NCBI GenBank assembly: GCA_038496445.1
Contig: JALMLS010000635.1
Coordinates: forward strand, 58,755-122,754
Length of the DNA stretch: 64,000 nt
Origin: Trichosphaerium sp. ATCC 40318
Taxonomy: Eukaryota > Protista > Tubulinea
Reading direction: 5' to 3'
The notes under the pieces: generated by a model
Database searches by the model: none
Seen by the model: only the letters and a program-made list of their open reading frames with translations
Told to the model about the DNA's origin: nothing
Program-made: the position numbers and the translations under genes
Shown: positions 1 through 64,000 of the stretch, piece by piece
Layout of the letters: each line of letters begins with the position of its first letter
Numbering within the stretch: position 1 is the stretch's first letter

Positions 1-187
1 TTTTGTCAAACTGTTTCGTTTGCAACAGATTTTGTTTAAATCAAATCTTAGTTGTGCAATTATTTGTGAGCAGGAGGTATACAATAGGTGCTCTTGTGCT
101 TATTGTAGCAGAAGTGCTACTATTCGATATTGTTCATAAGTAGCACTGATTGTGAATGGAAATGTGATCAATTTATTAGGAGATGTA

Positions 188-2255
188 TTAAGGTGGTGAT
201 TTGAGTAAAATCAAGCCTGTGTGAGCAAGCATTGTAACCTTTTGAACGTATTGTTTCTCAACTGGATCATATAACTCACTAGGTAGCTTAATGGGAGTGT
301 CAGTAGTGTTCGTAGGATTTACAAGAATAGCGCCATTATCGAATAGCCTCATGTATGACACGTGTCCTGAGGAAAAATTAATAGTTTATTTGTTTTCTGA
401 GAAAAGTTGAAGGCTCTCAAGTATCACTGTACCTTTAGGTTGATAGCCAGATATGTTGTCTGGTGTTTCTGTATGCATAGGAGTTCCTATATTCCAGGAA
501 TATCTTTCGTGTACATGTGCATATCGGTGCCCAGAAGCGTTTCGGTACATGCAAGGAAGACCGAATCTCATTTTTTGCTTTGGGTGACTGGATGCTAAAA
601 AAAAGTTGTTTAAATACGATTGTAGTAGACATGACTCAATGACATGTTATAAAGGTTACCTAGAAGAAATGTGGAATATCCAAATGTTTCTAGTCTATCC
701 CTGTCCTTTGCTATCTCAAGAAAAGGTGATTTGCAACCAGCTTGAGATATCATTGGAAAAGCTGCTACATCTTTTTGTGCTGCATCCATTGCGTTTTGGA
801 CGTTCCTCACCCAAGTCGTTACCGGTAGAAATGACCAAGATAAACTCGATATATTGCACCCGTTATGGAACGGATCTGTATTTAGCTCTGTACCCGAGAA
901 GGCTTCCAAACTAAACCAAAGGTAAGCATTTGAAAAAAAAAGCTATTTAAGCAATAGTATTTGTTTACCTGTATCCGTCAAGTGGTCTCACCGTACTGCC
1001 TTCTACTAGTATTCTGCAGTTTCCTTTTTCAGGAAACCAACATCCTAACAAAGATTAATCATTGGAAAGGTAGTAGTATTTGGCAAAACCTTCAGCGTTG
1101 TTTGCGAGAATTGTAGGGTAATGACCAAATTTCTGGTATAGTTGATTCCAAATACTCTTTAATGCGTTCTGCTCAGCAAGTAAATGTGCATCAGGTGTAT
1201 ACGGGGATCCAGTTTTGAAGTTCCAGATGTCATCAAGTTTAACTTTTACATTATCAATCCTTACAGTGTTGTACATACCTAAGAAAAACATGAAATTGGC
1301 TGTAATTTTTTTAGAAAACATGAATTGTTTTGGAGAAACTCTGACACTTGGGAGCCCAAGTGTTACTGATATTGCAACTATCAGGATAAAAACCTTTGAT
1401 AACGATGTAAACCGTATCATAGATGTACACAATTCGAGAATATGGTTAAAATGAAGTTGTACATAAAACCGAGAAGAATCCGTACTTGAAGAAAAATCGT
1501 CATACCAAGAACCGTCATAGCCTTTCGATATTGAGCTTGATGTTGCATTTACAAGAACTTGAGTATATGCTATCGCTTCAGGGTCTCTTTGATAATAAAT
1601 AGGAGAGTCCTTTGAAAATCCTGGAACGCGTTCTGCAAAGTACAAAGGAGAAAATATAGTTGAATTTTCATTGTGCTTTGTTGGCTTTGTATCATCCAAA
1701 CCACGTGTTACAACCAACTTTTTATCAAGTACTTTATTGATGCGCATTATCTCATCTCCAACTCGTACAAATGTGACATACTCAGCGCCGTTTTTGCTGA
1801 TGTCTCCAGGTATTGTACTAGCCTTTGGTAGGAGTTAAAAAAAAACAAAGCAAAAAAGAGATGAAATACTGCGAACTTACCAAAAACTTTGCTGTATTTG
1901 ACAAGTACTCAAAGTCGAGTGTGGTATCTGTAGTAGATATATCAAAAGATAACCTAGCGTTTGGAGTAAACGCTACTGATTTTCTAACGTTAATAGGTTC
2001 AATAGTATTTGCTGGACCTGTAACGGAATTAAAGTATTGTACTACTTTGAAATTGGGGTTAACTTTGTGAAAACCGTTTATTTGCTCTAAAGATGCAGCC
2101 ATTTGCGCGAAACCAAAGTTGCTAGCGATAACATTGTAGTCTGAGTCCGTAAATCCAGTATTTATCGAGTTAATAGTGTATAAAGGATAAACCGTTTCAC
2201 AACACGTGAAAGTAGTAAACGCCGCCAAGATAGCAAACACTAAAGCGACAGACAT
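188..2255 (-). CDS. Secreted putative glycoside hydrolase (GHL15-like TIM barrel), multi-exon
   Basis: Signal peptide MSVALVFAILAAFTTFTCC. Motifs NPNFKVVQYFNS and GYDGSWYDD, and a C-terminal exon YMRLFDNGAILVNPT...TMLAHTGLILLKSPP* (stop 188-190), resemble bacterial hypothetical GH family 15 proteins. GT-AG introns link the ORF pieces. Confidence 0.6.
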
Positions 2256-3021
2256 GTTGTATATGCTTTTGGAGTGTTGACCAAGTGTGTACTCCAGACT
2301 TGACTGTGACTCGGGTAATTCACAACCGTTCCTTGTTATTTATTTAGTGAGTTGCGTCGTGTCTTGTTTGTCAGTACACAATAGAAAACTTGTAACCTAC
2401 AATGCTTACTATGTTTTATTTTACTTGTGTATTGCTCTACAATGTCCAACCACCACATGTCTTTGCAAGGAAAATTCGCCTTCAATATTGATCATACTAA
2501 GAAACACCCAGATAACTTTCTATGCAATGAGTATGTCTCTTTGGGGAGGTGTCAAGCAATGCTTGAGCATTGTTGGTATCAAGTCTTTTAATTGTTTAGT
2601 AACTGTATGTTGCCCAAATTATATAATTTCTTTCAGTTGCATACGGATCACCGTGGTGCAGTATCCAAAGTGATAGTTCATACAAGAACTACGCATGCTC
2701 CATCCTACTCACAACCGGTGAATGTAGGCCGGGACTGTCCTATTCCAGCACTGTTCATTAACCCTGAACACTGAGGGCACCCCATTGCACCCAGGGTGCT
2801 GTCCCAAACCGACAAGTTTGCCTGTTTGCTAGTACAGATAAAGTACCAACGAAAAAGACAAACCAAATGTGAATGTATTTTTAGAATATAACAGATGATT
2901 CAAGCGTTTATTAGCATGTAAGTTTAAATGAAAGGTGCATGACAAATAATTAAGTTTTTGCGATTTATTTTCACAAGTTGAACTACTATTGAACTGGCTG
3001 TAACTTTAATAAGAAAGGAGA

Positions 3022-6000
3022 TCATTTACCACCAACATTAATAGTATTGATAGCTGGATACACATACCTTCAAAAAAACCAATTAACCACTAAATTGTGA
3101 CAAAAAAAGAAGCAACAAAAAAAAACACGTGGTACGGCTTACCTGACTCTATTTTATAAGTCATATGTGATGCGCTGAGAGTAGAACTATCGAAATTGCC
3201 CTTAGCATTGCATTGGAACATTGTTGTATTTGGTGGACGCCATGCAATCTGAAAGCGAAAAAAATAAGAAAACTATTCGAAAAAAAAAAAAGTCATGATG
3301 TTATTGATTGGCGTACTCTACTTATTCCACCTCCTTTACCAGGTGGAAAATAATTAACAGAACTGTGATTAAAAGTTAGTTTACAAATATAACAGCCACC
3401 ACATGAAACAGTATAGTTCAATTGTTGTCCAAGCCTCTGTTTTTTAGCTGAAAAAGGTCCAATTTTCATGATACGTGAACCTAGAGATAAACAACTATTT
3501 GAGTATTTAATTCATCTATACAAGTATATTGTACCGTGCATATCATTAATAGAAGGCCTTAATGAAGGAGTATGGTGCTATATAAAGTTAGATTGAACAC
3601 AAGTAAAAAGAATGCAGTTTGTTCATTAAACATGTAAACAATTTTAAATAATGTATGTACAGTAATGTGGTCCATCCTTGAGATTGATATGTTGACATAT
3701 CCATGGTTAAAAGATGGATTGAATGATCCTTTTATTTGTTCTGATCCAGCAAAGTGTATCTTCCCTGATGTATGTTTTGCTAGGTAAAAGAAATAAGCCG
3801 GCTTGTATGTACGTTTATAAAAATAAAAAATACTCCAAAGGATAAGGATGAAACATACGCTTATGAGCAGTAATACACTCCAACTTAGGATGCCTGTTTA
3901 CATAGAGATGTATTACAAGCGCTCCAACATTAATACCACAATCAATAATATTCAGAGAAAGTAGTTCAGGAGATAATGTTAGAATCTCTGCAACAAGTTC
4001 GTCTGATATTACAGTGGCACGTAAATCAAGTGTAGTTATTGAATCGAGTATAGGCGAAATCAATGGAGGCTTGATGGCTAGTGATGAGCTAACAATACCA
4101 AAAAAATCCCGCTTGGTTTCTAATAATCACGTGATTAGCAACCAATTCAAAGTGCGAAAAAAAAGAAGTAATTGATTACTTCTTAATACTTACTTGTAGC
4201 TGCAGCAGCTTCGAGGACTTCATCGTTTAGAGATTCAAACCCACCAAATGAAAGTGATGTTATGTTTTCTATTCAAAAAATTAATGAGTAAGAAGCTTAT
4301 GGTATTAGTTTGTTCAAAGCGGAGATTTGATTTGGGTTTTTTTTTTACCTTTTGACGCCAAGGACTTTAGGTGACTGGCATCAATATCACCGCAATCGCT
4401 TAAAATTATACTTGTTAAACCTTCATGCGCACATAGCACCTGTAAAGTGTATTAGTAATGATCTAAAACAAAAAGTACACGTGCATCTACTACTGTATCA
4501 CTTAGTTCAATACCAGTGCACTTGAACGACTTCACTTGAGGATTTCCTGGTATATATTTCTCTATTGACTTTGATGTGACGTTCTCACCTTCAAATTCCA
4601 CCTATATAAGATCAACACGTGCGGTTATTACAACAACAACTTACAGCTTTGAAAATATTACCAAAATCGATGGCGTTCAAGATAGTCTCATCTTTGACAT
4701 ATGTTTTATCGATAACGAGGGTACTGTATTGGTTTTCTGTTAGTTTAGTACTTATTGCTTCCAACAGAGGTTTCTTAAATCCAGGATGTAGAGAACAAAC
4801 AACAAGAAGAATTTGCCAAGTTCTGCTACATGCTGCTACGTCATACGCATTTCTATGACTAAGACATTACTGTTAATACAATATCTCTTGTATGATTATC
4901 GTACTCTTCACGTTTACTAAAAGGCTTGAATAGCAGTTTCCAGTCAAATCTATTCAGAGCATCAATGTCCAACTCAGTAGCGATCTGTGGAGGAAGAAAA
5001 ATTGTTAGTTTTACGTTTGTTCTGAATTCTTGCTTCTGTCTGTTCGTTCACACGTACCTTAAGTTCTTCTGCGGCCTTTTCTGCGAGTGGAGGTACTAAT
5101 GCTTCGGTATATAATGATACAGCAGCACAAATCAATGCTGTTGCATAACTCACGTGTACTAAAGATTAAAACAAAATTAACACGTGTGGTATTTACTACA
5201 AGTGTCATCACACCTTTAGGATCTTTTGGTTCAATTTCAATGGCACGTTTAAAGTGACCATGTATAACATCAACCTACATAAATATTACAAAAAGTTCAT
5301 GCATTGAAAACAAAAATTTTACAGAACAAAAAAAAAACAAAACTTACATCTTCTTGTTTACTGCTTGAAGACAAATCTAGAGAAAGCATAACACCAAGGT
5401 TAATCAAAACTTCAACATGGTTTGGATTGATCTCATAAGCCTATCATGATGTTATTGATCAAAACAAAATACAAACACAAAAAACCCAATCCACGTGTCA
5501 ACAAAAAAAAAAACATACAATTTTAATCTTTTCTAGAGCTTGTCTCAAAGTCATACCCGTGAGACACAGTCGAGCCCTTTAATAAAGTATTAGGCAAAGA
5601 AAGAGTATGAATTACACTTACCATGCAACGTAAGCAGGACAGTATTGTGGCTTAACAGTAACTGCAAGCTCAAATAACTTTTCTGCAGTATCCAATGCAT
5701 CAGATGAATTTGATGCACGGTCAGCTACTACTTTACCGAAATTAAAGAAAAGCTCGGGTTGTAGAAGCTACGAGGTAGTGAGTACATCACACGTAAAGGA
5801 GTCATCTGAGACACTCGTACAAATACATGCGGTGCAGCTTTAAGTTTGCTCAAAGCTCTCTGAAAAAGTTTGTCAGATTTTTTTCCTTTTGTTTCCAATC
5901 CAAGGTAAAGAAGTTCTTGAACTTCGGAGCTATCTAATTAAACAGTTATGATTATCATACGATGTAATCAAGAAACGAAAGTTAGACAGTACCTATTATG

Positions 6001-9000
6001 TGCATATGCTTGATTTGACTATTTATAGATGTAATGTCGCTGTGAAGAAAGCTAAAGTCTGCGTTGCGGTCAATATCATCAAACGCTTGATCTCCGAATT
6101 CAATTCCTGTTAATATACCAACACGTTTTACAAGTATTTCAAGGGTACATACTTTCTAAAAAGTACACCATTAACCAAAACAAACAAAAACTTTTTTTTG
6201 AAAGTGAAAAAAAAACTTACCGAAAAATACTTTGTCTTTAAGAAACCGTTTTCTCCTTTCTCATCTTCGAACAGAGAGCATCTGAACTTTTTTACCACAA
6301 GATCTTTGAGGGTCTTTTGCCAAAATTCATACGATGGATCTTCAGGTGATTCAGTCTTACCCAAAAGTCTAGAAGAAAAAAGTTAAACATTTTAAAACTA
6401 TGTAGCCGATTTTATGTCTTTATAGAGCCTTGATAGATTTCTGAAGAGACAAGCTACAAATAAAAGTATAAACTATACCAAAACGTACAAATTGAATACT
6501 ACAATAGCTTGATCTTTACATACTTCCTCAGTCAAGTATCTTGTTTTTTTCGTTACTTTTCTCCACATATTTCTTATAATATTCTTGATAACACGTGCAA
6601 TCTAAAATCAATTTGTGAGCATTAACTTAAACTAAATAAAAAAGCCACTCCAACAGCCATACTAGCAGCCAAAGATACAAAACTAGAACAACAAAAACGA
6701 CAATTTACCATTTCTGTAAGAAGTGGATCATAGGGTCCATCAATCTCTCCGAGTTTCCTTCTTAGCCATCCAAGGTGCCTATAATTAATCCCAGCAGTAT
6801 GAACCAATCGAGTATAATTTTCCAAAGCCTCAAGAGCTAGCTTTGGATTCCCTCCAGACATTTTACTACCTGTTGCTTTTTCGTATGGGTTCTCAGCACA
6901 AAAGTTCGGAATGACGTTAATGTACAAGTGCTTAGTGCACATTGATACTTCTCTATTAGATACAGCTCTATCAGGGTCAGAAACAGACCATCCTATATCA
7001 CGTGAGCTTCCTAAATGATGAGAAAAAGACAAACCAGTTAAAGCGTCAGAATTGAGAGGAATATCATAGTTCAAGACAATCTCAGGTCTAAGAAGTTTAT
7101 ACAAAACTCGACCTCTCTCAGGACTACCAAATTGAATTACATAACAATACTATCAAGACAAAACAAGAACGTACGGCTCATCAGGCAATTTGGCTTCAGG
7201 AGGAAATGTTCTAGCAAAATCAAGTACATAGAAAAGACCGTCCTATTCCTGGTTAGCTATTATCAGCACATTCGCTATCGTACTAATCCAACATGTCCTT
7301 CAATATCACCAGGGCCGTATATGAGATTATTGTTTCCTTTATCAAACCCTGAGATATGTGCTTTCAAGTTGAGCTTCTCACCAACTCTCTTCATTTTCTG
7401 CACAAGAAAAACCGATTTTAACAAAAAAACAGCTTACTAGCTCGTAATGTAAAGGAAGAAATATGTTACCTCATTCAAATTATCGTTATCAAAATGCATA
7501 GTACGGCCACCATCTGCACTTCCATAACTAAGACTTTCACCACTGAGAGGTAGCAAGCTAACCTAAATGAAGAAAAAAAAATTAGATTTGCAGTGAATTC
7601 ACTTATTTAACGCAAAGATCTTTTGCTGTCTACTGATTGTACGTACAGCAATAAGACAGAATCCCATATAATTTATTAAAGCCATTAGCGGGAAATGAAG
7701 TCCTTCCTCTTGAGCAGCAAAGTAGCTTATCAATCCCTACACAAATAATTTCAGCACTTGTCACGTGTGTTTCTTGTTTTCAAAGAAATTATAAAATGCA
7801 AATGTTACCTTTAAATCATGACCTGCAGCCTTTTGAGCATTCTCATCGCCGCCATATAGGTTATTAAAATCAAGTGCAAACTTGAAAAGTATTCCTTGTA
7901 CGATATACTTTTCGCCTGGAGGACGTTGATTAAAAAAACCGTTGAGAAATAGACAATGGTTCTTTTACCTCCTGCAGCTCCTCCTACATCGACAGGCTTG
8001 ATAGACTTTTCATCATCAGTTAAACCAATCTCAGAGATTATGACTTTACCATAAGTCTCAGCAACAAACACTAGAAGAGTCACAAGTGAGAAGAGATACA
8101 AATTATATTTTTGTTGGGTACCAAATTCTTGTGCGAGTCTGTTTAGTGCGTGAAACTTATCAAATGAATCCGGAAGCTTTAAAGTCGATTGGAATCTATC
8201 GTTCCATTTCAAAGGGTTATATGCTAGATAACATGAGTTAGGTTTAACGAGACAGTATAAAAAGTGAACGTTACTTTTTTCAAAGTAAAAAAACCTGCGA
8301 AATTCTTCAAATACTTCATTCACCAAAAAAAAGCTTCTTTATTTACCTGGTCTATGTTCAGCATCTGCCTTTGATGTTGAACTTTTAGCCATGTCATCGT
8401 CAAAATCACCTTTGTATCGCTCAACAACAGGAGCACCTAGGCGCGTGTAAAATAAATTAAAATGTCAAAGAAGCACGAATTGAAATGTCAAGACTGACTA
8501 ATAGTCATTATCAAGTGAACTTACTTTGCGCTCTGTAAGAATAAGTCATCTCATCTTCATCACCGCGTTATATTGTAAAGGAAAACAAAAATCAACCAAA
8601 CCGGGTGAACCGTTGCCGATGTAAAATTGTGAAACAAAAAAAAAAGAAAAGAAAGTTCTCTCGAGCTCGTTTTTTGGACAAAAATAAGGATATTAGAACC
8701 ATCATCTCCAGTGTAACCATAAGTAATGATATCATCTAGAGCTGCATAAGGATCAACACCTTCTTCATCGTCGCTACTAGCTGCTATAACACGTGTTAAC
8801 AAAGCCAATAAAAAAATCAGAAAAACAAAACCAAAAAAAATGGGATTCATAGATGTTTTGTGAGCCAAGTTTTTCAAGAGACAAACGTACCTTCATATAT
8901 TGTTGTTCCTGCAGCATACGTATCCCCAATATAAGAACCATTAACAGGTGATTCGGCTAAAAAGTGTCTTTTCAGCTAAAACCTGACGTTGCTTTTTTCT

Positions 9001-9434
9001 ATTGCGTAGAGTAGTCTGTTGAGCGTACCGAGTTGGGTTTGGTCAGTGTTTGTGTTCTTAGGGTGGTTTTCGGTTTCAGCGCTTTCTGTAGGTTGTTCTT
9101 CACCTACAGGATCATCGCTAGGCGCTGTGGTGCCCAAATCGTCGCTGAAGCTGTATAAGCTAAGTACTGTTGCCAATTGGTCATCAGCGCTTCCAGAAAC
9201 GTTTTCAACGTTGTAAGAATACACGCTATGAGCTAAACGCGTATTTTAATAAATCACCGAATTTTAAAAAACGGAAAAGCGGAAAGTTTCGCTTCTAATA
9301 CGATAAACGTGTTACATACATGGTTGGCTAACTTCTTTGGTGACAACCGATGCATATTCTGCTTGCTGCTGTTGAACTGCCGCAAAAGCCTCAAATCGCT
9401 TTGTAAGCTGCGACACTGATGGTCCTTGCTCCAT
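3022..9434 (-). CDS. Large Clu-domain protein with TPR and leucine-rich repeats, multi-exon
   Basis: Start MEQGPSVSQL. Clu motifs WNDRFQ, AETYGKVIISE, KPVDVGGAAGG.KY, KAAGHDL, FPLMALINYMGF, YKLLRPE, HTAGINYRHLGWLR. TPR-like exons at ~5100-5900 and LRR-like exons (LTSIILSDCGDID, ITTLDLRAT, LLSLNIIDC) at ~3800-4700. Stop after ...INVGGK. Confidence 0.75.
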
Positions 9435-9708
9435 TGGTACAAGAATAGCGTGTAACAAAGAGAGTTTAACTTAATTGTTGTCAAGCCAAGTTTGTGACTA
9501 ATCCGTTCCAAAATTGCTTTGAAGTCACCTATACGGATGCACGTACGCGTCTAACGACGAATCCGCGGAAAAGTATTAAATGTGATTCTGTCGCTGTGAA
9601 GTCAGTTTTAGCGCGCTTTAGTGAGTTTGATAAGTTGATTGTCCTGACTTTCAACAGCAAATGAATTGAGCCTGGAGAGGTCAAAAGGGTTTATTTTTTT
9701 TCATTTTA

Positions 9709-11115
9709 TCAAGCACGTGTCTCAGAAGAATCATCTGTTAGAGTTGGAACAAGTACAGATCTACGCTTTTTAGTGTAACTTCTACGACCTTTAGATAGTG
9801 ACAGTTGGCTTGTAGCCGTTGGGTTATGAGAGAGTGGTGAGGATCTTTCTGAAGTGGGATGTTTCTTCGTGCTAGCCGGGCTTGGTTGTATGTCAAGCGT
9901 TTTTACTTTTCCGGTTCTTTTATTATTAAAGGATGTTGATCTCCTTCTTTCGCTCTTTTTCTTTGGTTTTATAGGCGCTCTATGGTTGGATTGTTTTAGT
10001 ATACATCATGAATCAATTAGCACATGTGACTTACGATTTAGACCTTGATTTGAGTTTCCTTGGAGTGAACTTTCCAACTATAGTAAAAATGCTTGATTTT
10101 CGTTTTGGCAAATTAGGAATCTGAACAGATTCGGAAGTTGCTAGGTTATTTTTAGCTTTCTAGTTATTTTTTATACTATTAACAACGTACAAGAGCTGTG
10201 CGATGCTGGTTTGAATAGAGGCGGGCTACCATAATCACGACATTTTATTGCAGGCGAAGTTGTTGTTCTTTTCGGAGTTTTGTATTTTGTACGCCATAGA
10301 AGAAGGCTAGGTGATCGCTTTGGTGATTCTGCTTTAGCCTTGCCTTGTTTTATTATATCTCTCTTACTCTTTCTTTGCTTTTTCATCTCTTCTCGCTCCT
10401 AATTAAAACACAAAGTCAATCAAAACCCAAAAAAAAACCACAAAAAATGCGGACCTTTTCAACTTGTTTGACGTTTTCGAGGATAGCACCCTAGTATAAC
10501 AACATGTGTCAGTATTTATCTTACTAAAATGAATAGATGTAAAGTGAGTGCCATTGCATGTACATGATTTGTTCCAAGATAAGCACATATCGTTTCAGAA
10601 ATATAGATTGACGAGCATCTAAAGTAATGCCAGTCGTTTCCAGCTCCATCTTTTCTTGGTATAACAAGTGTGAATCTTCTATCCCTTAGCCAGTACTTTG
10701 ATTGGAATATCTTCAACCGAAGAAGCTATAAATCATTAAGACTAAGAAAGGGAGAATAGTAATAACCACATACAACGCCAGTACGCTGATCTCTTAGCAT
10801 CAAAACCGGTCTTGTTTTGTTACATGATAATGTGAACCTCATATAAACAAAGTTACTCGGTCTATTACTAGAAGTACTCTTTTGTCCTTTAATATCTTTC
10901 ACTGTATTCCCTGTGTTGCCTGTTGTTTGTCTAGTCTTCCGCTGGGGGCAATAAACTAGTCTAGAAACAGTAGCACGTATCTCATCAGCGTCTAAGCAAC
11001 ATCAGAACAACAGCAACACAGTTTCAAGTGTAGTACCACATATTTCTTCTATCGTTTCGTCTCCTTCTTGTGGTTTAATCTCTATTATTAAAGGACCATT
11101 ACAAGGTTCAGCCAT
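9709..11115 (-). CDS. Hypothetical protein with K/R/S-rich C-terminal half, multi-exon
   Basis: MAEPCNGPLIIEIKPQ start, spliceable exons, low-complexity basic tail ending ...DDSSETRA*. No recognisable domain. Confidence 0.5.
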
Positions 11116-11579
11116 TATGAAAGACCTACTTGATCGCCTTTTGGTAATAAAGTAACGATATTTTTGTAAAACCAGAAAACTCGATAGTTTTTGTTCTTTA
11201 TTTAGCAAGTCACGTTATGCTGCTAACCACGTGTTTCTAACTAGCAATGCAACCATTGGCTATGACCTGACGTTCCTCTACCAAAGTAATAGCTTGTTTC
11301 TGGATACAACGATAAAAACGCGCCAACTGTGCAGAAAGTGATAAAAAAGTGTTTTGTGTTTAGAAAAGGGTAAACTCACACTTTCTAAGAAGATTGCGTT
11401 GAAAGTTGCGCTATTTCGAATTAAAAACGTATTGGTACTCAAGTCATGCGTAAGTACTGCTATATAAGCGCTTTGGTTCTATTCGTAGACTTGAGGACAT
11501 TTTAATTCAAAAAAAGTGATTTAAACCGTTCCAAACGTGTTCAATTGTAATCAAACCGAACTCAGCTCGCACGTTACGC

Positions 11580-13042
11580 ATGTCGTGGCCATTAGCAGTA
11601 ATCGCAACACCTGTAGCTATTGGATTCGCTTATTGGCTATTTGGCACCGGAAAAAAGCCAAAGTGGTCTCCACCGGCTGACGAAAACAACCAGGTACGTA
11701 TACAGAGCCTAGAGGCAGCTCAAATAAAATAACAAGACAGCTACTTGACTTTTGCGTAAAAACATTGCTAACTGGTGTAGCGGGATGTTGTTTACCTATA
11801 TCAGCTCAATACTATGGGCGAAGGCGAGTCTGGGTTAAGCGTATCTCCATTTTGCGCAAAAGTTGAGACGCTTTGCAAAATGTATCAAATACCTTACGAA
11901 ACAGTAGTCAGTGCGTATTTAACTATGAACGAAAAACCGTTTACAGTTTTTTGCTACAAGCGCATTCTTAATCATTCCTTTAGCCACTAAAGCTGGTCCT
12001 AAAGGCAAGTTCCCTTACATTAAGCACAATGGCGAGGTACATAACAGTATTTCAAGTCATAAATCGCCAAAAACGAAAAACCCAAAACGCTGACAAAGTG
12101 TAGTTTGTATCGGATTCTGAAGATATTGTTGACTACCTCATCAAAGAGTTTGATCTAGAAAGCAAAACACATTTATCAGCAATAGAATCAGGTACAAGCC
12201 GTGCTTACCGAAAAATGCTTGAAGAACATACCTATTTGTACGTTAATGTTTGTTTTACGGTTTGAACAATTTCTCGAATATTTTGCCAACAAACCCAAGA
12301 CATCATTTTGACACATTGCGTGTCACTTTTGTTTCAGTGAAAAAATAAGGTCTTGTGAGAAGGCGCGTGATTTCTCACTTGCGTATTTGTCCAATTCTGG
12401 TAGTTTTATTTTTAATCGATGCACAGCTTTGTGTACAATACTATCAAATTGTTGTCAATGATGTTTACTATTTTATAAGGTGATTAAAAAATTAATAACT
12501 TTTTTTTTGAAGTGTCCAAATGTGGATCATTTTTGGTGATGATACTTGCTGGCAAAGATGCAAGGAAAAGTCATTTATGGGTGCACCACCTTTTGTAAGA
12601 CCTTTCTTGCGTTATTTCATTAGACCTATAATTAAAAAAACGTGCGTAGCACAAGGAATCGGTAAGTTTTCATCTCAACTCTTTTTTTCTTGCTAATTCT
12701 TCTACAAGGTCGACACAACCTTGAAGAGGTGTTAAACAAAGGTGTGGATGACTTTAAAGCTATATCAAATGCTTTATCTCATGGCAGGACTTACGTATTT
12801 GGCGATGAGCCAAAACCAATTGATGCTGTTGTTTTTGGTATGTTCCGTTTCGGTTTTTGGTTCAGAAATGTGTTGTTCGATTGCTGATTTATTTCAACTT
12901 TGTAGCGTTTGTCAATGCGTTTGTTTTACTATATCCAAACAGTATAACAAACTTTATACGCCAAGATGATGCTTTAATGAGACATTGGCGTCATTTCAAT
13001 GAAAACGTATTTGATAATATTTCAACACTACCAAAGGAGTAG
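11580..13042 (+). CDS. FAX/metaxin-type glutathione S-transferase-like protein with N-terminal membrane anchor
   Basis: MSWPLAVIATPVAIGFAYWLF; DVVYLYQ; SVSPFCAKVETLCKM; GPKGKFPYI; DSEDIVDYL; AYRKMLEEHTY; DFKAISNAL...YVFGDEPKPIDAVVF. Confidence 0.85.
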
Positions 13043-13394
13043 AATAGATCTTGTCTATGTCACTTTTGTAGTATCACACCCAATGCAATCTGTTTTTTTA
13101 CTTATCTATAAATGCTTTGAGAACAATAAAGCCTTTTTTAGATAATGGTTACTGCCGTTTTATTACATTTTTGCGTTCAAATAAAAAAACCACTTTTGAG
13201 TGGCCTTTTCTTCGTCAGCAACTCTGAGATGTTTAGGGTGCGAATCATCGTGGTGTATGGTGCTTAGGGTACTGTTAATGCTTAACTGTAGAGTAGGTAT
13301 ATACAGTATAAACAAGCTACAATCAGCGTTTTTAGTTGTGAAAGAATTTTTTTTGTTTGACTTCAATATTACAGTGTTTACAGAACTGATAAGT

Positions 13395-13857
13395 TCATTT
13401 GGATTGCCCAAATATAATGCTTGGCATCCCTTTACCAGTGAATACTGCTTTGATTTTCATATTCTTTTGTATAGGATCGGGAATGACGTACTAAAAAAAG
13501 AACAAATTACAAAGAGTTAAATGAATAAAAATGGTTAAAACCCTCACGTACTTCTTCTCGTTCCCATGCGGCTTCGACTACACGGAACCCCATTTCTTTA
13601 AACATCGCTGTGCTCGGTTTATCATATGTAATACGTAAATTACCTTTAACTGAGGAGTTTGCGTTGTCTATAACGAGTTTTCGTAAGTCTTCTATTGTTT
13701 TATCACCAGCTATCGTAATTTGCATTGGAAACGCTTTTCCTATACTCCAAGGCATCTGTTCTCTCGCTGGAGGCATTACCTGCACTTGTATCCTTACGTT
13801 ACCTCCTCCCTTTCCTTTTTTCTTTTTACCTCCTTGGTTTTGATTTCTACGTGCCAT
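13395..13857 (-). CDS. Small hypothetical protein with basic N-terminus and possible ubiquitin-like fold
   Basis: MARRNQNQGGKKKKGK...ITIAGDKTIEDLRKLV, one intron, second exon ends ...IIFGQSK*. Confidence 0.55.
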
Positions 13858-14614
13858 AGCTAATAGTATAACGCAATTACGGCGTTGATAGTGTATATAC
13901 AGAAGAATTGTTTTTGTGTTTGTGTAAGAACGCTTTTTCTCTGAATAACTGTCAACTTAACAAGACAAGAATGGTCTACAATACATAGCCACTCGTTTTG
14001 ATATGGTAGACTTCAACCACTACAACGTTGAAGAACGGTTAACTTTTGGCTGGTATTGATTGCTCTTCAAAGTCTAAAAGATGCTTCTTTTGCGAGTGTA
14101 TTTTCATGTAGGTCACGTGCTTTCTTTATTGAGTATCTCTGTTTACCCGTAAAGAACTGTCACTCGAAAACCCTTTCGCTGAAACTAGGCAACTTTCAAC
14201 GAATCCTCTAAACAAATATTGATTGCACCTCAGCTTACAAAAGTCTATTTTTACAGGATAGCTGAGAAAAAGCTTTCGAAGGCTGTAAGTATGTCATTCA
14301 CACCGCATCACCATTTTTCTTCCCTGCTTGCGGTAGACACGACCAGGGAAATTAATAAAACGGTCATAAGCCATTAACAAAAAAAGTCATCACCATTTTC
14401 ACCAATAATGGTACTGTAGTTAAAAAAATTTACCAGAACGTATACTAGTTATTTAGCTCCAGGTAAGGAGCACATGTTAGTTCAACTTGATCACTTGTTA
14501 GTAGAGATTGGTACTACTTCAAGGCATAACAAAAGGTAATGAACACTAATCAATATGACTAAGGAACCTGGGTATAATTTTGGTTTTAAAGCCAAGAACA
14601 ACATTTATTTTTTC

Positions 14615-16663
14615 TCAATGATCAAGCTTATAAGCTTGACGGCGTGGTCCACCTGTAACCCAAGGAGTTTCTTCAATCCATGAGGGTCTAAAATAAATTA
14701 GCTATTTGCAAGGAAGGATACAAAAGAAAGAGATAAAGCATAGAACAGTACAAAATAAAACAAAAAAGAAAATTCTAAGAAAAATGGTTGGATGACTATT
14801 AGTTCAAACAAGTACTGGAATCGAATTGGTTTGCTCTGAGGGAGATTATAAGGTTTTACTTCTAGTTTCTTCTTTGCAACCATCTTATAACCTGAGTTCC
14901 ACAAAGCAATGGTATCGTTTACAATAGCCATAAATTTTTCTAAAATTGCATCATTTTCTTTTGCAAGTTCTTCGCTATTGTAAAACTCTTTGAATTCTTC
15001 AATGTTGTATGTTTCTTTCTACACCAAATAAGTGAGCACATAATAGTTGAAGTATTACCGGTAAAGGTAGGCGACATTGCGATAATGGATAAAATGTTTG
15101 TCATTGCAAATGGTCTTAAAACGTCTGTTTTGAATAAGACTCAATTTGATATGTCTGGAAAGATGTACCTTACAAACTACACTGTGTAATTCTTTTAATG
15201 GCTCAGAGAAATTTGTACAACGTTCAAGCATGGCAGCAGTGTCAGTTTTTTGCTTGATTTGCCTTAATGAGTATTCTAAAATTTGGCTACAAAAAATATA
15301 ATTAGCTTTAAGCGTTTTGTTAAATTTAAGCTTTGGTACTTCACCACACTCTTAAATATAGGTTTAAACTCATATGCTTCGGTATAAATAGATTCCCAAA
15401 GACTTTTCAAAGTAACAGAACTTGATCCCTTTGAAAACAAGTAGAAAGCAACTTAGACAAAAGGTTAGTCAAAAACAAAAAAAAAACTATAGCTAAAAAG
15501 GGTTGCGAAGCATAACACTTATTGAGCGGCATGTAATACACACCCTATGCTAGCAACACAGGTTAACTTATGATTATGTAGAATCGCTTGAGTCGTAAAG
15601 TTATGAGCACACGTACTCTTGTAATGGTTGCTTGTATCAGTCTTTGAAGAATCGATAATCTGTAGCCGCTTTACAACTTCATCAAAGGTTGCTACATAGC
15701 TAGTTTTTGTTTCTTCAGGCATATCGAATATCCTACTATTAACGTTGTAAAATGGTGCCTTCCCTGCTTTCTACAAAGATAGTTAACAAGACAAACTGAA
15801 AAAAAAAATATTAAATGAAACAAACGGACGCTTGTACCTCTAAACCACTCATAAAAATTTCTTGTTCGGAGAATCTTTTACGGTTTTCATCTTCGTTAGT
15901 TGTTAGTGCTTTGATTACCAATAATCTTAATTTTAATGGTGACATGATATCCTAATAACACGTTACAAAAAAAGTTAAGTTTAAACCAAAAACAAACGAA
16001 ATTGCGAGTCGTGTTACTCACCACCATCTCAGCCAAGTTCAATAACTGGTGTTCATCTTTACCATTAGTATTATCCACAATCCTTTCCCAAATATGAATT
16101 GAATTCAAATAGAGTTCAGACGGTTTACTGAAACCTCCATTCAAAGTTTCAAGCTCCTTTCTAATTTGTTGATGAAACCCAACCATGTTTTACGTACGGA
16201 ATTCTTTGCTAGTAGAATATAAGGCGATGTAGGGAGGTGTGGTAGTGCTTAGAGATATTGAGCGTACCTTGCCACCTTGTTATGGTCATAAACCCAAAAC
16301 TCTATTATAGGCGTCCCATGGCATGTCCTACGAGCAAACGTAAGCTTTGCGCGCCATTGGAGACGGCTACACGAGTTTAATCAAATTCTAGTACCATTCG
16401 AATTTCTCGTGCCACTCTGGGTTCTATATTATGTAAGAGGGCGCTTGTTAACTAATTGGGACTAAATAGCGTACCAAATTCTTTGATAAAACTTTAGTTT
16501 TCGCTTGTGGCGTCTGTAGGTCACCCAAAAGCACAAATGGATCCGATTTACCCATAAGGTCGACTTTACGTAAGTTTGAAGCTTTCAGGATGTTAATTGG
16601 AACAGGCGATGCTCGTAGAGCTTGTGAAGCTGCTACATCAAAAGAACTTGTGCTGTCGCTCAT
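14615..16663 (-). CDS. C2-domain protein with uncharacterised helical C-terminal region, multi-exon
   Basis: ILKASNLRKVDLMGKSDPFV...KTKVLSKNL-NPEWHEKFEW...IEFWVYDHNK is a classic Ca-binding C2 motif set. Ends ...QAYKLDH*. Confidence 0.75.
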
Positions 16664-16750
16664 TTCACGCTTGTTGTAATGCTAGCAACTGACAACTTTT
16701 GGTAAACAGTGGTCTAGTTTTCAGTGAACCCTAAAATACCGATTTTGGTA

Positions 16751-19068
16751 CACTACTACCATAAACTCATTAGGACTAGTAACTGAAAAAATTAGGACTA
16801 GTAAAATTTTATTTCACACAACGTGAACTTACAATAAATTTAATTGAGCTCAAAAAGCTCTCCTGTAAACAATTCTGTTGCTATTAGGTAGTGTAAAGCG
16901 GAAAAGTCCAACGCATCATCCTCAAGGATGGAATCACAAATTGTATGTGTACATGTTAAAGTCAGTTTTAGTAAACCCAAAGTCATACGGCACTCATTGC
17001 TTTGAATCCGGCCGGGCGTGGTGTTTGACCAACTCAATTGATTAGCCTTATCAACAGCCGCAAAATTATCATGATAGAACTTGTGAAGAATAGGTTTGTC
17101 ATCCCGTGGAGTACCCAAAAAGTTTTCCAGTTGGGTCTGAATATTGTCTAAACACTCAGGATTTGTAGCATTTGTCAATCTGTCAATGAGCGTACTAATG
17201 TTACCTTGCTTTTTTAGGCCTAGCTTGGTGCAATAGCTTTGTAAGAATGATTTTTTCTTGTTTCCCAACATTTTTGGAGTCAGGTGAGCATGTCCTTTCA
17301 AAACGTTTGTATAGTGTTTTTGACATGAATTGCAAAACCATTGTTCAAATGCAGAATTTTTCTCTAGAGTTTTATCGTCCCAATTGAGACATTCAGCATG
17401 GAACCATATGTCACAGTAATCGTATTTAATCATTGGTTTACCAGGCAATTCTTTTCTGTAATGTAGGCAATCTTCAATGCAATGTAATTCGTCAGTTTGT
17501 GCTACATTTTGTTGTTGGTTGTTTAAAGTTGTGTGTTGCTGTTGCTTCTCCGATAATGCCAATATCTTTTCTGGTGTGAAATCACATAACTCTTGGGCTA
17601 GTGTTTCATTGTTGCCAATACCTTTGCTACCACATTTTCTCGACAAATGAACCAAAAAGTTTCGGCTGAGTTTACACATTTTTTTGTAATCTGCTAAAGT
17701 GGCTGAAGGTATTGATTGTTTCGGTTCACCAGTGTTCCAGCCATATCCAAGAAGTCGCCATTCAATTATTTTGTCATTATCTACCTTTTTGCGCATGAAT
17801 GATGCCACTTTACCCTCTGAGTTTGTTGCTATTCTCCATCTATTACATGGCACATTGTATTCAAGTATATCAAATATTTTTGTTTTGTGTGTCTTCGGTA
17901 TAGCAGCGGTAATGCCACCAGTTTTACTTTGCTGACAATTCACTGCTATCCATTCCACAAGATGTGACTCCATAAATCTAGAATCCATCACCACATGAGG
18001 TGTATACTTGTAAAACTCCTCAAATTTAACTATTAATTTTTTGGCAGCATCTAGCGGGCCCACCGGTGTACCAGGTCCCCAGTGAGGAACAATACCAAGT
18101 ATGTAAGGTTTCCTGCCATACTTGTCAGAGAACATTGCATGTACATGTACATAGATCATCAAACCAGTTGGATTCGGTTTGCTGTGGATGACCATTTTAT
18201 ACAGACTTTTACCCAGAAATTTGAAAATTGTTTCATCTATCGCTGAAATATCACCCGGCAACCAACCTTCCATGAATGCCTCGCTCAATAAAGTGCATAG
18301 TTCTTGAATATCAGATGTCAAACATGCTTTAATGATGCGAAATCTTGTTCGTGCTAGCAACTCATTGTTCCTTAACCAAGTTGGTTTTGCTTTGATGAAT
18401 TGATTACATGCTCGCACATAGTTTTTTTCTCCACTGCTTTGCTCCCAAATCCACAATGTTCCTATGAATTTCATGACCTCTTTAGGTTTGATTGGCGTGT
18501 TCCACCATGTGTTATAGTTCGGATTGGTTGTTCGGAATTGTGCAACAAGTTGTTTCCGCTTTTCTTCCGTATGGTAAAACACGTGATTCCAAATGGTTTT
18601 TTTATTAAACGTAGATAGACTTGTTTTGTGTAGGTGAGCACACTGTTAGATTGAATGCGCTCAAAATAACCCAAGTTAGGGCCTGATATTTGTAAACACT
18701 CTGGTAGCGATATTTTTGCGTCTGGAAGAACCTTCCAGCTGTTTTCAGTCATGTAATTCAATTTTTCTCGTAGATCGGTTAAATGTTTCTGTTTATTGTC
18801 TAGTTTACGTTTTTTAGTTGCTGCACGTGTTGAAGTTGCGTTCTTCCGCTTTCGGGCAATTTTTCTTTTGTTTTTGCCAAGATGCTCTCGCAGGAGGCCT
18901 CTCATGTTTGTGAGATGCGTTTCCGATAGTTTTTGCGCCGTTTTGACGAAGTTTTACTGGTGTTACTAGTCCTAATTTTTTTTTTTACTAGCCCGAACGA
19001 AATAAAAGCTCAAAGAGGCTATCAACAAAACGCTTGCAATTTGTATTTTGTATTTATGGTACCACGTG
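16751..19068 (-). mobile_element. piggyBac-like DNA transposon (boundaries approximate)
   Basis: Intronless transposase flanked by a perfect 19-bp inverted repeat (aaaaaattaggactagtaa 16786-16804 / ttactagtcctaatttttt 18963-18981), with a second partial copy on each side. Weak outer match cac..taccataaa (16751) / tttatggta..gtg (to 19068). No TTAA TSD seen. Confidence 0.7.
16840..18905 (-). CDS. piggyBac-family (DDE_Tnp_1_7-like) transposase with internal SAP-PHD-SAP, split by a -1 frameshift at 18597-18603
   Basis: Triad motifs AIDET, VVMDSRF and FYHDNFAAVDKANQ, plus KPNPTGL. PHD-like C..C...D.CDIWFHAECL...WFCNSC. SAP-like LQSYCTKLGLKKQGNISTLIDRL. ORF 18471-18905 supplies an NLS-rich N-terminus. 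Confidence 0.8.
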
Positions 19069-19250
19069 GACCTCTAATTGAGTTGGTCTTGCTGATATGA
19101 TCCAGAATTACTACACATGTAATTCTCCGTATAAACTGCCAATGCATTGTCATTCCATCTAAGTATTTGCAGCATAGTAAGAAAAGAAGAAGGTAAGTTA
19201 AACCAACACGTTCTAAGCTATTTCATTTATTGTACATATTGACTAACTAG

Positions 19251-20890
19251 CTATTTCTCTTTTTGAGCAGTCTTGACTTCTAACATATCAAGAGCTTGTG
19301 TTAAATCTCTTATCAAGTCCTCCTCTTCTTCTATACCTACGCTAAGGCGTATTTGATCTTTTTTAACTTCAACAAGAGACTCAACACCGCCAAGACTTGT
19401 TGTACATTTGAATAAAGTCAAAAGTTCTGAGAACTTTTTTGGTCTTGTACCAGGAATTAATTCAATAGTGAAACAAGCAGGTGCAAGGTTATTAAAACTA
19501 GATTTCCAATACTCATGATCAGGGTGTGAAGGTAAACAAGGGTTATTTACTGTCTTCACCTTCTCGTGACCTTCAAGAAACGCTGCAACAGCAGCAGCGT
19601 TAGAACAGTGCTGTGTCATTCTCAGTTTAAGTGTGCGAAGACTTCTGTTGAAAAAAGTGAGATTATTTGCTTGAAGTAAAAAGTACGTACCTCAAGAGTA
19701 GGAAGCATTCAAGATTACCTGGGCAAGATCCTTGGGTTATACGATTTGTAAATAGTCTGTAGTATCGATTAAAATTAGAAGTAACAATAACACCACAAAG
19801 TAAATCAGAGTGACCTAATATTATCATCAATTTCAAAAACCGACTTTAAAGGCTTAAGCCACAAACAAACCTCCTAGAAACTTTGACGCAGAATGAATCA
19901 CATAATCAGCACCAAGCTCAAGAGGTTTTTGTAATACTGGCGTTGCAAAGGTGCTAAAAAGAAAGAAATATAAGTAACAATGCAACGACTTGTGTTAATC
20001 TTTTTTTTTGTTGTGCTTACTTATCTACGACGAGAATCGCTTCTTTTTCTTTTGCTATCTTCGCATAGTGAGCTATATCCTTTAACCTACAATTTGGATT
20101 CCTTGGAGACTCAATATATAGAACTGCGCCACGCTCCAAAGCTTCAATATCTTGTGTGAATTTGCAATTACCTAAAAACATGTCATGTCACTAGGTCTTG
20201 AATAAAAATACCTAGCACGTGACAGGCATGATGAGAAAGTACCTTTAATTGTAGAAAATGCATGCATAGCAGTAAGAGCGCCACGATACCCAGCGTCAAG
20301 GTGAACAATAATTCTAAAGGGCAATAAGAAATTTGGTTCAGTAATGACAAAAAAATTTACTTAGGCTTCAAAGCAACGAATAAAGCATTAATAGCTGCCA
20401 TCCCCGATCCATAACAAAGCGCTTTGCCACCGCACAAAGCGCCAATAAGCTTTTCAACTCTATTGCGAGTTGGCTGATCTGCTCTAGAAGCATGGTAAGG
20501 TCAAAAAAAAAACAAACAATGTGATTTTTTTGAAGTCAAATTATCAAACAGAGATGGAAGTAACACGGTTTACGTACCTTGAATATACGAATGATTGGTC
20601 TCCTTCGTATATCGTAGACACGTGAAGCTAAATTGCGTGTTCGTTAGTAAAAACGGCGCTAGTCGATTATTTTACGTACTGGAGGCGCTACGTCGCCATG
20701 AGATTCCTGAGAATGGTCATCAGCGTGTAATGCGAGTGTGCTAAACGCAACATTTGTCTAGAAGTGTCAAACAAACGGTTAATGATTAAATGGCATGTAA
20801 GACGTGTTGACCTACAAGCGCGGGTGGTAAAACAGGTAAGACTTGTTTTTTTGGAATAGGCTCTTCGCTACAACTCTCTGCGTTCCCCAT
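19251..20890 (-). CDS. Cystathionine gamma-lyase/synthase family (Cys/Met metabolism PLP enzyme)
   Basis: [56 protein letters not shown] (PLP lysine), [25 protein letters not shown]. Confidence 0.92.
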
Positions 20891-21041
20891 TTCAGCTTGC
20901 GTATTTACAAGTTCGTATTCGGCTAATATATTTATTTTTAAATGAAAAAGTGCCTATTATTTTCACACAACAAATAAAATGGTCAGCACTTTTCTGCCGC
21001 CGCGCTTTTCTGACAAAACGATAATTTCAGCAGTATTCAAT

Positions 21042-22942
21042 ATGTGCACCTTTACAATCTCATTTACTCTATTTTTACTTACGCTACTATCATTCACAAA
21101 GAGGTACACATGTGATACGAAACGGTTTTGTTGCTAAAAAACTGTTTGTCAAAACTAGCCAAAGCACATGCGGTAACACTCTTTCTTGGACGTCTGGGTA
21201 CTGTGAAACAGGCGTATATTGGGGTCCAAATCCGTATACAGCCTTCAGGTCGCTTAATCCAAGTGATACTCTAGATGTTTACTCTGTGTATCTTATTAAC
21301 GCTATGCAACGAGGTACGCTTTGGTTTTTTTTTTAAATGTTCAAAGTTTTGACGTTTGTTTTCAACGGTAATTAGTTTAAACTCTTTTTTAGTGCGTTTT
21401 CTCGTTTCAGCGTTTACTTCAAATGTGAATGTTAAACTTGTGCGTGATAGTAACCTCAATGGAGTCTACGATACTGATTTCGAATACTACGAGTTATACA
21501 TGGATTTAAATAGAACAGGTACTTCATTTGTCTTTGTTTTTTGATCTTCCCTGTGATTATCAACCATGCACTGTCCCTGTAGTTACTTTCATATAATCAT
21601 AACGCTATTGTAGTATACTCTCTTTTCTTAATACATTACTGTTTCCTTCCTGACGTTTGTTTTACAGGGTTGCGATGGGAGTTGTTCGATGCTCCTTTGG
21701 GAAGAGGAGAATGGTTCTTTATCGTTTCACTAGAAGATACAACAGCTACAACAAATTACACAATAGATGTATGGTTGGATCAGGACTTTGAAATGTCTAT
21801 TGAAACCTATACACTCCAATTAGTAAACTGGAGGCGCAAAGTGTATGTTTTTCTTTGTTGTTTTTTTGTTTTTGTTGAATAGGCTGCTGACTTGACACCT
21901 ACCCTAAGATATGACTTGACACTCCAAGATTTAAACGAAAGACAAGAGCTACTCTCTGCTACCAGTAGCAAAGCCGAAGATATGTGCAACCGAGCAATTT
22001 ACGAGTAAGACAAGATGACACGTTTTTACTTTTTTTTTTGGTAATGTTTGTTTTTTCAGCCACTGCTACTATGACTACGATGGTGTAACAATTCTATGCC
22101 CTGCGTTTTTCTTGAAAAAAGCAGGGTACGATGGGGTACGCAAAGTTTTCTTCTTTTGAGGTAGTACTCTATAACTTACAATGTTTTTGTTGGTAGATTG
22201 GAATAGAAAACTTAGCTGCCGGCAGTTTTGTAAGTGCAGAGCAAGTTGTTGATGGATGGACGCGATCTACGTCTCATTGGAATGCGCTTAAAAATGCCCA
22301 TGTGCGTGATGCCGGTGTAAGTTTCCATGATTGCACTAAGAACAGTATAAAACTGTGGCTTTATATGGCTGGGTATGCAGTTTTTTTAGTTGGTTGTTGA
22401 TAACGTTTTGTTAGGTATCAATCTAACGTATGCGGTAACGGTGTCACTGGTAAGTGCATTGTGTTACCTTAATATTGTTAACAACTTCAAAGAGAGCGAA
22501 CAGTGTGATGATAACAACAACCGTGATAATGACGGCTGTTCTTCTCAATGCAAACTAGAAAGAGATTTCGTTCTACCTTGGCGGTGCATGTGAGTGTTCT
22601 TGTACCAAACACCGTTAATATTCGTATAGCCAAGCGGTAGGTACTACATGCTACAGATGTGGAGATGGTGTACTTCAGTTCAATGAAGAATGTGATGACG
22701 GCAATATGTTCAATAACGACGGTTGCTTCCAATGCAGCATTGAAAAGGTAAATAAGGTTGTTGAATTGTTATAAGTTCTGACTACTTTGTAGGATTACAT
22801 GTGCAACCTTGGGTCTCCTACAAGATGTGTTAATTCCTCACTCTCCTTTTTGTTCCGATCCGGAACACCTCATACAATGCCTTGGTTAATAACCATAGGT
22901 ATTGCAGTGATGTTCTTTGCTGTGGTTAACATTGTATCGTAA
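21042..22942 (+). CDS. Secreted/membrane-anchored protein with CAP (SCP) domain and Myxococcus-type cysteine-rich repeats
   Basis: Signal peptide; LQLVNWRR...AEDM...ENLAAG..SAEQVVDGWTRSTSHWNAL (CAP); CGNG..EQCDDNN..DNDGCSSQC and CGDG..EECDDGN..NDGCFQC repeats; hydrophobic C-terminus. Confidence 0.8.
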
Positions 22943-23679
22943 AATAATACTGATTTTTGATTTTCTCAAAAGAATGATCGTTAAATGTAGCTTGAAAGTT
23001 GGTTTGAGTACATGGTATACATATTGCCCCGGCTGACGCTGGGTGTTTTAATGTGGTGGTTTCTCCATCACTTTGGTAACTCTATGAGCTAACAAGCGTT
23101 GATGATTATTCCCAAACACGTGACGAATGACTTTTCAAAAAAAAAAACCAAAAAAAAGCCATAAAGAAAGTTAACAGCGATTCTTTACCAACGACACGCC
23201 CATATTTTTATCATGTATACCAGCTGGGTTATAACTACTGTTAAACCGATACGCAAAAAAAAAAAAAGTTACAACTCGTTGTAAGCGTTCCTGACAACGT
23301 AGGCTTCGTTATTTACCGCTTGGTGTATCGATAAACGATCTCTTTTCGAAAAACATGACGTGGTTAGCGAATAATGTCAATTTCGCTTTTGAGCATATGT
23401 GAGATAACTTTTGAACTCGTTTAAGACTATATGATGTATACTGAGTTTTATCAAAGTTATTTTTGCTTTGTTGTCTGAATCCCTGCAATGTGCACTGCAA
23501 TACATCTACATCGCTGATGCGACCACATGATTGGGTATAAGCTACGACAGACAAGAATGTGTAAAATGTCACTAGAATAGAATAGTTCTGTTATTCAGGT
23601 AAAGTGTAAAAAATAGAATTTTAAGCGAAGTTTCGCCTTTCGTCTTATAAATTATAACTAAAAACGAAGACAACACGCA

Positions 23680-24819
23680 ATGAGCAACTCGGTATCACTA
23701 GATTCTGCGCCTACAGAGGTCCTAAGCTGTATTCTAAGCTTTTTGAATACAAACGATGATCTTTTGTCTGCAGCGCAGTGTAATGTCTTGTTTTCAGATA
23801 TAATACACTCTATAATAGGATACAAACATGTATACATTACAAACAAGCGAGCAAAGTCAATAGCAAAGCATAAAGGAATCATCAAAAGATCAACTCTTCA
23901 TTTCATTGGTCGTAATAAAAAAACCTACTGGAACAATCTTCGCGTCTTTGCTGGTGCACAAAATGTGTCACTCACAAAGTTCCCGTATATAAGTGAAGAA
24001 GGGATTAAAGGCTTTGCTGGCGTCAATTACATTAATTTACGAGGATGTGACAATGTAACAGATGACAGTGTTAGTGCATTAGCAGGTGTACAGGAAATAT
24101 TATTGGATTACACTAGTGTAGGTGATAATGGTCTCAAAGCACTTGCTGGTGTATACAAGATTACTTTAAGGAGTTGTACCAATATTACAGACGAAGGTGT
24201 TCGTGCATTAGCAGGCGTACATGATATTAATCTTTATGAATGTCCAAGAGTGACAGATGAAGGAATTAAAGCACTGAGTGGTGTACACACAATCGGTATA
24301 GCTAAGAACAGAAACATTAGTGATGCTGGTATTCAAGCTCTTTCAGGTGTTTATGATATTAATCTGAATCAAAGCAGGCGTTCAGTAACTGTAGCAGCCT
24401 ATAAAGCTATCGCTGGTGTTCACACTATAAAATTATCTTTTTCATACGTGACAGATGAATGTCTTCAATATCTTGCTGGAGTTCACACTATTGATTTATC
24501 GTATACTTCTGTTAGTGATATTGGTGTCAAAGCGCTTGCTGGTGTTCATACAATCAACCTGACAAGTAACAAGTATTTGACAGATGAAGGTGTGATTGCG
24601 CTTGCAGGAGTTACAACTATTCGATTAGGACACTGTAAAAAAATCACTGATGTGGGTGTCAAAGCACTTGTTGGTGTTGAGACTATTGTAGTGAATGGAT
24701 GTCCTCTTGTTACTGCTACAGGGTTACTTACTCTTGGGCATGCTGAAATTTTTGCGGATAAACCGGTCTTCAAAGAGTTGGCTTCAATGAAAAAGCAAAA
24801 GCGTAAAAACAGACGTTAA
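23680..24819 (+). CDS. Intronless F-box/LRR-repeat protein
   Basis: N-terminal F-box (SAPTEVLSCILSFL) followed by about ten 21-22 aa repeats LAGVHTINL..C..ITDEGVKA and a basic C-terminal tail. Confidence 0.88.
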   Translation: MSNSVSLDSAPTEVLSCILSFLNTNDDLLSAAQCNVLFSDIIHSIIGYKHVYITNKRAKSIAKHKGIIKRSTLHFIGRNKKTYWNNLRVFAGAQNVSLTKFPYISEEGIKGFAGVNYINLRGCDNVTDDSVSALAGVQEILLDYTSVGDNGLKALAGVYKITLRSCTNITDEGVRALAGVHDINLYECPRVTDEGIKALSGVHTIGIAKNRNISDAGIQALSGVYDINLNQSRRSVTVAAYKAIAGVHTIKLSFSYVTDECLQYLAGVHTIDLSYTSVSDIGVKALAGVHTINLTSNKYLTDEGVIALAGVTTIRLGHCKKITDVGVKALVGVETIVVNGCPLVTATGLLTLGHAEIFADKPVFKELASMKKQKRKNRR

Positions 24820-25150
24820 ATAACTATGAGGGTACTATAGATACTAGACAACGTATTCAACATAATGTCTTGTATGTATATAAACAGATTTATTACAGTT
24901 TGATATGACAGAGTTTCGCTCAATCACATAAAAACAACTTTGCAAAAAAAAAAAAAAAACAGTTTTCTATTTGCAAAACATCACGTTCTAGGTTTACTGT
25001 CAGAATTAGTTCCCAGAAAATCTGTGTTGTTGCGTGTTAAGTATGTTTCACAGACTACTATTGCAATGTATCGCAGCAACGTCAAAAAGTTGAAGACTAG
25101 CGTTGAAATTATGTGCACTCTTTTTCTCTTTGTTTTTTTATTCAAACGCA

Positions 25151-26563
25151 ATGTATCACATGCTTTGTTTGTTCGCCTTTGGCCTTGTTTTAGCTGCAAG
25201 CGCATTTCCAGTCATTATTGATACTGATATTGGTCAGGATATCGACGAGTACGGCCACAGAAAGCGAGTTTTGAAAAGTTGTTAACGAATTCATTCCCAA
25301 CTAGTTCGTGGGCGCTTGCGCTTTCATTAAAACGCCCAGACATGGATATTAAGATGGTTTTAACAGCCGCTCACAATCCTAGCGGAAGAGCACGTTGAAT
25401 GAACGGTTACTAGCGCTAAACTGCTAAATAGGCTCAGATAGTAGCTAAATATTTGACTGAAGTTGGCAGAGATGACATTCCCATTGGGGTTGGACAATAA
25501 AAAAACTTTTCGCTTTTCGTCACGTGTTACAAAATTAACGTATTGTAATAGGTTGGTGTATATCAAGATAGCTATGTTGGTCCATTGTATGATTGGGCTA
25601 AAAATTTTACACTTTCGGAATACAAAGGGCCTATGTTTACCGACGGGAAAGTCTTTAGTTTTTTTTTTTGTCACGTGATTAATTTTAAAATAGGATATCT
25701 GAGGCTATCAAGATAATAGATGCTTCTCCTGAACCTGTTGTTATTCTTGAGATAGCACCTGTTCCAAATATGAAAGCTATATTGACGAAAAGGCCTGACT
25801 TAGCATCAAAGATGATTGTCAAAGCGATGAGCGGTAGCATCAACATTTGCTATGGTAAGAAAATTATTTCAATATTGATGTAACATTTTTGAAAGGTGGT
25901 AAAAAAGCGCCTCCTTGTGAGGAGTATAACGTCAAAGAAGATGTCCCTGCGAGCCAATTATTCTATGCTACAAAATACAAGGTACGTAAGCTTAGTGTAA
26001 AGTTAATCTAATACGCTATGAAGGAGCCAATGGTGACGTCACCAATTGACATTGGTATTTTTTTACGAAAAGTTCGGTGAATGGTTTCTTCTAACACGTG
26101 GTTGTAATAGGTTATATTGCTGTAATTGGTGGTGATATGTACCAAAAGATACTACAGTCAACCGACATTATCACCAAAACACTTATAGAATGCTACACAT
26201 TTTGGGCAGCAAACGGTAAAAAACGGTTAAAATGTGTTCTTGTAGTTGACTTTTTCTTGTTCTTAGGCGGACATGGATCACCAAAGACTCACACAACGAC
26301 TATTTGGGTTCGTCTAAACAATTCATTTTGAGCGATACAGCATGTTCTTTAGTCTCACATTCTAATCTTAGGACGCTACTGCAGCATACTTAGTGTATTC
26401 AAACATGTCATTTGTTGAGCTCACAGATGTTCAAATCGTAGTTGATGATAAAGGTGAAACACTTGTTAACTCTACTGGACAGCATGTCCTTGCAGCAGAG
26501 AGTTGGACTAAAACGGGCCTTAATGACTGGTTTTCAAATGTAGTGGATATACTCACATCATAA
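25151..26563 (+). CDS. Secreted inosine/uridine-preferring nucleoside hydrolase
   Basis: Signal peptide then VIIDTDIGQDIDD (spliced) Ca-binding motif; ILEIAPVPN; MSGS; EYNVKED..AS; WDATAAY. Confidence 0.88.
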
Positions 26564-26902
26564 CCCGGACCTAAAAATATGTTTTACTATTCTGTTTTTC
26601 GACTCAGTCGAAACCAAAAATAAAATAAGTAAACATTCAATCAATGGCCAAATGAAAAACCCTCACAAAAGTCTTCGCATTGTTATGCTTTTTCTACAAG
26701 GATTACCGCCCTATTTGGAAGGTTTTTGTATCAACAAAGACAACTCCCTGGCAATAGTGATTAGTGCCATGTAGACGTGAAAGTGACTTATCACATTCAA
26801 CTTCTCTTTCTCAAAGTCCACCTATTTTTTTACTCTCGGCTGTTGTACATCACAAAAAACAGTACGTGAATAAAAATATGTCAACAGTTTATTGGATCAT
26901 CG

Positions 26903-28790
26903 TTACTTGTATGGTCTACAAGATCCTAATACATCTCTTGGTAAACTTGTTACTATTGCGGTTATATAATCTTCTCCTCTTGTGACATCAAGTACATACC
27001 TTACACGTTTTAGTAAAACAGTGGTAGCAGAATTTGGCAATATCTTTATCAAGTACCTATCAATAAACTCTTCTTGTACTTTAGGTTCATAATGAATGCC
27101 ATCTGGGGACCACCCAAAGTTGAATATTTTATGATCTGTGGTGAGTACTGTTGTTCCACCTTTTTTGAAAAAGTGTCAAAAAAAAAAAAGGCAAAAACAA
27201 AAAAATTGTTTTGACATACCTCCACCATACCATTCAGCACCACATGTGACCTTAAGGACATTTCCATTGAAATGCGTACATGGAATTTTGCCACGACAAA
27301 CAACACCACCATCAGCAACACCACACTGAAAAAAAAAAGTATATTAGTTTGCAGTTCACTAGAATACTATTCGAATGCTGTCATTATTCCTTAGCTCGAA
27401 ACTGTTTTTGTGTACACAAGAAGTAACTGTACCTGTCTCATCCCATTCCTTCCAGTAAGATATACATTATGATCTTTGGTAACAAAACCATACTGGCCTT
27501 CACTACCTGATGCCTAGAGATGTTTTGTTTACAAAAAAAAAAAAAAGTAGATGGCTTTCTTGCTTAAAATGCTGACATACTTGTATTACAAACATGTCAT
27601 TATGTGGTTCTCCACCTTCTTGTAAATGTAACACACCATTCTTAGTTAAGATCAAAGGAAAATCATAAGTTTGAGCAAGGTGTGTAACTGGATCATCTTT
27701 TGGCATTTCCTCTACTGTATCATCTTGATGTTCCCATTTATTTATTGCTATGACTTTATTTGTTTCTGTTAAAAATATAGTACTAAATGCAGTGCAACAG
27801 CAAGTAGTAAATACTTCGTCCTTATACTCATCATGATTCCTAAAAAATTCTTATTAACAAATCCAATGCAACAAAAAAATGTGTTTAGCAACGTACTCTC
27901 TAACACTTTTCCATTTTGTAGAATGGAAATAATAAGCGTCTAAGAACATGTTAATTATAGTGTATTATAAACGAACTACACCAATTCTTACTTCCTGTAA
28001 AAGTTACCAAAGCATAAATATTGTGACCCATTGCTACTTTTTTAACCTTGTATGTATCATCTCCAATTTCAATTCGTGTTGGCTCTTTTCTATCAATCAT
28101 CGTGTTTAGCTTACTTATAAAATAAAGGCACTACGCACTCCTTTATAACTGAACCCCATGCCCAACCGCAACTCTCAATATCAACGGCACAACCACCATA
28201 CTCATGAGAAGGCTCTAAAAAAACATGTCACAATGGAAAAAGAAAAAAGGCTTCTTGTGTATCACGTGATACTTTTTTACACTACATACCACATTTTTTA
28301 AATGTTGTTTCTGTTGGTAAACGCAGTGGTGCTACTTGTATTGGATATACAGACGCGTCAAGTGAAGGTACTCCCAACCTTCCGTTTACTGAAAATAAAT
28401 GTCACGCGTTAACTCTCGCATTAAATTCTTGTTTTGACGTACACACTTTGCCCCAAACGTACGTGTGAGATGTACGCCACGCAAGATAAGTCATTTTATG
28501 GTTTTTAACGAAAAATTGGCTAATATGGCTCCATTCTCCTTCTTTGTGTAAATTATCTAACAAGCTAGTGTACCGGGTAAGAGAAACAATGCTTCTAATT
28601 AAACGCGGATATTTTACCTCTTCCAAAAAGCTGGCGCTTCTGATACCTCCTTGAGGTATCTAGATACACAAGCGACTGTGCACAAGGCTTTTGGTGGCAA
28701 ATGACTCAGAATCTCGTTCAATACGTCATAAGTTTGTGTCAGTAAGCATTCTTCGATACTCATCTCTATTGGCACTCGTTTAACACTCAT
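26903..28790 (-). CDS. F-box protein with RCC1-like beta-propeller region, multi-exon
   Basis: F-box YDVLNEILSHLPPKALCTVACVSRYLKEVSEAPAFWK; YVWG..NGRLG and GWAWG RCC1-like motifs. Confidence 0.65.
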
Positions 28791-29296
28791 ATTGTTTTTG
28801 TTTGATATTGATGCTTTGGTCAATTGAGCAAAAAGCACACGTGCTGAGTAAAATGACCAATAGATTCGAAGATGATTTGTTGGTTTCAAAGAATATCTTC
28901 TGATCTTGTGATAGCAAGACCTTTTGTCGAAACAAAGATTGTCATTAGAATGAACCTATCACATGGTCTCAGTAGATTATTGATCATGGTGCTGTAGTTA
29001 TATTAAAGGTTAAGGGTAATTTTGACATCAATTGTTATGACAAAAAATTTTGTTTACATGGTGCGACGTCCAATGATTGAATGGTCAGGTCAATGATAAC
29101 TTTTCGGGTTTAAGGTTACTAGAATTTACAGTAGGCCTAACCGACCAATTAGAACAAAACCTGTCCAGCTTACCAGGGCAAGGATGCCTTAGTTCTTGCA
29201 AAGGCATTGTTTGACGCTAAACCTCTTGACTGATACCTTTATTCAAGCAGCCACATACAATGGTGATAGTAGCGTAACACTACAGTTTACAACAAA

Positions 29297-29541
29297 ATGG
29301 AAGAGACTACACAGAAAACACCAATAGCAGCTTTATGGCACTCCCCGAGATGATCATATATATTCTCAAACAACTAAATTGCGCTCGTCTTTCAGCCCAA
29401 ACGTGCCACTTTTTGCAAGATATTGTTCACAACCACGTTGGATATGGCATAATAACAAGTGAGGGAGTTAGAATTCTTGAGTTTAAGCGAATAAACTATA
29501 GTATTGGGCTATTATCTCTGTTGCTATGTCTAATAGATTAA
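29297..29541 (+). pseudogene. Truncated F-box gene relic related to the 23680 F-box/LRR gene
   Basis: ALPEMIIYILKQLN..LSAQTCHFLQDIVHNHVGY resembles APTEVLSCILSFLN..LSAAQCNVLFSDIIHSIIGY. The upstream ATG is out of frame and no LRRs follow. Confidence 0.5.
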
Positions 29542-29640
29542 CAGTGATATGCAAAAGGATTTGTTTTTTAAATAAAAGATTACACAGTTAAGGTTTCTTG
29601 ATAAAGACTTTGTTTATTGAGAAAAGCAGAAAAAAAAAAG

Positions 29641-31132
29641 TCATAGTCTTGCTAAAACTAATTTGTCCATAGTAGTGCTTGAAACATCTGGTACTTTACT
29701 CTGGAAATTACCATAACTGTCAGGTAAATCTTTTGTTGGAGAGCATGTAAATTTGGGTTGCCTCTTCTCGAAAAAACTAAGGAAACCTTCTTGCACATCA
29801 TTTGAAGATGTCATGCTTTAAAAAAATACTGAGTAAAATTTCTTTGTGTTGACGTACTGCCATAGATATCTAGATTCAGCAAGATGTGCCTCCTGAATAG
29901 AAATTAAGTAATCGATAATAATTAGGTTCAAAAAACTTACCTCAGGTGTACTAGAAGCGAGACTCTGTTTAAGCAAACGTCTATAAAAAAATAAGAAAAA
30001 AATGAGTATTCGAAGTGCTCCGTTAAATCACGTGGTATCGTACTTTGTTAAGGCTAGACATAACGGAGAACAATTGTTGGCTATATCTCTAGCAATTGAT
30101 AACGCTTTAGGTAATACTTGTGACCGTGGCGTAATGTAGTTGAACAGTTCAGGAACCTTTGTAATAAAAAATAAGTTTTTTCTTCAATTCTATCATGGGT
30201 CGATTACAATTTACCTCTTTAGGATAAAATATCCTTCCAGTCAATAACAATTCTGATGCTCTTGTAAGACCAATTAGCCTAGGCAAGAAGAAACCTAATA
30301 CACAACTTAATGGCCCAAAAACTAAAGTGATAGTTTTTGTTTTTTTCAGTACTTGCTCCGCCTTCAACAATCAAAGCTCTTCTTGCAAAGACAAACCCTA
30401 TTTTCGCATCATCAGCGACTACTCTGATATCCATAGCACAAGGCATCGTGATACCAACACTAAACAACTGTTGTCAACAGCGGTTTTTTTTTCTTGATAA
30501 ATCACAAAAAAATATAACATTTGCTTACCCTATCGCGTGACCGTTGATGCTACAGATACTGTCAGATTTCATAGTAAATATGTATTACAAGTTAAACATA
30601 CGCAGCTATGACTGGCTTTCTACAATTTGCTATAGGAAGTGTAGCTCTACCAGCAAGATCTCTAGAATGAATAGCACCTTTTTTTTTAAAATTTTTGTGA
30701 GAAAAAAAGTTCAAATTAATAATTGTGCCGGTTGGCACTTGTGACAAGTCATAGAATACAATTGAATACGTTTAATGAGCTTAAAGCCCACCGTGGTATT
30801 TCTTTTAAGCGTTTTGACGCAGGGAAAAGCGATTGTACCTGTTGTTCCTTCCTTTTTGAACTCATCTTCGTTAATTGGGTTCGCAAACGCTTTTAGATCA
30901 GCTCCAGCACAAAACATCTTTCCTTGGCCAGTTACTACAATTACCTATTTCTGTAAGCACCTAATATGGATTAAATACGCGTTACCTTTACGCTGTCATC
31001 AGTATCTAACGCTGTAAAGAGGTTTCTGATCTCTTCGGATAATTTATAGTTGTACGCATTGTATGGCGGATTCTTTAATGTTACAAGGGTAACACCATCG
31101 CCTTTATCCTCAACAAGCAGTTGCTCCATCAT
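29641..31132 (-). CDS. Enoyl-CoA hydratase/isomerase (crotonase) with peroxisomal PTS1 (-ARL)
   Basis: VTGQGKMFCAGADL, KPVIAAINGHAIGVGIT..CAMDIRV, FFLPRLIGLTRASELLLTG, DVQEGFLSFFEKRQPKF; ends ...LVLARL*. Confidence 0.92.
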
Positions 31133-32094
31133 TTAACCGAAGCTATCAAAGTCAAAGTTAGGTAAACCATTTTTTTAGAAAGTGTAAAAAAGACGTTAGG
31201 TTTGTTATCTCTAAAGTTGTGCAAGCACCTCTTGCCGTCGTACATAATCGTTTGACAGCACCACGTTATGAGAAAAAAGCATGTGAGGCATCCAGCGGGA
31301 CATACAAAGCAATTGTGACTCACATGTTTTTTTGTTGATTTACAAAGGAGCGTAGTGGGTTCGTATTTCACCAACTGTTTTTTGTTCTTATTTGTACTTT
31401 TTAGTTTTTGATCCTACGGCTCGAGTCTTTGAATGATAGTTGAGCGTTCATTTAAAAACTCTTGAAGTTTTGGTACAAATGACAGATCTGCTCGTGAATA
31501 TAATTTCCTAAGCCTAGCTGTACTTTTTTTTTTTTATCAATTTTAAAATGCATCTTGCATTTTACCCACGCGTGTACAGATTTGGATAGTAGTTCTAAGG
31601 TTTTTATCCAGACGATAAAAAGTGTACTTAGGATCTTAAGAAAAAGGTTTTCCGTATTACTAACAGCATGCAAGCCGACAATGTAGTTCGGAGGGCTGAA
31701 AGAAAAAGCTGAAGACTCTTCAAATAAAAGGGAGTAACCTCAATCTTCTTTCCGGCCGCTATATGGTTATGCCAATAACACATGGGGTGTACTACAACGA
31801 GCACTATTGTTTCACCGCTTTATTGGGTAAAAAACGTTCCAAATCACGTGTTAAACGTGGTATGACTGTTTTATTGCGATTAAATGAAATTACATAGTGG
31901 GCGATAATTTCTCCCTTTTGTGCACCCAAATGTTGTTAAGTGGCCGATAAAAACGGTATGTTCTTACGAACCTGCTAGAGTAAGAATGGGAAACTGCTTG
32001 GTACCCTCTTTTTAAGTCCAAAAACCAAAAAGCTCTGTTTTGTGAATTGTTCTATAACAACAACAAAGACCTTTACAGCAACAACAAAAACAGG

Positions 32095-33079
32095 ATGCAA
32101 CACACCTCTCTCCTTGTTCTCTTACTTTCTTGCTTTGTTTTATCAACAATCGCTTGCCGTTGCGCTCAACGCAGTGAAGAAGAAGTATTTTGCGCATCAG
32201 ACGCTGTTCTTAAAGTCAAAATAAGATTTGAACGTCGTACTCGCCCAACCAGCCTACAAAGAAGATTTTTCGCAGAAGTACTTGATAATTTCAAGTTCCC
32301 AAGCTCTGGTGAACCTAGATATGTTTGGATAGTTACAGGGTACGTACTTTACCAGGTTTTCTCTCCTATTTGCCTGTTTAACACTATCTTAGATCAAGCT
32401 CTGCTGCTTGTGGCGTTGACTTTGAAGTCGGAAAGGTAACTTGTCCAAACACGTGGGCAGTTTTTTTTCTTTTTTTGCTTTCAATTTCAAGCTTTGATTT
32501 TTTTATGTTCGTTTGCTCTTTCTAACACGTCAATAACAGGAATACCTCGTACCTGGTGCGATTGTAGATGGACCAACCAGAATACCTGTTATTTCGACCT
32601 CTACTTGCTCAACCAATGGCTTCTGTACCGTTCCACCAAATCCAACATGCGAGAGCGGTACAACATGTGTTTTTTGTACACTAGCTCTTCCACGGTGTAG
32701 AGAAGGATGTGAAAACTGTGTTATCACTCCTGGGTCATGTGAAGCTTGCGCAACAGCCACTTGTGAAGATGACTGCGTATTTTGTACACAAGCTATTCCA
32801 CAGTGTGAAGAAGGATGTGCAAACTGTGAAATCACTCCTCAGACATGCGACTCATGCGCTACTGCCACATGCAAAGATTGTGTTGTTTGTACACAAGCAG
32901 TTCCAGAGTGTGATGCCGACTGCGTCAAGTGCGCTATCAGCCCTCAAACATGTGATTCTTGTGCCTCAGCCCAATGTTGCGACTTTTTAAGATGCTTCCC
33001 TGGACCTTCAAGCTGTACTGAAGGATGTGCATTGAGCGGTACAACATGTTGTGCTGATACATGTGTTCCAGGATTCTAA
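32095..33079 (+). CDS. Secreted TIMP/NTR-like protein with three cysteine-rich (Opy2-like) repeats
   Basis: Signal peptide then C-R-C...FCASDAVLKVK, SSAACGV.FEVGKEYLV (TIMP N-domain); three repeats of the type CVFCTQAIPQCEEGCANCEITPQTCDSCATATC; two introns. Confidence 0.8.
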
Positions 33080-33417
33080 ACTAAATAAAACAACCTTTGA
33101 TCTATACAAACTGCGTTTTGTTGTCTTTCCTCTAATTTCTGTGTATGTAAACAGAAATTGAGGCGTACTGCTCCTGACACTTCCTTACCTAATCATACAT
33201 ATTGTCATATGCATTCTCCCATGTAGTACTATTACTGTCATTCAACAGAGCTTCAATTAAGCAAAGCCTTCGTTCGAACTATTAAAAAGAAATGTATTCA
33301 AAAAACAAACTAATGTGTCTCCTGATGAGTTACACATCTTACAGTCTGTATGTGTATACACTAACAAGATAGATATATACATCTATGTATAGATATAAAA
33401 TAGCCTACGGCTACTCT

Positions 33418-34213
33418 CAATGAAGACCATGGATCAACACCGTTTTTTACCGACAACACAATACCTAAAGGATATTTTCAGAACACTATAAAGTTTTTTG
33501 ACTGGGACGCACGTTATCATCATTGCAAAACCTAATAATCCACATGCAAGGGCTGCCACAAAACCTAGAATGCCTGCTATACCCAAAGACATGATTCCCA
33601 AGCTAATTAGAGGATGTGAGGACGGATGAGGTTTGGTTTACGTAAAAAACAGAAAATTTATGTTATTTAGTTAAAGCGTACATTAAATACCATACACCGC
33701 GTGTTAGATAGTTGTAGTATACTTGCGTGTGTGCTGCGGTCCAGCAGTAAACACCAACTTCAGCCAGAATTGAGAAAATAGCAAAAACCCTAAAACGCGC
33801 TTTAGTTTTGATTAGACGTACGTAGAGTTATTCCTTTGCGTCAAGAAGGTTCAGATTTCAAATTGCAAGCGATTGCGCCGAAAGTAGAAGTTAAAAAACT
33901 AGCGTACACTAAGATACCACACATTATGTAAATCGCGAGATGGAAGTTAATATTATCGATTTCGTCGTTTACTACCAGAAAGATTTCTCCTTTTCGCTTT
34001 GTTTCTTTCCAAATACCCACACAAGCTACAGCCTACGTAGTAGTGAGTACGTTAAACCTGAGAATTTGAAACTAGCGCTAAAGCACGTCAAGGTACGCAG
34101 AGGTGCGCATGAACGAGCTATTCAACGCCTCCAAAGCCTTATTGATGCTGTAATTTACGTACTATCACATAAAGCATTAAAAAGACCGCTATTACTGTGT
34201 ACACCTTCTCCAT
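33418..34213 (-). CDS. Small multi-pass membrane protein, COPI-associated/TVP15-like (3' end uncertain)
   Basis: Exons FAIFSILAEV...YNYLTRGVWYLILGIMSLG...ACGLLGFAMMI match the E...RG.FY..G pattern of COPI-associated proteins. Confidence 0.5.
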
Positions 34214-34360
34214 GTTTAGGTGAGGCGTCTTGGAATCTCCCATCTTTCTATAGTTACTAGGCATCTTGTCAGACTTGTTTTTTCTTTTTTGATTTAAGCG
34301 AGGCTAAGGCGCACTTGAACTTAACCTAGCACGTGATTTCTACAACGCCTTATTGGCTTC

Positions 34361-35682
34361 ATGAACCGCACAATACCCGACTTTTGTGTTTCACCAGAAC
34401 GTTTTGAAAGATTAAATACAGTACTCTCTTTAATAACGATTTCATCGTTTGGTATTGCGTTTATTGGTACATCAATAGCATTGGCATGGTTCTGGCATAA
34501 TAGTAAGAAGGAACCAGGGAAAAAGCAGTGGAGCATAGCTGTCACATTACACTGCACGTATTTATCACCATAAAACGCTATTAAAACGTACGCTAAATGG
34601 TTATCAATAGGTTTGATCCCTATTTTCTTGGCTGGTACGTATTTTAAGACAAAAGAAGTATTCGCTGTCTCGACCATACTGCAATTACTTATAATGTGTT
34701 TTGGTAGTTGATACTATAAGCCAAGGCGTTTATTTCACTCAATCTGACTTTTCTGTGAGTATTGCTTGTCAGATTTTTCCTTGGACTGTTATGCTAAATT
34801 CTCTTGGTGGATACATATTCCTTTTTTTAAACTTTGTACTGTTGTTGTTTTGGTACGACACGTGATTTTTCTTTTTTTTTCTTTTGAACACGTGATTGGT
34901 TTTGTTGATGTTTATACTATATAAGGACAGCGATGACGTATCAATTCAAGTTCACTAGTAGTGTTCTCAGAGAAAAACTTCGAATAGGTTATTTGGTTAT
35001 TCTAGTTTCTCTTTCTCTTACATGGATAGCTCTTATGAGCGCTCTTTGGGCTGTATACTATGCTTTTACCGTCAATAAGATAAACTGGACAACGTATTTG
35101 CGTAACATTGACATGGTACATTCAGTTGAGGTTAGTCAAGAGACGCTGACATTAAAACACTAAACTTTTTCTAACGTTTAAAAACAGTTATGGGTTCATG
35201 GATCTTTGGCTTTCATCATTAGCGTCATATTCGCTGTTACTGGTAGTAGACTATATAGAACTATGGCTAGGATACCAACAGATATTAGACGTTATAATGC
35301 AAAGAAGGTACGAAGAACTTACATTTTCTCAATTTTTTCTGCTTCTAACTTGTCTTTTTTGAAAGATTGCTTTTCTCACTTGTATCTGCGCCTTAACTTT
35401 CCTTGGACGAAGTATTAATATCGCACTTCAATATTACATCCGCAACAGTCCAGAGACTCAGTTATTTTTATCAATGAATGCAGCTTTTGTACTCAAATTG
35501 GCGCCCACAATATTGATCTGTGTAATTCTTCACCTAAAGTTTAAGAAAATAGAACCGAATGAAGGAGTACGTGTTCCAAAAAACATAGTTACAAATACTG
35601 ATCAAAGCGTATCTAGGATAAACAACTATTGGGTATATCACCAACAGTGACATCGTATTTGAAAGAAGGTATGGACAGTTGA
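34361..35682 (+). CDS. Multi-pass (about 7 TM) membrane protein, THH1/TOM1/GPR137-like
   Basis: Several hydrophobic helices, LFLNFVLLLFW, IISVIFAVTGSRLYRTM, then KKIAFLTCIC; multi-exon. Confidence 0.6.
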
Positions 35683-35786
35683 CTTTCAATTATACAAGAA
35701 AAATGTAATAAAAACACGTTGTAATTTTACTGATTTGCGTTGTGCTAGCACAAGTTTCTCTTTCTTCTCATAGTCTATACGCTCCT

Positions 35787-36657
35787 CTACTGAGCCTTTT
35801 TTGCAAATACTGCCTTCACAAAAGTCTGGTACCTAATCTTGAAGCAAGCAAGTGTCAACATCTCGAACACAACACCGTTTGGGGTTTTTTTTGAACAGCC
35901 CTTACCTTTCCACTACTTTGTGGATCAGCCATTGATATCATTTTGTTCAACTCCTCATTACTCAAAGCCTATCGCACGTGTAAGATATCTATGAAAAATG
36001 AAAAGTCTGTCACTAACATTTCCTCGCTGTGTCATGATCTACAAACGAGTTTTAGTTTATCACGTGTTTTCTACAACCAAAAATTATTTGTTGAGTACTT
36101 TTTTAAAGTCTGAAACCTTTACTGTTCCACTTCCTGTAGAATCAAAAGCCTCAAACGCTGATATCATAGTTGCAGCTGGATCCTCAGTGATAAACGTGTT
36201 TTCATAGATTTTTAGAAACTATCATCGAATCAAAACCACTAACAAGTCGTATAACACATACATCTGGATAATCTACAGTACCACTACCACCTGGATCAGC
36301 TCCTACCACTAAATTAGTCGCTGATATAAGTAAATCAAGCGTACGTACTTCCTATAGCATCATCCAGTACGTCCTTTGGAGGGTACGAACCTACCACTGT
36401 TAACACGAAAACTCCGTTTCTCTAAGTTTAAAAACTATGCCAGTACCACAAGCACGTATGACTGTAGCCACTGTTCCCGTTGGAATAGCGCCAGATGCAG
36501 CTTTATCCTTGTAAATATTAAATAATAGAACGCTACCACTGCTAGTACGGTACCCACAGCGTGAACACCTCCTTGATCTAATTTAAACAAAAAGGTTAAA
36601 ATTTTATCACGTGGAACTATAACAAACCTCTTCAGGCTTTAAACGAGTATTAGACAT
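35787..36657 (-). CDS. Calmodulin-like / myosin light chain EF-hand protein
   Basis: IKEVFTLWDKAASGAI, ADPGGSGTVDYPDF, AFEAFDSTGSG, EELNKMISMADPQSSGKIRYQTFVK. Confidence 0.85.
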
Positions 36658-36878
36658 ACTAAGCAAAGTGATTGTTTGGTACGCAATGTTTTTAATCAAT
36701 TTTGCGCTGCCACAGGCTTAATTGGCGGTTTTTTAAGTCAAACACACTCAGAACATCAACTAAATTGCTCGCGATGGTAAAAACGATTTTGGGCATTGAA
36801 TACTGGCGTTTTAGGCGAAAGAGAACTTGATTGATGTACCGGACTTAAGAAAGTGATACAAACGGCTTTTTCCTAACA

Positions 36879-38233
36879 ATGGCAAGCGGTACAGTTTTCG
36901 TTGAAGATTCGAGGGTATTGCTCCAACACACGCCAGCATGGCTTTCAAACAATTTAGAATTCTTTGCGCCTCCAGTGTGCAATAAACTCATGCACGGCGA
37001 AGGGCAGCTCAAGGTTATGTATGTTGGAGGTCCGAATCAACGAAAAGACTATCACATCGAAGAAGGAGAGGTAAGCGTGCTTTTTTTGAGCTTAATTGTG
37101 ATGTTTGACTAGGAGTACTTCTATCAAGTCAAAGGAGACATGGTTTTGAAGGTTATAGAGAAGGTAAAGAAAATATCCACGTAACGAATCAAAACCGCCA
37201 TAGCGTAACTCCTTGCATTGGTTTCATCGCCCCGGGCACTATTACTCATTTTAGACATAGGGAAAACCAAAAGACATTATTATCAAAGAAGGCGAGTGTT
37301 TCACACTCCCTGCACGTATACCACACTCCCCGCAAGTACGCCGCTTAAAAGTACTGGACTCGAATCTAATAAAACTCTGTTTAGCGCTTTGAAGATACAA
37401 TTGGTCTTGTCATAGAGCGTGAGCGAACATCAAACGAAACAGACTGTTTGAGATGGTACTAGTAGAACAAAAAGTTCTTTAACTGAAAAGTTTTCTGACG
37501 TTTCTAATGTTCTTAGGTATACTGATGACTTCTCACAAGTTCTATACGAGGAATGGTTTCATTGTAATGACCTAGGTGCTGAATTACCGCCTGTCATTAA
37601 CCGGTATATGGCATCAAAGCAACACAAGGTTCGTTTTTTTTTTTTGGACTAAAACTGCCTCATAACTAATCTCTTTAACGCCTAGACTGGCAAACCTACC
37701 CCTGGAACAATAACAGACAAACCTCCATTTAAGGTTGATGTAACAACATCTCTACCAGAAGCTATGTCGTTGAAGAAATGGATATCAGATAGAAAAGATG
37801 AATTGAGCAAAGGTTCTGCTCTTCTGGCAGATGGTGAGTTGCCCTACATTCACTGTTTTGGCTGTACCTCTCACTCGTACTTTAGGAGAGTTTAAGATAA
37901 AGATTTGTGGTAACGATAAGAGCAGACGTGTTCAAAAGTATGAAAGAAGCGGCGAAACGTGGCTTTACCAAATAAGTGGACTTTCAGTCGTTCAAGTTGG
38001 TAATGGACCTGTTATTGAGCTACAAGAAGGTGATTCTTACTTAGTACCATGTAATACAGAGTATATGCATAAGGCACGTGGAAGAAATTACTACGAAGAC
38101 TTGAAATTTAGATGAACTTTGTCGGCTCTTTCATGAACTAAAAACCGTCCATTTTAACCCGCCATAGACTTCTGACGAAGATGATCATAAGGGCATAAGC
38201 TTAGAGTTGTTTATTATTCTGAAGCGACGTTAA
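36879..38233 (+). CDS. HAAO: 3-hydroxyanthranilate 3,4-dioxygenase (long, two-domain form)
   Basis: [78 protein letters not shown]; C-terminal cupin ETWLYQISG. Confidence 0.95.
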
Positions 38234-38501
38234 ATGACAAGTCAGAATAAAAGCCTTCGAGCATTTCCTTTTTTCCTGTAAAAATTTACGCACCAAAAAT
38301 AAAAAAACTGTGTTCAAATCTAGTCGCGAAGGTTCGTTCCGAGAAATTATATCAAAAAAATACTGTAACGGCTACCTAAATAAATATTTTGTACGAATCG
38401 CCTCATCTTCGCCACACATGATAATAGGTAAGTGTACAGAACACAATTCCGATGTATTGCCGTATTGATTATTATTAGGGCGTAAAAGAACGCTAGATAT
38501 A

Positions 38502-41007
38502 ATGAGCTCTCCACCGCTACCTGGTACGGACCACTTTTCAAGGTGACAAGCAAGTAACATGTTTTTTTGTAGACACGACTTCTTTTTCAGCGCGCCTTAT
38601 TGCTTCAAGAGTGCCTGTAGTTACAACAAAGAAGAAACGTAAAAAACGCCTCACATTCCTTGTTCCAGGCACAATGCGATTCAAGCGATTTATTACTAAC
38701 CACAGTATAGATGCACCTCTAAAGAAACGAGTGAGATCAAATGAAACGTCATCCCAAACAATTGAACGACTTTCAGCAATTCGCATTTCGTACGTTTTTT
38801 CAGAAACTACTGCTTTTAGAGCTAATCGTATATACCAGTAACGCAACAATATCAGAAACACAGCTATCTAGAGCGCTTATTGGTTTAAAACACAAAACTT
38901 TACTCAAAATAGAGGAAACGTATAATCAATATAAGAAAGGAGATGATATACCTGACTGGGTATTTTTTGCTGTAGTTGGAACACAATCAAAAGCGAAGAA
39001 ATCGAAAAACAAGTAATTCTTTTCGGAAAAAAACAAAAATCAAAAAAAAATCTGTTTCGTTTTTTTCAAGGAACTGACGAACTCTTTAGGAAGTCTTATG
39101 TTGTATGGGTACTCACAGACTTACATTCAAACCGTACAGTAAAGCTTTCTCTTTGGGATGAAGCTGTAAAGGCGCATTACGGTAAAATTAAGAACGGTAC
39201 AGTTGTTGCTGTTGTAAATCCAACATTTGTTCAATCTAAACAAGTACGTCGTTGCCCTTGCTAGCCCTTGCTATCTCTTCGGTTTTTACTTATATTTCTT
39301 GTTATAGAACTCCAAGATGTTCTTACTTAGTCTATCAAGAGGATCACAAGTACACCCACTTGGTACTTCTACTGACTATGCGACTTGCTCAAGCAAGTCA
39401 AAAGATGGTAAACCATGTACAAATTTTGTGAATGCGTAAGTCCATTACATTGATATTTTCTTCCTGGTCTTATACCTTTTATACCTCTTTATAATCTTAT
39501 TAATCATTAACGCTCTAAATTAGACGTGCTGGTGCTCACTGTGCTTACCACGCATTTGCTTCTTTAAAAAAATTACCAAATATTAGAATGGAATTCAACG
39601 ACCCATTGTACGTCTTTGTACATACTCTCCTGTTATTGCTCACTTATTTAAAGCCGAGCTAAGACACAGTTCTCAGAAACAAGACCTCGTAATTTCTCTA
39701 GAGGGTTTTTTGAAGACTTGGATGAGAAGAATCCTCGAATAGAAGAAGAAGAAGAAGAAAAACAGAAAAAACCTAAAAGAAAAACTAAAAAGAAAAAAGT
39801 GGCGCCAAAAAAACCAGCACGATCACTTGAACAACTGTACGTTTTTTATTAATAATTCCAATTTATTAATTAATAATGGATATCTATAGGGCAGCTTTAT
39901 TACCTTCAGACTCGTTAGGGTTATCACAAATTCGAAAATCTCGAGGAAAAGTAACACAAAAGAAAGAAGAGGAAGATGAGAAACCTCTGCTCTTAACAAA
40001 TGAGGATGTTCTAGATCATATATGTGGCATGACGTACGGTCTTAGTTGATACCACAAAATCATGATTACCTTCTTGTAACACAAACATTTAGGACAGGGA
40101 GTGTACCTCAGTTTTTGCACCCAAATTCTGGACCTGTGAATCAAGACAAAGAAGAAAGTGATGATTCTGACGGTGATGACTTTGTAGTAGAATTTGAAGA
40201 TGATACAGCAATGCCCGATATAACATTGTGTAAGACGCCCATAAAAGATAAGGTACATTGGCTATTGTCAGTAAAGATAAGACGAGCCTTATTTTTTTTT
40301 CAGGTAGAATCTTTATGTTATGAACTTTCGGCGACACCTCCTCTTACACCACCATCAACGTCTTCACCTGAAAATATTACAATTGGTATCCTTAAAACAG
40401 ATAAAATGAAAATAGAAACTAGTCCGCCCAAGAACGTGTCTTGGTCCGCTGATACACGTGAACCAAAACCGTCAAGGGATAAGCTAAGGTACTAAAAAAG
40501 TCGGCGTGTGTTTTGAATTAACAAGTATTTAGGAGGCGTATGATGAGGGCTACAAAGCGTAGAGTGTTGCCAAAGAATTCACCTAATAAATTATTACGAT
40601 CGAAGGATTCAACAGCGCCTGAGGTAGTGCGTGCTTACAAGTGTAATGAGGTACTTGATTATTTATTATTTAATTATTATTTCTTTTTGCTTTTTTTTTT
40701 TCTGAGTTAGTGTTCTCTTCCTGTGGCCACTGGTTTATTTTTATTGTAGTGTGAATCTGTTTCAGAGACAATATGTAATTATGTAGGACATCATATAGAG
40801 ATTGTTTCAGTACCTAAAGTGTTGTACCGCTGTGATCATTGCCGATGCAAAAAATATAAACTTGGCGATTTTTTATCTGCTTGTCGGTACGTCATAACAG
40901 AACCACCCTCTATACTTTGATATATGCTGACACCCTATTTTTTAAGGCTTTGTAGGAATACAAAAATGACCAAAGTAGACGTTGAAGCCAAGACGTCTTC
41001 AAAATAA
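38502..41007 (+). CDS. MCM10: DNA replication factor MCM10
   Basis: OB fold DWVFFAVV...YVVWVLTDL..GTVVAVVNP; CCCH finger LGTSTDYATCSSKSKDGKPCTNFVN...HCAYH; RMEF; C-terminal Zn motifs YKCNEC, GHHI, YRCDHC. Confidence 0.88.
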
Positions 41008-42189
41008 GAAAAAAAAAACAAAACTAGTAAAAACTGTTTGGGGTTTTCTACGAAAAAGCTTCTTGTGGTTTTTGGCAAAGCCTCAAAAACAACAATAATA
41101 CAACTGTAATTATAATAAAAAACACGTGCAAAACAAAACACGCCACGTGTCCCACAACCTCATTCTTTGATCTACAGTATGCCAAGCAATCACTTAATGA
41201 TTTGACGCTTGATTGCCTAGAAGGCAACAAACGAGATTGAGCTTAATGAATGTGTACTGAGTATGCTTGTCCAAGCTGTTTGGGTGTTGCTTTGGTGAGA
41301 GGGATAACATCTTCTTGTAGCTTCCTTTAAGATTGTTTCTGTTTGTGCTTTCCATCAAAAGCTACATTTACTACAAACACAAGTAAGAAACTATACTTTA
41401 AAAAGGAGTATGCAAAATCGACAATCACGTTTTTCAGTCATGGCTACTGAAATACTTCTATGCCTCATATTTGATAAAATAGAATCAAATACTTGGTGCT
41501 TGTTACAATATACTGAATGCTCATAGTGAATAGCAAAAAACTGAGATTATTTCATACCAGTTGTTGATGCGTGATAACCCATTAGTAGAGAAAGTAGAAA
41601 ACTTTGAGTTCATTTAACGATACTAGAAATGTGTTATCTGAAGCTTGATGCGCGTGCTACAACTGTCTACCTACTAACAAGATACTGCAGGCCTCTAGAC
41701 TTCGAGGTCTGAGAAAGGGAAAACGTATGACTTTTGACGTTTTCAAGTAAACAAAACTACCAAATGATAAAGTTGAAAAAGTCCTCACTATATTCCAATC
41801 CCTTGGCAGTTTGGTATTATGTCGTACAGTACATATATTACTATTAACGTAATCCAACAAAACCACGTGTTGTTCTACACTACTATTCACCGCACGTTGA
41901 GTTAAACACGTGTATATTGTTTGTAGTTTTGTAAAACGGGAGTCATAGTAATGTTTAAAGTAATGAACAATGAGTTCTAGATTATTTGAAGTTTTTTGGT
42001 AAACTAAGTTCAAATAACATAAGCTCACATGGGAGAATCCCTTTCGGCTAGTACGCTGTTTTAGGGCTTTCACCGCGAGCAAATTCGTATCTACTAGCGG
42101 TATTGGTATCTTGTACGTCATATTTCAGCGATATCAGTTTTTTTGTATTTGTGTTGTGAACACTTTATCAAAACCATTACCACACCATA

Positions 42190-44770
42190 ATGAGAAACGC
42201 ATATGCATGTATTTTTGTTGTAATATGTATTATAGTATCTATTGTAGCTCAGTCTCGAGCATCTCAGTTCATTGGTTTTAGCTCAGAAACTTCAAGAGAC
42301 GAAGATAAACTAGGACTTACTTTGTGGATGTCTGATGACGATCTCTTAACTTGTACGCACTATTGTACGCCCTAAGGCAAAATTATTGATACCTGTAAGA
42401 TACATCGGTAGGATACTTTCAGAATGAACCGAAGCTGGATTCATTTTCATGTACGGAACTAACATCTACTTCATTTCAACTTTCTTCCTTTTTTTTTTTG
42501 TTACAGTTCATAACTTCTTGTTTGTAGTTGCTTCTAAAGAATGCTCTTACTTTGTTGTTGTTGAAAAAGATTCTTTGGAAGTTTATGACATTAGTGGGAA
42601 CCAGCTATGTACCGCTCAATTACCGTATGAGTACTCTGTAGGAGCTTTTTCAAGCGATTATAATTTTGTTCTTCATTCCAACAAAATGAAACAACTTGAT
42701 CAGTACTCACTCGATTTAAATGGTGACTGCGTTTCAAAACGTGAACAGTCATGTTACATCAATATCATCGACTCTTTAATTGCCAGTACGTACAACTAAC
42801 AGCTTTTTTTTTTTTTCTCCCTCTAAAGTAGAATCACGTGATAAATTTTTTCTTCTTCGTTTCGTAATTTTTTTTGATAGTTGAAGTTGATGGAGTTTCA
42901 ACGTTTTTGTCAACCTACAAAAACAACAAAACCACAATAGCCTATTTTCCAACAGAATTGATATCATCTGGCGATGAATGCTACCTTGACACCAATACAA
43001 TCAAAACAATGACTTTGTTCGAACGATACATGAACGTACTAATAACAAAGGATGAGTCAGATCTATTGATAAAGAATAGTTCATCTCGTTCAGTGCATCT
43101 ATTACACAAATATTCAAGTAAGTGTTTTTTGACATTTAAAGGTATTGGAAAGTAAGCTAACATTGCCAAGGTAACGTACAGTTGCTTAGAGAAACCTTTT
43201 TAAGTGGAATCCACTCTTGCTCGGGAAACTTAGTAAAACGGCAAATACCAACAACGCCACCTCCGCCAACACCACCACCAACAACAGATCCTCCAACACC
43301 ACCACCATCAACACCTCCGCCAACACCACCGCCAACAACAGATCCTCCACCTCCGCCAACACCACCGCCAACACCAGATCCTCCACCTCCGCCAACACCA
43401 CCGCCAACACCAGATCCTCCACCTCCGCCAACACCACCACCAACAACAGATTCTCCAACACCACCACCATCAACACCTCCGCCAACAACAGATCCTCCAC
43501 CTCCGCCAACACCACCGCCAACAACAGATCCTCCACCTCCGCCAACACCACCGCCAACAACAGATCCTCCACCTCCGCCAACACCACCACCAACAACAGA
43601 TCCTCCACCTCCGCCAACACCACCGCCAACAACAGATCCTCCAACACCACCAGAACCAACAACACTTCCTCCAACCACACTACCTCCTCCATCAACAGAA
43701 CCAACAACACTACCTCCAACAACAGAGCCTCCAACGCCACCAGAACCAACAACACTTCCTCCAACAACACTACCTCCTCCAACAACAGAACCGCCAGCTA
43801 CTATACCACTTCGAATAACACCACGCTTTGATTGCATTTCAGACAACCTTGACGGAACCTTCACTGCACATTTAGGGTGGACAACAAATACTGTACAGCC
43901 ATTTTATTGAACTTAGTACTAACTTACCTTAGGCACCTGTAACTTTGATTCAAGGACCCACAAACTTGATGAGCCCAACCGGATTCACTACTGTTCCTGA
44001 AACGTTTGGTGCAACTCCTCCGTTTTACCCTGCACCTGGAGGGTTTGATTTTACATTTTCTGGTGAAAGCACGTTCTGGTCATTGGGAGCACGTGACAAA
44101 ATTAAATCAGCAGTTATATTTGCTAATACTTATGCTAGAATAGTACAGTTGTATTTGACGCATCCGACCCAGACTCATTATGTCCAGAATCAAGTACAAG
44201 CACACCAGGTATTTAGATGATATTAACATATTACTCTAGGCAGTGTAGCCATTGGTATTGATGCTCTATTTCCAGCATTAGATGAAATTGTACAAGCTGT
44301 TGCAGCAGCTATACTAGAAGCTCTGAATTTGTCCTTCGGAGATGTAGTGATTACCCAAGAGCCAGATACAAATTTAAAGAGGCAGCTAGGAACCAGAGTA
44401 GTCGTCACAGTAAACTCAAACGGTGGTATGCCAAAAAACGTTCAACTACTTTAATATATTAATATAAAACCTCGCTCCACTCTAACACTGCTTTAGGAGG
44501 AACAATGACCATACAAGAAATTGTGGGATCATTTGTAAGTGATGATGAAGCCAAAATGCAAGTCATTCAGAGTCTAGCTGAAGACAACATTGTTGTAACG
44601 GTACAGGGTTTTAACTATTCAAAAGAACAAAGTAGTTTTTAGCTAAACTATGTTATAGGCAGACCCAACAACTGTAGCTCCTCAACAAGTGATTGTGGAA
44701 CCTCCCGCTTACTTGAACGGAAGAAGTAGATGTATAAGAAGACTCAGTAGTACTGCTATGGTTCCGTAAT
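42190..44770 (+). CDS. Secreted protein with Pro/Thr-rich repeat linker and an extracellular beta-domain (3' end uncertain)
   Basis: Signal peptide MRNAYACIFVVICIIVSIVA; 200+ aa TPPPTTDPPPPP tract; domain FDCISDNLDGTFTAHLGW...PETF...FTFSGESTFWSLG. Confidence 0.7.
43250..43800 (+). repeat. Coding tandem repeat (36-bp unit encoding TPPPTTDPPPPP, plus PEPTTLPPTT variants)
   Basis: Repeated acaacagatcctccacctccgccaacaccaccgcca. This explains the spurious ORFs in the other frames. Confidence 0.95.
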
Positions 44771-45166
44771 GCCGGCGGACACCGCGATAGTAATATGTAG
44801 AAAATTTAACCTCTATGCAATAAATGTGTTCACCACCAATATTTGGCTAAGCGCCATCTCCACTGTGTTGATGTTATTATTAAACTTAAAATCCAGATTT
44901 GGTAATATTTAGTTACTTGGGTTTGTTATAGAATATCCCTTAATGTGTAGTTATTCAACGGCGTTCAGAGTACTCTGCTTTGCTTATCGTTCAGTACATA
45001 GTGATACAACCTTACATAATAGACGGCAAATAATAGTATAAAACTCAACAATGGAGAGTAAAGGGCACTTGCTTAATAATAAAATGTATCGTTTTTGTTG
45101 AATTCTATTTTTAGCAACCAATTATTTCTAGTCAACAATTTATTACGTAACGGGGAAGCACCTTGG

Positions 45167-45921
45167 ATGACTGAATATAAGATAGTTGTTATTGGCGATG
45201 GTGGTGTAGGTAAATCAGCACTTACGATACAACTTTGTCAAAACCACTTTATTGATGAATACGACCCTACTATGGAAGATTCGTAAGCGTTTTAATCAAT
45301 TAAAAACACTATTACGCAGTTTACTTAACTCTTTGTTCAACGCGTTATAACCCTTATGTAGGTATCGCAAACGATGTATTGTAGATGAAGAGACCCTTTT
45401 CTTGGATATTCTTGATACAGCGGGAAAAGAGTACTCTTCATTGCGTGATCAAGTAAGGCTTTGTCTGCTGTCGTGCATAACTAACTTATTTGTTAATGTA
45501 CAGTACATGAGAGCAAGTGATGGGTACTTCCTTGTTTACGCTATTACAAGCCGTACATCTTTTGAGGAACTACCAGCTTTCTGTGACCAAGTTAGAAGGT
45601 AACAGTTGATATGTTGACAATCCAATTTTCGCATTATTTTATCAAAATGGTTTGTTGATTCATTTTAGGGTCAAGGATCTAGATTATGTCCCTTCAGTAA
45701 TAGTTGGAAATAAAGTTGATTTAGAAGAACAGAGACAAGTTACTAAAGAAGAAGGAGAAGAGATTGGAAAGCATTACAGCATTCCTTTTTTTGAGACATC
45801 AGCTAAAACACGTGAAAATGTTGAAGAAGCTTTTTATCAACTTGTACGAGAGATAAGGAAGGACCAAGATTTAGGTTTACCAAAACCTATTAAACAAAAG
45901 AGACGTTGCGCTATGATGTAA
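45167..45921 (+). CDS. ras: Ras GTPase paralog 1 (switch II DTAGK-EY; CaaX CAMM)
   Basis: [47 protein letters not shown]; three introns. Confidence 0.93.
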
Positions 45922-46390
45922 GAACAACCAGATAGAGGGTTAAGTAGCTCTTCAGGAAGGCGGCCAAAGAGTCATAATTTTTCATAGCAATATCCAAATG
46001 TACAACATACAAATAGTTGAACATGGTACAATCAATACTTTACTTAAAGAGCTATTACAACAAAACTATACCACTGCAAGTAGTGTTTTTAAAATTAAAA
46101 GAATTGATAACATAGACATTTGTGGAATGTTAAAAACAAACATCTTAAGAAGTGATAAGGAATGGAATTAAAAGTTTGAATGCTAAAAATAAACACCTGG
46201 TTAGTGCGCTTTGTGTAACTGTTTTTATGTAACACCAATACTCAATTATTGTACAACTTGTAAAACACCTCAAATACCTTTATGTTCATGGCAGTGACAG
46301 AAACCTGTTGAAACCCTGTTGATGTCAGACAATAAACACCGAAAAACTAAAAACCTTTTCTGAGTACATACATAGGAAACTGTACTATTT

Positions 46391-46520
46391 AATCAACAGC
46401 ACAAGATAACCAATACCAGCAAAACCCAAATTAGCCACTACCCTTGATTTAGTCTAATCAATCAACAGCGTACTTGATAACCAAGACCAGCGAAGTGCAA
46501 GCGAGCCACTACCCCTGAGT
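46391..46520. repeat. Two-copy ~70-bp imperfect direct repeat
   Basis: aatcaacagc...gataaccaa(t/g)accagc...agccactaccc(t/c)tga occurs twice. Confidence 0.7.
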
Positions 46521-46988
46521 TATCTAGCCACAACCTTGCTCTGGTAGCAAGGTTTGATATTTAATAAACCACACGTTTTCTTCGGTTGGGAAGTGTACTA
46601 AGGTGCTTTAACTGTTAAATTACTGCCCTTAAGTATAACATTGTAGTCATTGCGTAATTGCCTCTTGCTGTAGTTACACCTCTAGGTTTTTCGGTTGTTG
46701 ACTTTGTACATTAAGTCACCAATCACCGTAAACCTGGTTTGTAGCCATAATAACAGATAAGGGTGTTTCAGATTTGGCTGGTGTACACAATTGACCTTTC
46801 AGAATGTGGGTGTATCACTGGAGAATGTATGAAGAGGCCAGATAGAGTGGATTCTTCATCATCCTGACATTTCTAATAAAATGTATCGTGTTTGTTGAAT
46901 TCTATTTTTATCAACCAATTATTTCTAGTGTAGTTAAGTAAGTACAACAATAACAGCAGTTCGTAGCGTAACGGGGGAAGCACCTTGG

Positions 46989-47750
46989 ATGATTGAATAT
47001 AAGATAGTTGTTATTGGCGATGGTGGTGTCGGTAAATCTGCACTTTCAATCCAACTTTGTCAAAACCACTTTACTGATGAATACGACCCTACCGTGGAAG
47101 ATTCGTAAGCATTTTTAATCAATTAAAAACACTTTTACGCATTTTACTTTACTCTTTGTTCAAACGCCTTATAACGCTTATGTAGGTATCGTAAACAATG
47201 TATTGTAGATGATGAGACCCTTCTATTGGATATTCTTGATACAGCAGAAAGAGAAGAGTACGTAATGAGCAATCAAGTAAGCACTCTGTCAGCTGCCATG
47301 TGTAACTAACTTATTCGTTACCGCACAGTACGTGAGAACAGGTGATGGATACTTACTTGTTTACGCTATTACAAGCCGCACATCTTTTGAGGAACTACCA
47401 GCTTTTTGTGACCAAGTTAGAAGGTACGGAACACTTGACAACTTGATAATCTAAGTTTCACATTATTTTATCAAAATGGTTTGTTGATTCATTTTAGGGT
47501 CAAGGATCTAGATTATGTTCCTTCAGTAATAGTTGGGAATAAAGTTGATTTAGAAGAACAGAGACAAGTTACTAAAGAAGAAGGAGAAGAGCTTGGAAAG
47601 CATCACGGATTTCCTTTTTTTGAGACATCAGCTAAAACACGTGAAAATGTCGAGGAAGCGTTTTATCAACTTGTACGAGAGATAAGGAAGGACCGAGATT
47701 CAGGTTTACCAAAACCTTTTAAACAAAAGGCACTTTGCACTATGATGTAA
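46989..47750 (+). CDS. ras: Ras GTPase paralog 2 (DTAEREEY; CaaX CTMM)
   Basis: [38 protein letters not shown]; same three intron positions, frame intact. Confidence 0.9.
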
Positions 47751-47851
47751 GAACAATCTTGGTAGAGGGTTAAGTAGCCCTTCAGGAAGATGGACAAAGA
47801 GCCACAATTTTTCAAAGCAATATCCAAATCATCAAACAACAACAACATACA

Positions 47852-48074
47852 ATGCAAATCTTTGTAAAGACTCTCACAGGCAAGACAATCACTCTAGAGG
47901 TTGAGCAATCTGATACCATCGACAACATTAAATAAAAGATTCAAGATAAAGAAGGTATTCCTCCAGATCAACAACGGCTTATCTTCGTTGGTAAACAACT
48001 AGAAGATGGTTGCACATTCAATATCCAAAAGGACCACTCTGCATCTAGTCCTTCGGCTTTGTGGAGGTTGTTAA
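47852..48074 (+). pseudogene. Ubiquitin pseudogene (intronless)
   Basis: [52 protein letters not shown], then deletions/frameshift, ending [11 protein letters not shown]. Confidence 0.93.
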
Positions 48075-48495
48075 TATAGCCACTAGTAGGCTCCTTTGTA
48101 AATAAAAACAGTTTGTACAGCCTATGAATTGCCGTTTAATGTAAGGTATGTTTGTTATCACAACATTTTATCGGTCACCATGTGGTACGTACATCTATAC
48201 GCACGAAGCATGAGATACAACTAAATGACGCCCTTGAACGACTTCTTTGTACGTACGTAGTAAACGTCTGTTCGTAACTAGCATGCAGTAATTGAGCTTC
48301 ACAGAGATGTTACAAAGCTTTATATTATAATATACGTCATCCATTTCAGCAACAATTTGACAATTTATTGTACTGTGAAGACCAACATCCAAACAGTTTT
48401 TTTTGTTGAATTCTATTTTTATCATCAACCAATTCTAATGTGGTCAAGTGGTACAACAATAACAGCAATTTATAACGTAACGGGGGGTCAATTTA

Positions 48496-49266
48496 ATGTC
48501 TGTATACAAGATACTAGTTCTTGGAAGCATTGGTGTTGGGAAATCAGCTCTCACAATACAATTCATAAGCGGCAACTTTGTTGATGACTATGACCCTACC
48601 CTAGAAGATTCGTAAGCGTTTTAATCAATTAAAAACACTTTTTACGTACTTTTACGCTTTTCTTGTCTTTTTTGTTAAAAACGCGTCATAACGCTTATGT
48701 AGGTATCGCAAACGATGCAGTGTAGACGATGAGACTCTTGTATTGGATATTCTTGATACAGCAGGCGGAGATGACTTCTCTGCATTGCGCGATCAAGTAA
48801 GCACTCTGTCAGCTGCCATAACTTATTCGTTAACGTACAGTTCATGAGAACAGGTGAAGGATTTTTACTTGTTTATGCTATTACAAGCCGCACATCTTTT
48901 GAGGAACTACCAGCTTTCTATGACCAAGTTAGAAGGTACGGAACACTTGACAACTTGATAATCCAATTTTCACATTATTTTATCAAAAATGGTTTGTTGA
49001 TTCATTTTAGGATGAAGGATCTAGATTATGTTCCTTCAGTAATAGTTGGGAATAAAGTCGATTTAGAAGAACAGAGACAAGTTACTAAAGAAGAAGGAGA
49101 AGAGCTTGGAAAGCAGTATTACTCCATACCTTTTTATGAGACATCAGCTAAAACACGTGAAAATGTTGAAGAAGCTTTTTATCAACTTGTACGAGAGATA
49201 AGGAAGAATCGAGATCCAGTTACATCTAAACCTATTAAACAAAAGAGACGTTGCACTATGATGTAA
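48496..49266 (+). CDS. ras: Ras GTPase paralog 3, divergent (P-loop [16 protein letters not shown]; CaaX CTMM)
   Basis: [39 protein letters not shown]; same introns. Confidence 0.9.
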
Positions 49267-49795
49267 AAAAACCACTTGCTAGAGGGCTAAGAAAGTTGTT
49301 GGAATGTAACAAAAGACACAAGAAATAGTTTCCAAAACACTCCATAATCTGTCATAAGTGAGCGATTGGTTGTAAGAAGAAAACTTCAAAAGTTCCAAAT
49401 TAGTCAACTTGCACACTTTTCAACTGTTTGCTGGCAGGCAAAATTGGTGATGAATAGTGAACGAATTTTTTTACTTCATGAATACTGGCTGTTTGACAAC
49501 AATAATTAATTGTTTTATCACTGACGGTTGGAACTACAAAGCTGAATTTGAGCTTGATAGATCAGTTATGAAGATTTGTAAATTTGTACTCTGTCTACCT
49601 AGTACTGTGATTGATGGTCCAAAGTTTGATTACCCAATTTCATTTGGTTGACAGATAGAGTAGATTCTTCGTCATCTACACTGACATTTCTAATAATAAA
49701 ATGCATTGAATTCTATTTTTATCAACCAATTATTTCTAATGCAGTTAGGTACAACAATAACAGCAGTTTGTAACATAACGGGGGAAGCACCTTGG

Positions 49796-50560
49796 ATGGC
49801 TGAATATAAGATAGTTGTTATTGGCGATGGTGGTGTCGGTAAATCAGCACTTACGATACAACTTTGTCAAAACCACTTCTTTGATGAATACGACCCTACC
49901 ATAGAAGATTCGTAAGCGTTTTTAATCAATTAAAAACACTTTTACGCATTTTACTTTACTCTTTATTCAAACGCGTTATAACGCTTATGTAGGTATCGTA
50001 AACAATGCATTGTAGATGATGAGACGCTTATCTTGGATATTCTTGATACAGCAGGCAGAGAAGAGTACTCTGCAATGCGTGATCAAGTAAGCACTTTGTT
50101 TGCTGCCGTGCATAACTAACTTATTCGTTAACGTACAGTACATAAGAACAGGTGAAGGATTTTTACTTGTTTACGCTATTACAAGCCGTACATCTTTTGA
50201 GGAACTACCAGCTTTCTATGACCAAGTTAGAAGGTACGGAACACTTGGCAAGTTGACAATCCAATTTTCCCATTATTTTATCAAAATGGTTTGTTGATTC
50301 ATTTTAGGATGAAGGATCTAGATTATATCCCTTCAGTAATAGTTGGGAATAAAGTCGATTTAGAAGAAGAGAGACAAGTTACTAAAGAAGAAGGAGAAGA
50401 GCTTGGAAAGCATTACAGCATTCCTTTTTTTGAGACATCAGCTAAAACACGTGAAAATGTTGAAGAAGCTTTTTATCAACTTGTACGAGAGATAAGGAAG
50501 GACCGAGATTCAAGTTTACCAAAACCTTTTAAACGAAAGAGACGTTGCGCTATGATGTAA
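49796..50560 (+). CDS. ras: Ras GTPase paralog 4 (DTAGREEY; CaaX CAMM)
   Basis: [39 protein letters not shown]. Confidence 0.93.
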
Positions 50561-51000
50561 AACAACCTTGGTAGAGGGTTAAGTAGCCCTTCCGGAAGAT
50601 GGACAAAGAGTCACCATTTTTCAAAGCAATATCCAAATGTACAATAAACAAATACTTGTATTTCGGTCTCGTAGTTAATAGGTGCACTTCTTCATGGACT
50701 TGTATTTGTGACACTTTCTTTTACATATATAGAAACTTGTATATGTGCATAGGAGCCTATGTATAAGCGCCCTCACAATCTCCTTGAAAACAGCAAAATA
50801 TTAGGATCTTAAGAACAAGGACCCTACTTAGTATGAAAGATACTGTTTTGTCAAAAAGATATTGCCTAGCCACTGGCGCCATTAATAGCTTATGGCTTGT
50901 GGTTTCATATTATGATCTGGTTAAGTTGTTGTTGATGAAGATATTACCTTGACAGTGAAAAGTATGCTTGAAGAAGGAGTATTTATTGAGTAAAGTCGTA

Positions 51001-53080
51001 TTACAAGACAAGAGCAATGAGAGAAATAACAACTCCCAACACAACTGTTTTAATACAAGCCACTGATGGTTCATTTGTCTGAGCTTGAGTAGGTTCTATA
51101 GGTGCAATAGGTTCCTGAGGCGCAATAGGTACTTGCGGTGCAATTGGTGAAGCAGGAGCTTCTGGGAAACATCCAACAGGTTCGCCGCCTATGATTTCCC
51201 AACTAAAAACAGCGTTTTCAATGGCTTCGCTAACATTTGCAGCTGTAACAATCATCGTATATTGTTGCCCTTGAACAAGAAACGCAGCTATTGGTATATC
51301 TTCACCAGCTTTTACAAATGAACCAGACGAACAATCAGGTGGGACAACGCTAAACAAATAAACAGTCAACGTCACTGTGAGTGCTTAAGCCAAACATACT
51401 CAGGTGCAATAGACTCGTTGAAAAGAGTTACAACTGGTTTACTGAAACCAATGGTACAATTTTGAAGGGGGTTTAAATCTCCAGAGGCTGAGAATATGTA
51501 ATAACCAGTAGTAGATACATCGATTGGCTAGTGAAATACATGAGTTTAAACAACGGCTAAACCGCCAAAAAATAATTAGAGTTCTCACTTACCACTGCGT
51601 TCCAGCTGCTCTTGGGTCCATCATTATTGCACTCGGTAGTTATTATGCTTCTGTTGTTAGTTTTAACTCTAGAATATTTCTAATGTAAAGAACAATAAGC
51701 TAAGGAGGGAGAAATAGCACTCTAAATTCTATCTCGAATGTTGTCTTCTTTCTTATTTTTTTCGTGGACGTACTTCAAAACCAAGTTTTGGGCCCATACA
51801 AGGTAAACAGACACAAGTAGCTATTGGGGTATATTCTTGTATTGAAACGCCAGCGAGAACTACATTCAAATAACAGTGAGAAACAAAGCAAACAAAACAG
51901 CTGAACATACATTCCTTGAATTCTATACTTGGCAAACCGAACCTCGATATACTAAAAACCCTTCCAAAAACAAATGTGTACTCAACACCAGCTTTTAAGA
52001 GCCATACAACATCACCAAGATTAGTGTTTATATCCATAGTTTGAGTTCCACAGTTGTCTCTAAATGACAAGCATGGTCCAGTGTAGTTCGATAAAACTCT
52101 TACTCCCACGTTGGCAACATCTCCAAGGGACAGTGTGTAGAATCTGGCACTAGCGAAAGATTAGTGTATAGAACCTAAATATAGATTCAACGTACGTATT
52201 ATTCTTAGCTACCATTCCAGAAAACTTGATTGTGTAGTTCACAGTTTTAGAAGGTGTAAATTTAAATGTAGTTGAAGGAATTGACTCTAAAGATATCCTG
52301 AATTCACGGGCAGTACTGTTTGTATTCAATTCAATCAGTGTTTGGTATTCGGGTTGTTCAGTCAACTCAACAACAAACACTCCGTCAAAATAAGGTTTGA
52401 ATGAAACTGGTTCATTATCATCAATACTTAGGTCGTACGTTACAATACCAACGACTTCACCAGCTGGAAGCCATATTGCGTTATTTGTGGTAGCAGCTAA
52501 CAGTAGTGTGAGATGTTGACTAACGTCTTGAGAACAAAACAGTACCCGGATTTTTAGTGGAATTGCCAGCACTATTCCCAGAGAAAATGGCCCATAATAG
52601 GTTGTCACAAGGATTAGCACAGTCAAAACTGTTAGAGTATAAACCGATATTGATGTATGGAATGAGATTAACTGAGGTGTGCGCTGTAGAATAAAATAAG
52701 AACAAATTTAGGTTTGTATGAACTACGTACCTTGCATGTAGTAAAAACCTGCTTTTGGGAGTGACATATTAAACGATACCCAACGCGCTGTCTTGGACCC
52801 ACTAAATAGTATTTACGAGAGGCACGTGATGATTGGGGAAAACTAAAAAGATTGTACATACGCTGAACATTTGGGTATGTCATATATGCTTTCAAATTGG
52901 TACTGGGGAGGTGTACTGCAAGTCCCTGCTGAATCTTTTCTAAAAGAAACTGGGTTTAGTTTTCTATCTCAACCTAGCTATTGAGCTTTACCCGCAAGAC
53001 ACGTCAGATAGTTGGCCTGTAAAACGCATGGTAGCAGACCATGCTAGGACTATGAATAGACAAAGGAAGAAGAGATGCAT
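51001..53080 (-). CDS. Putative GPI-anchored/surface protein, multi-exon
   Basis: Signal peptide MHLFFLCLFIVLAWSA; Cys-containing beta-rich ectodomain; PIAPQ linker repeats; terminal hydrophobic stretch VVLGVVISLIALVL*. Confidence 0.7.
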
Positions 53081-54154
53081 TATCAAGGTGAGATAACAGT
53101 TTTTGAACACAATTTCCCGGTTATTTGCGGGGCTGTTGGGGATAACACCCGTCTTTGTGTACAAAAAGATCAACAGTATCATTACTACATAAAAATCACT
53201 TCTTTGGTCTAGACAAGGATCACGTGGCATAGGGAATTGTTGGGAAAAAGTTGGTTAAGATTTTTGGGAGCAAGTTTGCTACGCTTGTTGTTCTTAACCT
53301 GTTGCGCTAGCAACTGAATGGGAATACCCTCAAATCTTGTAATGGGTAAACCCAAATAACACAAGGGTGGTCATCTTTCTTAGAGTACGAGTTTCTCCGA
53401 CTAACTTCCTAAGCGAATATGGGTTCGTCAAAATAGAAAACCGATTGCTAACACGATTAAAAAGTTCAAAACAAGTCTCTTCTCAAAACCGTATCATTTG
53501 TCCATCATTAGACAATAACCTGCCATTTCGGGTGAGGTGTTTTACAAGTATTCCAACTGAGCGTTCCGTAGTCGTTTTGGTGCAGTAACTGCATCATTGA
53601 TACAGCACTGTACTTTTTTGGAGAATCCCGTGTCACGTGATTTCACATGCTGTATGTGCCATAGTTGGCTTTAACAGTAACACGTGGGTGAATCTCAAAG
53701 GACTTAGATCAGCTATCTGGCGAAAAAGCACGCTTTACCTAAACGGATTAAACGTTGGTAACTATCGCGCACGATAACACGCTCGGTTGTGATTGTACCA
53801 TTGGTATCGTCTCGTGTAACTTTTAAAGAAAGCGAGCACGCAATACTTGCAACAATGTCCAAAAACCATGTAAAACATTGTAAAAGTCGCTGTGGTGGCT
53901 ACAACCGTCACCGATAATTTGTTGCTTGCAAACTCCACTTCATAAATTGTTCAAACAACACTCAGACGCTATAGGGGCTCTATACACGCGCATGAACGGC
54001 ATAACACGTTTTACAATGTTTAATGATCGCTAACGCGTATTCTTTAGTTCGCGTTACTTCTCAAACGCTTGTGCGAGGCCAGGCAAATTAACGTAAACCT
54101 AGATTAAGCCTACTTCAGCGTCAAGTTATTTTTTAGTTGAACGAATAACTCAGT

Positions 54155-57100
54155 ATGGAGGTTGATCAGGCGTTAAAGGATATTTTTCTAGTATCTCTTG
54201 ACGCAAGTACAACAGGAAAATACACGTATTATGCCGAGTTGGCAACATCTATTGCCTTGAGCGATTCATTAGATGTTATGGATACTACAGATACAAGTGA
54301 CCAGCCCAGCTTTTTTTTAGAGCAAGGTATTTGTTTTAACGCGTTTTTGAAACGAAAAAAAACTAAATCAGTTAAAGTGCCCCAAACGGTACTCCAAAGA
54401 CACCCACAAGCTACTGGTTGGTCTTCAACAGCGCCCATTGTTAATTTTGACGCTATTCTATCGTCTGTGTCTGAAAAGTGCGTAAACAAATTATTTGTTA
54501 ATACTGACAGCTTTGACATAGTAACACGAGGCCGTTGATACTCAATACAAGCCATACACCTGCTATATTGCGTTGTTGTGCGAACTATCCACAAGGAGGT
54601 TTCTCTTGGTGTGTAGGCGCGTATAACCGTGCCAAGCAATACCAAAAGGTGAAATTAGAGCTTCAGAAAAAAACTTTTTAGCTGAAAACCGTCTTTTTTG
54701 TTAGAAATGGCCTAAAGTCGTTGATGAAGTACTCCCTCATATTATGAATCATATAAAGCAATTATTAATATTTGAACAACACTCACAAATGGATAACACT
54801 GTACGCTTTTTTTTTTTATTTTGTGCAAAGCGAGAATTTACTTTGTTGGTATTGTATGTCGTCTAATTCTTCCCAAGAATGATCCCGTTGGTAACTCACA
54901 ACTTCTTAATCATTTTGCGAATGTACCTGATGCACTAGTCGCTGAGCTAGCGCAAGTCTGTGCGCGTGAAGAGGCTGTAGTTGGTAGGATTTTTTTTGCC
55001 TTTTTAGTTGTACCGTTATCACCTCTTACCAATTTCTGTAGTTTTCTCTCCACTTGTTTCACAAGTCGTCGTTGCAATGAAACATGTTGTAAAACAAGGT
55101 GATGTATTCTCAAGTGCGTACCAATTGACTGTTATCTATAACTTGCTAATTTTGGTTTTGTTTTTTTTAGCGGATATTTTCGAGCTTTTCAAGAAACTTA
55201 AAGCGCTTATGAACTATCCACCGTTACTGGAGCTATTTGCATGCATGCTAGGGTGAGTAAGAGCGCTACATTCATCTTCAAAAAAAAAAAGACAAAAACT
55301 CATGTAGCACGTGTATTTACACGTGTTTTTATGTTTTGTTTTTTTTTCGAGCGTATAAAATGCTAATAAGAGTATTCAGTTTGGAGCTTGAGAAATCACA
55401 ACAAGCTACTGCACGTTCAATGGAAAATGATTCAATAATTGGACCTTTCTTGCAACTGTCTTCAATGAATAGCCCTACCAATCACTTTAATAGTGATCAA
55501 ATCAGGAATTACCCTAGGTGCGGTACTGCTGCTCTTCATCAACATCAAGATAAATACAGAAAAGTATTTACAGGCATGCAGGTATAATGACACAAAAGCT
55601 TTAAGATTTATTTTTTATGTTCTTATTTTTTTTTTTCATAGCGAGAGATGCACTTTATTTTAAAGAAGCTATGTGTATTTAAGTCTCCTAATGTACAAGC
55701 AAGAAAAATATTACTCATGTGGTTCGCTAAAACAGCACAACTTAATGAAATGCGCACTACATTAGCAGCAAATGATCCATTATACTACGAGGTATGTTTA
55801 TTATTTTTTCGAGAAAAACAAACTTGTTGCATGTGTTGTCTTCTTAAAAAAACCTGTAGTTGTCTCTCATGGCGTCATCAGATGCATTTTCAGTAAATCT
55901 TACTGCTATCATGCTTCTATTTTGCAAGCCCTTTCTGTACCCATCAACTGACAAGATCCGATTAATCAATCCACATTACGCCAGAGTGAGCAAACAAAAT
56001 CGTTATTTTGTTGTATGTGTTGAGCTCTCTAACAATTTCTTCTCCTTTAGTATAATCAATTGATAGATTACACTAAACAAACAACATTACTTACATCAAC
56101 ATACCCCGATGTTGCTGTGGATACAAAGATAAAAATGGGAACATTCAACTTTATTACAGATATTTTCTTTACAACGTTTCACATGATATTCGTTGGGTAC
56201 CTTCTAGTTCTTTATTTTCTTTTTACGGCTTATAGTTTGTAATAATATTATCGTAGAATAATGCCTATTGTTGAGCGTCATTCTAAGCATCTAACAGCTT
56301 TATTGAATACGAAACAAAAAGCTGCAAATCTTCAAAAACTTTATGGTTAGTAACTTTTTTTTTCGTTCCGATTGCTTAATCTTACACTACATTAAAGGAG
56401 CTGACTGGCATCAAACAAAAGATGGAAAGGCTCTTGATAAAGCATTAACTAAGCTATTTGCTTTAGTAGATGCATGGGATACTCACGCACTTGCACCCGA
56501 GTTGGTGAACAGTTGCTTGAAGTACCTTCATTTTTTATACTATGCCTAACTAATTTACATTTTAGCTTCTGCTATACTGCTATGCATTTCTTAGTAAAAA
56601 CCTACGAGGAATACCAACCTAAGGGACAAGCTGAAGCAGTATTTTCTGCATTCCCAGAGTACTTTATTCGTGTACCACTTGTACGTGTTTACAAAATCCG
56701 ATCGAAGCAAGTTTACGCTAAATTATTCCTAGCAATATGTTGCGTTTGTAGCACGTCAAAAACCGGCTATACTGAATACTCTAAGACTTGGACTTGTTAT
56801 TGATTTTATTGTTATATTTATGAATGCAACACATATTGTAAAGAGCCCTATCGTTAGGTATGTTCAAGAACAAACTGGAAAGAAAAAAATACACTTTTTT
56901 GGTTCTTTTTTTTTTATGTTTATGACTACTCTTAGGGCTAAATTTGCTACCTTACTTGCTGAGTTACAATACCAAAGTAAGAGAAAGACACCAGGCCCAA
57001 AGTACCAACAAAATTCTTTTTCATTCAACTCCACACAACGTAAGATTAGAACGATTATAAAAATGATATTTATATATTTAACTTTTTTTTTTTCCAAAAC

Positions 57101-59921
57101 AGCATCTTTGGGTCCTACGTCTGCTTTCCAGTCTCTGTACAAAAATTTCTTCATAAGCAACAAAAGATGTCAAAAAGATCTTGTGCCTGGACTTATGAAT
57201 ACATTCATCAACCTAGATGTAGTAGAGGTATAATTTGAAAAAAAAAGCACATACAACTTAACAGTATAAGAATTGACTTAACTAAAAAACAGGGCCTGGA
57301 CGTTGATAAAGAAAAGTATGATAAATACGCTGTTAGAAGGAACATAGCAATGCTCATTACTGATCTATGGGGCGTACCAATGTATAAAAAGATTATAACT
57401 CAGGTATGCACGAGTAGTTGGAACAAAGTCCGCCATTAATGTTTGTTTTAACAACTAGTTACTGTTAAATGACAAGTCAGAAGAAGCTCAACAGTTCCTT
57501 TCTACAATATTGAACGATGCTATCATGCTACTCAATGATGCGTTGGGACGATTAGTAGATATTAAACAGCTTCAAATGGCTATGAAAGACGTTGCTACGT
57601 GGAATGCTCAACCTGCCGAAACGTACAGCGTTCTTTGCTTGAACTGGAAACTCATATTTTTATAGTAAAAAGCGCCGTGAGGGATACTTTGGCGTACAAG
57701 AAAGGACTGTCAAGGTATTCTTTTTTTTCGCGTAGATAGCAACAGCTTACTTGGTTTCTTAATTTTTCTGCTAGGGATTCATGTCACTTGCAATTGCTAT
57801 TTTAGAGTTACTACAGCATTTATCGAGCACAAGGACTCTAGCATCAAAGTTTATGTCAAACAAACTTACTGCGTTCAAAACAGTATCTATGCTCACCCGC
57901 TTCTATGAGCAGATAGTAGGGCCTAAATTCAACGATCTTAATGTTGATAACCCTCAAAAATATAACTTTAAGCCACAGGTACGTACCGTAATATCTTAAG
58001 TCACTTTTACTAAACTATGACTTCTTTATAGGATCTTTTGAAGCGCATCATAGCGATTACAATGGGTTTTGCTCATGAGAAAATATTTGTTCATATGTTT
58101 GCAGAAGATATGGATTACGCTCATGAGTACATGAACAAAGGTAGGCGCATTATTGTTGATTATGATCTAAATCTGACTTAACCAAGTTATTGTTTAAGTT
58201 ACTTGTTTGTTTTAAGACTGACTTTGATCTTTTAGCATTATATGTTGTAAACAAACACTCCCTGCTAACGAAAGAAGCCATTGGAAACTTTAGAAAATTT
58301 GTTTTTGATGTATTAGCTGTCTTTGAAGCAGAACAAGCCAAACGTACTCAAATTTATTTTGCTTTTGATGATTGTTCCTAATTATCGCCTTAGTACCTCA
58401 AATTGATGAAATTGAGGACCCTATGCTTGTAGAATTAAGTCCTGAGGTCCAGGCAGAAAAAGATCGCGGTACGCTTCTCACAGAGGGCAAACAATTGGTG
58501 TTTTTTTTTTTGCTTACTAATGAAGAGTTCCACATGTTTTCTTTTTCTGTTATTCTTTGTGCTAATTTTTATTGTTTTGTAGAGGTTGATGAAGCTTATG
58601 TGGAGACCTTGCAAGATCTTGTATTCGATTCTGTTGAGATGTTTGATGATAATGGAGAATACAGGCATAGATTTGCTAAAAATATTAAAGCATCAGAAAA
58701 TTCATTCAATAAACAAAAAATAGAACGTTTAACAAAGGTACCACTTAAAATATGTTCACAAAATTAGCAACTTGAAATCCATAATATTATTTTTTCAGCA
58801 CGACACGTGCAAGTCTTCAACGTTGGTTTTCAAAAAAGAATTCCTTGTTTCTTCTTTTTTTCTATTTTTTTTTTTCTGGTTGTTGTGTACTCACTATCAT
58901 CTTTTAGGAATGTAAGATGCTTTCTGGTAGTTTACCTATAAACAGAGGTTCTTCTGTATTCGTAAGAACGGACGACGAGAGAATTGATGTTATGAAGGTA
59001 TGCCAACTTTCTTGTAAAACAATTCTGATTTTTTTCTTACTTTTTTTTTTTTCAAACAGGCGATCATCACAGGACCAAAAGGGACACCTTATGGATGCGG
59101 ATGTTTTCTATTCGATATATTCTTTCCACCAACATATCCTAACGACCCACCCCTTGTAAATATAACTGTACGTCCTTCCTTGTTGTCAAACTTTTTTTTT
59201 GTTTTGTCCAAAAAGAGCTACAAACTAACTAAACTTAGACCACTGGTAATGGGACAGTTCGTTATAATCCAAATCTATATAGTGACGGTAAAGTATGCTT
59301 GTCATTATTGGGTACATGGCATGGTGACAAATCATCCAAATGGAACTCTGTATCATCAACACTATACCAAGTACGATCCCTTTTAAAATATTTTTTTATC
59401 TCGAAATACTTCCCTCTTATTTTTGTCTCTTTCTTTGTAATACGCGCCTGTAATCAACTTCTTTTATTATATTCTTAGTGATACTTGTCTTAACGATTTT
59501 TTTACAGGTGCTTGTGAGTATCCAAGGGCTTATACTAATTGAAGAGCCTTACTTTAATGAACCTTCATATGAAGCACAGAGAAACACAAAAGAAGGTTCT
59601 TTACGTTCAAAGGAGTATAACGAACAACTCCAATATGATACAATACGATGGGCAATGGTAGATAGTATTAAAAACCCTCCAGAAGGTACGAAACAAAAGA
59701 AGAGAAACGTCACATTCAATGGCGTTCTTTAACATTTTTTTTTTTTGTTAGGATTCGAGGAAGTCATACAAAATCATTTCCTCATTGATGGTGATGATAT
59801 TCTTCGTCAATGCGAACGTTGGATTTCAGAAGCATCTGATACTATGAAACCGAAGCTAAAGCGTGTTGTTGGAGAATTTAAGAGAGCATTAGCACAATTA
59901 AAAGCGAAAAGTAACCAGTAA
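54155..59921 (+). CDS. Chimeric ubiquitination enzyme: Ufd2/UBE4 core fused to a BIRC6-like UBC (E2) domain, lacking a U-box
   Basis: Ufd2 core motifs [83 protein letters not shown] motifs [72 protein letters not shown]. Junction introns are phase-consistent. Confidence 0.88.
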
Positions 59922-60474
59922 AAAAGGAAAAAAAAAAGAATAAATATGAGGAGTTTAAAAAAAGTTTTCACTATTCAAGTAGGACTTGTGCTTTGACCAG
60001 GTCTTATTGTTAAGAGCACGTGACTATGGAATAAGCCGGAAGCTCTAGACCCAACAACGTTTGAACAAAGGTAAAATGACAACTAAGGAGCGCACGTAAT
60101 AGTCCAATCACAGAAGTGACAAACTTGTTTCTCTGCCTAATGAGATATGCGGCGTGTAAAGATTTAGCGTCAGAAACCACAAGCCTTACGCTATTAATGA
60201 AGCTTGTTTTCCACTGGCTTTAGGCAATATCTGACAAAACAGTATCTTTCATACTAAGTAGGGGCGCTTATACATAGGCTCCTATGTACATCTACAAGTT
60301 TCTGTATAATTTAAAAGAAAGTGTCACAAATACAAGTCCATGACAAAATGCACCTATTAACTACGAGACCGAAATACAAGTATTTGTTTATTGTACATTT
60401 GGATGTTGCTTTGAAAAATGGTGGCTCTTTGTCCACCTTCCTGAAGAGCTACTTAACCCTCTAACAAGATTGTT

Positions 60475-61239
60475 TTACATCATAGTGCAACGTCTCTTTC
60501 GTTTAAAAGGTTTTGGTAAACCTGAATCTCGGTCCTTCCTTATCTCTCGTACAAGTTGATAAAAAGCTTCTTCAACATTTTCACGTGTTTTAGCTGATGT
60601 CTCAAAAAAAGGAATGCTGTAATGCTTTCCAAGCTCTTCTCCTTCTTCTTTAGTAACTACTCTTTGTTCTTCTAAATCGACTTTATTCCCAACTATTACT
60701 GAAGGGACATAATCTAGATCCTTCATCCTAAAATGAATCAACAAACCTTTTTTGATAAAATAATGCGAAAATTGGATTGTCAACTTGCCAAGTGTTCTGT
60801 ACCTTCTAATTTGGTCATAGAAAGCTGGTAGTTCCTCAAAAGATGTGCGGCTTGTAATAGCGTAAACAAGTAAATATCCTTGCCCTGTTCTCATGTACTG
60901 TACGTTAACAAATAAGTTAGTTACACATGGTAGCTGGCAAAGTGCTTACTTGATCACGCATTACATTGTACTCTTCTCTGCCTGCTGTATCAAGAATATC
61001 CAAGAGAAGCGTCTCATCATCTACAATACATCGTTTGCGATACCTACATAAGGTTATAAGGCGTTTGAACAAAGAGTAAAGTAAAATGCGTAAAAGTGTT
61101 TTTAATTGATTAAAAACGCTTACGAATCTTCTATGGTAGGGTCGTATTCATCAACAAAGTGGTTTTGAACAAGTTGTATTGTAAGTGCTGATTTACCGAC
61201 ACCACCATCGCCAATAACAACTATTTTATATTCAGTCAT
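60475..61239 (-). CDS. ras: Ras GTPase paralog 5 (DTAGREEY; CaaX CTMM)
   Basis: [53 protein letters not shown]; three introns. Confidence 0.93.
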
Positions 61240-61510
61240 CCAAGGTGCTTCCCCGTTATGTTACAAACTGCTGCTATTGTTGTACTTGACTTCATTAGAA
61301 TGATAAAAATAGAATTCAATGCATTTTATTATTAGAAATTTCAGTAGATGACGAAGAATCTACCCTATCTGTCAACCAAATGAGAGTACAACTAATCTAT
61401 CAAGCTCAAATTCAGCTTTGTAGTTCCAACCGTCAGTGATAAAACAGTTAATTATTGTTGTCAAACAGCCAGTATTCATGAAGTAAAAAAATTCGTTCAC
61501 TATTCATCAC

Positions 61511-61877
61511 CATAGTGCAACGTCTCATTTGTTTAATAGGTTTAGATGTAGCTGGATCTCAGTGCTTCCTTATCTCTCGTACAAGTTGATAAAAAGCTTC
61601 TTCAACATTTTCACGTGTTTTAGCTGATGTCTCATAAAAAGGAATGGAGTAATACTGCTTTCCCAGCTCTTTTCCTTCTTCTTTATAACTTGTCTCTGTT
61701 CTACTAAATCAACTTTATTCCCAACTATTACTGAAGGAACAGAATCTAGATCCTTCATCCTAAAATGAATCAACAAACCATTTTGATAAAATAATGGGAA
61801 AATTGGATTGTCAACTTATCAAGTGTTCCGTAATATAGAGAAGTCATCTCTGGCTGTATCAAAAATATCCAATACAA
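61511..61877 (-). pseudogene. Ras pseudogene (copy of paralog 3), internally deleted and interrupted by a TIR element
   Basis: Shares [11 protein letters not shown] with Ras3. Exon 3 is deleted, there is a 1-nt frameshift (gttataaagaag vs gttactaaagaag), the 3' end is deleted after ctatg, and exon 2 breaks at 61877. Confidence 0.88.
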
Positions 61878-64000
61878 CAGGTCTGAAAATTATCATGGTA
61901 TAATACCATATTTTATGGTATAATCACCTTTTATGGTACAAGCTCAGTATAATCCATAATTATACCATATAATTATACCATAAAATATGGTATAATACCA
62001 TGTTTTTTGGACAAATGGTATAACAGCCATTATACCATGTTTATACCATATCTCAATTTATAGAATATAATTATACCATAAAACATGGTACTATACCATG
62101 GTATTATACTGCATTTTAAAGTATATTATACCATGCATTATACCATATAATTATACCATAAAACACAGTATTATACCATGGTATTATACCACATTTTACA
62201 GTATATTATACCATGCATTATACCATATAATTATACCATAAACATGGTACTATACCATGGTATTATACTGCATTTTAAAGTATATTATACCACGCATTAT
62301 ACCATATAATTATACCATAAAACACAGTATTATACCATGGTATTATACCACATTTTACAGTATATTATACCATGCATTATACCATATAATTATACCATAA
62401 AACACAGTATTATATCATGGTATTATACTGTATTTTACAGTATTGTATACCGTGCATTATACCATATAATTATACCATAAAATGTGGTATTATACCGTGG
62501 TATTATACTGTATAAGTATAAGTTAGTCAAAGCTCACTTGGTCTGCACTTGATTTAATAGCATATGGACCTACACAAACGCCATACCACACAATGCTTTG
62601 ACAGTAGCCGTTATTGAACATAATTGGCATATAAATGTGTGAAAAACAGTTTTAAGAGAGAAATCTGGTAACGCACCCCAATTACAGGCGTTTTAGGGAT
62701 AAATTGGCCAACTTTCTCCGATTAATGGTATTTGAGGAAGAAACCACTCCGCGTACCCCATGTTAGAACGCTACAGTGGTATACACACCAAAAACGTGTT
62801 TAGCGCTCGAAAAATGCCCATTCGCAAAAAACCTCCAATTGGAGGTTTTTTCCGGCTCTCATTTTTTTCTCCCCTCCATACGCATTTTTACACTCAATCA
62901 ACGCCATACAGCCTCATTTACCAAATCAAGAGCAAAATTATTTATTTTTTTTTGACATTCTTGATATATGCCCCAATGTGTGTTAAACCACGCGATTAGT
63001 GATATAAGGCAAAGTTGTTTCAGAGCCTACCCATTTTTCGAGTTTTTTGGTTTTTTTTGGATTTTTTTGATTTTTTTGGTTTTTTCCTACCAAACGCCCG
63101 CATTTGCCGGAACAGATAGCATTTAGGCTCTGCACCCATGCGTTGACCTTACGAGTGATATTGTAAATTAATTGGCTAAGCCAGGGCATAAAACTAAGTT
63201 TTGACCAGTTTATTGCCCACACAACACAAGGTACGCTAGAAAGTAGTTGTTTTAAAGCTGTTTGCCATAGGTTTTACAGGCTTAATAGGTGATATAAAAA
63301 ACAAAACGTGTTAGCCGCCCAACCAGGTACTATTCCGCTAGAACTCGTTTCCGATGAGGTTGGTAGCTATTTTCATTTCTTTGTTTTAGTCTTGGTTTGG
63401 CTTCACCGTGCAGGTCATTTGTTACTCTCAGCGCTGCCATAAAACAACAATTTTTGTACGACTATTTATTTTGTGTACAAGAAACCAAGCCAGCGCTAAC
63501 TCTTCTTTTAGGTTTCATGCTATATCCATTCAATGCACTTACAGCAAGTACGATCTGTTCTTTTAAGGTTATTTGATCACTGCAAAAAAGGACATGGGCA
63601 AAACTAAAAGTCACGGATGTAAACAAAAAAAAGATGTATTAATAAATGTGTTTTTATTTTTAGAACAGTTTTTACACAGTATAATACACCTGGTTTTGTG
63701 GTATAATCTACCAAGTTTTAAGGTATAATATACCAGGCTTTATGGTATTATACTGTGTTTTATACCATGTTTTATGGTAGAATTATACCATATAATGCAT
63801 TTTTTCAGGTGAAAAAATATGGTATAAATTCGCACTTTCTACTGTATATTTATGGTATAATTTGGCTGTTTCATGGTATAAATCCTTTGATTTATGGTAT
63901 ATTATACTGGAATTTGTGGTATAAAATTGGAATCAATGGTATAATTATACCACAAATTCATGGTATCTACCATAAAAACAGCTTGAGAATTTTAGACCTG
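61878..64000. mobile_element. Non-autonomous TIR DNA transposon (hAT/foldback-like) with repetitive subterminal arms
   Basis: Left end caggtctgaaaattatcatg vs reverse complement of the right end caggtctaaaattctcaag. Both arms are packed with tataccat/atggtata motifs. It begins exactly where Ras exon 2 homology stops. No long ORF. Confidence 0.8.
62067..62510. repeat. 80-bp tandem repeat, ~5.5 copies with A/B alternating variants
   Basis: Unit ataattataccataaaacatggtactataccatggtattatactgcattttaaagtatattataccatgcattataccat at ~62067, 62147, 62227, 62306, 62386 and 62466 (partial). Confidence 0.92.

Follow-up and report, generated by a model that had tools for sequence, protein, structure and literature searches.

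The atypical GTPases ERas, Rnd1-3 and RhoH, in which the catalytic Gln and/or Gly12 has been lost naturally, are constitutively active. Within the Ras family, constantly active members without the catalytic Gln are already known, kappaB-Ras among them (PMC12314375). GTP hydrolysis is nonetheless retained by kappaB-Ras, Rap and Rheb despite the missing Gln, and Rap is served by asparagine-thumb GAPs (PMC12314375). For human NRAS, one report describes GTP hydrolysis by the Q61R protein as much slower than that of other mutants (PMC12116848).

The window, i.e., the whole 64-kb stretch of Trichosphaerium DNA that was analyzed, contains five intact Ras genes and one broken copy, identified by a six-frame motif scan, translations and explicit GT-AG gene models (Table 1). 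Three introns interrupt each intact gene at shared positions, and the predicted proteins are 184-186 amino acids long. The models of all five are clean and without stops, and 30/30 splice sites are intact although dS between copies reaches 0.6. Retrocopies and viral capture were ruled out by the three introns at shared sites in all copies and by a GC content like that of the surroundings.

Table 1. Positions and main characteristics of the Ras cluster and neighboring features in the window
Feature	Position	Strand	Product, exons or origin	Sequence features	Basis
Ras1	45167..45921	+	184 aa; exons 45167-45282, 45362-45452, 45504-45598, 45669-45921	P-loop GDGGVGKS; codon 61 AAA (Lys) 45426-45428; one-codon switch II deletion; CaaX CAMM	GT-AG gene model
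Ras2	46989..47750	+	184 aa; exons 46989-47104, 47186-47276, 47329-47423, 47498-47750	G60E; codon 61 AGA (Arg) 47250-47252; one-codon switch II deletion; R68S; D69N	GT-AG gene model
Ubiquitin pseudogene	47843-48118				
Ras3	48496..49266	+	186 aa; exons 48496-48611, 48703-48796, 48841-48935, 49011-49266	P-loop GSIGVGKS (Gly12 to Ile); codon 61 GGA (Gly) 48767-48769; DDF in switch II	GT-AG gene model
Ras4	49796..50560	+	185 aa; exons 49796-49911, 49993-50086, 50139-50233, 50308-50560	P-loop GDGGVGKS; codon 61 AGA (Arg) 50057-50059; C-terminus KRKRRCAMM	GT-AG gene model
Inverted segmental duplication	60173..61880	-	copy of Ras3-Ras4 block 48735-50906		blastn
Ras5	60475..61239	-	185 aa; exons 61124-61239, 60950-61043, 60803-60897, 60475-60727	P-loop GDGGVGKS; codon 61 AGA (Arg) 60977-60979; inverted duplicate of Ras4	GT-AG gene model
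Ras pseudogene	61508..61880	-	inverted duplicate of Ras3	codon 61 AGA 61849-61851	blastn + pairwise alignment to Ras3

These proteins share many features with canonical Ras. Amoebozoan Ras of the RasG/RasD type are the closest proteins (68-74% identity), and in the PDB the top hits are Ras from Salpingoeca and KRAS. The Pfam Ras domain (PF00071) is recognized at E 1e-25 in the C-terminal halves and at 1e-9 in exon 1. The G-domain motifs G1 (GxxxxGKS), G3 (DxxG), G4 (NKxD) and G5 (SAK) are present, with DTAE in place of DTAG in Ras2. As in human K-Ras4B, an effector loop at residues 32-40, YDPT(M/V/L/I)EDSY, is found in 5/5 copies with variation at position 36 alone, and a farnesyl CaaX box (CAMM or CTMM) follows a basic stretch, although this polybasic stretch is weakened in Ras2 (KQKALCTMM). 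The sequence-only reading had described the P-loop, NKxD, SAK and CaaX motifs as intact; this stands for NKVD, ETSAK and CaaX in all five copies, but the P-loops depart from the GGGG/GAGG of canonical Ras, with GDGG in four copies and GSIG in Ras3. Asp11 of GDGGVGKS was ruled out as a defect, given that P0170, a Gln61-bearing Ras from another protist, has the identical P-loop. Asp is the norm at this position in the P-loops of Rho, Rab and Ran. Position 12, occupied by Ile in Ras3, is an oncogenic-type position.

The main departure is at position 61. Codons read directly give Lys, Arg, Gly, Arg and Arg in Ras1 to Ras5, so that Gln61 is present in none, and the combination of Gln61 and Gly12 that allows catalysis by arginine-finger RasGAPs in Ras proper is missing, Ras3 having lost Gly12 as well. 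The switch II strings reported earlier, DTAGK-EY (Ras1), DTAEREEY with G60E (Ras2), DTAGGDDF (Ras3), DTAGREEY (Ras4, Ras5) and DTARDDF (pseudogene), were all reproduced by the scan and the gene models. Chance does not account for the absence of Gln61, since 215/220 of the nearest public homologues with a readable switch II have Gln at this site and no variation is seen at positions 60-65 among 121 canonical relatives. Earlier, Q61R, Q61K and Q61G had been listed as if they were repeated natural events. This is not borne out: with AGA in Ras2, Ras4, Ras5 and the pseudogene, AAA in Ras1 and GGA in Ras3, the codon pattern fits one ancestral change from Gln to Arg (AGA), from which Lys and Gly would be later single-base steps. 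The residue change is identical to that of oncogenic human RAS Q61R/Q61K, and the switch II of Ras4 and Ras5 is otherwise Ras-like; in the amoeba, however, it is germline, fixed and clade-wide and is accompanied by other changes.

Phylogenetically, Ras1-Ras5 group with the MMETSP transcripts P0001 and P0121 in a single clade (100/100 support) that is separate from the 34 remaining Ras sequences (nearly all canonical), in a tree of Ras-type sequences built without a Rap/Ral outgroup. By these comparisons, the cluster looks to be a young, lineage-specific clade of Ras-proper genes, set off from canonical Ras by this separate branching and by an unconstrained switch II with deletions. Further Gln61-less paralogues are expressed, with R61 in P0001 and one Q61P contig in the RNA data. 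A conserved Q61P Ras subfamily was rejected, as a search with P0066 gave canonical Ras only and no close relatives. In JGI metagenome contigs, an 11-residue pattern for the R61 clade had no matches and LDTAGREEY had eight, all chance non-Ras, both being weak negatives without a positive control. Nothing specific on Ras in Trichosphaerium, or on amoebozoan Ras that naturally lack Gln61, emerged from literature searches.

Whether a Q61 Ras is present elsewhere in the organism had been raised at the outset, and the matching RNA data do contain a canonical Ras: a GGGGVGKS transcript occurs in the same RNA run as a Ras5-like contig. The canonical MMETSP Ras P0123 is probably from the same organism as the cluster, and the amoeba probably also keeps an ordinary canonical Ras. 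The claim that every copy has lost Gln61 holds for this cluster and extends to the further expressed paralogues, but the canonical transcript falls outside it, and the cluster is one young clade beside canonical Ras rather than the organism's whole Ras family.

Over whole genes, dN/dS lies at 0.40-0.63. In the deeper pairs it is significantly lower than 1 (binomial p 0.0006-0.01), although gene conversion among copies blurs such pairwise values; the ratio for Ras4-Ras5 by itself does not fall significantly below the neutral one (p = 0.2). Among the copies, dS is about the same as intron divergence. Purifying selection acts outside switch II: pN/pS is ~0.1-0.5 in switch I and residues 77-165 (occasional pairs are higher) and ~1 in switch II. 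Variable positions make up 15/20 of switch II vs. 33/146 elsewhere in the G domain (Fisher p = 7e-6); nonsynonymous to synonymous changes number 19:4 vs. 42:34 (p = 0.03). Positions 60-65, 69, 71 and 75, which are 100% invariant in the 121 canonical relatives, vary in the cluster, and Ras1 and Ras2 have each lost one switch II codon in frame, by two different deletions.

With little more than even confidence, we favor the view that the cluster encodes membrane-bound Ras paralogues that hydrolyze GTP poorly and have become uncoupled from GAPs and GEFs, as in Rnd, RhoH, ERas and kappaB-Ras. Like those proteins, the copies carry natural substitutions at position 12 and/or 61, in a functional class for which control by means other than GAPs and GEFs is presumed; the cluster is not orthologous to them, having evolved independently out of Ras proper within a single lineage of amoebae, and unlike kappaB-Ras it keeps the membrane-targeting CaaX motif. 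GTP binding, membrane residence and engagement of Ras effectors would be expected in Ras1-Ras5, considering that the nucleotide-binding motifs, the YDPTxEDSY loop and the K-Ras4B-like polybasic farnesylation tail have been kept. By analogy with human Ras mutants, hydrolysis would be very slow and arginine-finger RasGAPs would be ignored. Once cycling through GAPs and GEFs was abandoned, the switch II surface that these regulators use would lose constraint and drift, and the proteins would instead be controlled through their expression, turnover or location, like the atypical GTPases just named. We infer the hydrolysis defect, which is extrapolated from human Ras at ~68-74% identity, as well as GAP/GEF independence and effector binding. 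The proteins may not be locked on, since kappaB-Ras, Rap and Rheb hydrolyze GTP without the catalytic Gln (PMC12314375).

Two options had been offered by the sequence-only reading, a Ras that is always loaded with GTP and regulated through its expression, or a Ras using an alternative GAP, neither of which is provable from sequence. We favor the first because constraint persists in switch I and the core, whereas switch II has a pN/pS of ~1 and has lost codons in frame. Under the second, the proteins would switch normally through a different GAP that supplies a catalytic residue in trans (a RapGAP asparagine thumb or a dual-finger GAP), Gln61 being dispensable as in Rap, and we consider this unlikely. 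Rap does provide a precedent, lacking the catalytic Gln and relying on asparagine-thumb GAPs (PMC12314375), and Rap-like residues (VLGS, QF, G26, F64) are found in the N-terminal part of Ras3 and in the pseudogene, with Ras3 exon 1 scoring marginally higher against Rap1 (51.8 bits) than against H/K-Ras (50.1 bits). However, constraint on switch II would be expected if a GAP were dedicated to these proteins, yet pN/pS is ~1 there, two different one-codon deletions and G60E have arisen among very recent copies, and residue 61 keeps changing (R, K and G, with P in another paralogue). Rap1 and Rap2 themselves have Thr61 and conserved Rap-type effector and switch II residues, whereas Thr61 is found in no copy and switch II differs among the copies. 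In the tree restricted to Ras-type sequences, the cluster appears to branch inside Ras.

The same loss of constraint could reflect redundant duplicates on their way to becoming pseudogenes, with the loss of Gln61 and the damage to switch II as early decay. One copy has already died. Tandem duplication would have produced Ras1 to Ras4, and a single inverted segmental duplication would have added Ras5 and the pseudogene, the inverted segment being mostly 93-98% identical to its source by blastn, with 80-84% at both ends and internal deletions. The duplicate of Ras3 is ~94% identical yet wrecked, while Ras5, the duplicate of Ras4, is ~93% identical and intact. Alignment to Ras3 reveals that the pseudogene lacks exon 1 and that deletion has removed the last part of exon 2 together with intron 2 and exon 3; the exon 2 remnant reads DTA-RDDF, the G60 codon having gone, and exon 4 has a 1-nt deletion, a CGA to TGA stop and no normal stop codon. 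In addition to this dead copy, decay would explain a dN/dS of 0.4-0.6, far above what we would expect for canonical Ras, and the state of Ras2, with G60E, R68S, D69N and a weakened polybasic tail. Contigs specific to the 5' halves of Ras1, Ras2 and Ras3 were not found in a single RNA run (13 Mb contigs), and some copies may be silent.

Nevertheless, we regard decay as quite improbable, and the truly dead copy demonstrates how quickly it becomes visible. Ras1-Ras5 do not appear to be decaying, judging by their intact frames and splice sites, their dN/dS, indels that preserve the frame (3/3 coding indels are multiples of three, whereas intron length differences are non-multiples) and a spliced Ras5-like mRNA. 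For copy-unique changes, the nonsynonymous-to-synonymous ratio ranges over 0.7-3.0, where neutrality would give 3.7, and pN/pS outside switch II and the tail is ~0.1-0.5, with occasional higher pairs. In one RNA contig (record 5), which fits Ras5 best, exons 2, 3 and 4 are joined precisely at the junctions of the gene model, so that at least one cluster member is spliced and expressed. The divergent paralogues P0001 and P0121 are transcribed (MMETSP), and the C-terminal 49 residues of Ras4 are identical to those of P0001. The combination of absent expression and neutral dN/dS, earlier named as an outcome that would refute the idea, is excluded by the ratios of the deeper pairs, the intact frames and splice sites and the spliced Ras5-like mRNA. 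RNA editing back to Gln is unlikely because the number of mismatches in record 5 equals that of the Ras5-vs.-Ras4 differences plus one synonymous site, with no room for the two changes that codon 61 would need, an indirect argument in that codon 61 lies just within the unlisted end zone.

A switch II ratio near 1 fits relaxed constraint or diversifying selection alike. It is conceivable, but in our judgment very improbable, that positive selection diversifies switch II and position 61, producing farnesylated GTP-locked variants with a fast regulator/effector half and a membrane half homogenized by conversion, as toxin-resistant Ras or decoys that could escape or bait enzymes attacking small GTPases at switch II or at the catalytic Gln. 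The 19:4 excess in switch II and several pairs with pN/pS above 1 (up to 6.2) point this way, but at these counts the switch II ratios are statistically indistinguishable from 1. The halves of the genes do have different histories: the 5' half of Ras3 is old (dS 0.5-0.64 vs. other copies) and its 3' half homogenized (dS 0.09-0.17), and gene conversion would have homogenized the 3' halves of the copies generally. A diversified effector-side half and a homogenized membrane-side half are the opposite of animal Ras isoforms.

For residue 61, the best-studied oncogenic site in Ras, the cluster amounts to a natural experiment, in which a whole clade of genes has carried Arg, Lys or Gly there through several rounds of duplication. 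Following the loss of Gln61, constraint on switch II is gone while the nucleotide pocket, effector loop and lipid anchor are still selected, a pattern supporting the view that the extreme conservation of switch II mostly serves GAP/GEF cycling rather than effector binding. The cluster also places natural variants at hand for testing how much hydrolysis Ras requires. The general picture of Ras signaling is unchanged, since atypical Gln-less GTPases have been described before and a canonical Ras is probably present in the amoeba as well.

Between Ras2 and Ras3, a segment of very high RNA depth looked like a small RNA, but neither the Rfam nor the tRNA scan gave a hit. The segment is a ubiquitin pseudogene, and its depth results from the ubiquitin mRNA contigs that it draws.

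The window, eukaryotic in origin, has a GC content of ~36% and short introns. A six-frame motif scan of it finds P-loops of Ras type and DTA motifs of switch II only at 45.1-61.9 kb. Five intact copies (Ras1 to Ras5) were modelled explicitly with GT-AG introns, the first four forming a head-to-tail array. All five are split into four exons by three introns, which fall at the same sites (codon 39, phase 2; after codon 70, phase 0; codon 102, phase 2) and have lengths from Ras1 to Ras5 of 79/81/91/81/80 for intron 1, 51/52/44/52/52 for intron 2 and 70/74/75/74/75 for intron 3. The frames, of 184-186 codons, are uninterrupted and end in CAMM or CTMM. Intron 3 of Ras3 (48936-49010) and Ras5 (60728-60802), 75 nt in both, is open in frame and is read through by 139-140 aa ORFs in the ORF listing; its retention would add 25 residues, with no sign of use.

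Ras copies in the window and the basis of their coordinates
Copy	Position	Strand	Basis
Ras1	45167-45921	+	gene model
Ras2	46989-47750	+	gene model
Ras3	48496-49266	+	gene model
Ras4	49796-50560	+	gene model
Ras5	60475-61239	-	gene model
Broken Ras copy (pseudogene)	~61508-61880	-	blastn, alignment

The motif scan, translations and gene models reproduce exactly the switch II strings quoted in the sequence-only reading. Codon 61 encodes Lys in Ras1 (AAA), Gly in Ras3 (GGA) and Arg in Ras2, Ras4, Ras5 and the pseudogene (AGA). Since the Lys and Gly codons each lie one base from AGA and the dead duplicate of Ras3 has AGA, the simplest history is one Gln-to-Arg replacement in the ancestor of the clade followed by single-step changes, rather than a series of independent losses. 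The P-loops, previously described as intact, depart from the Ras consensus, being GDGGVGKS in four copies and GSIGVGKS in Ras3, which places Ile at position 12, an oncogenic-type position. Asp11 was considered as a defect and rejected because Rho, Rab and Ran normally have Asp there and a Ras from another protist (P0170) combines it with Gln61. Ras1 and Ras2 each have an in-frame one-codon deletion in switch II, differing between the two, and Ras2 also carries G60E, R68S and D69N.

The nearest homologues, fetched by word-index protein searches, are mostly of the amoebozoan RasG/RasD type (60-74% identity). Gln61 is present in 215 of the 220 with a readable switch II, the others being P0001 and its near-twin P0121, the singletons P0066 (Pro) and P0136 (His), and the metaclust entry P0192 (G12C/Q61R). 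The best match is P0001, an MMETSP transcript with GEPGVGKS (Pro12) and DTAGRGD (Arg61), strongly diverged over its N-terminal two thirds. It shares its last 49 residues exactly with Ras4, and the last residues of P0121 nearly match Ras2, which places the source of both in the same organism or a very close one; the genus Trichosphaerium is represented in MMETSP. In a tree that also contained 34 further Ras sequences, nearly all of them canonical, Ras1 to Ras5 and P0001/P0121 group apart from these as one clade (100/100 support). The sequence-only reading had asked whether a Q61 copy exists elsewhere; P0123, an MMETSP transcript whose number neighbours that of P0001, is a canonical Ras (GGGGVGKS, DTAGQEEY), probably of the same organism.

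The sole public run overlapping part of the window, X1 (13 Mb of assembled contigs, their RNA label being a guess), was compared with positions 45000-50700. One contig, record 5, joins exons 2, 3 and 4 at the predicted junctions (50086 to 48841/3; 48935 to 45669/70), which proves spliced mRNA, and its listed mismatches and mismatch totals fit Ras5 plus one synonymous difference, so that it is a Ras5 allele or near-twin. At least one member is thus transcribed. Contigs at 49914/45405-45425 connect a Ras4-like exon 1 to an exon 2 with DTAGPEEFSCMRDS (Pro61) and represent an additional expressed Ras paralogue encoded outside the window. Given this paralogue and the Pro12/Arg61 P0001/P0121, the Gln61-less clade is larger than the cluster. 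The cluster is also not the organism's entire Ras family, since a loose end in X1 (KLVIVGG then GGVGK) represents a canonical-P-loop Ras mRNA. X1 gave no copy-specific contig for the 5' half of Ras1, Ras2 or Ras3, but as one small contig set it does not imply their silence. Very deep ubiquitin mRNA contigs in X1 are drawn by a ubiquitin pseudogene between Ras2 and Ras3 (47852-48076, forward strand; internal stop after Lys27, degenerate C-terminal end) and could pass for highly expressed intergenic RNA.

Pairwise Nei-Gojobori dN/dS among Ras1 to Ras5 is 0.40-0.63 across the whole gene; canonical Ras would be expected far below this. The deeper pairs lie significantly below 1 (binomial p 0.0006-0.01), a result that speaks against the neutral decay considered earlier. 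dS is close to intron divergence; all three coding indels are multiples of three, and intron length differences are non-multiples. Regionally, pN/pS lies at ~0.1-0.5 in switch I and residues 77-165, with occasional pairs above that, is ~1 in switch II (range between pairs 0.6-6.2) and is at least 1 in the hypervariable tail. Among the five copies, 15 of the 20 switch II positions vary, as against 33 of the 146 elsewhere in the G domain (Fisher p = 7e-6), with nonsynonymous to synonymous changes of 19:4 versus 42:34 (p = 0.03). Positions 12, 23, 60-65, 69, 71, 75 and 78 are 100% invariant in 121 canonical relatives, and many positions invariant there vary among these five recent paralogues. Copy-unique changes give nonsynonymous-to-synonymous ratios of 0.7-3.0 per copy, below the neutral 3.7, on small counts. 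Early pseudogenisation of the whole cluster is quite improbable given its intact frames, its in-frame indels, constraint that differs by region and the observed expression, although single copies may be undergoing it, Ras2 being the most damaged. Ras1 to Ras5 are real and maintained genes, at least one of them expressed. A ratio of ~1 over 20 codons is compatible with relaxation and positive selection alike, and adaptive diversification of the clade, as decoy or toxin-escape, could produce it, but we regard this as highly improbable.

What has been lost is the catalytic Gln in all copies, along with any measurable constraint on switch II; Ras3 and P0001 have lost Gly12 too. Guanine nucleotide binding, the switch I change (Thr35, effector loop), Ras effector binding and membrane attachment through a farnesyl and polybasic anchor are predicted to be kept. 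RasGAPs and Cdc25-type GEFs dock mainly on switch II, as seen in Ras-GAP and Ras-SOS structures. The most economical reading is that these would be Ras paralogues that hydrolyse GTP slowly, are no longer coupled to GAP and GEF and have their control at another level, which would match the functional class to which Rnd, RhoH and ERas, as well as kappaB-Ras, belong. An alternative GAP, for example one using the asparagine thumb of RapGAP, might serve the clade and above all Ras3, whose exon 1 is marginally more Rap-like than Ras-like, but free drift and deletions in switch II make this unlikely. For slow hydrolysis, one report on human NRAS describes Q61R as much slower than other mutants (PMC12116848). 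The clade resembles kappaB-Ras in lacking the catalytic Gln, and kappaB-Ras is constantly active; GTP hydrolysis nevertheless persists in kappaB-Ras, Rap and Rheb without it (PMC12314375), and for this reason a "locked on" state of the clade is something we infer rather than a result. A literature search turned up nothing published on Trichosphaerium Ras or on natural clades of Arg61 Ras in Amoebozoa, and no Ras carrying LDTAGREEY emerged from pattern scans of JGI metagenome contigs. Small GTPases of the atypical kind that lacks the catalytic Gln are already established, so the clade is an independently arisen addition to them and not a new system. The cluster offers a natural experiment on the purpose of switch II conservation.

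By blastn, the segment 60173-61880 (reverse strand) duplicates 48735-50906 in inverted orientation, with 93-98% identity over most of its length and 80-84% at both ends; Ras5 corresponds to Ras4 as its duplicate, and the pseudogene to Ras3. The pseudogene lacks the G60 codon, the end of exon 2, intron 2, exon 3 and the normal stop codon, and its exon 4 has a 1-nt deletion and a CGA-to-TGA stop. Its exon 1 is absent, the expected place being occupied by an AT-rich 80-bp tandem repeat (62058-62510, directly upstream; 5.7 copies, ~90% identity). Against the other copies, Ras3 has a dS of 0.5-0.64 in exons 1-2 and 0.09-0.17 in exons 3-4, and intron identities step the same way, which suggests either homogenisation of the 3' halves through gene conversion or a recombinant Ras3. 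The identical C-termini of the very divergent P0001/P0121 would fit the same homogenisation, chimeric transcript assembly also being possible. Just upstream of the Ras cluster, a long GC-skewed repeat (43157-43910) codes for a Pro/Thr-rich (mucin-like) tract on the forward strand and a Gly/Val-rich tract on the reverse. Elsewhere in the window, an intronless 379-aa ORF (23680-24819, forward strand) has an apparent N-terminal F-box-like segment followed by ~10 apparent leucine-rich repeats of the 'LAGVHTI(N/D)L' type.

What the first reader, a model, noticed from the sequence alone, without database searches (positions are those of the whole stretch)
54155..59921. E4-E2 chimera: Ufd2/UBE4 scaffold whose U-box is replaced by a BIRC6-like ubiquitin-conjugating domain
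Seen: an ordered series of Ufd2 core motifs runs into a complete UBC domain with catalytic Cys (codon 59296-59298, [18 protein letters not shown]). The junction introns 58344-58393 and 58469-58582 and the next intron keep frame, with no intervening stop. Where the U-box should start there is only DEIEDPML, which resembles the U-box opening DEFLDPLM. Established: Ufd2/UBE4 proteins end in a U-box that recruits a separate E2, while BIRC6 and UBE2O are E2/E3 hybrids that need no RING or U-box. Inference: this is a self-contained chain-elongating enzyme with a hard-wired E2, an architecture I do not recognise from characterised proteins.
Basis: partly seen in the sequence, partly recalled or inferred. 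Interest (0 to 1): 0.9.

Follow-up and report, generated by a model that had tools for sequence, protein, structure and literature searches.

The report
Ufd2 scaffold fused to BIRC6-type E2
An amoeba gene encodes one protein in which the body of the ubiquitin-chain-extending factor Ufd2 (E4) carries a complete, active-looking BIRC6-type ubiquitin-conjugating enzyme where the U-box should be. The same design is an old, widespread and apparently unstudied eukaryotic family, not a one-off.

Summary
A 29-exon GT-AG model (54155-59921, +) gives one open frame of 1246 aa. Its exons hit Pfam Ufd2P_core in order, then UQ_con. The UBC is closest to BIRC6, and the catalytic Cys is at 59296-59298 as stated. 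No U-box was found in any frame around the junction.

The architecture is not unique. 95 of the 120 best database clusters carry Ufd2P_core plus UQ_con. They come from Amoebozoa, cnidarians, molluscs, Lingula, amphioxus, a sponge, green algae (Chlamydomonas Cre12.g510300), a haptophyte and a chytrid. One relative encodes it as a single intronless ORF.

The window protein aligns end to end with these (about 37% identity, up to 756 bits) and keeps all 25 invariant family residues. The organism is Trichosphaerium: a transcript peptide matches exons 18-22 at 100%.

"DEIEDPML" lies in a variable linker and is not a U-box relic. The motif after it belongs to the BIRC6-type UBC module.

I found no paper that describes the family, and its function is inferred. 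The scan made the same reading on another piece of this genome (s1-411278).

The parts
54155..59921 (+). Whole gene: 29 exons, 1246 aa. Exons: 54155-54477, 54531-54648, 54705-54800, 54878-54983, 55042-55098, 55171-55252, 55380-55581, 55642-55791, 55860-55985, 56051-56196, 56257-56345, 56398-56521, 56566-56680, 56733-56857, 56936-57039, 57103-57227, 57293-57403, 57459-57622, 57666-57714, 57775-57978, 58032-58140, 58236-58343, 58394-58468, 58583-58737, 58908-58997, 59060-59167, 59239-59370, 59508-59685, 59752-59921.
   Evidence: All 28 introns are GT-AG, with a median of 62.5 nt, and the frame is open throughout. The model aligns end to end with relatives.
54155..58343 (+). Ufd2-like N-terminal region plus helical core (exons 1-22, residues 1-~945). 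The Pfam Ufd2P_core part starts at about exon 8 (55642).
   Evidence: Pfam hits per exon are colinear. The family profile matches yeast Ufd2 residues 24-894 at E 2e-83. Foldseek aligns a relative's model to 2qiz over 938 columns, TM 0.68.
57582..58279 (+). Stretch backed by a transcript-derived peptide (P0001, MMETSP0405, Trichosphaerium). It confirms removal of introns 57623-57665, 57715-57774, 57979-58031 and 58141-58235.
   Evidence: 100% identity over 149 aa without gaps to model residues 775-923.
58344..58393 (+). Junction intron 1 (50 nt, GT-AG). If unspliced, the frame stops after 12 codons, at 58379-58381.
58394..58593 (+). Variable acidic linker. It consists of exon 23 (58394-58468, containing DEIEDPML at 58405-58428), intron 58469-58582 (114 nt, in frame and free of stops) and the first codons of exon 24.
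   Evidence: The linker is not conserved among relatives. It is disordered in the AF2 model of a relative, residues 899-913. No U-box hit in any frame.
58594..58997 (+). N-terminal extension of the BIRC6-type UBC module ([12 protein letters not shown]...YRHRF...). Intron 58738-58907 (170 nt) lies within it.
   Evidence: The same Y..L..L.FD...HHY motif precedes the UBC in RWD-UBC, SPRY-UBC and BIRC6-like proteins. The family profile matches BIRC6 residues 4490-4803 at E 1e-130.
59060..59685 (+). UBC core (exons 26-28). The NPN motif is at 59266-59274.
   Evidence: Pfam UQ_con. BIRC6 is the best PDB match. All 25 invariant family residues are kept.
59296..59298 (+). Catalytic cysteine codon (Cys1107).
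   Evidence: This column is invariant in 72 family members.
59752..59921 (+). C-terminal helical extension of the UBC module and the stop codon (59919-59921).

Best explanation
Shown: this is one gene of the amoeba Trichosphaerium. It encodes a 1246-aa protein made of a Ufd2/UBE4-type N-terminal region and helical core, a short disordered acidic linker, and a complete BIRC6-type extended UBC module. That module has an N-extension, a core with catalytic Cys1107 and the NPN motif, and a C-terminal helical extension. There is no U-box. The protein belongs to a conserved eukaryotic family with this same architecture. Inferred: E1 charges Cys1107 directly with ubiquitin, so the E2~Ub that Ufd2 normally recruits through its U-box is permanently tethered to the scaffold. 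The Ufd2-like scaffold selects the acceptor. By analogy with Ufd2 this is most likely a protein that already carries ubiquitin, and the enzyme adds further ubiquitin without a separate E2 or E3, as an E2/E4 hybrid. My odds: architecture and family membership 0.93; catalytically active E2 0.85; E3-independent transfer directed by its own scaffold 0.6; acceptor is ubiquitin on a pre-modified substrate (chain extension or branching) 0.35-0.4.
For: The gene model has 28 GT-AG introns and one open frame. Pfam Ufd2P_core then UQ_con hit the exons in order. The UBC is nearest to BIRC6. Identity to full-length relatives is 36-38% over ~1150 aa. All 25 of 25 invariant and 63 of 66 near-invariant family residues are kept, including the catalytic Cys. 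95 of the 120 best clusters carry PF10408 plus PF00179. These include complete Trinity ORFs from the amoebozoans Cavostelium and Pyxidicula and an intronless 1082-aa ORF on a 41.6-kb genomic contig (L001:3001-6249). The family profile matches yeast Ufd2 24-894 (E 2e-83) and BIRC6 4490-4803 (E 1e-130), with the two matches abutting. The AF2 model of relative P0010 has pLDDT 88 and pTM 0.86, and only the linker is disordered. Foldseek matches Ufd2p at TM 0.68 and the BIRC6 UBC at TM 0.87. A transcript peptide confirms the splicing of exons 18-22. The same UBC module sits behind other scaffolds such as RWD, SPRY and BIR, which fits a self-sufficient E2 aimed by whatever scaffold precedes it. Some members carry an N-terminal UBA-like domain (PF14555, E 1e-10), which fits ubiquitin as a ligand.
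Against: No read or peptide spans the core-UBC junction in this genome. No member of the family has been assayed. The yeast Ufd2 loops that bind K29-linked chains (51-55 and 105-110, PMC5303827) fall in a region where the family profile shows no significant alignment; it aligns only from Ufd2 residue 208. BIRC6 and UBE2O, the nearest E2 relatives, are described as acting on unmodified substrates, so chain extension is not implied by the UBC type. The window protein itself has no recognisable ubiquitin-binding domain. The structural model is of a 37%-identical relative, not of this protein.
Confidence: 0.6

Rival explanations
1. It is an E2/E3 hybrid, but not an E4. The Ufd2-like scaffold binds unmodified client proteins or a partner such as Cdc48/p97. 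The tethered UBC then mono- or multi-mono-ubiquitylates them, as UBE2O and BIRC6 do.
For: The UBC is BIRC6-type. The yeast Ufd2 Ub-chain-binding loops are not detectably conserved. The window protein has no ubiquitin-binding domain.
Against: The whole Ufd2 body, not just a fragment, is retained and structurally similar (938 columns to 2qiz). Some members add UBA-like domains.
Confidence: 0.25
2. The UBC works as an ordinary E2 that still needs an external RING or U-box E3. The Ufd2-like part only localises or regulates it.
For: Nothing here tests E3 independence. Most E2s need an E3.
Against: The closest relatives of this UBC module are the two E2s reported to act without an E3 (abstract of PMC12818219). 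The module is always found behind large scaffolds.
Confidence: 0.12
3. These are two adjacent genes (a U-box-less Ufd2 and a separate E2) that my splicing model and the first reader's wrongly joined.
For: No RNA crosses the junction in this genome. The junction introns (114 and 170 nt) are longer than the median of 62.5 nt. Leaving intron 58344-58393 unspliced gives a stop after 12 codons.
Against: The linker and the UBC N-extension are in frame through GT-AG introns, and the UBC part has no start codon of its own. The model is colinear across the junction with more than 70 relatives. These include complete transcript ORFs and an intronless single ORF in genomic DNA.
Confidence: 0.03

Closest known systems
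Ufd2 / UBE4A / UBE4B (E4 U-box ligases; yeast Ufd2p structures 2qiz, 3m62, 9khs)
   Same: The N-terminal region and the complete helical core are shared: Pfam Ufd2P_core 1-628 in relatives, profile match to yeast Ufd2 24-894, and fold match TM 0.68 over 938 columns.
   Different: There is no U-box; a covalently attached E2 takes its place. The K29-chain-binding loops of yeast Ufd2 are not detectably conserved.
BIRC6 / BRUCE (giant E2/E3 hybrid; UBC structures 3ceg, 9qgw)
   Same: The extended UBC module is shared: N-extension motif, NPN plus catalytic Cys, and C-terminal helices. A relative is 50% identical with TM 0.87, and the profile E-value is 1e-130.
   Different: There is no BIR domain and no giant scaffold. 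The ~945 residues in front are Ufd2-like.
UBE2O (E2/E3 hybrid)
   Same: A large E2 with its own substrate-binding scaffold, and a related UBC clade (E 6e-9 on one exon; profile E 1e-62).
   Different: It is a more distant UBC than BIRC6. Its N-terminal domains are different and nothing in it is Ufd2-like.
Uncharacterised Ufd2P_core+UQ_con proteins (for example Nematostella LOC5513359, Lingula LOC106153808, Branchiostoma LOC109473492, Chlamydomonas CHLRE_12g510300v5 = Cre12.g510300 'UBC21', Volvox VOLCADRAFT_116740, Cavostelium EP01114_P010870)
   Same: Same architecture from end to end, the same invariant residues and the same fusion point. The window gene is the Trichosphaerium member.
   Different: Only 28-38% identical. 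It lacks the long N-terminal extension of the animal members, and the UBZ-like finger and UBA-like domains that some members have.

Membership tests
Ufd2/UBE4 E4 ligases | Ufd2P_core helical domain | tested here: met
   Seven exons hit PF10408 colinearly. The family profile matches yeast Ufd2 at E 2e-83. Foldseek TM 0.68 to 2qiz (on relative P0010).
Ufd2/UBE4 E4 ligases | C-terminal U-box that recruits a separate E2 | tested here: not met
   No PF04564 in any frame of 58166-58938 at E<=10. None in 6 full-length relatives at E<=0.01 or in the precomputed domains of 95 clusters. hhalign of the junction profile against a canonical C-terminus aligns only the last core helix.
Ufd2/UBE4 E4 ligases | N-terminal ubiquitin-chain / UBL binding region (yeast loops 51-55 and 105-110, PMC5303827) | tested here: inconclusive
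   The N-terminal family profile aligns with yeast Ufd2 only from residue 208. The structural alignment does cover the N-terminal region.
Ufd2/UBE4 E4 ligases | Chain-elongating (E4) activity and Cdc48 binding | not testable with these tools
   Needs biochemistry.
BIRC6-type E2/E3 hybrids | UBC fold with catalytic Cys and NPN motif | tested here: met
   Cys1107 at 59296-59298 and NPN at 59266-59274. PF00179 hits. The columns are invariant in 72 members.
BIRC6-type E2/E3 hybrids | Extended UBC module (N-extension Y..L..L.FD...HHY and C-terminal helices) | tested here: met
   Profile positions 939-1244 match BIRC6 4490-4803. The motif is shared with RWD-, SPRY- and BIRC6-like proteins. TM 0.87 to 3ceg.
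BIRC6-type E2/E3 hybrids | BIR domain and giant BIRC6 scaffold | tested here: not met
   The ~945 residues upstream are Ufd2-like. No BIR hit on the exons scanned.
BIRC6-type E2/E3 hybrids | E3-independent substrate ubiquitylation | not testable with these tools
   Needs an E1-only assay.
Ufd2P_core+UQ_con family (uncharacterised) | End-to-end colinear alignment with both domains in one polypeptide | tested here: met
   Model residues ~100-1240 align with P0009, P0025, P0021, P0024 and P0010 at 36-38% identity and 720-756 bits. A relative has a single intronless ORF. In this genome the junction rests on the splice model; RNA covers only exons 18-22.
Ufd2P_core+UQ_con family (uncharacterised) | Family-invariant residues | tested here: met
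   25 of 25 invariant and 63 of 66 near-invariant residues are kept; the three changes are conservative.

The most novel reading that the evidence does not exclude
The Ufd2-core/UBC family is a third, ancient class of self-sufficient E2/E3 enzyme, beside BIRC6 and UBE2O. It would be an 'E2/E4' that extends or branches ubiquitin chains on already-modified proteins with E1 as its only helper. It would have been present early in eukaryote evolution. No vertebrate, arthropod, nematode, ascomycete, basidiomycete or land-plant member appears among the 120 best hits, which would explain why it was never studied.
Probability: 0.35. Interest if true: 0.75.

Novelty: new variant of a known kind. Interest (0 to 1): 0.58.

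Why it matters
A recent paper states that UBE2O and BIRC6 are the only two E2s that ubiquitylate substrates without an E3 (abstract of PMC12818219). This family puts the BIRC6-type catalytic module on an E4 scaffold and keeps its catalytic residues invariant from amoebae to amphioxus and green algae. If it is active on its own, it is a third hybrid class. It would also be a natural experiment on what a U-box does, because evolution has swapped E2 recruitment for a covalent tether at the same position. It can be tested directly in tractable organisms such as Chlamydomonas (Cre12.g510300, seen in plus-gamete cilia, PMC9561859) and Nematostella. The caveat is that the architecture is already visible in public automatic annotation. 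What is new is recognising and interpreting it, not its existence.

Tried and rejected
2. A search for peptide fragments spanning the junction, using the ORF 58372-58764 as query, found nothing.
3. The look-up of encoding contigs for P0001 found no record.
4. DEIEDPML as a U-box relic was rejected.
5. The similarity of '[11 protein letters not shown]' to the U-box opening of a canonical E4 was also rejected as a relic. That motif is the start of the BIRC6-type UBC N-extension and occurs in proteins with no Ufd2 part.
6. An alternative U-box exon in the junction introns was not found.
7. A single-sequence search of a relative's N-terminal 420 aa against the PDB found nothing. The profile version aligned only from Ufd2 residue 208.
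8. In the tree, the single canonical UBE4B-like sequence fell on a long branch inside the family. I do not trust its placement and draw no conclusion about the origin of the family.
9. Ten literature searches found no description of the architecture. Burroughs et al. 2008 was not held under the ids I tried. Michelle et al. 2009 did not appear in the searches and I did not try to fetch it. Neither could be checked.
10. Rfam found nothing in the window.
Full report
**Observation**

The region 54155-59921 (+) reads as an intron-rich eukaryotic gene. I built a model of 29 exons in which all 28 introns are GT-AG, with a median length of 62.5 nt. The frame is open from the ATG at 54155 to the stop at 59919-59921 and gives 1246 aa.

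- Introns 58344-58393 and 58469-58582, and the next intron 58738-58907, keep the frame.
- The cysteine codon is 59296-59298.
- DEIEDPML is at 58405-58428.

Scanned one exon at a time, seven exons hit Pfam Ufd2P_core at increasing profile positions, from 50-89 up to 501-564 of 628, with best E-value 1e-9. Two later exons hit UQ_con (E 2e-8 and 2e-4). One 59-aa UBC exon finds the BIRC6 UBC at E 2e-15, UBE2O at 6e-9 and UBE2Z at 8e-6. "BIRC6-like" is therefore correct.

**No U-box**

All open frames across 58166-58938, including the three junction introns, gave no U-box hit even at E<=10.

**Relatives**

A search with exon 20 returned two useful proteins:
- A 149-aa peptide that is 100% identical (P0001).
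- A 941-aa protein that has both domains (P0005).

Two further searches showed that the combination is common. Of the 120 best clusters, 95 carry PF10408 plus PF00179 and none of those carries a U-box. Named members come from these groups:
- Molluscs: Haliotis, Patella, Littorina, Liolophura and others.
- Other animals: Lingula, Owenia, three Branchiostoma, and the sponge Dysidea.
- Cnidarians: Nematostella, Actinia, Porites, Oculina.
- Green algae: Chlamydomonas CHLRE_12g510300v5, Volvox, Trebouxia, Ulva and others.
- Others: the haptophyte Chrysochromulina and the chytrid Gaertneriomyces.

Their names are "uncharacterized protein", "UBC core domain-containing protein" or misleading "E4 B-like" labels. 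The ESM Atlas holds a cluster that was automatically named for both domains.

The closest relatives are amoebozoan transcripts, Cavostelium apophysatum and Pyxidicula operculata, plus unnamed protist contigs. One of these, P0022, is a single intronless ORF of 1082 aa on a 41.6-kb genomic contig (L001:3001-6249). There the fusion does not depend on any splice prediction.

**The window protein is a member of this family**

My model aligns over residues ~100-1240 with P0009, P0025, P0021, P0024 and P0010 at 36-38% identity and 720-756 bits. It aligns at 28-31% with the animal members.

Taken separately, the scaffold half is 31-35% identical to the nearest members and 24% to a canonical UBE4B-like protein. 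The UBC half is 53-65% identical to the nearest members and about 50% to BIRC6-like proteins.

It keeps all 25 invariant columns of a 72-member alignment, including the catalytic Cys and the NPN asparagine. It also keeps 63 of 66 near-invariant columns.

In a quick tree it falls in a well-supported clade with the amoebozoan sequences. The larger groups follow taxonomy, with animals, green algae and haptophyte-like sequences each together, which suggests vertical descent. The tree is FastTree only, and the root and the place of the one canonical E4 are unreliable.

**Organism and RNA support**

P0001 is a peptide of MMETSP0405, taxid 498012, Trichosphaerium sp. ATCC 40318 (Amoebozoa, Discosea). 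It matches model residues 775-923 (57582-58279) without a gap. This confirms four of my splice joins, for exons 18 to 22, but it stops about 65 nt short of the junction intron.

A search for junction-spanning peptide fragments found none. I took no contig to be human.

**Anatomy of the fusion point**

A profile of the 72 members matches yeast Ufd2 residues 24-894 with profile positions 72-946 (E 2e-83). It matches BIRC6 residues 4490-4803 with positions 939-1244 (E 1e-130). The two matches abut, so nothing else lies between them.

In the alignment the scaffold is colinear with a canonical E4 up to its last helix. A linker follows that differs in length and sequence in every lineage. Then comes a conserved Y..L..L.FD...HHY motif. 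That motif also precedes the UBC in RWD-UBC, SPRY-UBC and BIRC6-like proteins that have no Ufd2 part. It therefore belongs to the E2 module.

DEIEDPML lies in the variable linker and is not conserved even in Cavostelium or Pyxidicula. hhalign of the junction profile against a canonical C-terminus aligned only the last core helix. I therefore reject the U-box-relic reading.

**Structure**

AlphaFold2 on relative P0010 with the family alignment gave mean pLDDT 88 and pTM 0.86. Only the N-terminal ~80 residues and the linker (899-913) were of low confidence. Foldseek matched Ufd2p (2qiz) over 938 columns (TM 0.68 by target) and the BIRC6 UBC (3ceg) at TM 0.87 with 50% identity.

The high pTM suggests that the UBC docks on the scaffold in a defined way. 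I could not inspect the coordinates, so this stays a suggestion.

**Mechanism**

Shown: an intact E2 active centre is permanently attached where Ufd2 carries its E2-recruiting U-box.

Inferred: E1 charges Cys1107, and the scaffold presents the acceptor. Two things favour ubiquitin as the acceptor. The whole Ufd2 body is retained, and some members add ubiquitin-binding-type modules. P0089 has an N-terminal UBA-like domain (PF14555, E 1e-10). P0008, P0011 and P0016 have a C-x2-C-x11-H-x3-C finger that I recognise, from memory only, as Rad18-type UBZ.

Three things count against it:
- The loops by which yeast Ufd2 binds K29-linked chains (51-55 and 105-110, PMC5303827) lie in a region where the family profile shows no significant alignment.
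- The window protein has no such added module.
- BIRC6 and UBE2O act on unmodified substrates.

I therefore hold the E4-like reading at about 0.35-0.4 and the plain E2/E3-hybrid reading at about 0.25.

**Literature**

Ten full-text searches found no paper describing a Ufd2-core/UBC protein.

Chlamydomonas Cre12.g510300 appears only in a list of E2s (PMC7522501) and as "UBC21", present in plus-gamete cilia (PMC9561859). A 2025 paper calls UBE2O and BIRC6 the only two E3-independent E2s (abstract of PMC12818219).

Two comparative papers that might mention the architecture (Burroughs et al. 2008; Michelle et al. 2009) could not be checked. The first was not held under the ids I tried, and the second did not appear in my searches.

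**Verdict**

The gene is real, it is correctly described, and it is not an artefact. It is one member of a large, old, automatically annotated family that is apparently unstudied. It is a new variant of the E2/E3-hybrid idea, not something unique to this genome.

The scan made the same reading on another piece of this genome (s1-411278). I did not examine that copy, so a second copy or allele probably exists.

Noticed in passing
window 58469-58582: This junction intron is 114 nt, a multiple of three, and has no in-frame stop. Retaining it would add 38 residues to the disordered linker without breaking the protein.
   Followed up: no
window 58344-58381; protein P0014: Leaving intron 58344-58393 unspliced ends the frame after 12 codons and would give a Ufd2 body without the E2. 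A Trinity isoform of a relative (P0014, 1037 aa, marked complete) likewise stops just before the UBC core. UBC-less isoforms may exist.
   Followed up: partly
proteins P0008, P0011, P0016 (N-terminal region); P0089, P0111: Some family members carry a C-x2-C-x11-H-x3-C finger that looks like a Rad18-type UBZ. Others carry an N-terminal UBA-like domain: PF14555 at E 1e-10 in P0089, and in the precomputed domains of P0111. The window protein has neither.
   Followed up: partly
proteins P0109, P0108, P0096, P0118, P0124, P0128; Atlas cluster: The same extended BIRC6-type UBC module occurs behind RWD, SPRY and other scaffolds. It also occurs in a cluster that is 78% giant viruses (Nucleocytoviricota). 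It behaves as a mobile catalytic cassette.
   Followed up: partly
window 56936-57039: Exon 15 has two possible donors in the same phase, at 56976 and 57039. They differ by 21 residues in a poorly conserved loop, and homology does not decide between them.
   Followed up: partly
window 60475-61072 (-): A Ras-like small GTPase gene converges on the 3' end of this gene, about 550 nt away. The scan's note s1-409570 covers this Ras family.
   Followed up: no
L001:3001-6249: In an unnamed relative (Logan run SRR10663366) the whole 1082-aa protein is one intronless ORF, while the Trichosphaerium gene has 28 introns. Two ORFs 0.8-2.7 kb downstream carry CLU and eIF3_p135 domains and may be parts of one gene.
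   Followed up: partly
The tool itself says the filter also trips by chance. I saw nothing human-like in the gene.
   Followed up: no
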